A stretch of DNA of 59,733 bases, filler included, from Asterionella formosa (taxonomy: Eukaryota), in assembly GCA_002256025.1 (NCBI GenBank). It is 10 parts of 10 records of this genome, joined end to end, with 100 filler letters (N's around TTAATTAATTAA, not from the genome) between each part and the next. Parts side by side here need not be neighbours in the genome. Positions count along the whole stretch, not along the records: positions 41,906 to 47,782 come from NKIB01012900.1; positions 47,883 to 53,758 come from NKIB01012901.1; 8 more parts are not named here. The stretch is one strand, 5' to 3'. The notes beneath the pieces were generated by a model. It did no database searches, was not told where the DNA came from, and was given only the letters and a program-made list of their open reading frames with translations. Positions within the stretch are counted from its first letter, which is position 1; each line of letters opens with the position of its first letter. This document shows positions 1 through 59,733 of this stretch, in pieces. The translations under genes were made by a program, and so were the position numbers.

Positions 1-120
1 ATTATGCTATATTAGTTCGGTATATTTGACATATACCATCAGTCGACTAAAATATACCAATATACTCCCTGGTGTCGATTTCTTATCGTCGCCGATCGTA
101 CCAAACTTATTTAATTTTAC

Positions 121-1518
121 ATGCGCCACAAGATGACGCCTTCGTCCAGTTCAGCAACCCAACGTCGCAGTGTTTCTAATTCCGCTCCCAACAGTATCAG
201 TACAAGTAGACACAACGGTAGCACGTCAACGCCCCGAAGGAAGAAAGTGACCCCGTCCCTGTGGACAAATGGGACGATACGAGCATTGGTCCTTGTTCTG
301 GCTCTGTTTTGTCTGATTGATGTCTACTATTTAGCCAACATTGCCGAGCATGGGAAGTTACAGAATGTCAAGCCAGGTCGAATAATTCGAGAGCAACTGG
401 ATAAAGTATTACAGAAGAAGGATACAGCTGAAAGTCCTGTCAAACCTGCAAACGAAGCCGAGTATGAACGATATGACCCAGTCAAAGTGGCAAAGTGGAA
501 GATGCAATTGATTGAAGAAGCTCGGATAGACCAAAAGGAAAAAGAGGAAATTTCTCAAGGAGCTGAAACATACGAAAGTATCTCTGATGAAGACTTGGAT
601 TACGACAAGGACCAAATTTACGAAATCCTCGAACAAGCAGGGATTCACAAGTCCGAGTTGAATAAAGCCACACGAGCTCAACTCCCGACATGGACGAAGG
701 TTTTGAGGGAATACGGAGATCACCCTTTGATATATGGACTAGAACGGTGCGAGAATTTCACATCATCGCGTGACATGAGTATGTCGTTTTTTGGAATCGC
801 TGGAACCTTTAACAGTGGAACCAACTTGTTGGCGGAATTGCTGATACAGAATTGTCAAATTACAGAACGAATGGAAAAATATGGTGAGGATCAAAGAGGG
901 ATTCGATGGCAAGTTCCTTGGGGAAAACACACTCCAGTTCAGTTTCGAGGAAAACATGTTACAAGAACGGATAGGGCAGTTCCATTAGAGAATTCCTTTC
1001 CCATGATTACGATTCGCGATCCATACTCCTGGCTGCTAAGCATGTGTCGACACCCCTACGCAGCAAGATGGGGACATGAAGTTGATCATTGTCCCAATAT
1101 TGTGAGCTATCGGAACAATGAAATAAGTAATGTCTATGTCTTTTTCCAGGAATCATTGGTCGAATACGATAATTTACCAGAAATGTGGAACAAGTGGTAC
1201 CAAGATTATCTCGCCGTGGATTTTCCTCGTGTATTGGTCCGCTTTGAAGACTTGTTGTTTTTTGGAAAAAACGTGACCGAGACGCTCTGCGCCTGCGGGG
1301 GTGGTGTTCCCCGTCGACCAAACTTTGTGCACATTCAGGACTCGGCCAAGTTGGGCACTGCCGCCCATGGGAATCATAAGACTGGATTGGTACAAGCACT
1401 GATACGATATGGCAATTTTCAAAATAGAACTATAGGCATGACAGCAGGGGATATCAAGTACGCGAAGGAATTTTTTGACGATGAGTTGATGAAAATGTTT
1501 AATTATCGACATCCATAG
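121..1518 (+). CDS. Type II membrane sulfotransferase-like (P-loop, PAPS-binding) protein, probably Golgi
   Basis: 465-aa ORF with one N-terminal TM helix (IRALVLVLALFCLIDVYYL), a 5'-PSB-like GTFNSGTNLL, a 3'-PB-like IRDPYSWLLS and VLVRFEDLL. Confidence 0.7.
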   Translation: MRHKMTPSSSSATQRRSVSNSAPNSISTSRHNGSTSTPRRKKVTPSLWTNGTIRALVLVLALFCLIDVYYLANIAEHGKLQNVKPGRIIREQLDKVLQKKDTAESPVKPANEAEYERYDPVKVAKWKMQLIEEARIDQKEKEEISQGAETYESISDEDLDYDKDQIYEILEQAGIHKSELNKATRAQLPTWTKVLREYGDHPLIYGLERCENFTSSRDMSMSFFGIAGTFNSGTNLLAELLIQNCQITERMEKYGEDQRGIRWQVPWGKHTPVQFRGKHVTRTDRAVPLENSFPMITIRDPYSWLLSMCRHPYAARWGHEVDHCPNIVSYRNNEISNVYVFFQESLVEYDNLPEMWNKWYQDYLAVDFPRVLVRFEDLLFFGKNVTETLCACGGGVPRRPNFVHIQDSAKLGTAAHGNHKTGLVQALIRYGNFQNRTIGMTAGDIKYAKEFFDDELMKMFNYRHP

Positions 1519-1659
1519 GGGAAGCCAAGATTGCACACTCCAGCATTGTATATTGTTCTCCTTCGAAGTCATGTAGTCTATCACTATTCAAATTAAAAGA
1601 ATTTACCATCTATTTCGTCATTGATGATCGTGTCGTGTCGCTGTTCCATTGCTCTCTAT

Positions 1660-2862
1660 TTAATGACTTGCAACTACAGAATGTGTTTTTGTTTCCAGCT
1701 CCTGATGGAGCAATGTGGGCCCAAACTCCACCAACCACCCCATCGTGGCTGACGGCACCACATCTGTCAAAGGCAAAATTTCTTCAAAGAATGACAGATA
1801 CTTTAGATTTGGTGCGACATCATCATACATGGCCATGATCAATATAGTTTGAATTGGTGCCCACCCTAAATCCAATCCTTCACCAACAATTGGGAGTAGG
1901 TACGATGAACTCCCCATCAAGTCAATCAGTAGCGAAACTATGAACTTGCCAACTGAATCCGTGGGTAAAATCCATCGAGCGAGGCTGACGGGAGTGGGTC
2001 TTGATCCAGTGTCGTACAGGAGCGCTTGTCCGGACTGGCTTGAAATGACATACGCAAAGGCTGGTGCCATTACCGAGGCGACCTTTTCGCGTCCTGACGA
2101 TGTGGATGCATACAAGACAGCTGAAGCTCCCGCGAGAATGAGTATGATAGTACTGAGAAGTACTAAAATGGGAAGTAGCAAAGGCAAGCCAGCGATGGCA
2201 ATGCCCACGACAATGGGTGAAAATACGACGAGTGCCGTGGCGATCGGTATCGCTGGAATGAGCAAGTAGTTGGCATTGGGCATGGTCGGCAGCGAGCGCA
2301 GTACTTGGTCCACTTTGCATTCTATGTAGTCCATAAGCTGAAACCATTTGGAAGACACGGCTAGAAGGGCTCCGATCTCTGGGCGATACGGCCCTTCCAA
2401 CCTGAATTCCAGTCTGAGCGTTGGGGCGATTTCGTCGTTGGTTGGCAAATTGAGAATCAACCAGGACGTTTCGTGAACTTTGAGTGAGTTGACCAGGACA
2501 TTTGCCGCCAAATTTTTGGACTCGTCTCTGTATCGAACAATCACGGTAGCTTTCTCGTTGTACATGGCCGAGAGAGGCGCTTCCAGACGAAGTATATTGT
2601 TGGCGGCGAACTTGAATGAATTTCGGTCCTTGTGACGAGCACTTGGAGGCCCGCTCGTAACGACCTCGCCGCAGACCGCCAACGCAATGCATATGGGCTG
2701 TTCGCGGGCTGGGAGATCGTACGCCGACAGAATCGTGCACACAAGGGCTCCCTTGCTGCTGGAAGTAGCAGCATCAGGTGGGCCTGGAGCGAGGGCCGGG
2801 ATCATCAGAGCGTTTCCATTCGACACGGTCGACGACGAAGTCAGTGACTGCGACAATGGCAT
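1660..2862 (-). CDS. Hypothetical membrane protein with a possible N-terminal C2-like beta domain and several hydrophobic helices
   Basis: Long ORF. The likely start is ATG 2862 (MPLSQSL), since the upstream part of the 505-aa ORF runs through GTAC-rich noncoding-like DNA. CTILSAYDLP resembles C2 strand 1, and there is a long hydrophobic stretch LLIPAIPIATALVVF... Confidence 0.7.
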   Translation of the reverse strand: MPLSQSLTSSSTVSNGNALMIPALAPGPPDAATSSSKGALVCTILSAYDLPAREQPICIALAVCGEVVTSGPPSARHKDRNSFKFAANNILRLEAPLSAMYNEKATVIVRYRDESKNLAANVLVNSLKVHETSWLILNLPTNDEIAPTLRLEFRLEGPYRPEIGALLAVSSKWFQLMDYIECKVDQVLRSLPTMPNANYLLIPAIPIATALVVFSPIVVGIAIAGLPLLLPILVLLSTIILILAGASAVLYASTSSGREKVASVMAPAFAYVISSQSGQALLYDTGSRPTPVSLARWILPTDSVGKFIVSLLIDLMGSSSYLLPIVGEGLDLGWAPIQTILIMAMYDDVAPNLKYLSFFEEILPLTDVVPSATMGWLVEFGPTLLHQELETKTHSVVASH

Positions 2863-4582
2863 ATTCGTTGATGGATGGATTGGAGTGGAGTCGCTTAGAT
2901 TGGCTGCTGACGATGGACACCTTGGGAAACGAAAGATTTGTCGGAAGACGACGGGGTTGTGACGGGAACAAGAATAATATGAGTCGTAGCTTTTATATAC
3001 ACGTATATCCATTACCGTCAATGACGATGCGAGATGGAAATTGCCACATCGTCGATATATTATTTTATATACCGGTACCTGGTAGCTAGAGTGGATCTTA
3101 TTTGCCATGGTACCTACGGTACCAGGTACATACGATATGGTGAACACATAATACAATATACCGACTGGGTATGTCATAATCTATGTACATACCGGTACCA
3201 CAATCTAGACTGTGTGTATGTATCTTGGTATCGTCCCAATCTATCTTTATGTACTTCCAGGGGACAATACCTACTTAGTCGTACTAATATGACTTGAGAG
3301 TGATGGCTTCCTCTTGTAACATACCGGTATACTGTCCTGTGCNNNNNNNNNNNNNNNNNNNNNNNNNNNNNNNNNNNNNNNNNNNNNNNNNNNNNNNNNN
3401 NNNNNNNNNNNNNNNNNNNNNNNNNNNNNNNNNNNNNNNNNNNNNNNNNNNNNNNNNNNNNNNNNNNNNNNNNNNNNNNNNNNNNNNNNNNNNNNNNNNN
3501 NNNNNNNNNNNNNNNNNNNNNNNNNNNNNNNNNNNNNNNNNNNNNNNNNNNNNNNNNNNNNNNNNNNNNNNNNNNNNNNNNNNNNNNNNNNNNNNNNNNN
3601 NNNNNNNNNNNNNNNNNNNNNNNNNNNNNNNNNNNNNNNNNNNNNNNNNNNNNNNNNNNNNNNNNNNNNNNNNNNNNNNNNNNNNNNNNNNNNNNNNNNN
3701 NNNNNNNNNNNNNNNNNNNNNNNNNNNNNNNNNNNNNNNNNNNNNNNNNNNNNNNNNNNNNNNNNNNNNNNNNNNNNNNNNNNNNNNNNNNNNNNNNNNN
3801 NNNNNNNNNNNNNNNNNNNNNNNNNNNNNNNNNNNNNNNNNNNNNNNNNNNNNNNNNNNNNNNNNNNNNNNNNNNNNNNNNNNNNNNNNNNNNNNNNNNN
3901 NNNNNNNNNNNNNNNNNNNNNNNNNNNNNNNNNNNNNNNNNNNNNNNNNNNNNNNNNNNNNNNNNNNNNNNNNNNNNNNNNNNNNNNNNNNNNNNNNNNN
4001 NNNNNNNNNNNNNNNNNNNNNNNNNNNNNNNNNNNNNNNNNNNNNNNNNNNNNNNNNNNNNNNNNNNNNNNNNNNNNNNNNNNNNNNNNNNNNNNNNNNN
4101 NNNNNNNNNNNNNNNNNNNNNNNNNNNNNNNNNNNNNNNNNNNNNNNNNNNNNNNNNNNNNNNNNNNNNNNNNNNNNNNNNNNNNNNNNATTCATTGCTT
4201 GTCACCAAGCAGGAACCACAAAAGAAGAAAGAACAAGTCATGTGTTGAAAAAATGTTACCGGTGGGGTTGTCAAAACATCATGTATACTGCCTGAAAGGT
4301 CCGGTAGTGCACATTTTATGCTCACCTTTTCAGTTTCGACCTATTCAGATGATTCATCTCATGCCTGCAAGACGAGATAGGCCACCTTTCGATGGAAATT
4401 ATAATCCTTAAGTTATGTAGGAAAATGATACTCTTCTTATTGACCGATGACGATTTGCAGAGTCAGTCTCTGAACACGACTCAGATTTGCTGACTCATGA
4501 ACCTGCTCAGCACACTGTCTTATACTAGCTTCGTAATACATATAGGAATCATCTCGTTCTCCATTTAAAAAAATTTGTTGAG

Positions 4583-4727
4583 AATGACTAGAATTTGCCG
4601 ACAATGACTAGGATCTTCTGAAAAAGAATGGAATTCGCTGACAACGGCTAGAAATTGCTGACAAAAATTAGAATTTGCTGACCACAAGAACTAGAACTTG
4701 CAAATACAGATAGATTTTCTGAATGAC
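4583..4727. repeat. Degenerate ~20-bp tandem repeat (ctagaatttgctgacaa-like)
   Basis: About 7 units such as gactagaatttgccgacaa / ggctagaaattgctgacaa / attagaatttgctgacca. Confidence 0.6.
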
Positions 4728-5935
4728 CCTTACTATGCCTATGAAGTATATACATGAACAGACATAACCACTACCTCCTGATAGCCTTGCCAATACTATG
4801 AACATACATAGCGTTATATCTATATACATGGTCACAGTTATTATCACGCCTGATGCAACAGCCTACCGGGGTACCAGTATGATATTTGCAATATCATACA
4901 TATTACATATCACATGTCATACTATGGCTACATAGGATATATGCTCAGGGTACGCATGGTAGCCTTTCTAGATGCTAGTATATAGTTATTTAGCTTAGAT
5001 GTTGCAATTTCTTTCTGTATATAAACACGTTACAGTGTAGTTCTTGTGAGCAGCTGGAGAATCCTGCATTTTGCTGTCTCCGCCTTGACCATGATGAAAG
5101 TAGCGAATATCCCCACGAAAAATGAGAATGCTGCTGCTTTGCTATTGGGTACATAGTATATTTAACACGACATAGATAATACAATCGTAAAAAGATAATT
5201 GTAATAACACTTATATTGATAACGACAATTGAAGTCGCCAATGGCGCTTTTCTTCACGTACATCTAAGCCGCGAAATACGCCACTTTTCGAAATTTCATT
5301 TACATAGGAGTGTTAATGATGGGGTACTTGACATGAATTAATGCCACTCTTCCCGTAAAAAGGTTACTTTTAACGGTTTCATGTGAAGTTTTCACAATGG
5401 GCTTTGAACTCGAGACTGAATTAGTTGATGTTTCAAATAATTCATTTCAAAGTTCAACTAATATCCTGCTCTGCTCTCGTGGCTAATTTATTTACTACAC
5501 GCATCTTTATTTGTGAAATAGAAAGGATATTTGTTGTGTCTTATTTCATGCATGGACAATCTACAGTTTATAGTTGTGCACTTCATGTAAATAATATGAA
5601 CTATTATAGTAGTGAACAAGACTTCTCTTCGAGGTTTTCATGTGATGGTTCAGAATCATACAGTGATTTCCAAGACAAAACTAGTTGATGTTGCAACTAC
5701 ATATTCTAAAACTTCAAGATAAAATTGTTTTAGAGGATAAATCATTACGAAAGACAACTCAAGTAATGTATGGTACATATGCCAAGAATGTATGAATTGG
5801 CCAAGAAATGCCAGTGAAAATAGTTTTCGCCAGCCTCATGGTGACAATGAGTAGTTTTGTGAGCCTCATTGCGATGAAACTACTTCTACATNNNNNNNNN
5901 NNNNNNNNNNNNNNNNNNNNNNNNNNNNNNNNNNN

Positions 5936-5947
5936 TTAATTAATTAA
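5936..5947. other. Artificial contig linker TTAATTAATTAA within Ns; also at 11926, 17916, 23905, 29890, 35870, 41850, 47827, 53803
   Basis: Identical six-frame-stop 12-mer centred in 100-nt gaps, with spacing falling from 5990 to 5976 bp, as expected for size-sorted concatenated contigs. Confidence 0.97.
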
Positions 5948-6817
5948 NNNNNNNNNNNNNNNNNNNNNNNNNNNNNNNNNNNNNNNNNNNNCGGTCCCTC
6001 TGATTTCCTTCAATTGCAACTTAAAGACAGTGAAAGCTTCTATCATTGGAACTCAGACATCTTGTTTTTGGGGTGGTGCAATTTGGCAAATGAATGCAGG
6101 ACGAAGCGCTGATGGGTGCGCACATTTCTTGATGCTTACATTAGCCTCCTCGAGTTTAAATACATGGATGGTTGATCCAAGTTTAAAAGGTTGCAAGTTT
6201 GAGACGCATCCAATAAAGCCAATTCAAATCAATGCTCATCGTTGGCATGCTCCTAATGGTGGTGCGGTGATCGGCCGAATGGTACTCAAGATGGAATCAC
6301 AACTGTAACTTTATTATTCTCTTTTCTTTGTTCATTATTTCGAAAGTATTATTTAATTCTTTTTTAAGACTTGATCTGGAAGAGATATTCCATTTAGTAA
6401 GGACAGTTTGTTGAACCCACTCCCCTCATTTGTTCAACCAAATTCACAGACTTGCTGCAGGTCAGGGAGAAACAGATTTCTACACAAGGGAATCAAAGAA
6501 CCTTTGTTGAGATGTGAGAATGAATGGTACACCATTATTCGTGATGTTTATTTCTTTTGTTTTTATGATGTCATTGGCTGTGGCACCATCGCTAAACTTT
6601 ATTGCTACCTTTTCTTCTCCACTGACCCAACACCAATTGTCCCTGTTCCCCTGGAGGTCAGTTGGTCGGTTTATCCTTGTGGTGCTGCTGTTCACTTCTT
6701 CTTTACCCTTACTGCTTATCCCATTATTGTCAATGTCATGGCCATTGACCGGGATGATCCTTTGCAGCTTCTCTACACTGCCTGTCTGCCACTCTGATGG
6801 CCATTTTCATTGTCTCC

Positions 6818-7010
6818 AGGAGTAAACAAGCCCTTTAAGGGTTTTGTTAGGGATGAATATGAGGACTGGTGGATAATTGCCCATCCTCATGGTTTGAAGG
6901 TGAAGTGACAGGATGTTGCTCAGTGAGTTTGGACAGCTTGGGAGAGGGTTTCACAATCAACAATTTTGAACACTTGGAATTTGGTTGATTACATTGCAAG
7001 CAATTGATGA
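6818..7010 (+). mobile_element. pogo/Tigger (DDE_1) transposase C-terminal remnant
   Basis: Translates GVNKPFKGFVRDEYEDWW...QDVAQ*VWTAWERVSQSTILNTW, the typical post-catalytic DDE_1 motif, with in-frame stops. Confidence 0.7.
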
Positions 7011-7117
7011 TGCTATTTTATTCAGAAAGTGCAGCATGTGACTAGAACTATATCTTCATAGTCTGTTTAAGTATGCTCAATTGTTACATTATTGATTTGT
7101 AGAAGCAATTCAATAGT

Positions 7118-7248
7118 GTCAATGTTAAATAGCTCAACACATAATTTACAATTCGATTTTTCACATTGAAGCTACTACTAGTAGAACTACAGTTGACATG
7201 AATCACTATCCATGCTAAAGCAAATGATTCTAGAGTCTATTTACTGTT
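7118..7248 (+). repeat. Dispersed repeat; second copy at ~34245-34370
   Basis: Alignable ~130-bp block (tcaatgttaaatagctcaa...agtagaactaca...gaatcactat.catgctaaag.aaatgattctagag.ctatttactgtt) shared by two unrelated contigs. Confidence 0.85.
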
Positions 7249-7966
7249 CAACTAGCTATGTTATAATATACTAGATATCTATAATGTTATTGTTGAATGC
7301 TTCAAACGAATCTACTCCTGGCCTTGAATTTCCACCATTGAGTGAAATGTAGCCATTCTGGGATTCCTCTTGCTCTTCTTTCTCATCATAGAATTTTCAT
7401 TTTCATCATACAGTTCTAGCAACTGCGCAAACTTGTCCATGCACATGCTCCATTTGTCTGTGAATGAAATCTCCATTAGATCTCACATTTTACTCAGCAT
7501 ATAATGAAAAAATTCTAGATTAAGCTAAATTTTTATTCTACCAAACATAATTTTGATACAACAATAATTGATTCTGTTTGATCAATCAAATTTTTATCTC
7601 AGGTTAAGATTTCATAGATATGACATTATGCATATGTAAAAGCTTATTCAACATATGTACCAAAAGTTATTGATAAGGCAAATTTGCTGATCTATTCTGA
7701 TCGATCAATAGAAGCTATATCTGGTTATGACAACATTACACGTATCACGACAACATTACACATATCACCTCATGCATACATAAAAACTTATACCCAGAAG
7801 AGTACCGGTATTACCAGATGTCTGCATACTGATCTTTGTGCATTGGGTCCTTGTTGCCATTCCAATTTGATCACTTGGCTGTGTTGCTGTACTTTATGAA
7901 CAGGTACTACTCTCTCCTCTCCCCATTCTCATATTGGCAATCGAAATTCTACCTTTTGACTAACCC

Positions 7967-8461
7967 ATGTGCGCTTGTCGAGTTCCTCACGAGTTACTTT
8001 CCTGTGGAGAAGATGAAGATCTTAGTCTTGTAACAAATGATATGGTTTCGATACTGAATGGGAATTATGCTGGCGAAGTTGGATTGTTTGTTTGTTACAC
8101 AAAAGCCAAAGCTTTGGTCAATTTATACAACACAATCGGAGTACAATCCATTGAAGGTCATGCCCGCATACCATCCGAAATCAAGAAGATAATTCCTTTT
8201 GATCATAGTTCGCCCACTGAAGAGATAGGTTCATATTTCGAATCTGTTCTTCAAGACAAGTTGTGGATCAGAGTGAAGATGGACCAGATGGCGGCACAGT
8301 TTGTTGCTTGTGGTCTTAATCATGAGTCTTCCATTCTCATTGACTATTGGAGGGGGAATGATTATATGCTGCCAACTTGGACCGCACAGACATCACAAAT
8401 CAATGAACAGTTGCATCTCTTCTACAGAATCAATCAAGAAATAGCAACTTTACTTGAATGA
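7967..8461 (+). CDS. Orphan ORF with a KOW-like motif, in TE-rich DNA
   Basis: 164-aa ORF; DMVSILNGNYAGEVGLFV resembles the KOW pattern VxIxxGxYxGxxG. Confidence 0.3.
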   Translation: MCACRVPHELLSCGEDEDLSLVTNDMVSILNGNYAGEVGLFVCYTKAKALVNLYNTIGVQSIEGHARIPSEIKKIIPFDHSSPTEEIGSYFESVLQDKLWIRVKMDQMAAQFVACGLNHESSILIDYWRGNDYMLPTWTAQTSQINEQLHLFYRINQEIATLLE

Positions 8462-8732
8462 TAGAAGTGGTTTCAAATGACAATCACACCTTTATTAGTT
8501 ATGTACTACCCCTTGTTTTAAGAATTCTTGTTACTGGCAAGATTTGCAATAGGACATAAAGTATATGTCATGACTTTATTGCCATACTGGTATGCACTTA
8601 CACTATCATTTTTTGTACTAAATATATACTATTGTATAATGTCCCACACATATTTACCGGTATGTATTATGTATAATATATTAGAATGTAGAGTACCTGG
8701 TGGTACTACCATTAATTGTTCAATATTGAGCA

Positions 8733-9335
8733 ATGGCGTACAGCAACAACAGTAGTCGAGATGAGTCCAATGATGTTCTTGATGAAGTGCTTCATTATTG
8801 CTGGGGAGTTTCCAATGGTCCCCATACATTTACCAATGTTGTTAGTACCGGTATTGATACAGAAGAAAAGAGGAATAAGCTTCTTGGCACTATTTCGGCC
8901 ACATTTGAAAAGCATCGTCAAAATTGGGAAGAATTTTTTCCCAACCAGCCGATGGAATTAGTCATTCCTGTCATTCCAAGTAAAGAACATCAACGTTGTG
9001 TGTTCTCTCTGTATTAATCTACACAGTTTATTGACAACGAGATAGTTGGAAATGAAGATTGTCAGGTTTGTGTGGTAGATCTTGTTTCTATTTCCACAGA
9101 GTCTATTGCTTTCGATTTGCTTGATATTAAGCAGTCATCCCGTTCCAAAGCGAAAGCGAAAGGTAGTAAACTAAAGGAAATTCCAGACATCATTGTTACA
9201 AATCTGGAGATAATTCACGAAAGCTTTCCAAAGAATTCCAAAATTGTTGGGGTGACTGATAGAAAACCTAAGATAGGGTTCCGGGGGGTTCAGCTGACGA
9301 ATAGACAGGTCCTGTTGTACCGTACAGATGAATAA
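8733..9335 (+). pseudogene. Unknown ~200-codon frame with one in-frame stop
   Basis: ORFs 8733-9017 and 9072-9335 share a frame and are separated only by TAA 9015-9017; composition looks protein-like. Confidence 0.35.
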
Positions 9336-9436
9336 AACCGGTACTAATTGTGTCCATTTATTCATTTATTTGGGCACAAGTGCGATTATTGGATAGCTTT
9401 AACGTACTATAAGATTTGATTGATAATTTTTAAATT

Positions 9437-9657
9437 ACTACGCTGGTACTATGAAACTGTACTAGCTTTGCCCTACCAACATTCCCGTCTCCCCTTGTTT
9501 CAATCCCCGGTAGGAAGCCACATGACATGGCTACTGAGAAACTATACCTATAACTACGCTGGTACTGTGAAACTGTAGCTTTGCCCTACCAGCATTCCCG
9601 TCTTCTCCTTGTTTCAATACCCGGTGGGAACATGACGTAGGTACTGAGAAACTAATA
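9437..9657. repeat. Two-copy tandem duplication (~115-bp unit)
   Basis: actacgctggtact.tgaaactgta...gctttgccctacca.cattcccgtct...ccttgtttcaat.cccggt...tactgagaaacta occurs twice. Confidence 0.9.
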
Positions 9658-10615
9658 ATATCTCTCAATCCTACCTGTAGATGTGAGAATGAGGATTGAT
9701 ACCCTGTCACTTATCAATAAAGCATGAAAGGCTATGTCAGTTATATTCTTTACCTGGTGTTCATATGTCTATTGGAGCGCGAAGTTGTTGTATTTTTTCA
9801 ATTATGTTTATTAAAAACCCTTGCTTGCTTGTTATTGATTCTATCGCTTCACGTTGTTACGACGTCGTCTTGGTGCACTTGAGTGTAAAGAAGAGCGCTT
9901 GTGATCATATATTGTGGATTGTTTCATTGCATCTATGACTGCAACACTTTCGAAAACATTTTTCTTATCTCCTACAGGAAAATCATAGAAGAAAGTTATG
10001 AAATATGAGTTTGCTGTCATTTGTAATGGTGGAATTTTGAATTGTTACATAAGCAATTTCGACGACTCTTTCATTTCATCTTTAAGAATGTCAAAGTGAA
10101 TAATACATGTCACTGAAACAAAAGGAATGAACAATGACCATGTGTTCATTCTGTGAAAGGATGTGGCACGAATAAAGCATATAAGATTAAATAGCAATCC
10201 ATTTAACTCGACTTTTCTACCGTAAATCCCATGCTCACGTCTCCTCAAATGTACACACCCAAAATTAGATTTATTTAGTTGGGGAGACAGAACTATGGCG
10301 ATTTTGACATTACCCACTTCCGTTGTTCAAAATGTCATCCCCATTGCCTTCTCCATCGTTTAAAACATACAAATGTACATAATAAGTAATATTGCTGCTT
10401 CTTGGTTGAATCAGTAAGTAATCTATGATCATTTTATTTTCGTTAATTTTGGCACACTTGTGCGCCAAAATTAGCACAATCCGCATACTAATTTTTTGAG
10501 TGACGTGGCTGTATATACCTATTTCTACACCCATATTATCTTTTGTAGGTTCTACAAGGTTCTGTCTTGCCAGAATTTCCGCAAGCCAGCAACCACATCG
10601 TGTTACCGGTTTTAG

Positions 10616-11378
10616 GTGTGCTTCATGAAGAAAAAATTCATCGCGCTGAGGCTGAAAAAAACGATTTTGGCAGAAGCTTTTTCGAAGCCAAATAACATTA
10701 AGCCAACTGCAAGCGCCTATTCTGTATTACCTGAGCAGATCAGGCGATGGAGGAACATGTTTACTTCCTTACCTGTTCCAGCAGGAGACGACAACGATGA
10801 GGACAATGGCAATCAACCAAATCGTCAGCCCTCGCAGATTTTGAATAAGAAAACAGCTCACCAAGGTGGTGTCGGAAAAAGTGTCGGTGAATTCGAAATG
10901 TTGCGGTCAACTTTTGATGGTTTGAGGCAGCAAGATCGATGCTGCACCATTCGAATGCTCACTATTGAGCTTAAACGGGTGGATGGGAACGAAATGTTTT
11001 CTCTTCCGGTTCTGTCAAAGAGGGTCAAGCGATAGATGGTGAAAGAGGGTATTGTTCTTCGGCAAGCCAGTGACACATGTTGCTCAGAACACAAGACTTG
11101 ACCAAGCAAGCCAGAGTGCTTGAGTTTGTAACAAATGCCAATCAACAGATTCAGATCTTTGGTATGGAACCTAGGTGCATGGCTAATATTGATGAGAAAA
11201 ACTTCGATTTTGGCATGTATGGCTGGATTGTTAACATTGGAGAAATGTGGAGCCAGGACCATTGGAATGAAGACTTCTGGTACCTCTGTTTGTTGCACTA
11301 TGCTCTTAGGTGTCACTCTTAGTGGAGACAAGCTGCCTCCATTCATTGTGTTCAAGGGAACCAGTGATGCACGGATAA
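10616..11378 (+). mobile_element. Decayed pogo/Tigger transposase (HTH plus start of DDE_1)
   Basis: HTH-like (NIKPTASAYSVLPEQIRRWR), NIDE and LLGVTLSGDKLPPFIVFKG spread over three ORFs with a stop and a frameshift; ends at the LTR insertion. Confidence 0.85.
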
Positions 11379-11644
11379 TGTTGAAATTGCGTCCCGAAGC
11401 ACTCTATGCTTTCTTGTATCCTGTAAGGACACGTCAGGGACCAAATAGGCTGTAGATATAACAACGATGTCTCCGTGATCGATTGTAATTGTTCCTAAGA
11501 GTTTTAATAGAATTATGGGTTTTTACTGTTGGCGTAGATTGTTTTCGAATTCTCTGGTACCATATTCTTTCTTAATTCATTCGATTCAATATGTAGTAGG
11601 TAATTTATACCGGGATTTTCTTTCCTAAAATATTTTCTCCAACA
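11379..11644 (-). mobile_element. Copia 3' LTR (266 bp)
   Basis: TGTTG...CAACA termini; preceded on the minus strand by purine-rich AGCAGGAGTG (PPT) just after the RNase H stop. Confidence 0.8.
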
Positions 11645-11666
11645 CACTCCTGCTGGACACGGATGC

Positions 11667-11881
11667 TCACTTTGAATTCATAATTTGCTGACGAAAATGA
11701 ATAAATTTCGTTCCAACCAGTGGTTTCATCATGTAGTCTGCTAACATTGCATCTGATGGACAGTACTTGATTTGTACTTCCTTTCTTTCAATAAGATCAG
11801 TAATATAAAAATATTTGATGTTGAAATGTCGCGTGCGTTTTCCTGAACTTGCTTTTCCATTTGCTTCTAGCTTCATTGCGC
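11667..11881 (-). mobile_element. Ty1/Copia RNase H C-terminus (cut by contig end)
   Basis: SSGKRTRHFNIKYFYITD...YCPSDAMLADYMMKPLVG. Confidence 0.92.
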
Positions 11882-12714
11882 NNNNNNNNNNNNNNNNNNN
11901 NNNNNNNNNNNNNNNNNNNNNNNNNTTAATTAATTAANNNNNNNNNNNNNNNNNNNNNNNNNNNNNNNNNNNNNNNNNNNNATCTTTTGTAGCAGTAGGT
12001 GAACAAGCAAGGAATCTGCTGGACTGAAGATATATGTGTTAGCCATATCACAGGATTTACTGAAATCAATAAACAAGCTTCCCCTGAGCGTCAATTGATC
12101 ATATCTTTTCTGTAAGACTCCAAATGTGGACCTGGCTTGTAAGGATACACAATGAAGTTTGAATCTTGATGTTTAGTATGTTGTTATCCTTCATCAATGG
12201 GACCACTGGAACTTGAGAGGACATCAACAATATTAATTCTAATTGGACTCTTTTTGAATTCAAAGTGAAGTATCTAACTAGAAGTAGTAGTATTTGTTGA
12301 ATATATGAGCTTATTTGTTAATCCTTGTGTGTAACTCGTTCTCCAAGTCGACACCAAAGTATACAATGAGGGTTAGTCGAGTTCTCTCATTATTGAGTTC
12401 TTATACATACATGATATAACACTAACCCTATATACATCTGTATTGATGCGCAAGATCGCTCACCTGGTACCCCCACTGTTAACACTGTTAAGACAGTGAT
12501 CTACTGGCCGGTTCATTTTATAAGGGTTTGGGTATGTTGTATTCATACTTGTATGTTAATAAACCGATTGACCGGCATTCTATACCGGTATGTCGGTAAC
12601 CGTTTATATTGTGTTGCCTTTTCCTCACCATCATACCAGGTACCTGGTGTAATCAATTCAAAACAGTCAGCAAATCCATTGCCTATCACGCATTACCAGT
12701 ACCAGGTACCGGTA

Positions 12715-12812
12715 CCCAGCAAGTTGCGGTAATTTTACTTAAACTAACATTTTAATCTGGGATAAAGATAACTAAATCTTTTGTTTCAGTAAAATTACCG
12801 CAACTTGCTGGG
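12715..12812. mobile_element. ~100-bp hairpin/MITE-like element; partial copy at 46291-46361
   Basis: Perfect 25-bp inverted repeat cccagcaagttgcggtaattttact / agtaaaattaccgcaacttgctggg; the right half recurs in another contig. Confidence 0.7.
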
Positions 12813-13150
12813 ACCCTGGTACCTGGTACTGGTACTCGGAGTACCAGGTACGAAACGACGGGTTCGAGACCGAACGTAGTACCTGGTATGTGTGGCCGCA
12901 CAAATGGATGCCAGCAGAGCTACCGTACCAGGTAGTATAGTACCAGGTACTAACACCTACCGCATCAGGAAATGTTTGCAATAAATTCTTGTCAGGAAAA
13001 AAAGTCTGGAAGATCTCGATTTATGGTTTCCAGGTCGTGGTTTTAGATGGTAGCCTGAGCCCTATGTGGTATGTACATACAACTCGATAAACTACCTGGT
13101 ACTACCGGTAGACAACTATTCTTTTATCTCATATTCTTCATCCAATAGTT

Positions 13151-13990
13151 ATGTTCGCAATGACCAATGTTTACTCAATGAATATTGTTCGCCACCATTC
13201 TCTGATCGCCTTCCTACTGCTGCTCACTCCATGCAACGCAAACATTGAAGAGATTTGGTCCCAATGGGGTAGTCTCGTTCGATATCTAATCTCCTTATTC
13301 CTCTTCATCTTCGGCCTACATCTTTTGTTGTACGGCCACTTGGCCACGTATGCCTTAATGAAGTTCTACAAACAGCATGGTGACCCTGCGAATGGTGATG
13401 TTTTGGATTGTACGCCTATCAAGCCTGATCGGTATCAAATAACAGTCTTATACACGGCATTGGTGCCAAAGTTCAAAGATTCCCGCCGCATGTTTCGAAA
13501 TCCTGACACTTCCGTCCCACAACGATTGATGCGACGATTCGATACCTCCGTGGCCTACCAACGGGGAAACGTCGTGACGTTACTACTGCTACCGGGAGTG
13601 CCAACCTCAGGGTTGCTAGTGGAACTGGTAGATCACATTTTGGCACAACATTCTCATCTAAGAACAATTTTGTTTCTTGTCCCGGGATTCTGTCTGATCG
13701 GTATTCTCCTATGGATGGCTTTAGCGACAATCCAAAATCAACCATACGGATACGTGGTATTGGTACTATCTGTTGGAATCATGGTATTAGTTTCTAGAAT
13801 ATTTGTTGGTGGACGTTGGGAAACGGAAAAGAAGCGGCGCTTCTTGTCAGCAGTTGTTACGAAAACTGTATCACCACCTGCTACTGGAGCGAAAGACCCG
13901 CTCTTGCCGACCTCCCACGACACTCTTGTTGTGGTTCCAGGGTATGATGTTCCCATGGAATATGGCCATGCAAAGGTAGTGGCACAATAG
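13151..13990 (+). CDS. Hypothetical multi-pass membrane protein
   Basis: 279-aa ORF with a signal-peptide-like N-terminus, one TM, a soluble loop and two C-terminal TMs; the start may be the downstream Met (MNIVRH). Confidence 0.75.
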   Translation: MFAMTNVYSMNIVRHHSLIAFLLLLTPCNANIEEIWSQWGSLVRYLISLFLFIFGLHLLLYGHLATYALMKFYKQHGDPANGDVLDCTPIKPDRYQITVLYTALVPKFKDSRRMFRNPDTSVPQRLMRRFDTSVAYQRGNVVTLLLLPGVPTSGLLVELVDHILAQHSHLRTILFLVPGFCLIGILLWMALATIQNQPYGYVVLVLSVGIMVLVSRIFVGGRWETEKKRRFLSAVVTKTVSPPATGAKDPLLPTSHDTLVVVPGYDVPMEYGHAKVVAQ

Positions 13991-14410
13991 AAACTCGGGA
14001 TGAGAGAGGAAATGTGCGTGTTTAAATGTTGTACAATGTGTTCCAATTCGGTCGTGATTATGAAATCCGGCATACTTTCCTACATATTCCACTATAACTA
14101 CGATTTTAAAGAACAAAACGTTTCGTTACAACAATTTTGACGCTTGTCAGCTTGTGTATGTCACACAACGCATGTACGTATTGTGGTCAAGCAACCGGGT
14201 ATCATTGCTGTGATGATATACAATAACATGGATTATTTGATTTTCAAGAACCAAAAGTTCCAACTCAACAAGTTTAACACTTGATAGCTATAAATATGGT
14301 TACTCATGACAATTTTGGGCAGATACTTGCATAATGGTTCCCTTAAAATTGGACAAGGAAAACAATGAAGCATTCGCATTTATGAGCAAGACAATTCAAT
14401 TGCCGAAAAA

Positions 14411-15583
14411 CTAATCATTCATGCCTTCCTCATCCTGTACCACGTCGACCGTTCCTGTCGATTGACATTTATTCAGTTCCGTGCCTTGTCTATCGACCAA
14501 AGGTTTCATGCTTTGTTCTCGTCGCCACGGTTCATCGCAGAATTCCAATATCCCGTTGTTAACTCCTACAATTGTTTTGCTATCTAAATTCCTCCAATGT
14601 ATAGCCGACAATGAGAAGTCACTGTGAGTATGTACCACTCTCTCAGCCATGAGAATTGTGTACCAATCACACCAAAGTTCCATCATATTTTCCTCCTTTG
14701 TCTTATTTGTACCCGGCAACTCGCCCTTGCTTCCCCACTCAATAGTCGAAAAAGCAGAATGGTGTATTTTGGACCATCCTGGGTTTGCCCAATGGTAGCT
14801 TCTTTTGAAATAACTGTACCATTCTACATTGTTGGTAACAAGAAACGTAGTATTGGGGAGACTCTTCCCCAAAGCGGACAACGTCTCGTCGTCCAATCCC
14901 TTCCGAGCATCGTGTGTACCGTCAGGTCGTCGCAAGTGCACCACCACGGTGGGTCTTCTGCCTTTCCATGGCAGCATGGCCTTCATTAGATCCGTTGGTG
15001 CATAGAATTTATCCCAGTAGTTATCTTCTGGCATGTTTCTCCATCGGGGATAGGTATTCCCAACAAAGTATAATACGTTTGTGTCACTGGCCAACCATTC
15101 TTTCAAAAAGCATTCGTCGGGTGGGTTTTCAAAGTTGTGAATCCGTATCGTCTGAGTTGCCAGTCCGTGTTGATTGGGTAGTTTGGCACACTCCTCGCGG
15201 TAGTTCAGCGGGACAAAGGCCAGGTAAAAGTCGTGCCATTCCTCAGACACACACAGAGTCCGATTGAATTCATCCGCCAATAAGTGAGCCGCCAACAACC
15301 CATTCATGATGTTTCCGATGCCTTGACCATTGTTTGTTGGTAAGAAAATGACGAATCTAGAGGGAGGCGGCGGCGATGGTTGAAGGAGAGGCTTGACTTG
15401 CTGGTTTTGGACCTGTTGGAGATGAGATTCTAAAGTGAATTCTGGACGAACGATGAAGACGTAGCTGAATTCAAAGACAAATACTACGGCAAGAATAAGT
15501 TCCACATAACGGGGACAATAAGGATGCTGGGGTGATATTGCAACCGTCTTGGACGGGCGCTGTTTCCGAGAACCGTGTGCCAT
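14411..15583 (-). CDS. Golgi type II fucosyltransferase-like glycosyltransferase (GT11/GT23/GT37 clan)
   Basis: N-terminal TM and Pro-rich stem, then GQGIGNIMNG, VVVHLRR, FLVTNN and HSDFS, resembling GDP-fucose-binding motifs. Confidence 0.75.
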   Translation of the reverse strand: MAHGSRKQRPSKTVAISPQHPYCPRYVELILAVVFVFEFSYVFIVRPEFTLESHLQQVQNQQVKPLLQPSPPPPSRFVIFLPTNNGQGIGNIMNGLLAAHLLADEFNRTLCVSEEWHDFYLAFVPLNYREECAKLPNQHGLATQTIRIHNFENPPDECFLKEWLASDTNVLYFVGNTYPRWRNMPEDNYWDKFYAPTDLMKAMLPWKGRRPTVVVHLRRPDGTHDARKGLDDETLSALGKSLPNTTFLVTNNVEWYSYFKRSYHWANPGWSKIHHSAFSTIEWGSKGELPGTNKTKEENMMELWCDWYTILMAERVVHTHSDFSLSAIHWRNLDSKTIVGVNNGILEFCDEPWRREQSMKPLVDRQGTELNKCQSTGTVDVVQDEEGMND

Positions 15584-16138
15584 TGTTTTGTTTGATCATT
15601 GCTTTGTCTACAAAGTTTTCCAAGGTTTTGATTCACGTCTGCTCGTGTTTGTATGATATCTATGAGATTGAGCGCGACGAAGAACGATGTATTTTGTTGA
15701 TACTTATTATGGCTACATAAATAGCATGCCAAATACATACCTATCCAACAAGACAAGCATATACAATACATTTTAGGGCTACATAAATAGCACACAAAAT
15801 ATGTATCCAACAATACAAGCACATACTATCGTATGTATATAGATTTTCGAACCACTGATGCTTGTCCTCACAATAATGATGGTGTGCTGAAGGGCGGAGT
15901 ATACTGTAATGATCATATGAATCACAGCAAGAAGCTGCTGGTACCCCATATCGTCGACACCACTGCTAGTATTGCTGAGTTTTAGTGGTCCTCAAAGCAC
16001 AGAATCGCTGCCTTTTGTCACGTACCGTTCTCGTGCATGTACAGCTCCGGTTGAGAAGAGAAAGGAACTCATTCCTCGGCACAGAACTCCATTTTGAAAT
16101 CTGAAGCAACCATTGAATTTCATTGCAGTATTAATTCG

Positions 16139-17479
16139 ATGAAATCCTTCATGATGACCCCACCGATAGTCAGGCTTCGATCGAAATATATCACTAGCTT
16201 CACGTATTGCATCCATTCGTCTACCAAGTTCCAAAAGACTGCACTTTCGCCATGCATGTTCCCCTCGAGACTACTGCAACATCAAACGCGTTCGTACATT
16301 ACTCCACATCCCTTATCGGAATGCATCTCGACCTGCTTGACGTCACCTTCCAGAGTATATCGTGGCAATCGAACATTTACAATATCATTTCTAGGTACTA
16401 GTTCTGGGCTGCCGACGAGAAGTCGCTTGACATCATGCACCTTGGTACAAGTTAGCGGGCATGGATACATGTTTGATGTGGGGGAGGGTGTTCAACGTCA
16501 AATGACATTCACCCCCATCAATGCTGGAACTGTGGACAAAATCTTCATCACTCATATGCATGCCGATCATGTTCTGGGACTACCCGGATTGCTATTAGGA
16601 ATGAACTTGGTACAAAAAGCAAAGGCCACCCGAAGAACAGTCGACATTTATGGTCCACCGGGATTGTATGATTATATCGGTATGACTGTAAATCTAACCC
16701 ACTCCGGTTTGGATCAAATACATATTGTGGTTCATGAACTCACAGGGAGTGATGATGCTCTTCGAGAAAGTCACACGAGAAAAAATACATACTATCGACA
16801 AAATGTCACTTGCATAACTGTGCCTCGACAGGAGGATGGTACGTGGATATTACAAGACGCGATAGATGCACCCACTATCAAGGCTGCTGAAGTCATTCAC
16901 TTGAAGGGCATCAAAACATATGGTTTCACTGTACAAGAACAGGACGCAAAACGAACGATCAATGCAGAAAAGGCCATTGCTCTTGGATTACGGCCTGGGC
17001 AGAAGTTTCGTGAACTCAAGTGCGGTAAATCCGTTTTGAGCGACGATGGTTCGCGATGGATCAATCCGGAGGATGTATTGGAAGACCATCCTCGCAAGAA
17101 TCGCAAATTTACATTGGTAGGAGACAACTTTGCCTTGACGGCCGCGATGAAACAATTGGCTCAAGAATCTGATGTTCTGGTCCATGAAGCCACTTTGACC
17201 AAAGAACAAATGGAGAGGGGAGAAGCTAGAATAAGAGGGCACTCAAGTGCCGAAATGGCAGGTACTGTCGCTAAAGCGGTCGGAGCAAAATGTTTGGTTC
17301 TCAATCATATTAGTGCCAAGATGAAGACCAAACTTGATATTATTGACCTTCGAAATCGAGCCAAGGAAAGAAGTGGCGATTCGTGCGACCTTATTGTGGC
17401 CCACGACTTTTTGGAGTTGTTGATACCACCCCTTGGCTTTGATCAAATAGAAAGAGATGACAGCAAGCAGCTAGTGTGA
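16139..17479 (+). CDS. RNZ: Ribonuclease Z (short-form tRNase Z), likely organelle-targeted
   Basis: FLGTSSGLPT, FDVGEG, THMHADH, exosite GLRPGQKFRELK, VHEAT, GHSS and LNHIS; the first ~80 aa are rich in Ser/Thr/Arg and poor in acidic residues; ATG at 16139. Confidence 0.93.
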   Translation: MKSFMMTPPIVRLRSKYITSFTYCIHSSTKFQKTALSPCMFPSRLLQHQTRSYITPHPLSECISTCLTSPSRVYRGNRTFTISFLGTSSGLPTRSRLTSCTLVQVSGHGYMFDVGEGVQRQMTFTPINAGTVDKIFITHMHADHVLGLPGLLLGMNLVQKAKATRRTVDIYGPPGLYDYIGMTVNLTHSGLDQIHIVVHELTGSDDALRESHTRKNTYYRQNVTCITVPRQEDGTWILQDAIDAPTIKAAEVIHLKGIKTYGFTVQEQDAKRTINAEKAIALGLRPGQKFRELKCGKSVLSDDGSRWINPEDVLEDHPRKNRKFTLVGDNFALTAAMKQLAQESDVLVHEATLTKEQMERGEARIRGHSSAEMAGTVAKAVGAKCLVLNHISAKMKTKLDIIDLRNRAKERSGDSCDLIVAHDFLELLIPPLGFDQIERDDSKQLV

Positions 17480-19501
17480 ATAATCCTTAATTGGATGACT
17501 GAACTTTTATGCCACTGATCAAGCCAACAATCCAGTTCCTATCAATGTAGGCTATTTTAAATAACAATGAGACATAATGCTGCTTCCAGTTGCAGTGCTC
17601 GTCGATCTTGATGTCAATGGCGCATGCAATCCGACTAGACTTCTATACAATATCCGATTAAACGTGAACTGTTTCCCAACTGCAGATCATGCAATGTTAA
17701 TCAAGGTTAGAGCTAGCTCAAGTTGTTCTATTTCAAGAATTTCATTCATAGGGTGTGGACCCGAATATGGAAATGATTCATTCACTGGGAATGGATCGAC
17801 GATAGAGGTCCTATTGAAAATGGTCCAATTAGATCGCTGTGCATGGGCAACGCCTTGGTCATTGTTGTAGCNNNNNNNNNNNNNNNNNNNNNNNNNNNNN
17901 NNNNNNNNNNNNNNNTTAATTAATTAANNNNNNNNNNNNNNNNNNNNNNNNNNNNNNNNNNNNNNNNNNNNCTATTCCTTTGATCATATAACATATCGAT
18001 CATATGATAAATGGTGCCGTTGATGAGAAAATGAAAGATCAAAATTTATTTTCAGAAATCAGGACTATTTGATCTTAAAAATATGATCAAATGATCCTTA
18101 GCACATAAGCATATTCAGTTTTCCACTCCACTATTGTGGTACATCTAAGCCGCGTATTACGTGAAGTGACCATCAAGTAAATAAGCATAGTTGATTTTGA
18201 ATGGATCACATGAATTAGTTGAATACATCAAAATGCTTACTTGAATATATCTATATATTATTTGAATACATCACGTTAATTATTTTGATCAGATTATTAT
18301 GCATGCATTCCTGATCATCACTATCAGAAGATGCGATGATAATAAAATGGCTAAAAAGTGATTTCGAATGGTCGGAGTAGCATGTACATTTTTCTTGATA
18401 TATACTTTTTTCTTAATTAATGAATACAAATTAATATACATTTTCGAAGATTGCGAAGTCATGTGCCAAAGCACTTATCATGCGTGTCATTATTGAACAC
18501 ATTGTGAAAACCAGTCATGTACCTGGTACTCCCCAAATTTGTGACCGGTATTACGATACCGGTACCCATAACCATACATGACGCAAATACATGATGATGC
18601 AACGCGCCTACCGTAAATAGTTTGCCGTCTTCGTAGAAATCAATACCAAGACAAGATATAACTTTGTCGCAAATGAGGTTATGGTTCAATTCCATATTGT
18701 ATTTCGTGTATATTATGTGACGCGGAGACTTCTATACCTACCCTAATCATCCGTGTGCTTCATGGGATTTTTGTCGATCGACTACCGGTATTTCACGAAA
18801 GTACAAAAACGATCTATCGAGATGAACAACTTGCACCAAATCTCAAACTAATAACATACCGGTAGCTGGCTACCTGTACTACATGCTAGGGACGGAGATA
18901 GAGAACTCTCAGAATTTAGATGTACGTACGTTTTGATAGCAAAACGTGTTATTCTGCGTTCAATGTGTAATGGCAGTTTTTCACATCTGGAGTCGCAAAA
19001 CCAGGTATGTAGACCACCGATATATAGGTATTCCGTGTCGTATCCTGTATTTAATTGAGGGTACCAGGTACCAGGTACTAACACAGTTGGCCGTCTTGTG
19101 TACCAAGGTACCGGTGCCAGGTACGATCCTGAACAATATGTGCCGGTTAAATAAACCGGTGTTCATATGTCTACATTTAGAAATGACGTAGATGTCATAT
19201 CACATCTATTTATTTTGATGACAGCACATGGTTTGCTTTGAGCGACATCATTCCATCCTCAGAGGATCTCATCATTTCTTTAGTACAGCACATCAAGCAT
19301 ACGCCTGCCGGATCCAGGATCCAGTTTCTACTTCGCATAAATAACAGAGTATGACATACGCAGAGTTCCTGTCGCCTTCGTTGCGTTCTCAAGAAGATAT
19401 CGGAACTCGTTGGGCGAGGAAACAATCAAGCTCAACACTGACGCCTGCTAGGGGTCAACTAGATCCAACTTCTCACTTTTTATCAAATCGACTTTGTAAT
19501 C

Positions 19502-20017
19502 ATGAAGCTTTTCTTCATTCAAACTATAACATTCCTCGTATCTATCCTCTCTGTTGCTACCGCAGAGTCCGTGCTTGTTCAAGAACTCCACAAGGGCGAT
19601 CCCCATGCTGTCGACACTGCTGCTCTCGGTGGTGGACTTCGCCGCCTTGCAACTACTCCAATCAAATTCTTCGCTGTCTTGAGTCGGGCTCAAAACGTTG
19701 ACACCTGTACGAGCACTGCGAATGGTATGGGCAACGCCGTGCTCACCTACCTAAACAGGAAGCTTTGCGTGCTCCTTGGCTTTGGTGGAATTTCTGGTGC
19801 TGAAATTGCTTCTCACATCCATGGACCTGCCAGTATTGGCGCTTCTGGTGGTGTCCTCTTCAGTTTCACTAGTCGTAGTACAGTCAAGAAGCAGTGTTTC
19901 ACTCTAACCGCTGCCCAGGAGCTGCGTCTCCTAGCTGGTTCGCTCTATATCAATATCCACACTGCAAAATGCCCTAATGGAGAGATTCGGGGACAGATCA
20001 TGCGTGCTGTTGCCTAA
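19502..20017 (+). CDS. Secreted single-CHRD-domain protein
   Basis: Signal peptide (MKLFFIQTITFLVSILSVATA), ASHIHGPA...GGVLF and LLAGSLYINIHTAKCPNGEIRGQI CHRD signature. Confidence 0.9.
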   Translation: MKLFFIQTITFLVSILSVATAESVLVQELHKGDPHAVDTAALGGGLRRLATTPIKFFAVLSRAQNVDTCTSTANGMGNAVLTYLNRKLCVLLGFGGISGAEIASHIHGPASIGASGGVLFSFTSRSTVKKQCFTLTAAQELRLLAGSLYINIHTAKCPNGEIRGQIMRAVA

Positions 20018-20332
20018 AAGGAGTAAACAATATCAACAAGGGCAAGCACATCATGTATTTTGCACATGAAAAAGGAATGAAACAGGTATGCAGTACCTTG
20101 CACCTTTTGCATCCTCCAAGACCAGTATAGTCCTTAACTTCCACTGCAGTCATACCATTAGACAATTATAAATATTATCCACATCGATATTCATTCATCA
20201 CAGATGTCATGTTGCTCAACATTTCGCTCATGCTAGCACAACGCTTCTTCAAACCAGAGTAAGGTTCAATGCCCGAAGAGCCGATATAATTATTTTACAA
20301 TGGAATATGACGGCCATTGCTTTCTTCAATCA

Positions 20333-23282
20333 TTACGTGCTTTCCTCAAGTGAGATTTGACACGTTTGTGTCATGACACAAAAGCTTGGACCTGCCACTT
20401 GTGTGGCAAGACGATGTTCATCTTCGCTCATGGGGGGGATCAAGTCTGCCACGTGACGCATGGTTGGACGCCCGTGAGGACAATTCCAAGGCTGGTTCAC
20501 ATCCTTCAATCGATCTACAATCATCTCCATTTCACTTTGACTCAGGGCTGTTCCAATCATTATACTACCACGACATGCTCGATTTGCAAACATAGCAATA
20601 GCTTTAGGTAAACGAGCCAGAAGACGCTCTCCATTTTGAGACAAACTTGTGGAATTGGCATACCGCCGGACTGCATTGTTTCCATACAACCCACTTCCAT
20701 CAACTCCTGTCCCGCCGTCTTGGGAATATGACGCTCCTTCCGCCCCTAAAATACAACACAGAGCCGAAACGTCTTCCTTCCCAAATTGGACCGCCTTGCA
20801 ACCATCTCTTGCCCCAGAATGGGGCAACGTCGTTAGAGATAATCGATGTCGAGGAGGCTGGTCCTCGTTGTACTCAAATCGGAATCCATTGGCTTCAAAG
20901 ACATCACGGTGTTCCAGAATGCAAGCCTCTTCTGACGGTGACAAGTCCAAGGGCATGGGTTGAATGAGACGTTGTTCTTGGAGTTTCGTATCACGACATA
21001 ATGCCTCAAAGTTATACTTTTCGTCGCATGCATGCTGATCCAGAATCCAAAGTTGATGGTCTTTTTTTGATTTGCACAAGATAAAGCCGAGATTGAATTG
21101 ACCCAAGACTTGCATATCGCCAAAGTCAGCTTTGGAGAATTGGACAGTTCGTTTTTGTGAATGCGTCGCTTTGCCTACCGATTCTACAGATTGACATGTT
21201 GGAATGGAGATAGCTGTTGCATCGTTACGAGCTGACGTGAGTTGTTTCAGATGTTTCCGAAAACGATGTTTGTCCAACCGAGCCGACTTGGCTGCGCTTG
21301 TCACAGCGTCGGTTCCGTCAAATGCCACCCACGTGACTTCCTCAGGACCATCAACATTTGATTCTTGATCCGATGATGTTGACTCGTCCTCTTCTTCCAT
21401 GTTGTCAACTTTTGTTTCTAGTGCTTCGACTATTGGAGTAGACTGTGGAGGCATTTCGTCGTGACGTTGTCGCTTTGGTTGTATTGGATCATCCGTTTTA
21501 CCATCGACTGGAAGACCATTCCGAAGGCGGTCTAATCGCGATCTAATATCTTGTTCTGCCATTGAAAAACTCTCCGCTGACCGTTTTCTATCATCAATCA
21601 CCATCTTTGTATTTTTATTGCTTGTCGAGCTGACGAAGACTCCTCGTCGTGCTGTATCTTGCCTCCCAGCTGCTGTAGGTGTTACAGCAAAATGATACTG
21701 CAAAGTGTTGCTACTTCTTGATGTAGTATCCTCTTCTGACACTACTCGAATAACGGGTTTCTCCAGGGGGGTTGCTTCTTCTGCATCTTCTGGATTAATG
21801 GGAGCACCATTGGATCGAAAGCGCTGTTGCACTTGAATCCATTGTCTGCGTTCGGCATCACTAGTACTTGCATTGATATTATTATTGTTATTATCGTCAT
21901 CAGGACAGCGCACTGTTGGGGTTCCTTGTAGTGCCTCGTTTTCTTCATCATGTTGCAGTTTGACTGTCGTAAAGTCATGAACAAAGGCCATACGTCGTTG
22001 AACTTGTCTTCGTACATTCCTACGATCTGTCGGGACAACTACAGCTTCCTGGAACGTCCCTTCTGACTGAGTCGCCCATACTTGCTGTACATGTTCTCGT
22101 ATCAAGTTACAAATCTCATCTTGGTCCGTAAGCATAACGTCGCGCTTGTCAGGTGAAAGGTTTACATCAAATGCAGATAGGGGCAAGGTAAATTGAAGGA
22201 CACATGACGGTCGTTTCCTTTGACTTGGATCTAAATTTCTCCAAAGGTCATTCAACAGTCTCGATATTTTTGGTAGTTCCACCGGTCTGTTGTTGATGCT
22301 AAAGAATTGCAGTTCTCGAGCTTGATGATTCGAGCAACAGAAAGGAGATTTACTAATGAGCCCTGATACTGTCGCTGGTTGACCAATGGCCTTGGTTAAA
22401 TCCAAGTCAATCCGACACATGCCTGACACGAACCTATACCCCAGCACGGATGACACCGTTTGTTCCACTTGGTCTGCTGAACTGGCGGTTCTCATTTTGA
22501 CTTCTTCTCGTCCTCCCTTGCAATCCATCAAATTAAATGCAACTCCCAGACATAAAATAGCATCTAACAGCACACAGTATAAAAGAAAGTGAGTTCCAAG
22601 TACATTCCATCATCATGAATACAATTTCAGTGAACGACCGGTCTACAAGTGCATACATATACGTACACCCCTGCATCAACGAGAAAACCTTGACACGCTG
22701 CGCTACAATCCTTTTGCAAAAGTCCGCTCTTCTCACTGGTAGGGCATCGAATAACTGCACGACAGCCACCGTGGTTCCCACCTTTCTTGGAACCCAAGTA
22801 TCTGCATTGTTCTCCGCGAGCAGCAGCGACCCATCCCGTCTGAATTGCAGCTTTTGTCCCATTTCTTCATCTGCAGTTCTGGTAACGACCACCAAGTTGG
22901 CTGACAGGTTGGCGAGACAAAATAGCGCTTCGCCCCTAAATCCCAAGGTGGCATTCATCGTTGAGTTGTTGTAAATGTCGTCAAAGGCCGAAATCTTGGA
23001 CGTTGCGTGCTTCTGCGCCAAAAAGGGTCTGCAGCTTGCTGGAACTCCGCAGCCATCGTCAGAGACTTCCACAACGTCCATACCTTGGTTGAACAGGCGG
23101 ATGTTGATCGTCTTGGCTCCTGCATCGAGTGCATTGTCCACTAGTTCCTTCACGGCAGACGCCAAATCAGTCACGGCTTGGCCAGCAACGATGCGCTGGA
23201 CGGACGATTCGTCCATTGGAACAATCATTTGTCTTTGCTGGAGAGGAGAGGAGGAGGAGGAGGAGGAGGAGGACATGATCAT
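20333..23282 (-). CDS. PMS2: Mismatch repair endonuclease PMS2 (MutL homolog); 2 exons, intron 22564-22666
   Basis: GHKL ATPase (KELVDNALDAGA, DDGCG, GFRGEAL), DVNLSPDKR, DQHACDEK, ACR and CPHGRP; removing the GTACGT...TTAG intron restores QGYAILC. Confidence 0.95.
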
Positions 23283-24296
23283 TACTGCATCTGCAGCTTG
23301 CTGGCGTGAAGTTAATAAGAGACTACGTCGTCATGGAACAAGCGACGACGAGAATAATCTGCCCAGTAGGAGTTACATAATGTGGACTGTATCAGGCCGC
23401 TGGGGACTCGACGGACAATTTAGGGCAAGCAGCCAAAACGACACAAATGATTCCTACTACATAATATCATGTCATAAATGCGAAGCATGGATAATCTGAA
23501 AACGACATACAGGAATCGTAAGTAGCATATCCATGACCATTTAAAACTCTGCTGAATCTTTGCATATATAATGTCCAATTTGCAGAAAGTTGGGGTAATT
23601 TTGCTGAAATGGACAACGTGACGCAGGACAGGCGCTCAAACAGGCGAAGTAGATACACGTTACGAGGTCCGTTTTTTCCCAAAATAATTTAATTATGTAC
23701 TTCAATCCACACAGTACGAAAAACGAAATAAAAAAGTTAAAGGTAAAATTAGCTTTCACCAATACGACTACTTTGCATATGCTTAGATACAGTCATGGGT
23801 CGACTTAGGGGTATGATCTATATACAGATATGGTAAGGACCTCATTTCTGCAGAGAAGTGNNNNNNNNNNNNNNNNNNNNNNNNNNNNNNNNNNNNNNNN
23901 NNNNTTAATTAATTAANNNNNNNNNNNNNNNNNNNNNNNNNNNNNNNNNNNNNNNNNNNNTATTATGACTATTCTATTGCTGTTCCAAGTACATCGTTGT
24001 CAGCACTCACGCATGTACCTAATCTGGTGGCTGCGCCGGTATGGTTCGTACGGCGCATGTATGGAGCATCATATGCAGATATTAACAAATGTGTGTTGTG
24101 CACCATCATTGTGCATTTATTTGGAAACAAATATTCTGGTTTCTTATCATTGTCGTGCGGCGTCGTCCTCATCACATGATTCTTGCGCTTCGCATGCCAC
24201 ATACTACATTATCTGCTTAATTGATATAGGTATACAGGTAATAATAGGCTACCACTGGTACCACCAATGATAGATACCTCCTTCCTGTGTATCACC

Positions 24297-25292
24297 ATGC
24301 CACCTGGATTACGATCGTTCCTCTTCATCGTCCTGCTCCTTCTTATTCCTCAACCTGCGAGCTCCTCCAAGTCTCATTATGCTACTCTCGGAGTGTCCAA
24401 GACAGCCAATCCATCGGAAATCAAGAAAGCATACCGAAAACTTGCGCTGCAACACCACCCTGACAAGGGCGGAGACGAAGCCAAGTTCAAAGAAATTAGC
24501 TCCGCCTACGAAATTTTGAGTGACGAGAAAAAGAGATCCCTGTACGATCAATACGGCGAAACGATTCCGAACAGTGCGAGTGGCGGGTCTCCTTTTGGTA
24601 CTGGCAGCGACATGCCGCAATCAGAATTTTTCACTTTTACTCAGCAACAGCAACCACAGGGATTTGGGTCTACTCCATTCGGGGCCAGTGGAGTGAACCT
24701 AGACCTTGGAGAGCTGCTTCGAAGCATGATGATGGGATCGTCTGGCCCCCAAAGGCCCCCGTCCCGACATGGAGGACGTCAAGGCGTTCGACCTCAGCCA
24801 TACTTTACTCGTAAAATATCTTGCACGCTACAAGAGTTGGCTACTGGTGCTACCAAAAAATTAAAAGTACAACATCCGAAAGAAGACCCGTTCACTGGTA
24901 AAGCCCGCGTTGAATCCAAAATTTACAAAGTACCCTTGAAACGAGGATGGAAGAAAGGAACTAAAGTCAAGTATCCACCCAAGGATGGATTTCCTGGTAT
25001 GATTTTCGTGATTGATGAAGCAAAGCATCCTTTTCTGGAACGACGAGGTGACCATCTTGTTTATAAATGCCGCCTATCTGCAAAGCAAGCAGATAAGGGG
25101 GCCAAAATAACGATTCCTCTGCCAGATGGCGAGCTCTATGAATTGAAAGTGCAAGATGATTTGCCTATTCAACAAGGTAATAAGCGAATGATTTCGGGTA
25201 AGGGTATGCCTATCAAGGGTGGACCAGAGAGGGGGGAACTTATTATTGAATTTGACATTGTAGCCACCTCCGCACCCACCTCGTCAATTTAG
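24297..25292 (+). CDS. Type II DnaJ/Hsp40 with N-terminal signal peptide
   Basis: Signal peptide ([23 protein letters not shown]), J domain with HPD, G/F-rich region and DnaJ_C domain (GKGMP); no zinc finger. Confidence 0.92.
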
Positions 25293-25893
25293 CATCAACA
25301 CACGCCACGCCGCCAATCAATAATCAATACCGGGCAGACGGATTATACATTGTAAAAATCGAATCTGGTGAAAAAAACTGGCAGTGCTGATCGCTCAGAG
25401 AAGGCCGCATTAAAACGACGACACTGCCATTGGTTATCACAACAGTGACTTCCGCCGAATACTCGCGTCCTGACAACGTACAAACGATTTTCATATTTGA
25501 CAATCCCCTTATCATTATCAGATTATTAGTACCTCTCCTCCCCTACTACGGGCCAGTCATATCACAAGGTTTCTCTAATTTGCATTGCATGGTTTAAGTT
25601 TCTCAAGTGCGAGCGGCACTGACTCTTTAATGTTAACACTAGACGAGGGCGCAAGTACTAGGGTGCAAGGGATTGTTGAGCAGGTATGCCAATACGTACA
25701 AGAAACACCTTTCTCGGGAGAATTTTGACATAACAGCTGCTTGAAAGTCGTTTTCTTCCTTAGCTTCGGTAAAGTGCGTGCTGATTGACGCGTGTCTACC
25801 CTTTGCTCCACGAATTGGGGCAATAATGCAGCAACATGATCTCATAAATTCAGGATATTTTAGAAAGTTTGATTTCTTAGTGGATTCCCCAAA

Positions 25894-26742
25894 TTATGTC
25901 CCATGGACGCGACAACTGACGAAATCGCCAGAAACCTCACTTGGTAATATCATGCGCGATTCGTCGTCCAGCAACTTCTGTTCCTGCTTCCTAGCTCGTC
26001 GTTCACGGAAAAGCTTTTGTAAATACGATCGTTTGCGGATGGAGCTTCTATAGGGTATTGGTACATATGAGGCTTTTCGTGCCTCGTTAGTGGCATTTTT
26101 TATTCTCTTGACAATGTCATCATCGTCGTCCAACCGTTCAAAATTTCTTGGAGAAGGAGGAGCAGTCGAACATGATGTGTCCTCAGTCTCAGTCATTGTA
26201 GTCGCGATCGTTGTTTCTCCGAATGTGGCCCGAGTCCTCAAATCATCTTGACCAAAGAACATTCCATCAACGCAAGTTGCATTTTCCTCGTTACTTCTGT
26301 TCTCGTTTATTGGGATCATCCCACACATCCCACCCGCATAAATGCCAAGAGATTCCAAGAAAGATGGAGGGGTTACGGGTTTCGTCGCCCTCCTTATTTC
26401 CTTTGGTCTCGATAGCAGGGATGAGTCCCAAGTGCTTTGATCTCTACTACCGGTATCGGTATTTACGCTGGAAATCCCCGCGGATGAAGCATCAGAATGC
26501 GTAGTTATGGACGAAATTGCGCTTATAGATATACCATGCTCCTCGTTTTGTGGAAATAGATGCGAATGGTCAAAACCACTCTTCCTTGCTGATAGATTCG
26601 TGTCGGCACAAGGTATCTCCAATGTGAATTGATCTTCCACGCTCAGTGACTCGCCGCCGACTGAACCATCGCCTTGTTCCAACAGATCAAGGTGAGATGG
26701 ATCGCTTCTACAACGAAGTATTCGATATGCATTCATCATCAT
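25894..26742 (-). CDS. Hypothetical low-complexity Ser/Thr/acidic protein
   Basis: ~280-aa ORF of coding-like composition; start at one of the MMM ATGs. Confidence 0.6.
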   Translation of the reverse strand: MMMNAYRILRCRSDPSHLDLLEQGDGSVGGESLSVEDQFTLEIPCADTNLSARKSGFDHSHLFPQNEEHGISISAISSITTHSDASSAGISSVNTDTGSRDQSTWDSSLLSRPKEIRRATKPVTPPSFLESLGIYAGGMCGMIPINENRSNEENATCVDGMFFGQDDLRTRATFGETTIATTMTETEDTSCSTAPPSPRNFERLDDDDDIVKRIKNATNEARKASYVPIPYRSSIRKRSYLQKLFRERRARKQEQKLLDDESRMILPSEVSGDFVSCRVHGT

Positions 26743-27466
26743 TATACATTTGGTTGACATAAAGTGTAAAGTGATATCATTTTACATACAGGTATGCTTG
26801 GTTGACCAAAAGTGTAAAGTGAGATACCGCCGTCGTGTTCCAAGCCTGCAATCGTTGCAAGAATGGCAAGCTCTGTGTCGCCAGCGGGGTATCACAACGA
26901 GTGACAAGGCGCTGGGCACCAGGTACTGGAAGGACATTTTGGTGCCTGTATTTTGGCGAGTATAGAGAAGGTCGCCTGACGCGGAGAGCTGGTTTTAACC
27001 GTTGGATACCGTTTTCTTGTGGATCGATTCAGGATGGTGGGAGCGATAATTGATGGGCGGTCATGGATGATTCACCTCGTCGTGCATTGCACGTCCAATG
27101 TCTCGCTCATTCAGACCTTGTGACGTCAAAACCTGTGCTGGCAGCTGGTACCTGGTACCCCGAGTACCGGTACTCCTGGTACCCTGGTACCTGGTACCAC
27201 AGGACCTGATACTCCTACTCTGGAATCCGGAGTTCATTATTATTACAAATACATGTGTATGTAGCAAACTGTAGTATATACCGGTATGCTGTCTCTGCTC
27301 ATACATAGATATGTATTGAGAAGAACCAGACAGAGTCAATCGTCAATTGATGTGTAGAAGTGACGACGACGTGCTATCCGGAACGAACTTGGTGTCAGTG
27401 TATCACTTGCGAAGCGCACTTTTCTCATGTCAAATCAATACTTTTAAATAGGAAATATATGAGCAA

Positions 27467-28054
27467 ATGACTTTGACCAGTGTACTCGGCGGAGTACTCT
27501 CGATATATTGTTTCATGCTCAGTGTGGCAACTATGTCAAGTGGAATTGTGGCCTTCACGTCGCCCTCCCTTTTCAGCCATGTGAACAGCAGGATGACGAC
27601 CTTAAATGCCAATTTTTTGTCCAACTTGTTTGGTGGTAATCAGAACACCAATAAGTCGACGGTTGTCTTTGATATTCCAATGTCCAATATCAAAGCAGGA
27701 CCCATTCGCTTCATTCTCAATATTCATCTGGTCGGTTTGCTCAACCAACCTGAAAAGGGAACATGGTTCTCCAAGCAGGATGATGAAGGCGGTCTCGACT
27801 TGTACTTTTGCGACGGAAGTGCAATGGTCTCGTTATCGTTCTCCGAGAACACAATCAAGGCCGAACGGTTTGGTGACAAACCATCGCTCCGTTACCTTCT
27901 CCAAGAATCCATCATTCTTCACGAGGTTTTGGACGAATTGAATGCGCTTGCGTTTGATGTGGGGGATATTGACGAAGAAAAGAGACTGTTACAACCAAAG
28001 GAAATTGATGGAATCGAGAAGGCACGCTCCAAACTGCCAGCGAAGGCAGCTTGA
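27467..28054 (+). CDS. Putative plastid-targeted hypothetical protein
   Basis: Hydrophobic signal followed by VA|FTSP (ASAFAP-type) and a Ser-rich transit peptide; mature part begins ANFLSNLFGG. Confidence 0.75.
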   Translation: MTLTSVLGGVLSIYCFMLSVATMSSGIVAFTSPSLFSHVNSRMTTLNANFLSNLFGGNQNTNKSTVVFDIPMSNIKAGPIRFILNIHLVGLLNQPEKGTWFSKQDDEGGLDLYFCDGSAMVSLSFSENTIKAERFGDKPSLRYLLQESIILHEVLDELNALAFDVGDIDEEKRLLQPKEIDGIEKARSKLPAKAA

Positions 28055-29105
28055 ATTAAGTGCTTATACTGTATAGCTTATTTTAATTGGATGATTCATT
28101 CCGTAATGCTTCCCTTTAAAGTCGTTGGCATTTGAGTGGGATGCGTTAGCGGAGCTGCCATGTACTAGTAGTAGACATGACACAGAGCACCTGTTTGCTA
28201 CCCACTAGCTAGCTAGCCTATTCAGTTGGCGAATCAGTTGTCGTAGGCTCGAGCTTCAAAAATTATCCAATCTGCTAGTATAGTAGTAATATGCTAGGAG
28301 TAGAGATGGGTTAAACGCTTTATTACAGTCAGTGAAAGCTGGATGATATAGCTATATTAGGAGGAAATAGCTTACCAGCTAGGTGAAGAATGCTGGTCGA
28401 AAATATAAGGAAATGTCCGCTGCATGGCATTAACAAAATGTGAACTTGTTTCTCTGCTGCCAGCTAAGGAGTACAAAAGGGCTAGTATGCATACCGGTAC
28501 TTTTACTGGTAAGCAAACAATTTTGAAATCTCATAACCATCATGCTACCGTCATTCCCATTCTTTCACAATGCATCATTTTTGTGGTGTCGATATAAGGA
28601 ATCAGATCTAAGCTAATAAACAACTTGTTTGACATGTTTTGCTTTAATTAATTATTTTATTTGTTTTAGTCATCTTTGTAGTCGTTGTACAGCTACAGTG
28701 AAAGCGTCAAATCTGCTTATAACATTGTCGCTTTGAATTGTGAATCTATAAATTTCATTTATGATCAGGGGTTGTTTGGTGGGAGGAATGACTGTGGGCG
28801 GAAGGACTGCAACTTGTGTCAGGCTACTACAGCGATGTTCATGGTTGCAGCAACCAGATCATCTATGCTGAATCACGATGCAGATCTCAATTGGGTTCAG
28901 CTTTTTTCTTCTTTCCTGTTTTATTTCGCTCTTTGATTGTGTGATGGAATTTTGCCTGTGTAAGTACCACAATCCATACGTCTCCACTGAAACTCCTATT
29001 TTTTACTTCATTTCTAACCCAAAACAATATTTTCTTTTTCTCATTTGATGCTACTTATTACATTGGATTTCCCAAACATCATGTTCAAATTTCATTGATG
29101 TTGCA

Positions 29106-29248
29106 TGTTGTTAAAGTGAGCTCATCTACGTAGTTAGGACTCGGAGTCAAACGAGTCAAACGATTCGAATGAGTCCACTTTGATGTACCAAGCTCTCATC
29201 AACCACACATTATACTTTGCTACTCCGACTATAATGAGCCGGACAACA
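29106..29248 (+). mobile_element. Putative Copia 5' LTR (143 bp)
   Basis: TGTTGT...ACAACA termini ~310 bp upstream of gag. Confidence 0.6.
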
Positions 29249-29558
29249 TAAGCTATTTCGGAAGACCGATAGTTTGAAATGAATGATCATGGTTAAATAC
29301 CTATGATCAGTAAGTGTGAGATAGACATGGGTCTATCTATGATTGTATGTTCCTAGAAATGCAAACAGCATTTGGAGAATAGTTCGTTTGTTTTGTTCAA
29401 ACAGAACAACCTAAACTAGATTAGTAAACTCACAATAAGAATATAGAAACGGAAAGAGAAACGAACGTCTCTATCTATAGTCTTCTTTGTCTAACGATAT
29501 AGATCTATACAAAAGGTAATACTTTAACACGTTTATAAACAGACTTAAGTGTTTTAAC

Positions 29559-29845
29559 ATGTCTACAGAAATGTCTGAAGAGAGCATGAGGCTCATCAAG
29601 TTTGATGGCAACGAAACGAACTGGTACCAGTGGAGCGTTAAAACGCTCGCTCTGGCGAAGGCAAGAGGATTCCGAACGATGTACTCCAAGAACCACAACC
29701 CGTGTTCTGACGAAGAGTACGAATTGGAGACAGACAAAGGAGTCAGGGCTATCTACGAGGCCAACGACAAGGCGTACCAGTTGCTCATCATGAGCTGCAC
29801 CGGAATCGCCTTCGGACTCGTAAACCAAGCCAAAACGAAAACGTT
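29559..29845 (+). mobile_element. Copia gag N-terminus (cut by contig end)
   Basis: KFDGNETNWYQWSVKTLALAKARG...ANDKAYQLLIMSC...AFGLV, typical of Copia gag. Confidence 0.85.
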
Positions 29846-30699
29846 NNNNNNNNNNNNNNNNNNNNNNNNNNNNNNNNNNNNNNNNNNNNTTAATTAATTA
29901 ANNNNNNNNNNNNNNNNNNNNNNNNNNNNNNNNNNNNNNNNNNNNGGTACCTTGTTCTATTTTACTGATGCCTTCTTCTTTTCTTCATTTTCTATTTTGT
30001 TTTTCAAGTGTCGTATGTATACCGGTATCTTATAAATGCTGTTACTTCCAGCTGGAGCTGGCATCTTTGGTGCTAGTGACAACAGGTCGTTCCTGCTGCC
30101 AACAGAACCTACAGGTACTATAGCTATGTACAGTTATATATACCAGGGTACCAGTTAAAAACGACTTAGAGCTGTCCTTGAGCCACTAAACTATATAATA
30201 TTCACAATGTATTAATAGATTCTTTCTAATTTTCCAGTTATGACAATTTTTAGTATGACAAAGTTGTTTCTGATGTTGCGCCAAATCCAACATATCTTAT
30301 TGTTGATCAGGTCATGTATTTTAGATAATCAGATAAATGTATAGGAAAGTAGCAATCAGCCCAAAAGTGGCAAAAAAATATTATACCAGTGAGCAGGCAT
30401 CTCACAGAAATACACCTATACATTTGTGTAGAAAACTTAATATCTATATAGTATTTAGTTGCCTTTAACAGCCATGGACCATGTACTAAAGCAATAAATG
30501 AATCAATTAGTCATTCTTAGTAAATGAATGCTCTATTTCTTAAAGGCCAAAACTCGAGCCATACTTATTTGCAGAGACTATAATTCACATCAGAAGTTGC
30601 TTCTGACATACCAAAATATGAAGCAAATCACAGTCATCTCATTACCAATGAAGAACCCTACTACAGCAAGAAAACAGCCTCAACCATCCAAAAGTACAA

Positions 30700-31810
30700 G
30701 TTGATACTTAATTATTTGGATAAGACTGTAGTGTCACTTATTAAAAAAATATAGTTATGGAATTAGAAACTTGAAAGGCAAATAAGAATGGAAAACTACC
30801 ATGTGGTGCAATTTCGAATATTGTTGCGTCTAAGTCGGCTACACTGGCTTGGTTAACAACACCTATGGTCCAGTACCATTTGCAGAAGCTAAATCAGGCG
30901 GGAAAGGCAACTACGTAATTCACTGGTACAATTACCTGCTACTGTGACACTAAATGAATCACAGTTGTTGGCAGGACATACCTCATCAATTTCTACCGTG
31001 ACTAAAAATTCAACTTTAAATAGCTACTATCCAGCTCATGAAATACAAGAGAGACTCACTCACCCAAAATGAAAGGCTCTATACTGCTTTCTCTGTTGAA
31101 AAGGATGACATTGTTGATCTGGTGTCGAAACCTTTGGATGAGTGCTTTCCCCATATCGCTACAAACCAAAAAGCTGTTGTTGAAAAAGGTTGGGTCCATT
31201 GAACTACACGTTTAGCTCCATCCGGAAATTCAACTGACAAGTACCTCGAATCTGCAAACAAAAGCAAACAATAATCAACCCGTCTTTTTAATTCCCCCAT
31301 CCGAACTAAATATGAGCCAAGGCATCTCTGGACTAACCCTCATTGATCAGGTTGTACAGTATCGCAATCATGAGGATCCTAGAAGTGGACAAATCTGGAT
31401 GAGCTAGGGCAATTGCAAGCAATCGATGATACAAAAGTTGTTCATGTCGCTGCAGGCAGGTACTTGTTTGGTACTCAAATGATTGATGACCAGCTGAAAA
31501 GGAAGAGGCATGCGGAAGAAGTGCAGAGTGAGCAAGCAAGAGAATAAGAAAATAGATGCATAGCACATGGCGCTTGCAAAATAGGTTTATGCCATCAGAT
31601 TGCTTAACAAACAGCCAGCAGAGTGGACAGTGGAACAAACGAAAACAATGGCAACATGTTACAAGCGAGCAGGCGATCTTCCATTACTAACAACAATGGA
31701 ACTTCTACTTACCAGATACCATGACACCATGATGCGTGGCGATGCTGCAGTACCAGTTGCAACTTTGATGGCGCCAATTCCTCATCCTTTGGTCACTCCT
31801 ATTACATGAC
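30700..31810 (+). mobile_element. Highly decayed DNA-transposon ORF remnant
   Basis: Broken frames TNQKAVVEKGW..LNY and KQPAEWTVEQTKTMATCYKRAGDLPL resemble the C-terminus of DDE/pogo-like transposases; many stops. Confidence 0.4.
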
Positions 31811-34162
31811 AAGATATGATGGGAGGAACACCAGCCTAAGAACAATGCAATGAATACAGCGAAAAAATGAGAGGAGTATTTGATGGAACCGACAAAATTA
31901 ATTGGGAACACCACCACATCTAAGACGCCGGCTGTTTATGGCACTTTTTCGAGTTAATGTCGAAAGTGACAAATTTATGTTACTTTTTCTAAAAAATTAC
32001 GCTACTTTTTTGGGAATTTATTTCGGTCAAACCAAAATTTATGTGTTCTAAAATAAATTTACTTCGCTTATCGAATAATTATGTGATCAAACCAATAATT
32101 ATTTGTGTTTGCAATAATATTTTCTTACCAACTAGCCGTTGCTACAGTATAATGACGAAATTATGCTGCTTCGCGGCTACATCACTCTGGTTTCACCATA
32201 TTAAGAGTTCCCAATATCGATTAAATTTATTTTTCCGCTTTCACATTTTTCTTCGGTATCAACTCCCAAAGAATGCCGGTAACAAATTTGTCGGCCCCAC
32301 TGATACTTGCATCCATGACTGCACAAATCGTCGGTACAACAAATCAATCAATTTTCATTTGATTCACATCTTTTGCTTCAACTAATCATGCTATTGTTTT
32401 AGTCTTAGTAGTATGCACGGTTCAGCTACCACGAATGTGTCAAATCTCTTAGAAACATTATTGTCTTCAATTGTGCATTTCTAAGTTACATAAAATAAGG
32501 CGCCATCGGCGATTTCAATTTTCGTTGTCAATATGAAGTGGATTACACTTATTCTTTAACGATTGTAATATATGTACCAAATAGGAAAGCATCCTTCTCT
32601 ATTTTCGTAGAGATTTCCGCTATTTTCGTCATGGTCATGGCTGAGACGACATGATGCAGGATGCTCCAGATGGTCACAACAACTACACTGTAGCATTTTG
32701 TATATACAAAATATTCGCATGCTCTCAGCTTAATAATTTTTTACTAGCGCTTGCTTACGAGGGATACCTCGGTTACCCTGAACATGAATCCAGTCATACT
32801 TTTTGTCCTCATGTATCTACCGGTCGTATTACTGGTAATTGAAGGGTGGTAAAATTAGAGGTCCCCATGTTAGTCTCGTACAACCCTGCAAACCGCGCCA
32901 GTTTGCACAATTTTCCGCGCCCATATTTCATCAAGTAGTATCTCCCGGTGCTCTATCAAGATACTCATTCTGCACCAGCCAAGCACCACATAATTGTAAA
33001 ATCATGCCGAAAACATGGGAAACCGCATAGACGATGATATCCTCTGCACGGTAAGTTTGATACAACTGATGAATATCATAAAAAAATTTCATGATTCAAT
33101 TATGAATAAGCTCGTTTTAAAAGTTTGATGTTGGCGCTTTTATTTTTTGTATATTGTTTGTTATCTCATTTGTTGCCTGCCTTTTGGTCATTATTGCCAA
33201 CACTAACACGAGTAATCTACCTTGTTCTACAAAATTGAAAATTATGCGTAGAAGCTCAGATATAGTAAAACTAGGTAAGAACGACCAAAATAGTTTTGCA
33301 TGCAGGAAAAATAATTGGAAGATTGCCCACACACGCAAGCAAACAAATCAGTGATATCAACATGCTATTCAGCATATTATTATCTCTAGCTAGTAGTCAT
33401 GTAATGTGAATCTAGTTCTGTTAGATACAAAAACAAAATTAATATTGCAATAGCATTTCCATTTTACTTTGCTCATTTAAAGAAATCATAGTTGGTAGTT
33501 GCAAACAAAAATTGTGGTCGATGATGTGATCAGTCACACAAAAATATTGTAAGTTGGCCCCAAAAATTGTGCTGGTTTCTAAAATAATTATGGAAGTTGT
33601 CAAAACTATTTTAGTTCACTCCGTTCATAAATATTGCATGATGCATCATATTTTTATGTGATTTCAAACCCTTAAATTATGTACTTAGCTAAATTTATCA
33701 TATTGGGCCACCCAAATAATTAATGTGGGTGATCATATTTGACTAGCGTTTTTTTGTGGTGGCTATACCAGTAATCGGCGTTGTAGATGCAGTATAGCAA
33801 CGATGCAACTAGTAACCTGTTGTCTGAAAATCGGAAAAATATTTCGAACCACTTTTGGGAGTGACTCCAACCATTGAATGGAAACGGCGAAGGTATGTTG
33901 TTACACACGTGCCCTGAGTGCAATCATCACCGAATCCATCAATCTCAATCCCTATCAGAAGGAAGTCAGCAGTAGAAAGGAATGACGACACCCCAATTAT
34001 CGGTAGTGTTGTTAGAAGATATGATGCATTGATCATTCTCTCATCTTCTTTATCCTCTCAGATAACATGTGTGTATGCAAATACAAATGATGGGGGACCA
34101 ACTGTGGTGAGATACCAGTTGACACACTTCCTAAAAACATAAGTATCTAACTAGAAGTACTA

Positions 34163-34241
34163 CTTCATTGTCCTGGACCCAAATATCCACCGCTGTGACT
34201 GAATTTGACTGATTTTACTTAAGGGGTCCAGGACAATGAAG
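34163..34241. repeat. Perfect 18-bp inverted repeat with a 43-bp spacer
   Basis: cttcattgtcctggaccc ... gggtccaggacaatgaag. Confidence 0.85.
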
Positions 34242-34404
34242 AGCATCAATGTTAAATAGCTCAAATCGTAATTTACGATTAGATTGTTGGTGTTGAAGCT
34301 AGTAGAACTACACTTGACGTGAATCACTATGCATGCTAAAGGAAATGATTCTAGAGACTATTTACTGTTTTACAATGTTTTAATATATGGTATAGAATGC
34401 ATTT

Positions 34405-35590
34405 ATATATACATGTCTCGATAGTAAGTAAACGCATCCAGAAGAGATTTGACTTGCTTGAGATTGGGAGGTGAAGCAAGACATATTACTTAATCCTTGG
34501 ACCGTTTTAGACCAAGGTTTCAATATCCTGACAAATCTGTTTCTTGAACAGCCCATTCACACTTGGATGGATTAATCGAGAAAACCTTTGCCTGTAAGCG
34601 AATTAAAGTAGTATCTAGCGAATGTAGGTGATCCTGAAAATTCATGGAAAAACAACCCACATTGTCAATACTAGCTTCCACGTCAGCTAAATCACCTCCA
34701 TGGTTTCTTGAGCAATATCAGACAATTGTTTCACCCCCATAGGGAAAAGTAAATATTTATATAAACGAAATGGAGTGTAAATAACACATAAATTCTGGCT
34801 TCCCAAATCTAACAAGGCAAAAGTGTAATATTGCGTAGACACATCCAATTTTGTGAAAAATAAAAAGCCAGCACGTTTAGTGAGGATGGTTTGTATGCGA
34901 GGTAAAGGATGAATATTGCGATTGATAAGCTTATTTAATTCACGAAAACCTGACACCCATTGGACAATATCATCCTTTTTGGGTTAAAAGTAGGAGATGC
35001 CCATTTAGAAGCACCACATCTCTGGAGGACTACAATCTCACATAACCGTTGCAACTCGGTTTTGAGTACTTCTAAATAAATATGGGCGACTAGACATGCA
35101 CGTTGATGACAGGGAATAGCATCTGGTAATAATTCCAAATGTACTTGTGTACGAGGATAAACTTTTAATTTGACATTAAATAATGTTTGATATTTAGACA
35201 ATATAGTTTGGTGACATGATCGTTGAACTGCTGTCAAATGAACTTGTTTATCCATTTATATTCAAATAATTATATTCAGCAGCTTTAATTTCCAGCTCAT
35301 ATGATGATTCCACAATAGTAGGTGCATCTAAATATAGTAATACATCCCATCAACATTCTCCATCATCAAAAAAATGTGAGAGGATGCATGGGAACAATCA
35401 CATCCATACAAGATATGGTATTATTCACAAAATCAATAGTTAAACCAACTTGACAAAGGAAATCATGTCCTAAAATAGCATCAAAACAATGTGCATAAGC
35501 CATTGAAAACTTGGCATTTTTGTTGTAAAATATGAGCAGACTGATTAAATTCAGGAAGAATTTGATCATATAAATTAACACTGGCACAAG
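34405..35590 (-). mobile_element. Decayed Ty3/Gypsy pol (protease end plus reverse transcriptase)
   Basis: DAILGHDFL, ASKWASPTF, FRELNK...PLPRI, FTKLDVSTQYY, YKYLLFPMGVK and GFSINPSKCEWAVQETD, with stops and frameshifts. Confidence 0.92.
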
Positions 35591-35925
35591 ATGAATAAGT
35601 ACGAGCTATGGTATGTATTAATTGAGAAGTCTCATTAGACAAGGAAACACCCTGAGGCATAACCCATTCCTCTTGATAATTTAACTGTTATATTTTACAG
35701 TTAAATTTATTTTTACTGTGAGATCAAAGTAATCTAAGGGTCGTTCTTATCATTCCGAATTTGCTGTATCATTTCCGGGTTGCGGGCAAAAAGTGACGGT
35801 TGGTATCAAAACACGGTATCAGCAANNNNNNNNNNNNNNNNNNNNNNNNNNNNNNNNNNNNNNNNNNNNTTAATTAATTAANNNNNNNNNNNNNNNNNNN
35901 NNNNNNNNNNNNNNNNNNNNNNNNN

Positions 35926-36783
35926 TCAAATTCATTTTAAGGAGCTGGCTTTTATCTGCATTGCAAGTCAATCCAAACCACTCACAATAATTGTTGATAC
36001 TAAATAGCCATGAAGACCTGCTATTGAATTGGTCATTATAACCTTGGTTGAACCCCTGGTTTCCAGAGGTTGCATAATAAAGGGTCACCAAGGCATAGAT
36101 TTGGAGTAATTCAGTATCCATGATTTCTGCAGTACCTTGCTCACTTTCTAACCAGATCATTGCCTGCTGCTGTGGGGAGCCGTCAGTCAAAAGTGCAGCC
36201 CCATTATCAAACGAGTTCTCAGATAAAAAGGGGAACAAAACAGAAGTTGGACTTGGTGATGGAGGAACTGATGTTGGATTCGATGTAAAAGGAGCCAATG
36301 TCTCATTGCTTGACTTGTTCCGAGTAAGCACAACTGCAACTACAGCAGCAACAATCGCAACAAGACTTGTGAGTCCACAAGATACCATGATGTTAATCAT
36401 GCTACGGCGACGTTGGGCCTTCGCTTCAGCTTCAGCATCGACAATTGCTACCCTTGCAGGAATATCAGGGGCAGATTCATCAACTAGAATGGCACTCACG
36501 GCCTCCTGTTGGCCTCCCTCTATGCTATGCATGGCGAGTGGTTGCTGACTTATTCCCTGGGACTCCTCTAAAGACCATTCATCGTCGGCACTTGACCTTG
36601 CATGACCACTCCCTCCCACTGAGACTGCTCCAGGAAGTGTTTGTGGAGGTGCTCCTGGTTCTTCATGCTCCACCACCGCAGGAGAATCCTCCTGCAAAAT
36701 GTTAGGCGCTGGTCCAGCCCTGTGGTTGACTTATTCTATCCCATTAATGTCTTCTCCATGTGAAGATTCAGAGTCCCGAGCTC
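35926..36783 (-). pseudogene. Inverted paralog of the adjacent TM-LRR gene; 5' truncated with a premature stop, 3' end lost at contig end
   Basis: Highly similar to ~37448-38310 (AEAEAKAQRRRSMINIMVSCGLTSLVAI identical); TAT codon is TAA at 36731-36733; homology ends near 36783. Confidence 0.65.
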
Positions 36784-37311
36784 GTTCCACTTACTGTTCT
36801 GTGAATTCGTCCCAGGCAGAAACTCTTGGAGCGAATCGATTTTCGATAGAATAAGTAGTTTCTACCGGGACAGTGTACAATACATATATTTATGTTGTGT
36901 CCAATGTGCTCAGGAACACTTTTTCCCGTGCCTTACCGTTAAGCTAAAATTAAACAATTGCTGGAGAAAGATTCTATGTTGTTGCCCGACATCATTATTA
37001 TTGCCCATATGCTCAGGCACCTTTTTTCCGTTATATATGTTAAAATTAAATTAAATAATAATCTGGAGGAAGATTTTAATATTTCTGCCTGGGAGTTCTT
37101 TTAAATAGGAAACTTAGTAGCCTACTTATACATTCCAAAAATAAGAATTTTCTTTTCACTCATGTGTACCTTTCACCCTGATATTATAGCCTGCGAGATT
37201 TCGCCTCATGTTTGTTTGATGCTTCGTTCTTCGCTTCTCCACACAATCTTGTCCTTGCCTTACTGTTGTGATTATTCTGCGCACTAAACACAATATACAA
37301 CAAGCAGCAGT

Positions 37312-39601
37312 ATGAAAGAAGACAGCAAGGAAGTCAAGAAAGGCAGCCAATATGATCACGTACGAACAGTGAAACTTTCTCTCGCTGCAAAAAAGGAAAG
37401 TGTTGATGCCAGGATACCTTTTGCTCAAGAAGCAAAGGAGGAAGAAAGAGCTCGGGACTCTGAATCTTCACATGGAGAAGACATTAATGGGAAGGAATAT
37501 GTCAACCAAAGGGCTGGGCCAGGGTCTAACATTTCTTACCAGAATCCTTCCACGGTGGTGGAAGATGAAGAGTCAGCACCTCTGCCAACAGATTCTGAAG
37601 CCGTTGCGGTGGGAGGGAGTGGTCGTGAAAATCCTGATGCAGAACTCACAAACGATGAATTGAATGTAGAGGAGACCCATGGAATCGATCAACATCCACT
37701 TGCTATTCGTGGCACAGAGGAAGGCCAACAGGAGATCGTGAATGCGACTCCTATTGATGAATCTACCCCTGTTTTCTTTACCACTGTGACGGCCATCGAC
37801 GCTGAAGCTGAAGCAAAGGCCCAACGTCGCCGTAGCATGATTAATATCATGGTATCTTGTGGACTCACAAGTCTTGTTGCAATTGTAGTGGTTGTCCTTG
37901 CAGTTGTGCTTCCTCGGAACAAGTCAAGCAATCAGACATTGGCTCCTTTCACATCGAATCCAACCTCCATTCCTCCATCACCAAGTCCAACGTCTGCTCT
38001 GTTCTCCTTATTATCTAAAAACTCGTTTGATAATGGGACTGCACTTTTGACTGACGGCTCCCCACAGCAGCAGGCAATGATCTGGTTAGAAAGTGAGCAC
38101 GGTACTGCAGAAATCATGGATACTGCTGAGTTGCTCCAAATCTATGCATTGGTGACCCTTTATTATGCAAGCTCTGGAGACCAGTGGCTCAACCGTGGTT
38201 CAAATGACCAAGTCAGTGGCAGGTCATTGTGGCTATTGAGTATCTACAATTTTTGTGATTGGTTTGGATTGACATGCAATGCAGATAGAAGCCAGGTCAT
38301 TTCGATAGATTTGCACAACAATACTTTAATGGGGTTTATTCCCCCGGAAGTTGGTCTTTTATCAAACTTAGGTAAGAAAATAAACACAGCAAGAGACAAA
38401 AACTAATCATTGAAGATCGCTCACTAATGAAATGAGTCACATAATTTTACGACAAAGAATTGTTTTCCTTGACAAATAATTTTCTAAGTGGATCATTACC
38501 AAGTGAACTTGGTCTACTGACAAGTGTTACAGGGTTATTTGTAAACGAGAACGAGCTTATTGGCCCAACTCCAAAGGAGCTTGGAAAGTTGACAAACATC
38601 ACAAAATTGTTATTGAATGATAACAAGTTGACCGGAACACTTCCAACAGAAATTGGCCAATTGACTAACCTTGTTGTTGCCTTGTTTCTACAAAATAATT
38701 TTTTGACGGGAATGATTCCAACAGAGGTTGGATTCTTGACAAGTCTAATGGCATTGTATATCTTCAAGAATTCATTCACTGGTACTATTCCTACAGAGAT
38801 TGGCAATTTGATAAGTCTAACTGATTTTGAAGCAAATGACAACATATTCAATGGGACAATTCCTACAGAGATTGGACTTTTGACAGATCTGACATATATG
38901 TTTCTATTAAGTAACCAGTTGACTGGTGCAATTCCCTCAGAAATTGGCAATTTGACAAACCTCATAGAATTTGGAGCCTACAAGAACCAGTTAAATAGAG
39001 CACTTCCTACAGAGATTGGACTCTTGACAGATCTAACAAGATTGTTTCTATATGATAATCAATTGACTGGTACACTTCCGACAGAAATTGGCAATTTGAG
39101 AAATGTTGTAGATTTTGAAGCAAGCTTAAACAATTTCAATGGAACACTTCCTACAGAGATTGGATTCTTGACAAGTCTAATGACATTGTATATCTATAAC
39201 AATTCATTCACTGATACCATTCCTACAGAGATTGGCAATTTGGCAAGTCTCAAAGATTTTCAAGCAGACACAAACCAGTTCAATGGCAGTCTTCCTACAG
39301 AGATTGGATACTTCACAAATCTAACGAAATTGTATATTCACTCCAATAAGTTTACTGGTGCAATTCCCACAGAAATTGGTCTCATGTCTTCATTGAGTAA
39401 GTTTTGTATCTCAAACTTGCATTTCTTGACCATTTGTCCTCATATTTCACTTTCTTGACAGCCTTATTATTTTTTGGAAAGAACAATTTTACAGGGCCGG
39501 TTCCAACAGAAGTATGTAGTATTGCACCATTAGAGGGCATTTATTTTTGCCCACCACTAATTTGTAACTGTGGTAGCTACTGTAAAGAGTTTTGTGATTG
39601 A
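37312..39601 (+). CDS. Type II TM leucine-rich-repeat receptor-like protein; 3 exons, introns 38372-38457 and 39397-39461
   Basis: Acidic cytosolic N-terminus, TM, Pro-rich stalk, LRRNT-like cap (FCDWFGLTC), ~14 plant-type 24-aa LRRs (GxIPTEIGxL) and a Cys cap; both GTAAG..AG introns keep frame. Confidence 0.92.
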
Positions 39602-39855
39602 TCATTTTTAATCTGATGATGTGTGTACATGCATACTAATTTTCTTTCTTAAAGCTGCCAGAATGCCAGATAACCACTGATGAAACACCAAGCATCTAAT
39701 ACTAGTAATAATTCGATTCATTTATAATCATTTTAAATATTAGTGAATTGTTTGTCCATTTTCTGTCATGGAATCTTAGCATGGCATTGTTTGGTGTTGG
39801 CATGGGCGATTCATCAAAATAAATCGACTTGCTTGCCTGTGGAGCAGTCCATCGT

Positions 39856-40361
39856 TTACTGGGACCCCACTTCTAAATTGGAAAATAATGTGAGACCAAC
39901 TGGTGATATTTCAGGAAAGCGATCCCACAGTTTTGCTGGTGAAACTATGGTGGGAAGTTCAATGGTCTCATTTGCAATCAAGGGTAGTTCTAAAATACCT
40001 GGCCATATGCCCTCATGTGCTGGTGTGCCTAGTTCATTGAACAGTGGTGTTCCGATCATTTCCATCTCTGTCTTGAAATTCCAAAGTGGTGTTCCCAATA
40101 GCAGTTCTCCCATGACACAGCCAGCTCCCCAAATGTCGATGGACTCATCATACCTGGAAGCATCCAACAACATCTCTAGTGGTCGATACCACAATGACAT
40201 CACCTGGGGGGTCACTGGTACTTTGTACTTGCACCTCAGTCCAGAGTCTGCCAATTTAAGCTCACCATCATACAGCAAATTGGCGAGCTTTAAATCACGA
40301 TGTACAATGTTTTGAGCATGAATAAATTCCAGCGCAGAGAAGAGTTGCAACAAGAGACGCT
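39856..40361 (-). pseudogene. CDK10/11-like kinase C-lobe fragment
   Basis: HRDLKLANLL, TPQVMSLWYRP and IDIWGAGCVMGELL; DFG reads DSG, short deletions are apparent, and the N-lobe is replaced by an LTR. Confidence 0.8.
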
Positions 40362-40895
40362 TGTGAGGGAAACCAGCAAATATTCAGACGAATAAAGACA
40401 GCTTGACAATAACCAAAGTAAGACGCAAATCAATAACAGTTTAGTCTAGTTCCAATGATATGTATCATAATCATTAGGCATTGTCTGCAATAACACGCTA
40501 GCCTGTCCATGAGGGAAACCGACGAATATCCGTAAATAAACGCAGTTTGTTATAATCAGTAAGACAGTAGACACAGGGGAATAAGTCTAATTTTAATTAT
40601 ATGATCGTAACAAGTATTTTGCTTTATCTAGAATAACCCAAGCCAGGCAAATACTCGCCAATAAAATGGCGTAAAACGAAGACCCATAAGCCTTCAGATA
40701 TTCAGGAATGATGAGTGCATACATCGCACAAAAAGCCCATTACAGACGATAGTCCAATCGCCATCAGAACACCCTGAAGGAGACCTACAGATGAACCTCG
40801 AATGTCCACCATCACAAACACCAAGAACTTAAATCGGTGGCAAGTTACAAATCGAATTCAAAATCATAACCCGAAAATCCATCAGATATCTCACA
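40362..40895 (-). mobile_element. Copia 3' LTR (534 bp)
   Basis: TGTGAG...CTCACA termini; PPT ATAAGGGAG directly upstream on the minus strand. Confidence 0.85.
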
Positions 40896-40934
40896 CTCCC
40901 TTATTCGAGCAGACAACTTTCACAGATTTAAAGG

Positions 40935-41805
40935 TCACCAGCGTTGCAACGACTTGCGATGACGCAAGAATGCCACCACAGGGAGTGGCTTGGTAAAAAT
41001 ATCAGCCACCTGGTCTTCAGTCGCAACGTGCTCAATGCTGATGAGCTTGCGCTGCACATGATCACGAAAGTGATGGTATTTAATGTTGATGTGTTTGGTG
41101 CGGGGGCGCATCTTGGGAGTGCGGGCTAACTCCAATGCCCCGGAATTATCCTTGAACAAGGTGCAGCGGACAGCTGGAACCGATATCACATCTTTATCAA
41201 GCTTGTCCCTGACCTCAGCCAGCAAATTCATAAGCGGAATGGTGTCCCGAAGAGATTGGCTGAGGCACACATATTCCGCCTCAGTGGTGGACAGAGCCAC
41301 CTCGGTCTGCAACTTTGATGCCCACAACACCGGACAGGATGCATAAGTAATCGCATATCCGGATCGAGACTTGGCTGTCATCGTATCACTCACGCTCGTG
41401 TCTCTGTTCCAATTTCCGCAAAAATCAGCATCCGCCCACACCACGAAAGAGTGCTCATTAGGCTGCAGCACGATTCCTTGTGCCGGCGTCCCTATCAAGT
41501 AGCGAACGATGTTACGGACTGCCGCAGCATGGGATGCCTTTGGATTAGCCGAAAAACGGGCACATTGGTGCACAGCGTATGCTATGTCAGGAGGAGTGGA
41601 TTTCTCCAGAAAATTGAGCTTTCCAATGATGGATCGATATGACCAGTGTTCAGCAAAATCTTCACCGGTGAGATCCCACTGCAGAATAACGGTGGGTGAT
41701 GCCGGAACTCCCTTAGATTTGGTCTTGTTGGTAAAGCCAATATCATCGGCTATAGAAGCAATGAGATGGGGTTGAGTCAAGGAGATAGTAGCAGCATCTT
41801 CAGAT
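40935..41805 (-). mobile_element. Ty1/Copia RT end plus RNase H, open frame to contig end
   Basis: YRSIIGKLNFL, PDIAYAVHQCARF, WADADFCG, ALSTTEAEY, RTKHINIKYHHFR and ADIFTKPL. Confidence 0.96.
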
Positions 41806-42366
41806 NNNNNNNNNNNNNNNNNNNNNNNNNNNNNNNNNNNNNNNNNNNNTTAATTAATTAANNNNNNNNNNNNNNNNNNNNNNNNNNNNNNNNNNNNNNN
41901 NNNNNTGTTCAATGCAATATTCCTGAAACCCAGGGGCCAATCACAGTTGTTGCACTATGCAAAAGCAGCATACCCTGTCTCAAAACTCTTCAATGGCCAT
42001 GTTTGTAAATCATATAAATAGTTGAATTTATCGATACATAAGAACTCAGCACGCAAAGGCGAAGGTTTGAAGGGATGATATATCAATGTCCTCAATGGCA
42101 TGAAGTTTGGGATTGACTGCTTGGCAGTATGGGTCACAGATGATAAGGGAATATGAGTGGGGATTGGAAGGGAAATATTCAATATAGGCCGCTTATTGCA
42201 CCTTGGAAATGATGAGACAAATCAAACAGAATCATCATAAAATAATTGCCCTCAAAATGAATATCAAGAAATCTATTCTTCATCACTATCATAGAGAAGC
42301 TTTTCGTCCCCAAGAACAAGCATTGCTAGCTTTTGCGTATGGAAGAGTCTCACTTTCATCGGTAAT

Positions 42367-42725
42367 GGCCTGTTCCATTGAGACCATATGTAGTGATGAG
42401 AGACGAAGAGCCATTGCCACTGACATTTAGTTTGCCCTCGGAGGCGTTTCCAGAACAACACAATTACCGACACCACCAAGACCCCCTGTACACCTTGGGA
42501 CCCGCATGGCCTTTGACATGTTTTAGCCAACACAGCTAGTGTGCTCCCTGCAAGGAAACTTTAATACTGTGCATCGAGTGGCACAAGAAGAACGAAAAGA
42601 AGTACTGTCCAGATGTCCCAAATTGTTGCTGGACGAATTGGAATTGGGCGAAAGTGTGCATCCTAAGGACATACAAGTAAGTGACTACAAATGCTGATTG
42701 GGTATATTAATAAAACAATATCCAA
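42367..42725 (+). pseudogene. Inverted, internally deleted duplicate fragment of the 43501-45057 gene
   Basis: Matches the minus strand of ~44660-44552 joined to ~44263-44030; includes the start of the intron; carries small indels and a stop. Confidence 0.9.
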
Positions 42726-43500
42726 TATGATGATGGAACTGCCACTTGATGATATAGAACTGCATCCAACCACATATTGGGTTATGCGGGTCAATGAATT
42801 TTCAAGGGTCATCATTTTCAAGAATAAAGGAATAGTTTCAATGAAAATCTTCAGGACACTCATGTTGCAACCAGCCACTCCCACTTATCTTGGCCATGAT
42901 AGTTGAATCTATAACCAAATGAAAATTGTTTATTTTTTCGTAATTCATAAAGATATGAAAAATGTTGGAACTTTGTTAACAAGGCAGTAATATCCGCAAC
43001 AGTATGGTACTGTTACCTGCCAAGTATACTCCCAACTAGACTACCAGTAGTCATAGACCTATGTTAATTCATCTGTTTATAGTATACATGGTAGTTCTTC
43101 AATGTCAATTGTTGCCAATGATGGAGTACCGGTATTAGCAAACAATGTATCATACTAGCTCTAATGAATATTTCCTTCCATTAAGTGATTCTTTGTTATA
43201 GTATATTATTTACAGTAAGTAGTATTGTAGGTTATGATTGTTGTCACATTTGGAATAGTTGTTGTTGTACTATTTACATGATGTGTGTTTTCGTTTGTGT
43301 TTGTGTGTTTGCTTTGTGCATAGAAAAGGTTTAGTCAAAATGTTCAAGAGCGTGACGAGACAGTGATGTCTCGTCACGAAAATGTACAAACGAGAACAGT
43401 GACAGGCCATGATCGAACAATGATGATGATGATGATACCAAACTCAGCAAGAGCATAGCATCTGTATCTATATATAAGTGTGTGTGTTTGTGTAGCAGGG

Positions 43501-45057
43501 CTACCACTGTTCAGCAACAGCAGCAGCACTTGCAGCATCAGTACCAAATGGTTCTGGAATTCTTGTAAAACAGAAAATAGTCCCCCGATGTCCTCTAACG
43601 ACACGAAGAGAGTCATCCAAATACAAGACGTCAACATAGGATACCCCATGTCCTCCCAGAGGTCGTTCAAAATCAAATTCCATACTCCCATCTGAGTTCA
43701 TAGACTTTGGAGGGTTGGCCCCCATGAGTAGATTCGCAGCCAAGCATCGAATCTTTTCTCCTAGTGATCTGGGAGTCAAGTGAGCATCATTCCCAAAGAA
43801 TCGATTCCATTCTCGTTGATCATCAATCGAGTCATTGGGTTCAATCCTTCCTCCAGTGAACCAAATGGAGAGTCTATTGGCAACATTGGGATCTGGTAGA
43901 ATGTATCCATAGGTGGTCATGATTCCCATAATGGGTCTTCGAATGTCCTTGTTTGGTGCATTTGGGAATTCTTGTTGGTGTGGTTCAATAGTAAAGGCAG
44001 TAATAATGCTGTGTATGTGTTAGAGTTGGATATTGTTTCAATATACCCAATCAGCATTTGTAGTCACGTACTTGTATGTCCTTAGGACACTTTCGCCCAA
44101 TTCCAATTCGTCCAGCAACGATTTGGGACATCTGGATAGCACTTCTTCTCGTTCTTCTTGTCCCACTCGATGTACAGGATTAAAGTTTCCTTGCAGGGAG
44201 CACACTAGCTGTGTTGGCAAAAACATGTCAAAGGCCATGCGTCCCAAGGTGTACAGGGGGTCTCCTCCTGGTGTTTGTCCCAATGTTCCAAAGTATGTGG
44301 CCTTGGACAAGGTGAGCCACATGCCTTCCATCCTGTTGTTGGAATCATAAGGATCATGTCCTGCCAGCAGCGTCAAGGATTGTTGTTGTTGTTGTTCATA
44401 CTCTTGTACCAATGGCAAGAGTGCATCTTCCACCATTTTCGTATCAACATTACCTGCACAACAAGCCAAGGCATGCAATAGTGCATCCTTGAGTGTTTCC
44501 AAGGAAGCAGGTGGTTGTTGAAGGACAAATGTCGGAATACAAGTGTCGTGATGGTGGTGTTGGTAATTGTGTTGTTCTGGAAATGCCTCCGAGGGCGAAT
44601 TAAACGTCAGTGGCGATGGCTGTTCGTCTCTCAGCACTACATATGGTCTCAATGGAACAGGCCTCAACACTTTCACTTGCATTGGAGCAGCTGAATGTAA
44701 ACTCTGAGAAGAAGTAGCTTGAGTATCTGAATCAGAAAACGGATTTGTTGATCGTTCCATGTAGTTGCCAGTATGACCAGTCTCTTGTTGCATGGTCCAC
44801 TTGCGATGCCATTCCATGGCATCCTCTCGGGCACATGTTAGTTCCTGACTGTCCATCGGTAGTCCAGTAGCATCTGCCAAGCTCAGCATGTTCATCAATG
44901 AGGAAGTCATGGATAATGTGGAAAGAGCTTCACATTGAGCTGCTTTGTTATTGCTGCTTCTGAAAGCAATTGGACGATGGAGAACAATCACATCTTCTTG
45001 ATGATGATGATGGTTGTGATGGTGGTGGTTGTCATGGGTATTGTTAATCGTTGCCAT
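43501..45057 (-). CDS. Conserved hypothetical protein with a C-terminal PAP-fibrillin/lipocalin-like motif and His-rich N-terminus; intron 44009-44071
   Basis: Removing GTACGT...CAG gives 497 aa (LRTYN-IITAFTIEP); YVDVLYLDDSLRVVRGHRG resembles the fibrillin C-terminal motif. Confidence 0.8.
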
Positions 45058-48000
45058 TGGATGGGGATCTCAAGCGCACTGCTGATCAGAATGATCAAGA
45101 GTGTTTTTTTTATTTTATTAACAAAAAATTGTGATTGGTATTTCTCATGTGTTGTCGCTAATCCATCTACCGGTATCGTAGGTAGAAATTCCAACAATGT
45201 GTACACACACATTCTCATGCACCGGTAGATACCTGGTACCAGGTACCCTAGTCTAGTCGTAGACTACCTGGTGCCTACTCGATATAGTAGCAGTACAATT
45301 GTTCGTATGGAATTTTTCTTGTACGAATGTGGGGTGGGCTCCTCCTGCCCATAACAACAAAACAATACAATCATCAATATTGACTTACGTACTTGGATCA
45401 TCCTTGATTTCGGACTTTTGGACGAAGCCAAACGAGTGCTTGTCGTCGAGGAGGAACATACTCGTCGGGGAATCCTTCATGTACCCTGGTACTAACATAC
45501 CGGTACAGCACGACACCAACACCTTTGCTGTACAAAAGAAAGTACCTGGTACCAATCATTTAAGTAAACGGTGTGTACATAGATTGAAATTGCAAAATGC
45601 TATATCAGACACTGTGCAGCCAGGAACCAGAATCCCATTGTAAACACGAGCCAGTGTCAATCATGATGTACGAACGGGGGTACCTGTTGAAGTAGAACTT
45701 ATAAGTATTTCTAGCTGGGGCAATAGAAGGTGCTTAGTAAGCACTATTCTGTCGGAGAATGAACGATAAGTAACGAAAAATTCGAAACAGAAGAGCCACC
45801 TGCTTGGGCAATAGGTGTTTTTTGGTACGCACCAGCATTTTGATAGTTCGTATATACTGTGTGTCCATCTGGAAACTGACAAAAGCCAAAATCAAATAGC
45901 CCTTCCGGAATGCCGGTCATGTAGTAAGAAAAGTTCGTCATTCAGACGAAGTCTGTATTAGTGATCGTGTCAAGCAATCATGTCGTCGTTCGAACCGACC
46001 AGCCGCAATATGTAAATCCTACCGTACTGGATGTTCCTGTAGTTGGACTACATACGGCAGCAAGACTACCGGTTGTATGTTATATAATGTACTGGGAGTT
46101 CCGGGAAAGTCCGAATATTGCGAATATTTGTCCGAACATGCAGACCGGGTACGGTATTTACCGGTAATCAAACAATATAACTGTAAATAAAATAAATACA
46201 GTATATAGGAGTATACCCGAGGTTAATTTTGTTTTATGATATTGTGTACATGTATTATGCCTTCTATCGGTAACAGGTACCTGGGAACCTTGGGGTAAAG
46301 ATAGCTAAATCTTTAGTTCCAGCAAAATTACCGGAACTTGCTGGTACCCTGGTACCTGGTATAACTCTCTGACTGTCGCGCGACGGTACCAGGGTACCTG
46401 GTATATACTCCAGGTACCTGTGACCTTAGTCCCTCCTTCCCGGTATATTGTATAAGTGGTATCAGAACTACCTACCGGTATACTGATACTGATTGTGAAG
46501 TTTGTACCTGGTACGATGAATGATCAGACATGCATATGAAGTAAATGAATGAATACCGGTATCCATTGGAGAATATGTAAAAAGGTACGGGTATAATAAT
46601 CACACATTATTAGAATAAAGCAATTAGTAATCGTTTTTCTATGTGTCCAGAAACATTTGGATTTGTCGTGATTCAATCAGTTGCAGTTTAAATCATGATC
46701 CGTTTATCCTTTACTAGTTTATCAGACCTTCTCTCACTCCCTGCTCCTTGGACTCATTGTACCTTGACGCCGATTTCATCTGGTCAAGGCCGCTTCTGAT
46801 TTGAACACCTCGTCAATGCATTGAAGCATTACGCCTCCAGAGTCTGCCCTTGAACGCATTTCCGGTTTTCCTCTCTCTACCTACAGCTCTTGGCACAGAG
46901 GTCCCATTTGCTTGTGCCCCCACCCCCACACACACCTTATTTGGTACCGAGTCTAAAAAGACACTCACCACTACACCCACAAGAGCATACAAAGGGCCCC
47001 CCTTCTTTCATTTTACACTTACTTCTGTTCCACCGTGTCCCTAGCCCTTCTGGATGCCCAGGACCTCTGGCTTGATGACCCTCTTGACATTGGTAGTGGC
47101 ACACCAGCCATGGTCGATCTCGCATATGCCGACTTCATGCTTGCTACAATGGGATTCCCACAAGACTTCATTGACCTTCTAATTGATGCCAGTATACATG
47201 ATTTCACCCTTGTAGGCATCTTTATTACTAAACCTATGATTTCCATGATCGACATCCTTACCCCAGAAGCGTTCACCACCCACCGCAATCACACGGTTCG
47301 CCTCCTTGTCCTTGCAACTGAACTCCATCCCAACCAGAGCCTCGCCAGTGTCCCAGTCACTGCACTTCCATCCATGTTCAATCCCGGTGCCTAACGGTCT
47401 CAGACTACCGATACCGGTATATAGATACCGGTAGTACCTGGTACCTGGTACCTGGTACAGTACATACGACTATTGTTACATTACCAGAATATCCTGCAGA
47501 TCGAGTCGGGCATACGTCCTTAGGCGGGCAGGTGCAGGTCCAAACGCTTTGCTTCGCATTGTGAAACCAAGATTCCGTTCCCTCATGTGATTCCACCTGG
47601 AATCTTTTTTTCTACTTGGAAAACATACCAGTGAAGTAGATGATGACGGTACCATTAGAACGGTATAATGGACTGTGCACATCAGTGACAGGATGCTACG
47701 TACTGGTAGGGAGAAACACGAAAACCTGGACGGATATATATGTTGAAATATATGGCGCCACTCTAGCGCGCTCCAGTACTGCNNNNNNNNNNNNNNNNNN
47801 NNNNNNNNNNNNNNNNNNNNNNNNNNTTAATTAATTAANNNNNNNNNNNNNNNNNNNNNNNNNNNNNNNNNNNNNNNNNNNNAAATGACGGATACACCTT
47901 GTATTAGAAAATGTTGTTACGCCCAGTACAAAAAATATCCGGCATTCTCGCGAGCAGAGTGCCTGGTTACTAACATGATTGCATCTTGTCGAATGCCGAC

Positions 48001-48092
48001 CTGCTCTACATGATGTAAACACACTTTATAGTCATTCACCCCGATCCACATGAAGCCGCTGTAGAGTCTACCAGCACGGCAATATCTATAAA

Positions 48093-50681
48093 ATGGAACC
48101 TGCCAATATTGACGATGCGCTGAGACGTTTGGTGTCTTCCATTGCTGGCGACAACGACGACGCAGCTGAATCACAACCTCATCATGACCAAATCATGGCG
48201 TTGGCTCACCGTATCGTGGCGTCGAGAAAGTACGCATCGATGGCTGCCGCTGCTACTACTAATAACAACGACTCCAACCTGCGACGAGTGGAACGTTCGC
48301 ACGGCAAGGAGGCCCGAGCTACAATGGAAGGACTACACCGCGACCTCGCAAGAGTGTGCGGAGAACCGACGATTGCCGATGATGTTGTCGCTGTGCTATC
48401 CAAGGTTTCTGTAGAACAGCAAAGCATCAAGCCCCCAGAGTTGCTGAGGAGGATTACCGAACCACCGCCGCCACCGATTGCTATTTCCAAACAAGCAACT
48501 CAATTTGACAAGACAATTGCCATGAGTAAATTGGACGACGACGAAGTTCTATTCATTCGAGAATGCCTCTACGCTTTACAAGGCATCAACGGCCAGCACG
48601 TTCAGTTGCAGGGCAAGGTCATGACCATCAAATCTACGCCTGCCATAATGTGCGGACGCTCCACGTTGAACACTCACTCAAGACTTGGGAGTGGAGCCCA
48701 CACTGCATTGCGTCAATGCGCCGAAACTGGCTGGTACTATTCTCGAGTGCAACAGTATGTGAACAACGCATCGAATGGATTTTGTACGCTGGCATTGGCA
48801 CAAGCATTGAGAAAAGAATTACACGAATATCATAGAATGATTGCAACCATGGATTATGACCTACAGCAAGATAAGTCTACGTTGATACTTCGACAAGTCT
48901 TGCTGAATTTAGCCGCGCCGAACAGTCGACTCCGCATACTGGCCATGCTCACCGATGGACTAGCTTTATTGAGAGGTGGCCAATTACTGACAGGTCTTTA
49001 TCGACATTCTCTTCATGGTGACACAAGGCATGCTTCTTTAGTGACTAACCTACTCCTCGAGACATCAAAACCTTGGTTTCACTCGCTCTACATGTGGACG
49101 ACACAAGGAATCTTGCTTGATCCATTTGAAGAATTCTTTATCTTTGAAGATGAAAACATTGACGATGCCAACATGTGGAACCACAAGTATTCTGTGGATG
49201 TGACTAAAGTTCCATTGGGAATCATGAATTCAACCCTCGTTGAGCCAACCCTGCTTGTGGGCAAGGGCATTCGCTTTATTCGAAACAATCTTCAAGATTT
49301 GGTATGGCGCATGGATTACGAAACAAATGACGAAGAACCTATAGAAAAGTTGGGATATACAGCGGGTGGATCGTCTATACTACGTGCATGGTTGATCAAG
49401 GCGGCGGATCAAGTCAATTCGCATATACTTGGCTCGCTCCGGGCAGACCTTCTGCAAAACTTGTGGGCGTTGAAACAATTTCTATTGTTGGGACAAGGGG
49501 ATTTCTTTTCTGTTTTGATGACTGGCTTGCATGCGGAGTTCGAAAGCAAAGTTGGTATTGTGGGGATATATACCTATGTACTCATGGGAATTGTGGAAAG
49601 TGCCATCAAAAGCACAAACGCAGCGGAAATGCCAACATCCGTCTTGAATCGGTTACAAGTCGAACTTGATGTGGACGCCACGGATGACACACAATACATG
49701 TTTGCTGTACCAAATAATGGGAGTTATAAGGATGAGCGGACAGGGTGGGATATATTTCTGCTCAAATACGTAGTCCCTGATCGACTAACTGCCATCCTTG
49801 GGGAAGAGGAAATGAAACAGTATCGACAAGTATTTTCAATGCTCTTTGGAATGAAACGAGTAGAGTTCATGCTGACTTTGACTTGGCGTCAAAGCACAAC
49901 TTTGCAGCATTCTCTTCAAACATTTGCTCAATACAACGGAATCAGCCCGTCCACAAATGAAGATTATGCGTTTGCTCTGCTGCTACTACGGAGGATTTCC
50001 ATGACCAGACAGTCCATGAATCACTTTGTGACGAACTTGAAGAGCTATCTTTTCTTTGAAGTCCTTGAAGCCTCCTGGAAACTACTGTTTTACCAGATCG
50101 AGCATGCTCGATCTTTGGATGAAATTATTTCCGCGCACAATCTGTTTTTGAAAGGCATCATTCGCAAGGGTCTGCTCAACAGATCTGAAGAGGGCGGCGA
50201 GAATCTATCGAGACAAATTAAGACGCTGTTGGGCCTATCTTTGCGGTTTTGTAAGTTTCAGGAACAACTTTTTAACCAAGCTCTAGAAGCTGTCGACAGA
50301 TCCGCAGAAAAGAGGAGGGTCGCAGAGATGCGAATCAAGGATGGGGAGTGGGGCTTTGTGTCTGAGAGAGAAGTTGCCGACGAAGTCACTTTCTTTGGTC
50401 TCGTAGACCAGACAAGACTTGATGAAGTGAATGCAATCTATGACAAGTTCAATGCAGGAACTCTTGAACTTATGGAAGAACTTGACGGCACAATCAACGG
50501 GAAAGATTCCACTCACGCGTCGGCCCCCGGAACTCCTAGTAGGCCAGAACAAACCACGATTATGTGTAAACACGAACGGACCACAAACGCTTATCTCGAG
50601 GCAAATCATGACTCTCTCCGCTTCTTGACCTTTCAGTTGGATTACTCATCCTTTTACAATGCTCAGACTAATGAACACTAG
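48093..50681 (+). CDS. GCP3: Gamma-tubulin complex component 3 (Spc98/GCP3)
   Basis: 862 aa; LYALQGING, LLLGQGDF, GWDIFLLKY, YLFFEVLEASW, LDEIISAH and LRFLTFQLDYSSFY. Confidence 0.9.
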   Translation: MEPANIDDALRRLVSSIAGDNDDAAESQPHHDQIMALAHRIVASRKYASMAAAATTNNNDSNLRRVERSHGKEARATMEGLHRDLARVCGEPTIADDVVAVLSKVSVEQQSIKPPELLRRITEPPPPPIAISKQATQFDKTIAMSKLDDDEVLFIRECLYALQGINGQHVQLQGKVMTIKSTPAIMCGRSTLNTHSRLGSGAHTALRQCAETGWYYSRVQQYVNNASNGFCTLALAQALRKELHEYHRMIATMDYDLQQDKSTLILRQVLLNLAAPNSRLRILAMLTDGLALLRGGQLLTGLYRHSLHGDTRHASLVTNLLLETSKPWFHSLYMWTTQGILLDPFEEFFIFEDENIDDANMWNHKYSVDVTKVPLGIMNSTLVEPTLLVGKGIRFIRNNLQDLVWRMDYETNDEEPIEKLGYTAGGSSILRAWLIKAADQVNSHILGSLRADLLQNLWALKQFLLLGQGDFFSVLMTGLHAEFESKVGIVGIYTYVLMGIVESAIKSTNAAEMPTSVLNRLQVELDVDATDDTQYMFAVPNNGSYKDERTGWDIFLLKYVVPDRLTAILGEEEMKQYRQVFSMLFGMKRVEFMLTLTWRQSTTLQHSLQTFAQYNGISPSTNEDYAFALLLLRRISMTRQSMNHFVTNLKSYLFFEVLEASWKLLFYQIEHARSLDEIISAHNLFLKGIIRKGLLNRSEEGGENLSRQIKTLLGLSLRFCKFQEQLFNQALEAVDRSAEKRRVAEMRIKDGEWGFVSEREVADEVTFFGLVDQTRLDEVNAIYDKFNAGTLELMEELDGTINGKDSTHASAPGTPSRPEQTTIMCKHERTTNAYLEANHDSLRFLTFQLDYSSFYNAQTNEH

Positions 50682-50884
50682 CCTTAAAATTTTCAAAGTG
50701 GACAACTCGTCTTTTTGCAATACCCCCACAGTAGCTTTTTGACAATTCAAAGTGGCGCCTAGTTTCTAGAGGTTGGACTAGATGACTCGTGCTTGTACAG
50801 AGTTCGTATTTGCCAACACTCTAGCTAGTGATAAGGACATGCGAAAGATCAACAAACAACTTACGGATTTGCAAATAACTACAC

Positions 50885-53758
50885 TTATTGAGCACTTGGT
50901 CGACTTCTCTTGTTCGGACGATCCTTATCGCCGTCATCAATTGCTTGAATGAGAGATGTTCCAACAGGCACGGCCTCGAGCTGCTCATCATCGTCATCTT
51001 CCTCTGTGTTCACTTCCGCCCCAGTAGCTGCAGCATCGACTGGCACTCGCCTTGCAGGAGAAACACTGTCACTGCCGTCCTTTCCAGTTCTTCGTCTTTT
51101 GGGAGGTGTGGCGTCTGTTATGCAGAAATTGGACTTGTCCTGTGCTCGATAGAACGACGACAGCAAACCCTCAGCCAGTTCGGAGCTGATGCGCAGTTCG
51201 ACCAACTCATCGTCAAGTCGATCTTTAAGACTCTTCAAGTCAGCGCGCATCTCGTGTACCAAAGCCTCAACACGAAGAGACCGATCATTGGTCGTAGTCA
51301 ACGCTCTCATGTTCAAATGTCGAATTCGACGTTGCCGGTTAAGTTCATTCCGCCTCTGCAACAATGTTGCTCGAAGAACCGACAACTCACATTTAGCGTC
51401 TTCCCATTCTCTGAACCCTCGAGGAAGGCCTTGGTTCTCACGCATTCCAAGCACGCCGTGCCCTTCAAAAATGGGCTTTTTCAATGCACTCTCAATAGCA
51501 GAAATTTCAGTTTCAGCAACGATGCCTCCACGACCGATAGAGGTCGGAAGTATGCCTGAACCGAAAGGAACAAAACGTTTTGAAGCAGCAGAATTGTTTG
51601 ATTCACCATTTTGGTATCCCGGGGCAGCAGCTTCCCCTGACTGACTGCCTTCTACTTCATCTTCGACATCCATGCCCTCTTCATTTGTGACCATCGGCTT
51701 GTCCTTTGGTCTGACGAAACCAATTGTTTCCATACCCGCAACGTCAAGGCAACTTCCAACGGGAAGAGCAGTTTCAATCATCGATTTCCACCTAGCGGCA
51801 AGCTTCGAATCCGAGTAAGAACTGGGGTCTTCCTTGGAGGTGACAACACTCGCGGAAAAGAACCCGATACCGAATGGAAGTTCCACACAAATGCGCGGAG
51901 AAAGGACGTTTTCCTTCTGAGGTTCTCCTTTCCTATGGCCGTCAGAGAATGGTGGCTTCTTGCCGCCGTTCTTCGTGTTAATCGCCATTCCCGATGGAAC
52001 CGTTTTCCAAGTGGCGTCCTTATCCTCACCTTGGATATTACCAGTTTTGCCACCTGATAGCACTCCACCTAGCGAAGTTTTAGCAGCTATGTTCCTTTCT
52101 ACCAGTGATGCAATCTTCCCTGAGGGAGTGCCGAACCCATGAGTCGAGTCGGGTTTTGCCTCCCCAACAATCGCCTGTCGAAATGAAGTTGGTTTAGAAA
52201 TAGGTACAATAGGCAGTGGCAGAGTGGGCTTGGGAATAGCAGCGGATAGCGGTGCGGTCGAGGCATCTAATTCGCAAGGACCATAGACATGTATCACAGT
52301 TCCTTCGCCATAAGGAGTATGCACGGCATCGCCAGGAAGTATCCAGGCACTAGCAATGTCTACAGGAGCAAAAACCGTGGATTGATTCCAATCCATTAAG
52401 CTCTGCGCGCTGACTCCTCCTATCCCCGGAGGTATCTTAACTTCAGCTGTGGGAACTATCGTGTCAATGGCAATACCAATATCAGCCATCTCACTTCCCC
52501 GCGCCTTCAGAATTGCCAAAACATCCTTCATGACATGACTTCCCTTTCCCCCGCCACGGCTCCGCGTCCTGGAGGTGAGCAAGTCTGCAGATTTGATGCA
52601 ATTTTGCTGGATACGACCAAGCTCTTGGTTCAATTCACGACCCTCTTCATTCAAAGCTCTTAGTTGTGATAGATAACTATTCTGAAGTGCAAAGCCAATC
52701 GACTCGATGCGCTCGCGTTCATGTTCGGCATTTTGCAATTCTTCGCGTGTTCTTTGAACTGTCTTACGATAGTTACTTAAATCAATCTCGACATCTTGAG
52801 GCTTCCGTTCCCATCGCAACATGCGGTGTTTCTTCTTTGGACCTACAGATTCCGGCGGTCTAGGTGGGTTGTACGCGGTCACAGCTTCCACCACATGTGG
52901 AGGACGAGTTGGTTGATTCTTTTTACCGTTACCGTCAATGTCATCCCCAGTGTTGACATCCGGTGGTGCCAGAAATACCTTTGAGGTGGCTGCCATGCTC
53001 ATTTCCAGTTTTGTAGAATGTGCACTGGCATCCTCCATATCATCGTCTGAAGGCCCCGCAGCACCTCCGTCATCGTCCAAGTCCATTGGGCTGTCGTCAC
53101 GTCCCTGATTCGAGACAGGTCGGGTTTTGCGACTTCGTTTTGAAGGAACCTGTCCTGCCACCCCCAAACTAGTGACAATGGCACGCGCCAAGGTCAAATC
53201 CAAACGCACCTCCGACTTTCGCAAGGCGTGAATTCCGTCAACATGAGGAAGAAAGCGAGTCCGCGTCAGCCGTTCATGTCCCGTCAAGTCTTCTAGAAAC
53301 GAATGAGTAGCGACAGCTGGGCTGAGTTCTTTATCAGCTTGGTCGTCTGGGGCAATCCTCACGTCCTCGTCCTTGTGACGATCCCGACCTCTCGTACTGT
53401 AGTGCTGTTCTGGTCGTTCGTCCCGGAGGTCGTCTGCAGCAGTGACGGTCGTCACTTCTGCGCGAGCCATGCCGTCCAGAGCCGACGAGTCTTTACTAGT
53501 ACCGCCGTTGGTGTCCTCGTCCTTTGGGGCGTGTTCCGAGGGCCCCTCCGACGCCGTTTCCGACGAGCCCATCATTTCCTCAGTGGCCACATCCGCGGAG
53601 GCAGCATTTAGCAGAGCTGACACAGCATCGTCAGTGTTAGTTTCTTCCTTGGCACCATCGACTGATGTATCCGTTTCCATCGGAGCAGAAGCCTGCCCTG
53701 TGGCCAACTGATGGTCGTCGTCATCCGAGTCGGAAGCTGTGGCGTCGGTCTCGTCCGA
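50885..53758 (-). CDS. Large hypothetical, probably nuclear, coiled-coil protein (5' end cut by contig end)
   Basis: Open frame of >940 aa running into the gap; two coiled coils, NLS-like PPKRRR and PNKRSRP, and a GDAVHTPYGEGTV beta motif. Confidence 0.8.
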   Translation of the reverse strand, partial: SDETDATASDSDDDDHQLATGQASAPMETDTSVDGAKEETNTDDAVSALLNAASADVATEEMMGSSETASEGPSEHAPKDEDTNGGTSKDSSALDGMARAEVTTVTAADDLRDERPEQHYSTRGRDRHKDEDVRIAPDDQADKELSPAVATHSFLEDLTGHERLTRTRFLPHVDGIHALRKSEVRLDLTLARAIVTSLGVAGQVPSKRSRKTRPVSNQGRDDSPMDLDDDGGAAGPSDDDMEDASAHSTKLEMSMAATSKVFLAPPDVNTGDDIDGNGKKNQPTRPPHVVEAVTAYNPPRPPESVGPKKKHRMLRWERKPQDVEIDLSNYRKTVQRTREELQNAEHERERIESIGFALQNSYLSQLRALNEEGRELNQELGRIQQNCIKSADLLTSRTRSRGGGKGSHVMKDVLAILKARGSEMADIGIAIDTIVPTAEVKIPPGIGGVSAQSLMDWNQSTVFAPVDIASAWILPGDAVHTPYGEGTVIHVYGPCELDASTAPLSAAIPKPTLPLPIVPISKPTSFRQAIVGEAKPDSTHGFGTPSGKIASLVERNIAAKTSLGGVLSGGKTGNIQGEDKDATWKTVPSGMAINTKNGGKKPPFSDGHRKGEPQKENVLSPRICVELPFGIGFFSASVVTSKEDPSSYSDSKLAARWKSMIETALPVGSCLDVAGMETIGFVRPKDKPMVTNEEGMDVEDEVEGSQSGEAAAPGYQNGESNNSAASKRFVPFGSGILPTSIGRGGIVAETEISAIESALKKPIFEGHGVLGMRENQGLPRGFREWEDAKCELSVLRATLLQRRNELNRQRRIRHLNMRALTTTNDRSLRVEALVHEMRADLKSLKDRLDDELVELRISSELAEGLLSSFYRAQDKSNFCITDATPPKRRRTGKDGSDSVSPARRVPVDAAATGAEVNTEEDDDDEQLEAVPVGTSLIQAIDDGDKDRPNKRSRPSAQ

Positions 53759-54496
53759 NNNNNNNNNNNNNNNNNNNNNNNNNNNNNNNNNNNNNNNNNN
53801 NNTTAATTAATTAANNNNNNNNNNNNNNNNNNNNNNNNNNNNNNNNNNNNNNNNNNNNGGGTTCTGTGGTGATTTCAGAAATATTGGATAGTCTAGTACG
53901 AACTGTTATTGTGAAGGAGTAGTACTTGAATGTATTCCCAGTGATGTCCCATAAATGGCATTTTAGAGGTACATAATGACATGTAATATGAGGTCTAGAG
54001 ACTAATTTGCACAAAAGGGAAAGAGAGTAATACTTCTTGTGAAATATGATACTATAGTAAAAGCAATTTAGTTATATGCTCCATGCGCATGCATTGTGGT
54101 GTTGTGATGATTCATACTCATGATGTTGGGTGAGAGGAAGACCAAACAGATAGCCTTGCTCACCAGAAGTGATGAAGGTTTGGTGGGTTGGTGGGTGTAA
54201 GCAGAGGTGATGGAGGAAATTAAATGGCACGCTTCAAAAGTGTTAGCACTTGTTGGTTGTTGGATGAAGAGGGTATTTACATTAACCTACCTGGTAACGG
54301 TATCAGTCCAAGTGATGAGGGGAGTTCTTGTCCCTGCTGTGTGTACGGTATAGGTACTTGCAGTCTACGTGTGCAGGAACCACCCAAACACTAAGTCCGG
54401 GTTATTATGTTTTTCTGAGAGCATTGATGCTTGATGCAATGCTTGCTTCATCAGTGCAGCATTGCCGAGCAAAGAGACTCCGCCTATCAATCTTAA

Positions 54497-55196
54497 GGTT
54501 CCTGCATTTGAACCCCTAGCTCGAGGTAGGGTTAAAAAAATAATATTAAGTCAGAGTGGTCAAACATAGACTTCTTACGAGTAAAACGTAATGGTATATC
54601 ACTAAACGGAGCTTTCACCAATACACACTCTTTCCACATGCTTAAATACAGTCATTTATCAAAGTAGGGGTATAGGTCAAGGCTAAAAATCGTCAGGATG
54701 TAGGATCTGTCGAGAAACTGCAGAAAGGAACTTCGGTTTTTTAACTATGCTGAAAATAGTGGATTTTACCGGGCTAACTCGTTTATTTGGCCTAGTAAAA
54801 AAACCGAAGTTCCTTTCTGCAGTTTCTCGCCGAAAGTAAACTTCTGGTTCCAGGTAAATGATCATCATTCGTCATGGTAGTGCACGCTAACCAGTACCTT
54901 AGTACTGATAGTTTGCACATTCAAATATATTTTGAAGCCGCCGGGTCGTGCATGTGAAACATATTTATGATACGAGTCGCTCAATATAAAACATTCAGCG
55001 ATGTAGAATCTATTATTACATATTTTATGCATTTGAAATGGAATCTATATACGTACGCGCAAATTTCCACTCATTTGAATTTTTCAAACGGATTCTTTGA
55101 TATTCAAATTAGCACATAAAAGTTCTTAGTTCCAGGGAATTTCGGCAACCCTAAGCAATATTTTAATTTTTGCCTAGGGGTTCAAATGCAGGAACC
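54497..55196. mobile_element. 700-bp non-autonomous TIR element (MITE) flanked by TTAA
   Basis: Perfect 23-bp TIR ggttcctgcatttgaacccctag / ctaggggttcaaatgcaggaacc with TTAA on both sides; no ORF. Confidence 0.9.
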
Positions 55197-55358
55197 TTAA
55201 TGCCTCAGCTATGATTGTCATCGTCATCAACTTCGTCATCAGAGAATAATGCAGAAGCAAGATCTGTTTTCACACTCGACGTTACTGTAATTGCTAACAT
55301 ACAAACTCGTGTAAATACGGTAGGCTAGTGTGCCACTCAAGGATTAATCGTTTGGAAA

Positions 55359-57083
55359 ATGACCGCGAGCAGCATGCTTTCGTATTCATTGTGGAACATG
55401 CTTCTCTTTTTACTACTCAGCGCCCCAGCTTCATCAACATCAGCGTCATCCTGTTCCGCCTTTACGGTGCCCAAAACAACTAAATGCTATCCATTTCGGC
55501 AACGACAAGTCAACGGCCATGTCAAGTCATCATCAAGTGCCAGCCAACCATCGGCATTGATGCCTCCCTTCTCAGCCAACTATACTCTCCAATTTCCAAC
55601 TCATAACAAGCTCTTGGAACTATCTCCCGGTCAAGCTGTGCCATCCGAGATCATTTCTGCAGCTGCTCCTTGTGGTGAAATGCACAACTTTCGCGTCTTG
55701 TTGTATCCTCGTGGCGGCGGAGGCGAAGAAGACTTGTCAAACCGAAAACTAAATATACTAGGAAATGACAAGCTTGAACGAAAATCCACGGGATTTGGCA
55801 TGGCCTACAGGGTGCTGCCAATGTTTGGCAAGCCACAACAAGAACGTGTTGGCATTTACCTTCAATATCTGTCACAACATGACATGGCTTTCGTCGATGC
55901 CACTTTTGAAATGAAACTAAAAGGAACACAATCGGAAGGTAGACGATTTGATTTGATGTGGAGTGCGGGCATGAGATTTGTTTCCGCAGGTCAGCAAAAC
56001 TTGGCCAATGGTACAGCATCAGATTTTGGGGCTCATTTATTGCATACTGAAATGTTGGAACATTTCATGGGAGCTGAAGAATGGTCGTCTGAACCACTTG
56101 TCATTCACTTGACACTAAATCTTCATCCAAGGATGGAAGCAGCAGTTGTATCATCAAATGATCCATTTGGGAATGGCACTATGATGGACATTCGACACAC
56201 AGACAAAGCTAGGACTGGAAAAATTGTTGTCCCAGTCTTGCAACGATTGGAACAGAGAAATCGTATGTTTGAACTTGGAGCATATCCAGGTGTAGAATAT
56301 CGCATAATGCGCATATTAAATGACAATGAAGAGGAATTTTTCCACTCCTTTCCAAATTGTCAATATGAGTTAAAACCCATTTACCCTTTGGTGGAACAAC
56401 TCGAGCGTCCATGGCCGATTCTTGTCCACGAGAAAGAAATTCCTAAACTTTATACAGCAACTATGTACAATATCATTTCAGCTGTTGGGTCACTTTTAAC
56501 GGCAGCTATTGGTTTGGGCACAGCATTCTGTCTGTCACAAGCTATTTCGTTGTTTTTCATTCCATCTCGGAGTATGGAACCAACTCTACAAGTGGGTGAT
56601 GTCCTCTTAGTAGAAAAGGTTACTCCACGCTTGCACCTAGGGAACAATCATATTGGTGATGTGGTGCTGTTTTCACCTCCTGCCCGACTGCGAGAAATCG
56701 TTTCAACCAACGGTGGTAAAATCACTGCTCGTGATTTGTTTGTCAAGCGAGTTGCCGCAAATCCTGGTGATATCATTTACGTTGAGAAAGGAGGGCATGT
56801 CGTTGTAAATGGAATGATACAAACTGTAAATCGAGCATTTTGTGGTTCCGAGCCGTTAAAATTGATTGAACAGTACATTGTTCCAAGTGAGACAACAATC
56901 ATGAATGATGAAGTCTTTGTCCAAGGAGACTGCAGTACAGTATCAATTGATTCACGTGTTTGGGGACCCTTAAAAAGCAACAATATTGTGGGCAAGCCAA
57001 TAGTGCGGATATGGCCACTAGAACATTTCGGCCGAGTTCCAAATCTCCCACTCCTTCCTTCAGAAGTAGATTGGACAAATTAA
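55359..57083 (+). CDS. Plastid-targeted signal peptidase I (S26A, thylakoidal processing peptidase-like) with MATH-like N-terminal domain
   Basis: Signal peptide plus SA|FTVP; TM; IPSRSMEPTL (Ser), FVKRV (Lys) and GDCSTVSIDSRVWG; FRVLLYPRG...VGIYLQY...VDATFEMKL upstream. Confidence 0.88.
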   Translation: MTASSMLSYSLWNMLLFLLLSAPASSTSASSCSAFTVPKTTKCYPFRQRQVNGHVKSSSSASQPSALMPPFSANYTLQFPTHNKLLELSPGQAVPSEIISAAAPCGEMHNFRVLLYPRGGGGEEDLSNRKLNILGNDKLERKSTGFGMAYRVLPMFGKPQQERVGIYLQYLSQHDMAFVDATFEMKLKGTQSEGRRFDLMWSAGMRFVSAGQQNLANGTASDFGAHLLHTEMLEHFMGAEEWSSEPLVIHLTLNLHPRMEAAVVSSNDPFGNGTMMDIRHTDKARTGKIVVPVLQRLEQRNRMFELGAYPGVEYRIMRILNDNEEEFFHSFPNCQYELKPIYPLVEQLERPWPILVHEKEIPKLYTATMYNIISAVGSLLTAAIGLGTAFCLSQAISLFFIPSRSMEPTLQVGDVLLVEKVTPRLHLGNNHIGDVVLFSPPARLREIVSTNGGKITARDLFVKRVAANPGDIIYVEKGGHVVVNGMIQTVNRAFCGSEPLKLIEQYIVPSETTIMNDEVFVQGDCSTVSIDSRVWGPLKSNNIVGKPIVRIWPLEHFGRVPNLPLLPSEVDWTN

Positions 57084-57479
57084 CGCAAATTATGACCGGG
57101 ATGTTGTTCATTTTCTTATCGTCTATGCAGTCAGTTAGGATACAGAACATTGAGCGTGTTGCTGCAAACTTTCAATCAGTGTACTTGCAAAACTTGAAAA
57201 ATGTCATGTAAATGATATTCTATTGACCATTGGCTACTCAAAATCTTTGTCAAAGTACATAGGATGAACCCACCCTAATCAACTTGAATTTTTATTCATT
57301 CCTTATAAAAGATGAATTGTTCAGTAACACTTTTAATATCAAAAGGGAACTGTAAAACTAAATAAACCAATCTTCTTGACCCTTCAATAATGTGAGGGAC
57401 ACTGAAAGGGGATTTTATCGGGCTCCTTTCCAAATAAATTTGCCCAGCACTGGGTCCTACTCAAGAGAAACACAAGGGG

Positions 57480-57625
57480 TCATGGTGCTTTTTACTGAAG
57501 CGATGGTCAGCTCTCGATCGCACTTAGGAGTCAACTTATCAACCAATATCAATCATGGTGCTTTCTACTGAAGCGATGGTCAGCTCTCGATCGCACTTAG
57601 GAGTCAACTTATCAACCAATATCAA
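57480..57625. repeat. 73-bp tandem duplication with one mismatch
   Basis: tcatggtgcttt.tactgaagcgatggtcagctctcgatcgcacttaggagtcaacttatcaaccaatatcaa x2. Confidence 0.95.
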
Positions 57626-57939
57626 TACAGATAACAAAAGTATATATATAAAGTATAATGTGTTCATAGCCCATTTGTACTCCCCTATTATTGTGATACC
57701 TGCCAACAAGACCTGTGCTCCCCTAGTTTTGTTAGCATAGATGAGTCCCCAACCACATTTCGAAAATGGTGATTGTCTTAGCCACAGCAATAGGGGATAC
57801 CTGTATTAAGAATGACATGGAAAATTCAGTCGTAAAAAGAAGTAAAGTAATAACACTAAGAATGAGAACGAAAATTGAGATCGCAAGATCACTTTCACAG
57901 CGTTCTCCTGGACGATTGTTCGGTACCTGCCTGTTATTG

Positions 57940-58410
57940 GTAAAATTCAACCCAAGTTGTATTTTTCTGTAGACCCCTGGTATTGTCCTACTCGGGACAT
58001 GATGGTACCTTGACATTATTGACGAAATTCTACCAAAGTAGTATTTTTCTGTAGGGCTCCGGTAGTGTTCTACTCTGGACAGGTCAATACTGTCCGGTAC
58101 CCCTCCCTTGCTTGACCGTGGTGAAAATATGGTATAGAGAAAGGCAAAAATTCTACCCAGTAGTACTGGGGGTAGAATTTTTTTTCACATTTTGGTAGAA
58201 TATTCTACCAACGGACCGATGGAACCCTGCAGTATGCCATGGTATTGTCCAAGAAATTCTACCAGGGGTACCTGGTACGTCGTACTGGAGTACCGGTAGT
58301 GGTACCAGTACCAGGGTGGTACATGCAAAAAATTCAACCCCGGTACCAGGGGCACCAGGTACTAAGCGATAGTATAATACTGGTTGGTCCTCGTTCCTAC
58401 CAAGGGTACA
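57940..58410. repeat. Degenerate repeat array built on AAATTCTACC in both orientations
   Basis: Motif near 57943, 58025, 58148, 58254 and 58331, with inverted ggtagaat near 58172 and 58194; two ~57-bp blocks (57943, 58025) align. Confidence 0.65.
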
Positions 58411-58504
58411 GTGCAACCTTTTAAGACCGTAGTGAAAGCTAGTGTACTAGCAGTCAACTAGCACTGTGTACAAGGTAAACTACAAGACACCCTGGTACTG
58501 GTAT

Positions 58505-59733
58505 TAAAAGGCATGACCAAATTCATGAAACAACGTTTCGACTTCACTATGGCTCGCTCAACAGTGCAGCATAACCAGTTTGAGGCGCTTACAAGTTGCA
58601 AACAAGTGCCACAACTGGGAGTTGATATTCTTTGGAATTCAAGCCTAATGAACAACCACATCGAATCGCAAAATGTGCTGCGTGACTATACTTTCCAGGC
58701 CTTGGATGAAGATCCAAATACATGGAACCCAAGGGTTTCTCAGTCTCATCACAAAAGACAAACTTCCTGGCCTTGGCTTCAGCGGAAACCGAATGATCCC
58801 ATCGTTCCATCTCGTTCATTTCTTCTTCTCTCATATTAATACCAAAGAGTTTCAGAACCAAAATCTTCATCCCATCAATACATTGAGGTAAAGTCAGGTG
58901 CTCAGCAACAAAACTAGGATCCAGTCCACGGCTTGCCTTGATCATAGTGGTATAAAACGAAATATCCCATGGTTCCAAGGGATCAGTTGTGTTCTCTATC
59001 TTACGCTTGGCATCGGCCAAAAGAGCCATATCCTGCTGGTACAATCCCGAGATTCGATGTTCTAAGTGAGTGAGAAAGGTTTCGACGTTCTTCGGTGTTT
59101 GCGCCATCCTATCACGCAAAGATCGATCAGCGTAGGATTCAAATCCTTGTTTCACAGATACCTCATGTCGTACCTTCCGCAACGACTCCAAAACCTGCAA
59201 ATTCTCTGGACAAGAGGTGGACGTTTCCATATAAATGTGTTTTCTTAGTGTTTGATTGGGAGAATAGCGCAAAAGGGCATTGGAAATGGACGCATCTGTA
59301 CTTAATGTCACTTGAGAAGGAGTTCGTGTCGATGATTGTGGAATGTTGGATTCAATCACATGACGAGATAAAACATCGTCGACCCATTGAGCTTCGACAT
59401 TAAAGTAATGAGTCGAATTAGTAATGTTTTGCTGAAACAACGATTCCAATTGTACCACATGTGACTGCAATTGTTGAACATCAAATCGTTGTTCGATGGA
59501 CAAATGAATCCCATCTCGCTCAAACTCTGCTTTTCACAAGGATGCAAATCGTTGTTGCTCTTCAGATAGAGTAGGAAATACCAGCGAATTGGTCATCATT
59601 ACTAGTGCATTGAAAATGTTGGTATCCGCATTAAGTTGCCCAATATAATCACTTAGGATGGAAAAGGCATGACTGACACTCTCTTGCCATTGAAGTAGGA
59701 CAATGCCTTCTTGTAATATTCCAATGAGGTTGA
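58505..59733 (-). pseudogene. MIPEP: Mitochondrial intermediate peptidase (M3A, MIP/Oct1) pseudogene
   Basis: EFERDGIHL, LEPWDISFY, YLDLHPRPGKYSHAAHFAIRCG, VALVCNL and LFHEFGHA; in-frame TGA 59534-59536, TAA 58589-58591, a GAGC duplication frameshift, and truncation after HEFGH. Confidence 0.88.

What the first reader, a model, noticed from the sequence alone, without database searches (positions are those of the whole stretch)
45165..47480. Highly iterated GGTACC/ACCGGT/CCWGG palindrome clusters flanking genes in most contigs
Seen: dense, non-periodic runs of overlapping palindromes (e.g. ccggtagtacctggtacctggtacctggtacagtac at 47428; ggtacctggtaccccgagtaccggtactcctggtaccctggtacctggtacc at 27147). 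They occur at ~3070-3340, 12570-13110, 18520-19160, 27140-27290, 45165-45560, 46050-46560, 47400-47480 and 58090-58500, in independent contigs. They are mostly 5' of genes or at gene/TE borders and look scarce in CDS. Inference: a genome-wide iterated-palindrome system reminiscent of cyanobacterial HIP1. It could be a methylation or chromatin-boundary signal, a DNA-binding-protein array, or the product of palindrome-seeded template-switch expansion. It is not explained by any TE identified here.
Basis: partly seen in the sequence, partly recalled or inferred. Interest (0 to 1): 0.75.

Follow-up and report, generated by a model that had tools for sequence, protein, structure and literature searches.

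The report
Palindrome arrays upstream of diatom genes
In this freshwater diatom the DNA between genes, mostly on the side where genes start, carries clusters of one short mirror-image word (TACC-GGTA); this is a real and apparently undescribed feature that most likely marks docking sites for a paired DNA-binding protein, although a self-copying repeat is not excluded.

Summary
TACCSGGTA occurs 0 times. GGTACC, ACCGGT and CCWGG are mostly overlaps of this dyad. Dyads are clustered, and 24 of 26 of each type lie outside ORFs of 150 aa or more. Independent lake metagenomes hold the arrays unchanged, so they are not artefacts, and the array words sit in many unrelated contexts.

A metagenome scan found a second diatom-like group with the same arrays. 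Crude ORF models give 7.0 motifs (dyads plus GGTACC) per kb in divergent gaps, 4.5 in tandem gaps, 0.7 in convergent gaps and 0.2 in ORFs. The per-gap tests are modest (p 0.014 to 0.05). One homologous gene pair keeps an array at the same upstream place although its interior has turned over.

Best reading (0.4): homotypic binding-site arrays for a dimeric DNA-binding protein upstream of promoters. Rivals are self-propagating palindromic simple sequence (0.3) and foldback or MITE-type termini (0.18); one such MITE is present.

The HIP1 analogy fails on distribution. CpG-to-TpG decay of the dyad hints at methylation.

The parts
3070..3329 (.). Dyad cluster: 5 dyads (TACCGGTA at 3070, 3190, 3322; TACCWGGTA at 3076, 3120). 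It lies at the upstream end of ORF 1663-3180 (-).
12462..13110 (.). Dyad cluster: 11 dyads. It ends 41 bp before the first ATG (13151) of ORF 13112-13987 (+).
12694..12834 (.). 141-bp foldback, MITE-like element. Its arms end in GGTACC(W)GGTACC words. As single-stranded DNA it folds at -53.1 kcal/mol (z -14).
18520..19160 (.). Dyad cluster: 6 dyads plus GGTACC and ACCGGT words. It lies upstream of the CHRD-domain ORF 19463-20014 (+).
27147..27286 (.). Dyad cluster in the divergent gap between ORF 25897-26781 (-) and ORF 27452-28051 (+). It includes a degenerate heptamer array at 27145-27198.
45168..45553 (.). Focal cluster 1: TACCGGTA at 45168 and 45498; TACCTGGTACCAGGTACC at 45230-45247; TACCTGGTA at 45543. 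It begins 111 bp upstream of ATG 45057 of the minus-strand gene.
46068..46561 (.). Focal cluster 2: TACCGGTA at 46159, 46473 and 46554; TACCTGGTA at 46353, 46395 and 46505. Independent DNA contigs of runs X2 and X6 cover 46304-46721 with 0 differences.
46291..46361 (.). Half copy (90% identity) of the foldback MITE-like element, including its GGTACCCTGGTACCTGGTA end.
   Evidence: 16 loose ends at 46296 in X6, agreement 0.77
47412..47457 (.). Focal cluster 3: two TACCGGTA followed by a perfect (GTACCTG) array of 3.6 units. It lies inside RNA contigs that span 46701-47741.
58096..58360 (.). Dyad and GGTACC cluster between convergent long ORFs (S26 peptidase on +, M3 peptidase on -). A near-identical contig (L035) differs here by a 68-bp indel and an unalignable stretch.
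43180..45077 (-). Neighbouring gene: polyA-RNA contigs cover it. It has a 63-nt GT..AG intron at 44009-44071 and its ATG at 45057. The named homologs are from diatoms.

Best explanation
The clusters are homotypic arrays of one dyad-symmetric site with half-site TACC. It comes in two spacings: (A/G)TACCGGTA(T/C) and GTACC(A/T)GGTAC. The arrays are scattered over 100 to 1500 bp of intergenic DNA, mostly upstream of genes. I read them as docking sites for a dimeric sequence-specific DNA-binding protein that tolerates 0 or 1 bp between half-sites, as bZIP dimers do. Such a protein could act as an upstream activating or architectural (boundary) element of promoters.

Shown: the dyad, its sharpness, its clustering, its exclusion from ORFs, a modest 5' bias, its presence in two diatom-like lineages, and the retention of an array at one homologous upstream place despite turnover of its interior.

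Inferred: that a protein binds it, the protein's class, and any effect on transcription or chromatin. Arrays probably grow and shrink by local duplication, which is why short heptamer runs occur.
For: 1. Sharp dyad definition. TACCGGTA and TACCWGGTA each occur 26 times against about 0.3 expected, and TACCSGGTA occurs 0 times. 30 of the 52 dyads do not overlap any GGTACC. The flanks extend the symmetry: G at -1 in 22 of 26 and C at +1 in 20 of 26 for the W form.

2. Most sites are not tandem. TRF finds only five short heptamer runs of 2.7 to 7 units. 15 of 26 TACCGGTA have no GTAC within 25 bp. In the second lineage 55 isolated TACCWGGTA are perfect, against 50 one-off variants spread over 24 neighbour words.

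3. Position. Density of motifs (dyads plus GGTACC) is 7.0 per kb in divergent gaps, 4.5 in tandem gaps, 0.7 in convergent gaps and 0.2 in ORFs. Gaps with 3 or more motifs number 31 of 74 5'-containing gaps against 2 of 19 convergent gaps (Fisher p 0.014). 50 of 74 ORF ends that face arrays are 5' ends, against 56% overall (p 0.046). Few motifs lie in the first 200 bp before the ATG, with a plateau from 200 to 1000 bp.

4. L026 and L062 carry homologous genes (80% identity) and a conserved stretch of about 300 bp before the ATG. An array starts right after that stretch in both, but the array interiors do not align.

5. Adjacent heptamers carry near-random central bases (91 direct against 70 mirrored), while the other six positions are perfect by the way the pairs were picked. 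In contigs of other GC content, direct pairs dominate 65 to 22.

6. Arrays flank ordinary host genes. 104 of 128 arrays share nothing with other loci once the motif words are masked.

7. Stramenopile bZIPs bind assorted 8-bp palindromes (PMC11267843, passages seen).
Against: - No binding protein is known and none could be sought.
- The 5' bias rests on crude ORF models and small numbers. Using the fetched loci alone it is not significant (p 0.12 with all gaps, 0.67 when gaps holding a search seed are left out). It could also reflect less free DNA in 3' gaps.
- Only about 40% of 5' gaps carry an array.
- There is no helical phasing between sites.
- In the second lineage TACCGGTA has largely decayed to TACTGGTA/TACCAGTA (32 against 142). 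That argues against strong constraint on the CpG form.
- A near-identical contig (L035) differs from the window by indels inside an array, as expected of unstable repeats.
- RNA contigs cover one array, and other RNA contigs contain array words.
- One cluster lies in a convergent gap.
Confidence: 0.4

Rival explanations
1. Self-propagating palindromic simple sequence. GGTACC(W) units and related self-complementary words expand by slippage and by hairpin or template-switch copying. They persist neutrally where DNA is free of constraint, which is mostly 5' intergenic DNA, and have no function.
For: - Spacing peaks at 7, 14 and 21 bp, and short heptamer runs occur.
- Arrays fold as hairpins better than shuffles (z -2.2 to -4.6 for 4 of the 6 array stretches folded; -0.1 and -1.1 for the other two).
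- The second lineage's 5' gaps also hold long TAGTAGTA, TACTAGTA and CTAGCTAG low-complexity runs.
- Array interiors turn over completely between homologous loci and differ by indels between near-identical contigs.
- Mixed direct and mirrored neighbours (91:70) fit mixed direct and inverted copying.
- The CpG form decays.
- Array-bearing gaps are the long ones.
Against: - Most dyads are isolated 8- or 9-mers separated by unique sequence. Slippage cannot renew these, yet they remain perfect.
- TACCSGGTA is absent.
- Arrays at 46304-46721 and 46896-47455 are identical in two independent metagenomes.
- Convergent gaps are nearly empty (2 of 19).
Confidence: 0.3
2. Transposon-derived. The arrays are the terminal or subterminal repeats (transposase-binding words) of foldback or MITE-type non-autonomous elements, or their remnants, which insert preferentially upstream of genes.
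For: - A 141-bp foldback element (12694-12834) ends in these words. A half copy lies at 46291-46361 and another copy in L015.
- Sixteen contig ends in run X6 agree (0.77) on its interior.
- A 68-bp insertion bounded by GGTAC words separates the window from L035.
- As I recall, dense and irregular motif runs in both orientations are what the subterminal regions of Ac and En/Spm and the arms of foldback elements look like.
Against: - In L015 the element's right end abuts non-array DNA, so element and array are separable.
- No clear target-site duplication was seen.
- Flanks of the array words are heterogeneous in 24 to 54 contigs per border (agreement 0.36 to 0.39).
- 104 of 128 arrays share no sequence with other loci. 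The 0.56-Mb sample would, however, miss mid-copy families.
- No transposase domain lies near the window's arrays.
Confidence: 0.18
3. HIP-like product of DNA methylation and repair, or a methylation target signal. The centre of the dyad is CCGG (CpG) or CCWGG (CWG), both symmetric methylation contexts.
For: - One-off variants are dominated by CpG-to-TpG products: 11 of 40 in the window and 142 of 223 in the second lineage.
- CpG observed/expected is 0.78 and 0.85.
- The abstract of PMC4390886 links HIPs to methyltransferases.
Against: - The word is clustered and at chance level in ORFs, whereas HIP1, as I recall, is spread through genes.
- The variant bias is central, not terminal as the HIP1 abstract reports.
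- No modification data or methyltransferase could be examined.
Confidence: 0.07
4. Assembly or sequencing artefact.
For: Short-read assemblies break at such repeats (many partial contigs).
Against: - The stretch is held by runs of 12 studies.
- DNA contigs of X2 and X6 cover 46304-46721 and 46896-47455 with 0 base differences.
- The same dyad arrays occur in unrelated metagenome contigs.
Confidence: 0.01

Closest known systems
HIP1 (GCGATCGC) and alternate highly iterated palindromes of cyanobacteria (Elhai 2015, PMC4390886; abstract and outline seen, plus a word search of the text)
   Same: A single 8-bp palindrome is over-represented by one to two orders of magnitude, and words that overlap it come next. 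A link to DNA methylation is possible.
   Different: The organism is a eukaryote. The words are clustered into intergenic arrays and at chance level in ORFs. There are two spacings of one half-site. One-off variants are biased to the central CpG, not the outer bases. No cognate methyltransferase could be sought.
Promoter and insulator palindromes read by dimeric factors, such as the Drosophila DRE TATCGATA (DREF, BEAF-32 CGATA clusters between head-to-head genes) and yeast general regulatory factor sites (recalled, not looked up here)
   Same: An 8-bp palindrome, or clusters of its half-sites, upstream of many unrelated genes and enriched between divergent genes.
   Different: The arrays here are far larger (up to 1.5 kb with 10 to 40 sites). 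They lie mostly 200 to 1000 bp from the ATG in the second lineage. No factor is known, and no chromatin data exist.
bZIP dyads with flexible half-site spacing (AP-1 7-bp against CRE 8-bp sites, recalled; assorted 8-bp palindromes bound by Phytophthora bZIPs, PMC11267843, passages seen)
   Same: Inverted 4-bp half-sites that either abut or are separated by one base.
   Different: The half-site TACC is not a reported bZIP half-site in what I read. The assignment is an analogy only.
Subterminal repeat regions of Ac/Ds and En/Spm, and arms of foldback transposons and MITEs (recalled)
   Same: Dense, irregular runs of one short word in both orientations. One foldback MITE-like element here ends in these words.
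   Different: Most arrays have unique interiors and flanks. No target-site duplication or transposase was seen. Arrays persist at a homologous site across 20% coding divergence.
Gene-proximal short tandem repeats (Reinar et al. 2024, PMC11686069; abstract seen)
   Same: Repetitive DNA whose density shifts at gene borders and that may interact with transcription factors.
   Different: That survey covers mono- and dinucleotide repeats. Here the unit is a 7- to 9-bp palindrome and most copies are not tandem.

Membership tests
HIP1-type highly iterated palindrome | One 8-bp palindrome with observed/expected far above other words | tested here: met
   TACCGGTA occurs 26 times against 0.28 expected, and it is the top 8-mer.
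HIP1-type highly iterated palindrome | Spread along the genome, genes included, rather than in local arrays (recalled feature) | tested here: not met
   2 of 26 copies lie in ORFs of 150 aa or more. Variance/mean is 2.69 against at most 1.55 at random.
HIP1-type highly iterated palindrome | 1-nt deviations biased to the first and last base (abstract of PMC4390886) | tested here: not met
   The commonest variants are TACTGGTA and TACCAGTA, changed at the central CpG.
HIP1-type highly iterated palindrome | A cognate orphan DNA methyltransferase in the genome | not testable with these tools
   No whole genome is held for this window.
Microsatellite or minisatellite | Head-to-tail periodic copies make up the feature | tested here: not met
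   There are only five heptamer runs of 2.7 to 7 units. 30 of 52 dyads overlap no GGTACC, and 15 of 26 TACCGGTA have no GTAC within 25 bp.
Microsatellite or minisatellite | Neighbouring units share their variable base, as slippage predicts | tested here: inconclusive
   91 direct against 70 mirrored neighbours in diatom-like loci. In contigs of other GC content the counts are 65 against 22.
Microsatellite or minisatellite | Length polymorphism between strains above that of the flanks | tested here: inconclusive
   Arrays are identical in the X2 and X6 contigs, but there are indels between the window and L035.
MITE or foldback transposon | Copies share terminal inverted repeats and interior sequence | tested here: not met
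   This holds only for the 12694-12834 family (3 copies). 104 of 128 arrays share nothing with other loci, and array flanks are heterogeneous. The sample is small.
MITE or foldback transposon | Target-site duplications; whole-element presence/absence | tested here: inconclusive
   There is no consistent duplication at three element ends, and one 68-bp indel is bounded by GGTAC.
Homotypic cluster of sites for a dimeric DNA-binding protein | A dyad-symmetric site with a fixed half-site and restricted spacing | tested here: met
   The spacing of TACC and GGTA is 0 bp (26 copies) or one W (26 copies), and never one S (0 copies). The flanks are symmetric.
Homotypic cluster of sites for a dimeric DNA-binding protein | Enrichment upstream of genes | tested here: met
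   Met modestly: 31 of 74 against 2 of 19 gaps (p 0.014) and 50 of 74 ORF ends (p 0.046). It is not significant on the fetched loci alone.
Homotypic cluster of sites for a dimeric DNA-binding protein | Sites kept better than the surrounding DNA | tested here: inconclusive
   Perfect copies far outnumber any single variant, and an array is retained at a homologous place. No site-by-site orthology was available.
Homotypic cluster of sites for a dimeric DNA-binding protein | A protein that binds the site | not testable with these tools
   There is no genome, no binding data and no candidate gene in the window.

The most novel reading that the evidence does not exclude
A lineage of diatoms uses an undescribed genome-wide promoter-architecture system. 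Thousands of upstream arrays of one dyad (half-site TACC, spacing 0 or 1) are bound by a dimeric factor, which could be bZIP-like or transposase-derived. The arrays mark or insulate promoters, especially between head-to-head genes. They are continually rebuilt by palindrome-driven copying, so their position is conserved while their sequence turns over.
Probability: 0.25. Interest if true: 0.8.

Novelty: new variant of a known kind. Interest (0 to 1): 0.6.

Why it matters
Diatom promoters are poorly understood, and no general upstream element is known for them. This word occurs about once per kb of sampled genome. It sits next to ordinary housekeeping genes and is shared by at least two diatom-like lineages that are abundant in lakes.

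If the word is a binding site, it gives a direct handle for a pull-down to find a major chromatin or transcription factor, and it gives design rules for expression constructs. If it is a self-propagating palindrome, it is an unusually clean eukaryotic case for studying how hairpin-prone repeats colonise promoters, and it explains why short-read assemblies of these algae break between genes.

Tried and rejected
- **Whole genome:** none is held, so no genome-wide k-mer profile was possible.
- **Non-coding RNAs:** Rfam and tRNA scans of the window found nothing.
- **Transposon genes:** Pfam on 60 window ORFs (16, 44) found no transposase, reverse transcriptase or integrase near arrays.
- **Taxonomy:** the protein atlas was uninformative.
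- **Earlier findings of the scan:** there is nothing on this genome or this dyad. The GGTACC notes concern phages and prokaryotes.
- **Literature:** the exact strings TACCGGTA, GGTACCWGGTACC and relatives hit only primers and barcodes. The word searches gave no description of such arrays in diatoms.
- **Helical phasing:** there is none beyond the 7-bp repeat.
- **Long perfect palindromes:** no preference for them.
- **Orientation of the central W relative to the gene:** none (159 T, 149 A).
- **Per-gap 5'/3' test on fetched loci alone:** not significant (p 0.12; 0.67 without seed gaps).
- **Nearest-end test in tandem gaps:** 11 of 16, p 0.21.
- **Orthologs of window genes among the fetched loci:** only L035, so no cross-species comparison of the window's own promoters was possible.
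- **RNA cover:** the abundant polyA contig of the neighbouring gene stops at 45077, and low-depth contigs lie further on. Absence of cover over arrays is not usable as evidence. Summed contig depths over array bins are not copy numbers.
- **SBP-domain (GTAC-core) factors:** considered only from a reference-list entry in PMC5570362. Not tested.
Full report
**The window.** It consists of 11 pieces, mostly about 5.9 kb each, joined by N spacers. No whole genome is held for it. The pieces carry long ORFs for ordinary eukaryotic proteins: gamma-tubulin complex component, MutL/PMS-type mismatch repair, DnaJ, LRR, a kinase, and S26 and M3 peptidases. RNA contigs show a 63-nt GT..AG intron. The homologs of the gene beside the focal region that carry an organism label are from diatoms: Mayamaea pseudoterrestris, a 'Psemu1' gene model, and unlabelled MMETSP transcripts. 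I therefore accept 'diatom' at that level and did not try to name the species.

- Both quoted strings are present.
- TACCGGTA occurs 26 times against 0.28 in dinucleotide-preserving shuffles. TACCWGGTA occurs 26 times against 0.33, and GGTACC 47 times against 6.55. None of 100 shuffles reached the observed count for any of the three.
- Under an order-1 Markov model every leading 7-mer and 8-mer belongs to this word family.
- The 52 dyads fall in 20 of 117 bins of 500 bp, with variance/mean 2.69 against at most 1.55 in 2000 random placements. Eight of the 11 pieces hold at least one.
- Only 2 of 26 copies of each dyad lie in ORFs of 150 aa or more, although these ORFs cover 49% of the bases. 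CATG, GATC and TGCA show no such bias.

**What the word really is.**
- The half-sites either abut (TACCGGTA) or are separated by one A or T (TACCWGGTA). A central C or G never occurs (0 copies), and a 2-bp spacer occurs 7 times.
- CCWGG outside dyads is at chance (81 against 77 expected for all copies). 26 of 38 ACCGGT and 26 of 35 ACCWGGT copies are parts of dyads.
- 30 of the 52 dyads overlap no GGTACC. The 15 GGTACC that lie more than 100 bp from any dyad compare with about 6.5 expected for all copies.
- The symmetry extends outward. The W form is GTACCWGGTAC (G at -1 in 22 of 26, C at +1 in 20 of 26). The CpG form in this species prefers A/T flanks (A at -1 in 13 of 26, T at +1 in 14 of 26).
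- Tandem repetition is a minor component. TRF finds five heptamer runs of 2.7 to 7 units. Spacing peaks at 7, 14 and 21 bp with no 10 to 11 bp phasing.

**Not an artefact, not one repeat family.**
- The 2.7-kb focal stretch is held, in whole or in part, by 20 listed runs from 12 studies. Eleven of them hold at least half of its words, and those with an organism label are mostly freshwater, lake-water or algae metagenomes.
- DNA contigs of two such runs (X2, X6) cover 46304-46721 and 46896-47455 without a base difference. One 3-base insertion lies outside the arrays.
- At the borders of the array words, 24 to 54 contigs per border in X2 run on into sequence that does not agree between contigs (agreement 0.36 to 0.39). 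The words therefore sit in many unrelated contexts.
- Self-comparison of the window finds extended similarity between clusters in one case only. A 141-bp foldback element lies at 12694-12834, and 46291-46361 is a 90% copy of its right half.
- That element folds at -53 kcal/mol (z -14). It has a further copy in L015 and a well-agreeing interior in 16 contig ends of X6. In L015 its right end abuts non-array DNA, so the element and the arrays are separable.

- Two loci are the window's own organism (L035 at 98.8% and L098 at 100%).
- After dropping duplicates (L028, L036, L075, L032, L095, L114), 30 loci of 3 kb or more with GC 0.40 to 0.48 form a second group.
- These carry ordinary eukaryotic genes (DEAD-box helicases, a Na/Pi cotransporter, LRR proteins, an oxidoreductase). 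The species-labelled homologs of its DEAD-box helicase among the listed hits at 55-60% identity are diatoms (Thalassiosira, a 'Syned...' MMETSP entry, Fragilariopsis, a Bacillariaceae MAG; Odontella at 51%).
- In this group dyads lying more than 300 bp from any search seed still reach 0.47 per kb, and 19 of 30 loci have three or more. In 14 loci of other GC content the figure is 0.07 per kb, and 0 of 14 have three or more. Dispersed multi-array architecture is thus a property of these diatom-like genomes, not of the seed pattern.

**Position relative to genes.** I used crude models: stop-to-stop ORFs of 150 aa or more, overlapped shorter ORFs dropped, and gaps under 300 bp ignored.
- In 25 loci the density of motifs (dyads plus GGTACC) is 7.0 per kb in divergent gaps, 4.5 in tandem gaps and 0.7 in convergent gaps. 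The 0.2 per kb inside ORFs comes from the 33 sequences (27 loci, two of them duplicates dropped later, plus 6 window pieces).
- Counting gaps rather than motifs, and adding the window's pieces, 31 of 74 gaps that contain a 5' end hold three or more motifs against 2 of 19 convergent gaps (Fisher p 0.014).
- On the loci alone the gap test is not significant (p 0.12, or 0.67 when gaps holding a seed are removed).
- In tandem gaps the array median lies toward the downstream gene's start in 13 of 18 (Wilcoxon p 0.047).
- Of ORF ends that face an array-bearing stretch, 50 of 74 are 5' ends against 56% of all ends (p 0.046).
- Motifs are rare in the first 200 bp before the first ATG and level from 200 to 1000 bp.
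- In the window itself the arrays end 41 to about 390 bp before the nearest first ATG at 13151, 27467, 26760, 19502 and 45057.
- The 58.1-58.4 kb cluster is an exception, lying between convergent long ORFs.
- The 5' bias is therefore real but modest on these data.

**Turnover and maintenance.**
- L026 and L062 carry homologous genes (80.6% identity over 752 bp). The roughly 300 bp before the ATG is conserved in both. In L062 the first dyad words start at its end, and in L026 they start about 75 bp further on. Both arrays run for 560 to 680 bp, but the two interiors cannot be aligned.
- Between the window and the near-identical L035, the array near 58.3 kb differs by a 68-bp insertion bounded by GGTAC words, an unalignable stretch, and a T/C change at a dyad's CpG.
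- The dyads themselves are sharp. For TACCWGGTA there are 26 perfect copies against 21 one-off copies spread over 24 neighbour words in the window, and 332 against 169 in the second group.
- Copies with no GTAC within 25 bp are still mostly perfect in the second group (55 against 50).
- Neighbouring heptamers carry near-random central bases (91 same, 70 mirrored). Contigs of other GC content, presumably plain tandem repeats, give 65 against 22.
- The CpG form decays specifically to TACTGGTA/TACCAGTA: 11 of 40 one-off copies in the window and 142 of 223 in the second group, where only 32 intact copies remain. This points to CpG methylation and weak constraint on that form there.

**Interpretation.** The data fit best a dyad-symmetric protein-binding site present as homotypic arrays upstream of many unrelated genes. 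Array size is kept fluid by local duplication. The two spacings of one half-site recall bZIP dimers, and stramenopile bZIPs do bind assorted 8-bp palindromes (PMC11267843, passages seen). No protein is known, so this step is inference. I give this reading 0.4.

The main rival (0.3) is neutral, self-propagating palindromic simple sequence. It is favoured by the hairpin potential, by the accompanying TAGTAGTA, TACTAGTA and CTAGCTAG runs in the second group, and by the instability. It is disfavoured by the many isolated perfect dyads.

A transposon origin (0.18) is supported by the foldback element and the 68-bp insertion. It is disfavoured by the heterogeneous flanks and the lack of target-site duplications. 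My 0.56-Mb sample could miss mid-copy families.

A HIP-like methylation-repair origin (0.07) fails on distribution and on variant pattern when compared with the abstract of PMC4390886.

**Novelty.** Searches for the exact strings and three word searches on diatom promoters, motifs and palindromes found no description. The survey of gene-proximal repeats that I saw covers only mono- and dinucleotide repeats (PMC11686069, abstract). The scan's earlier notes hold nothing on this genome or this dyad. I file it as a new variant of known kinds (iterated palindromes, homotypic site clusters), with interest 0.6.

Noticed in passing
window 12694-12834; 46291-46361; L015:871-985: A 141-bp foldback MITE-like element (arms of about 45 bp, -53 kcal/mol as ssDNA), with a half copy in the focal region and a copy in another metagenome contig. 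Many contig ends in run X6 agree on its interior, so it is multi-copy.
   Followed up: partly
L056:4440-5330; L033:11100-11290 and other 5' gaps of the second group: Long runs of TAGTAGTA, TACTAGTA and CTAGCTAG-type low-complexity sequence lie next to the dyad arrays. TACTACTA/TAGTAGTA is the most over-represented 8-mer there (481 against 16.7 expected).
   Followed up: partly
second-group loci (30 loci, 349 kb): The CpG form of the dyad is mostly replaced by its deamination products (TACTGGTA plus TACCAGTA 142, TACCGGTA 32). This suggests methylated CpG at these sites.
   Followed up: partly
window 47590-47782: Very high summed depth of metatranscriptome contigs (X9 about 152,000; X15 about 14,000). 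At 47740 there are 36 contig ends with one well-agreeing foreign upstream sequence. There is no Rfam match and no obvious ORF. The piece ends at 47782.
   Followed up: no
window 42367-42725 vs 44026-44663: Inverted partial duplicate (92-93% identity) of part of the neighbouring gene. One X2 contig joins 42479 to 44540 on opposite strands.
   Followed up: no
window 35939-36787 vs 37444-38301: 861-bp inverted duplication (82.6% identity) that forms a head-to-head pair of paralogous ORFs without a Pfam match.
   Followed up: no
window 58150-58240: Other palindromes that use the same half-site at wider spacing, for example GGTAGAATATTCTACC, and TTCTACCC...GGGGTAGAA around AGTACT.
   Followed up: no
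window 57480-57626; 57922-58081; L039: A 73-bp tandem duplication and a 66-bp repeat. Part of this region matches a marine metagenome contig at 94% and window 5169-5238 at 79%, so it is probably a dispersed repeat.
   Followed up: no
L034:16016-19033 (-): A 1006-aa ORF with a piggyBac-type transposase domain (DDE_Tnp_1_7, E 3.5e-38) in a second-group contig. No dyad arrays flank it.
   Followed up: no
L015:1-275: The 3' end of a gene whose product ends in a basic RPL41-like tail (a recalled resemblance). The dyad array lies about 500 bp downstream of its stop codon.
   Followed up: no
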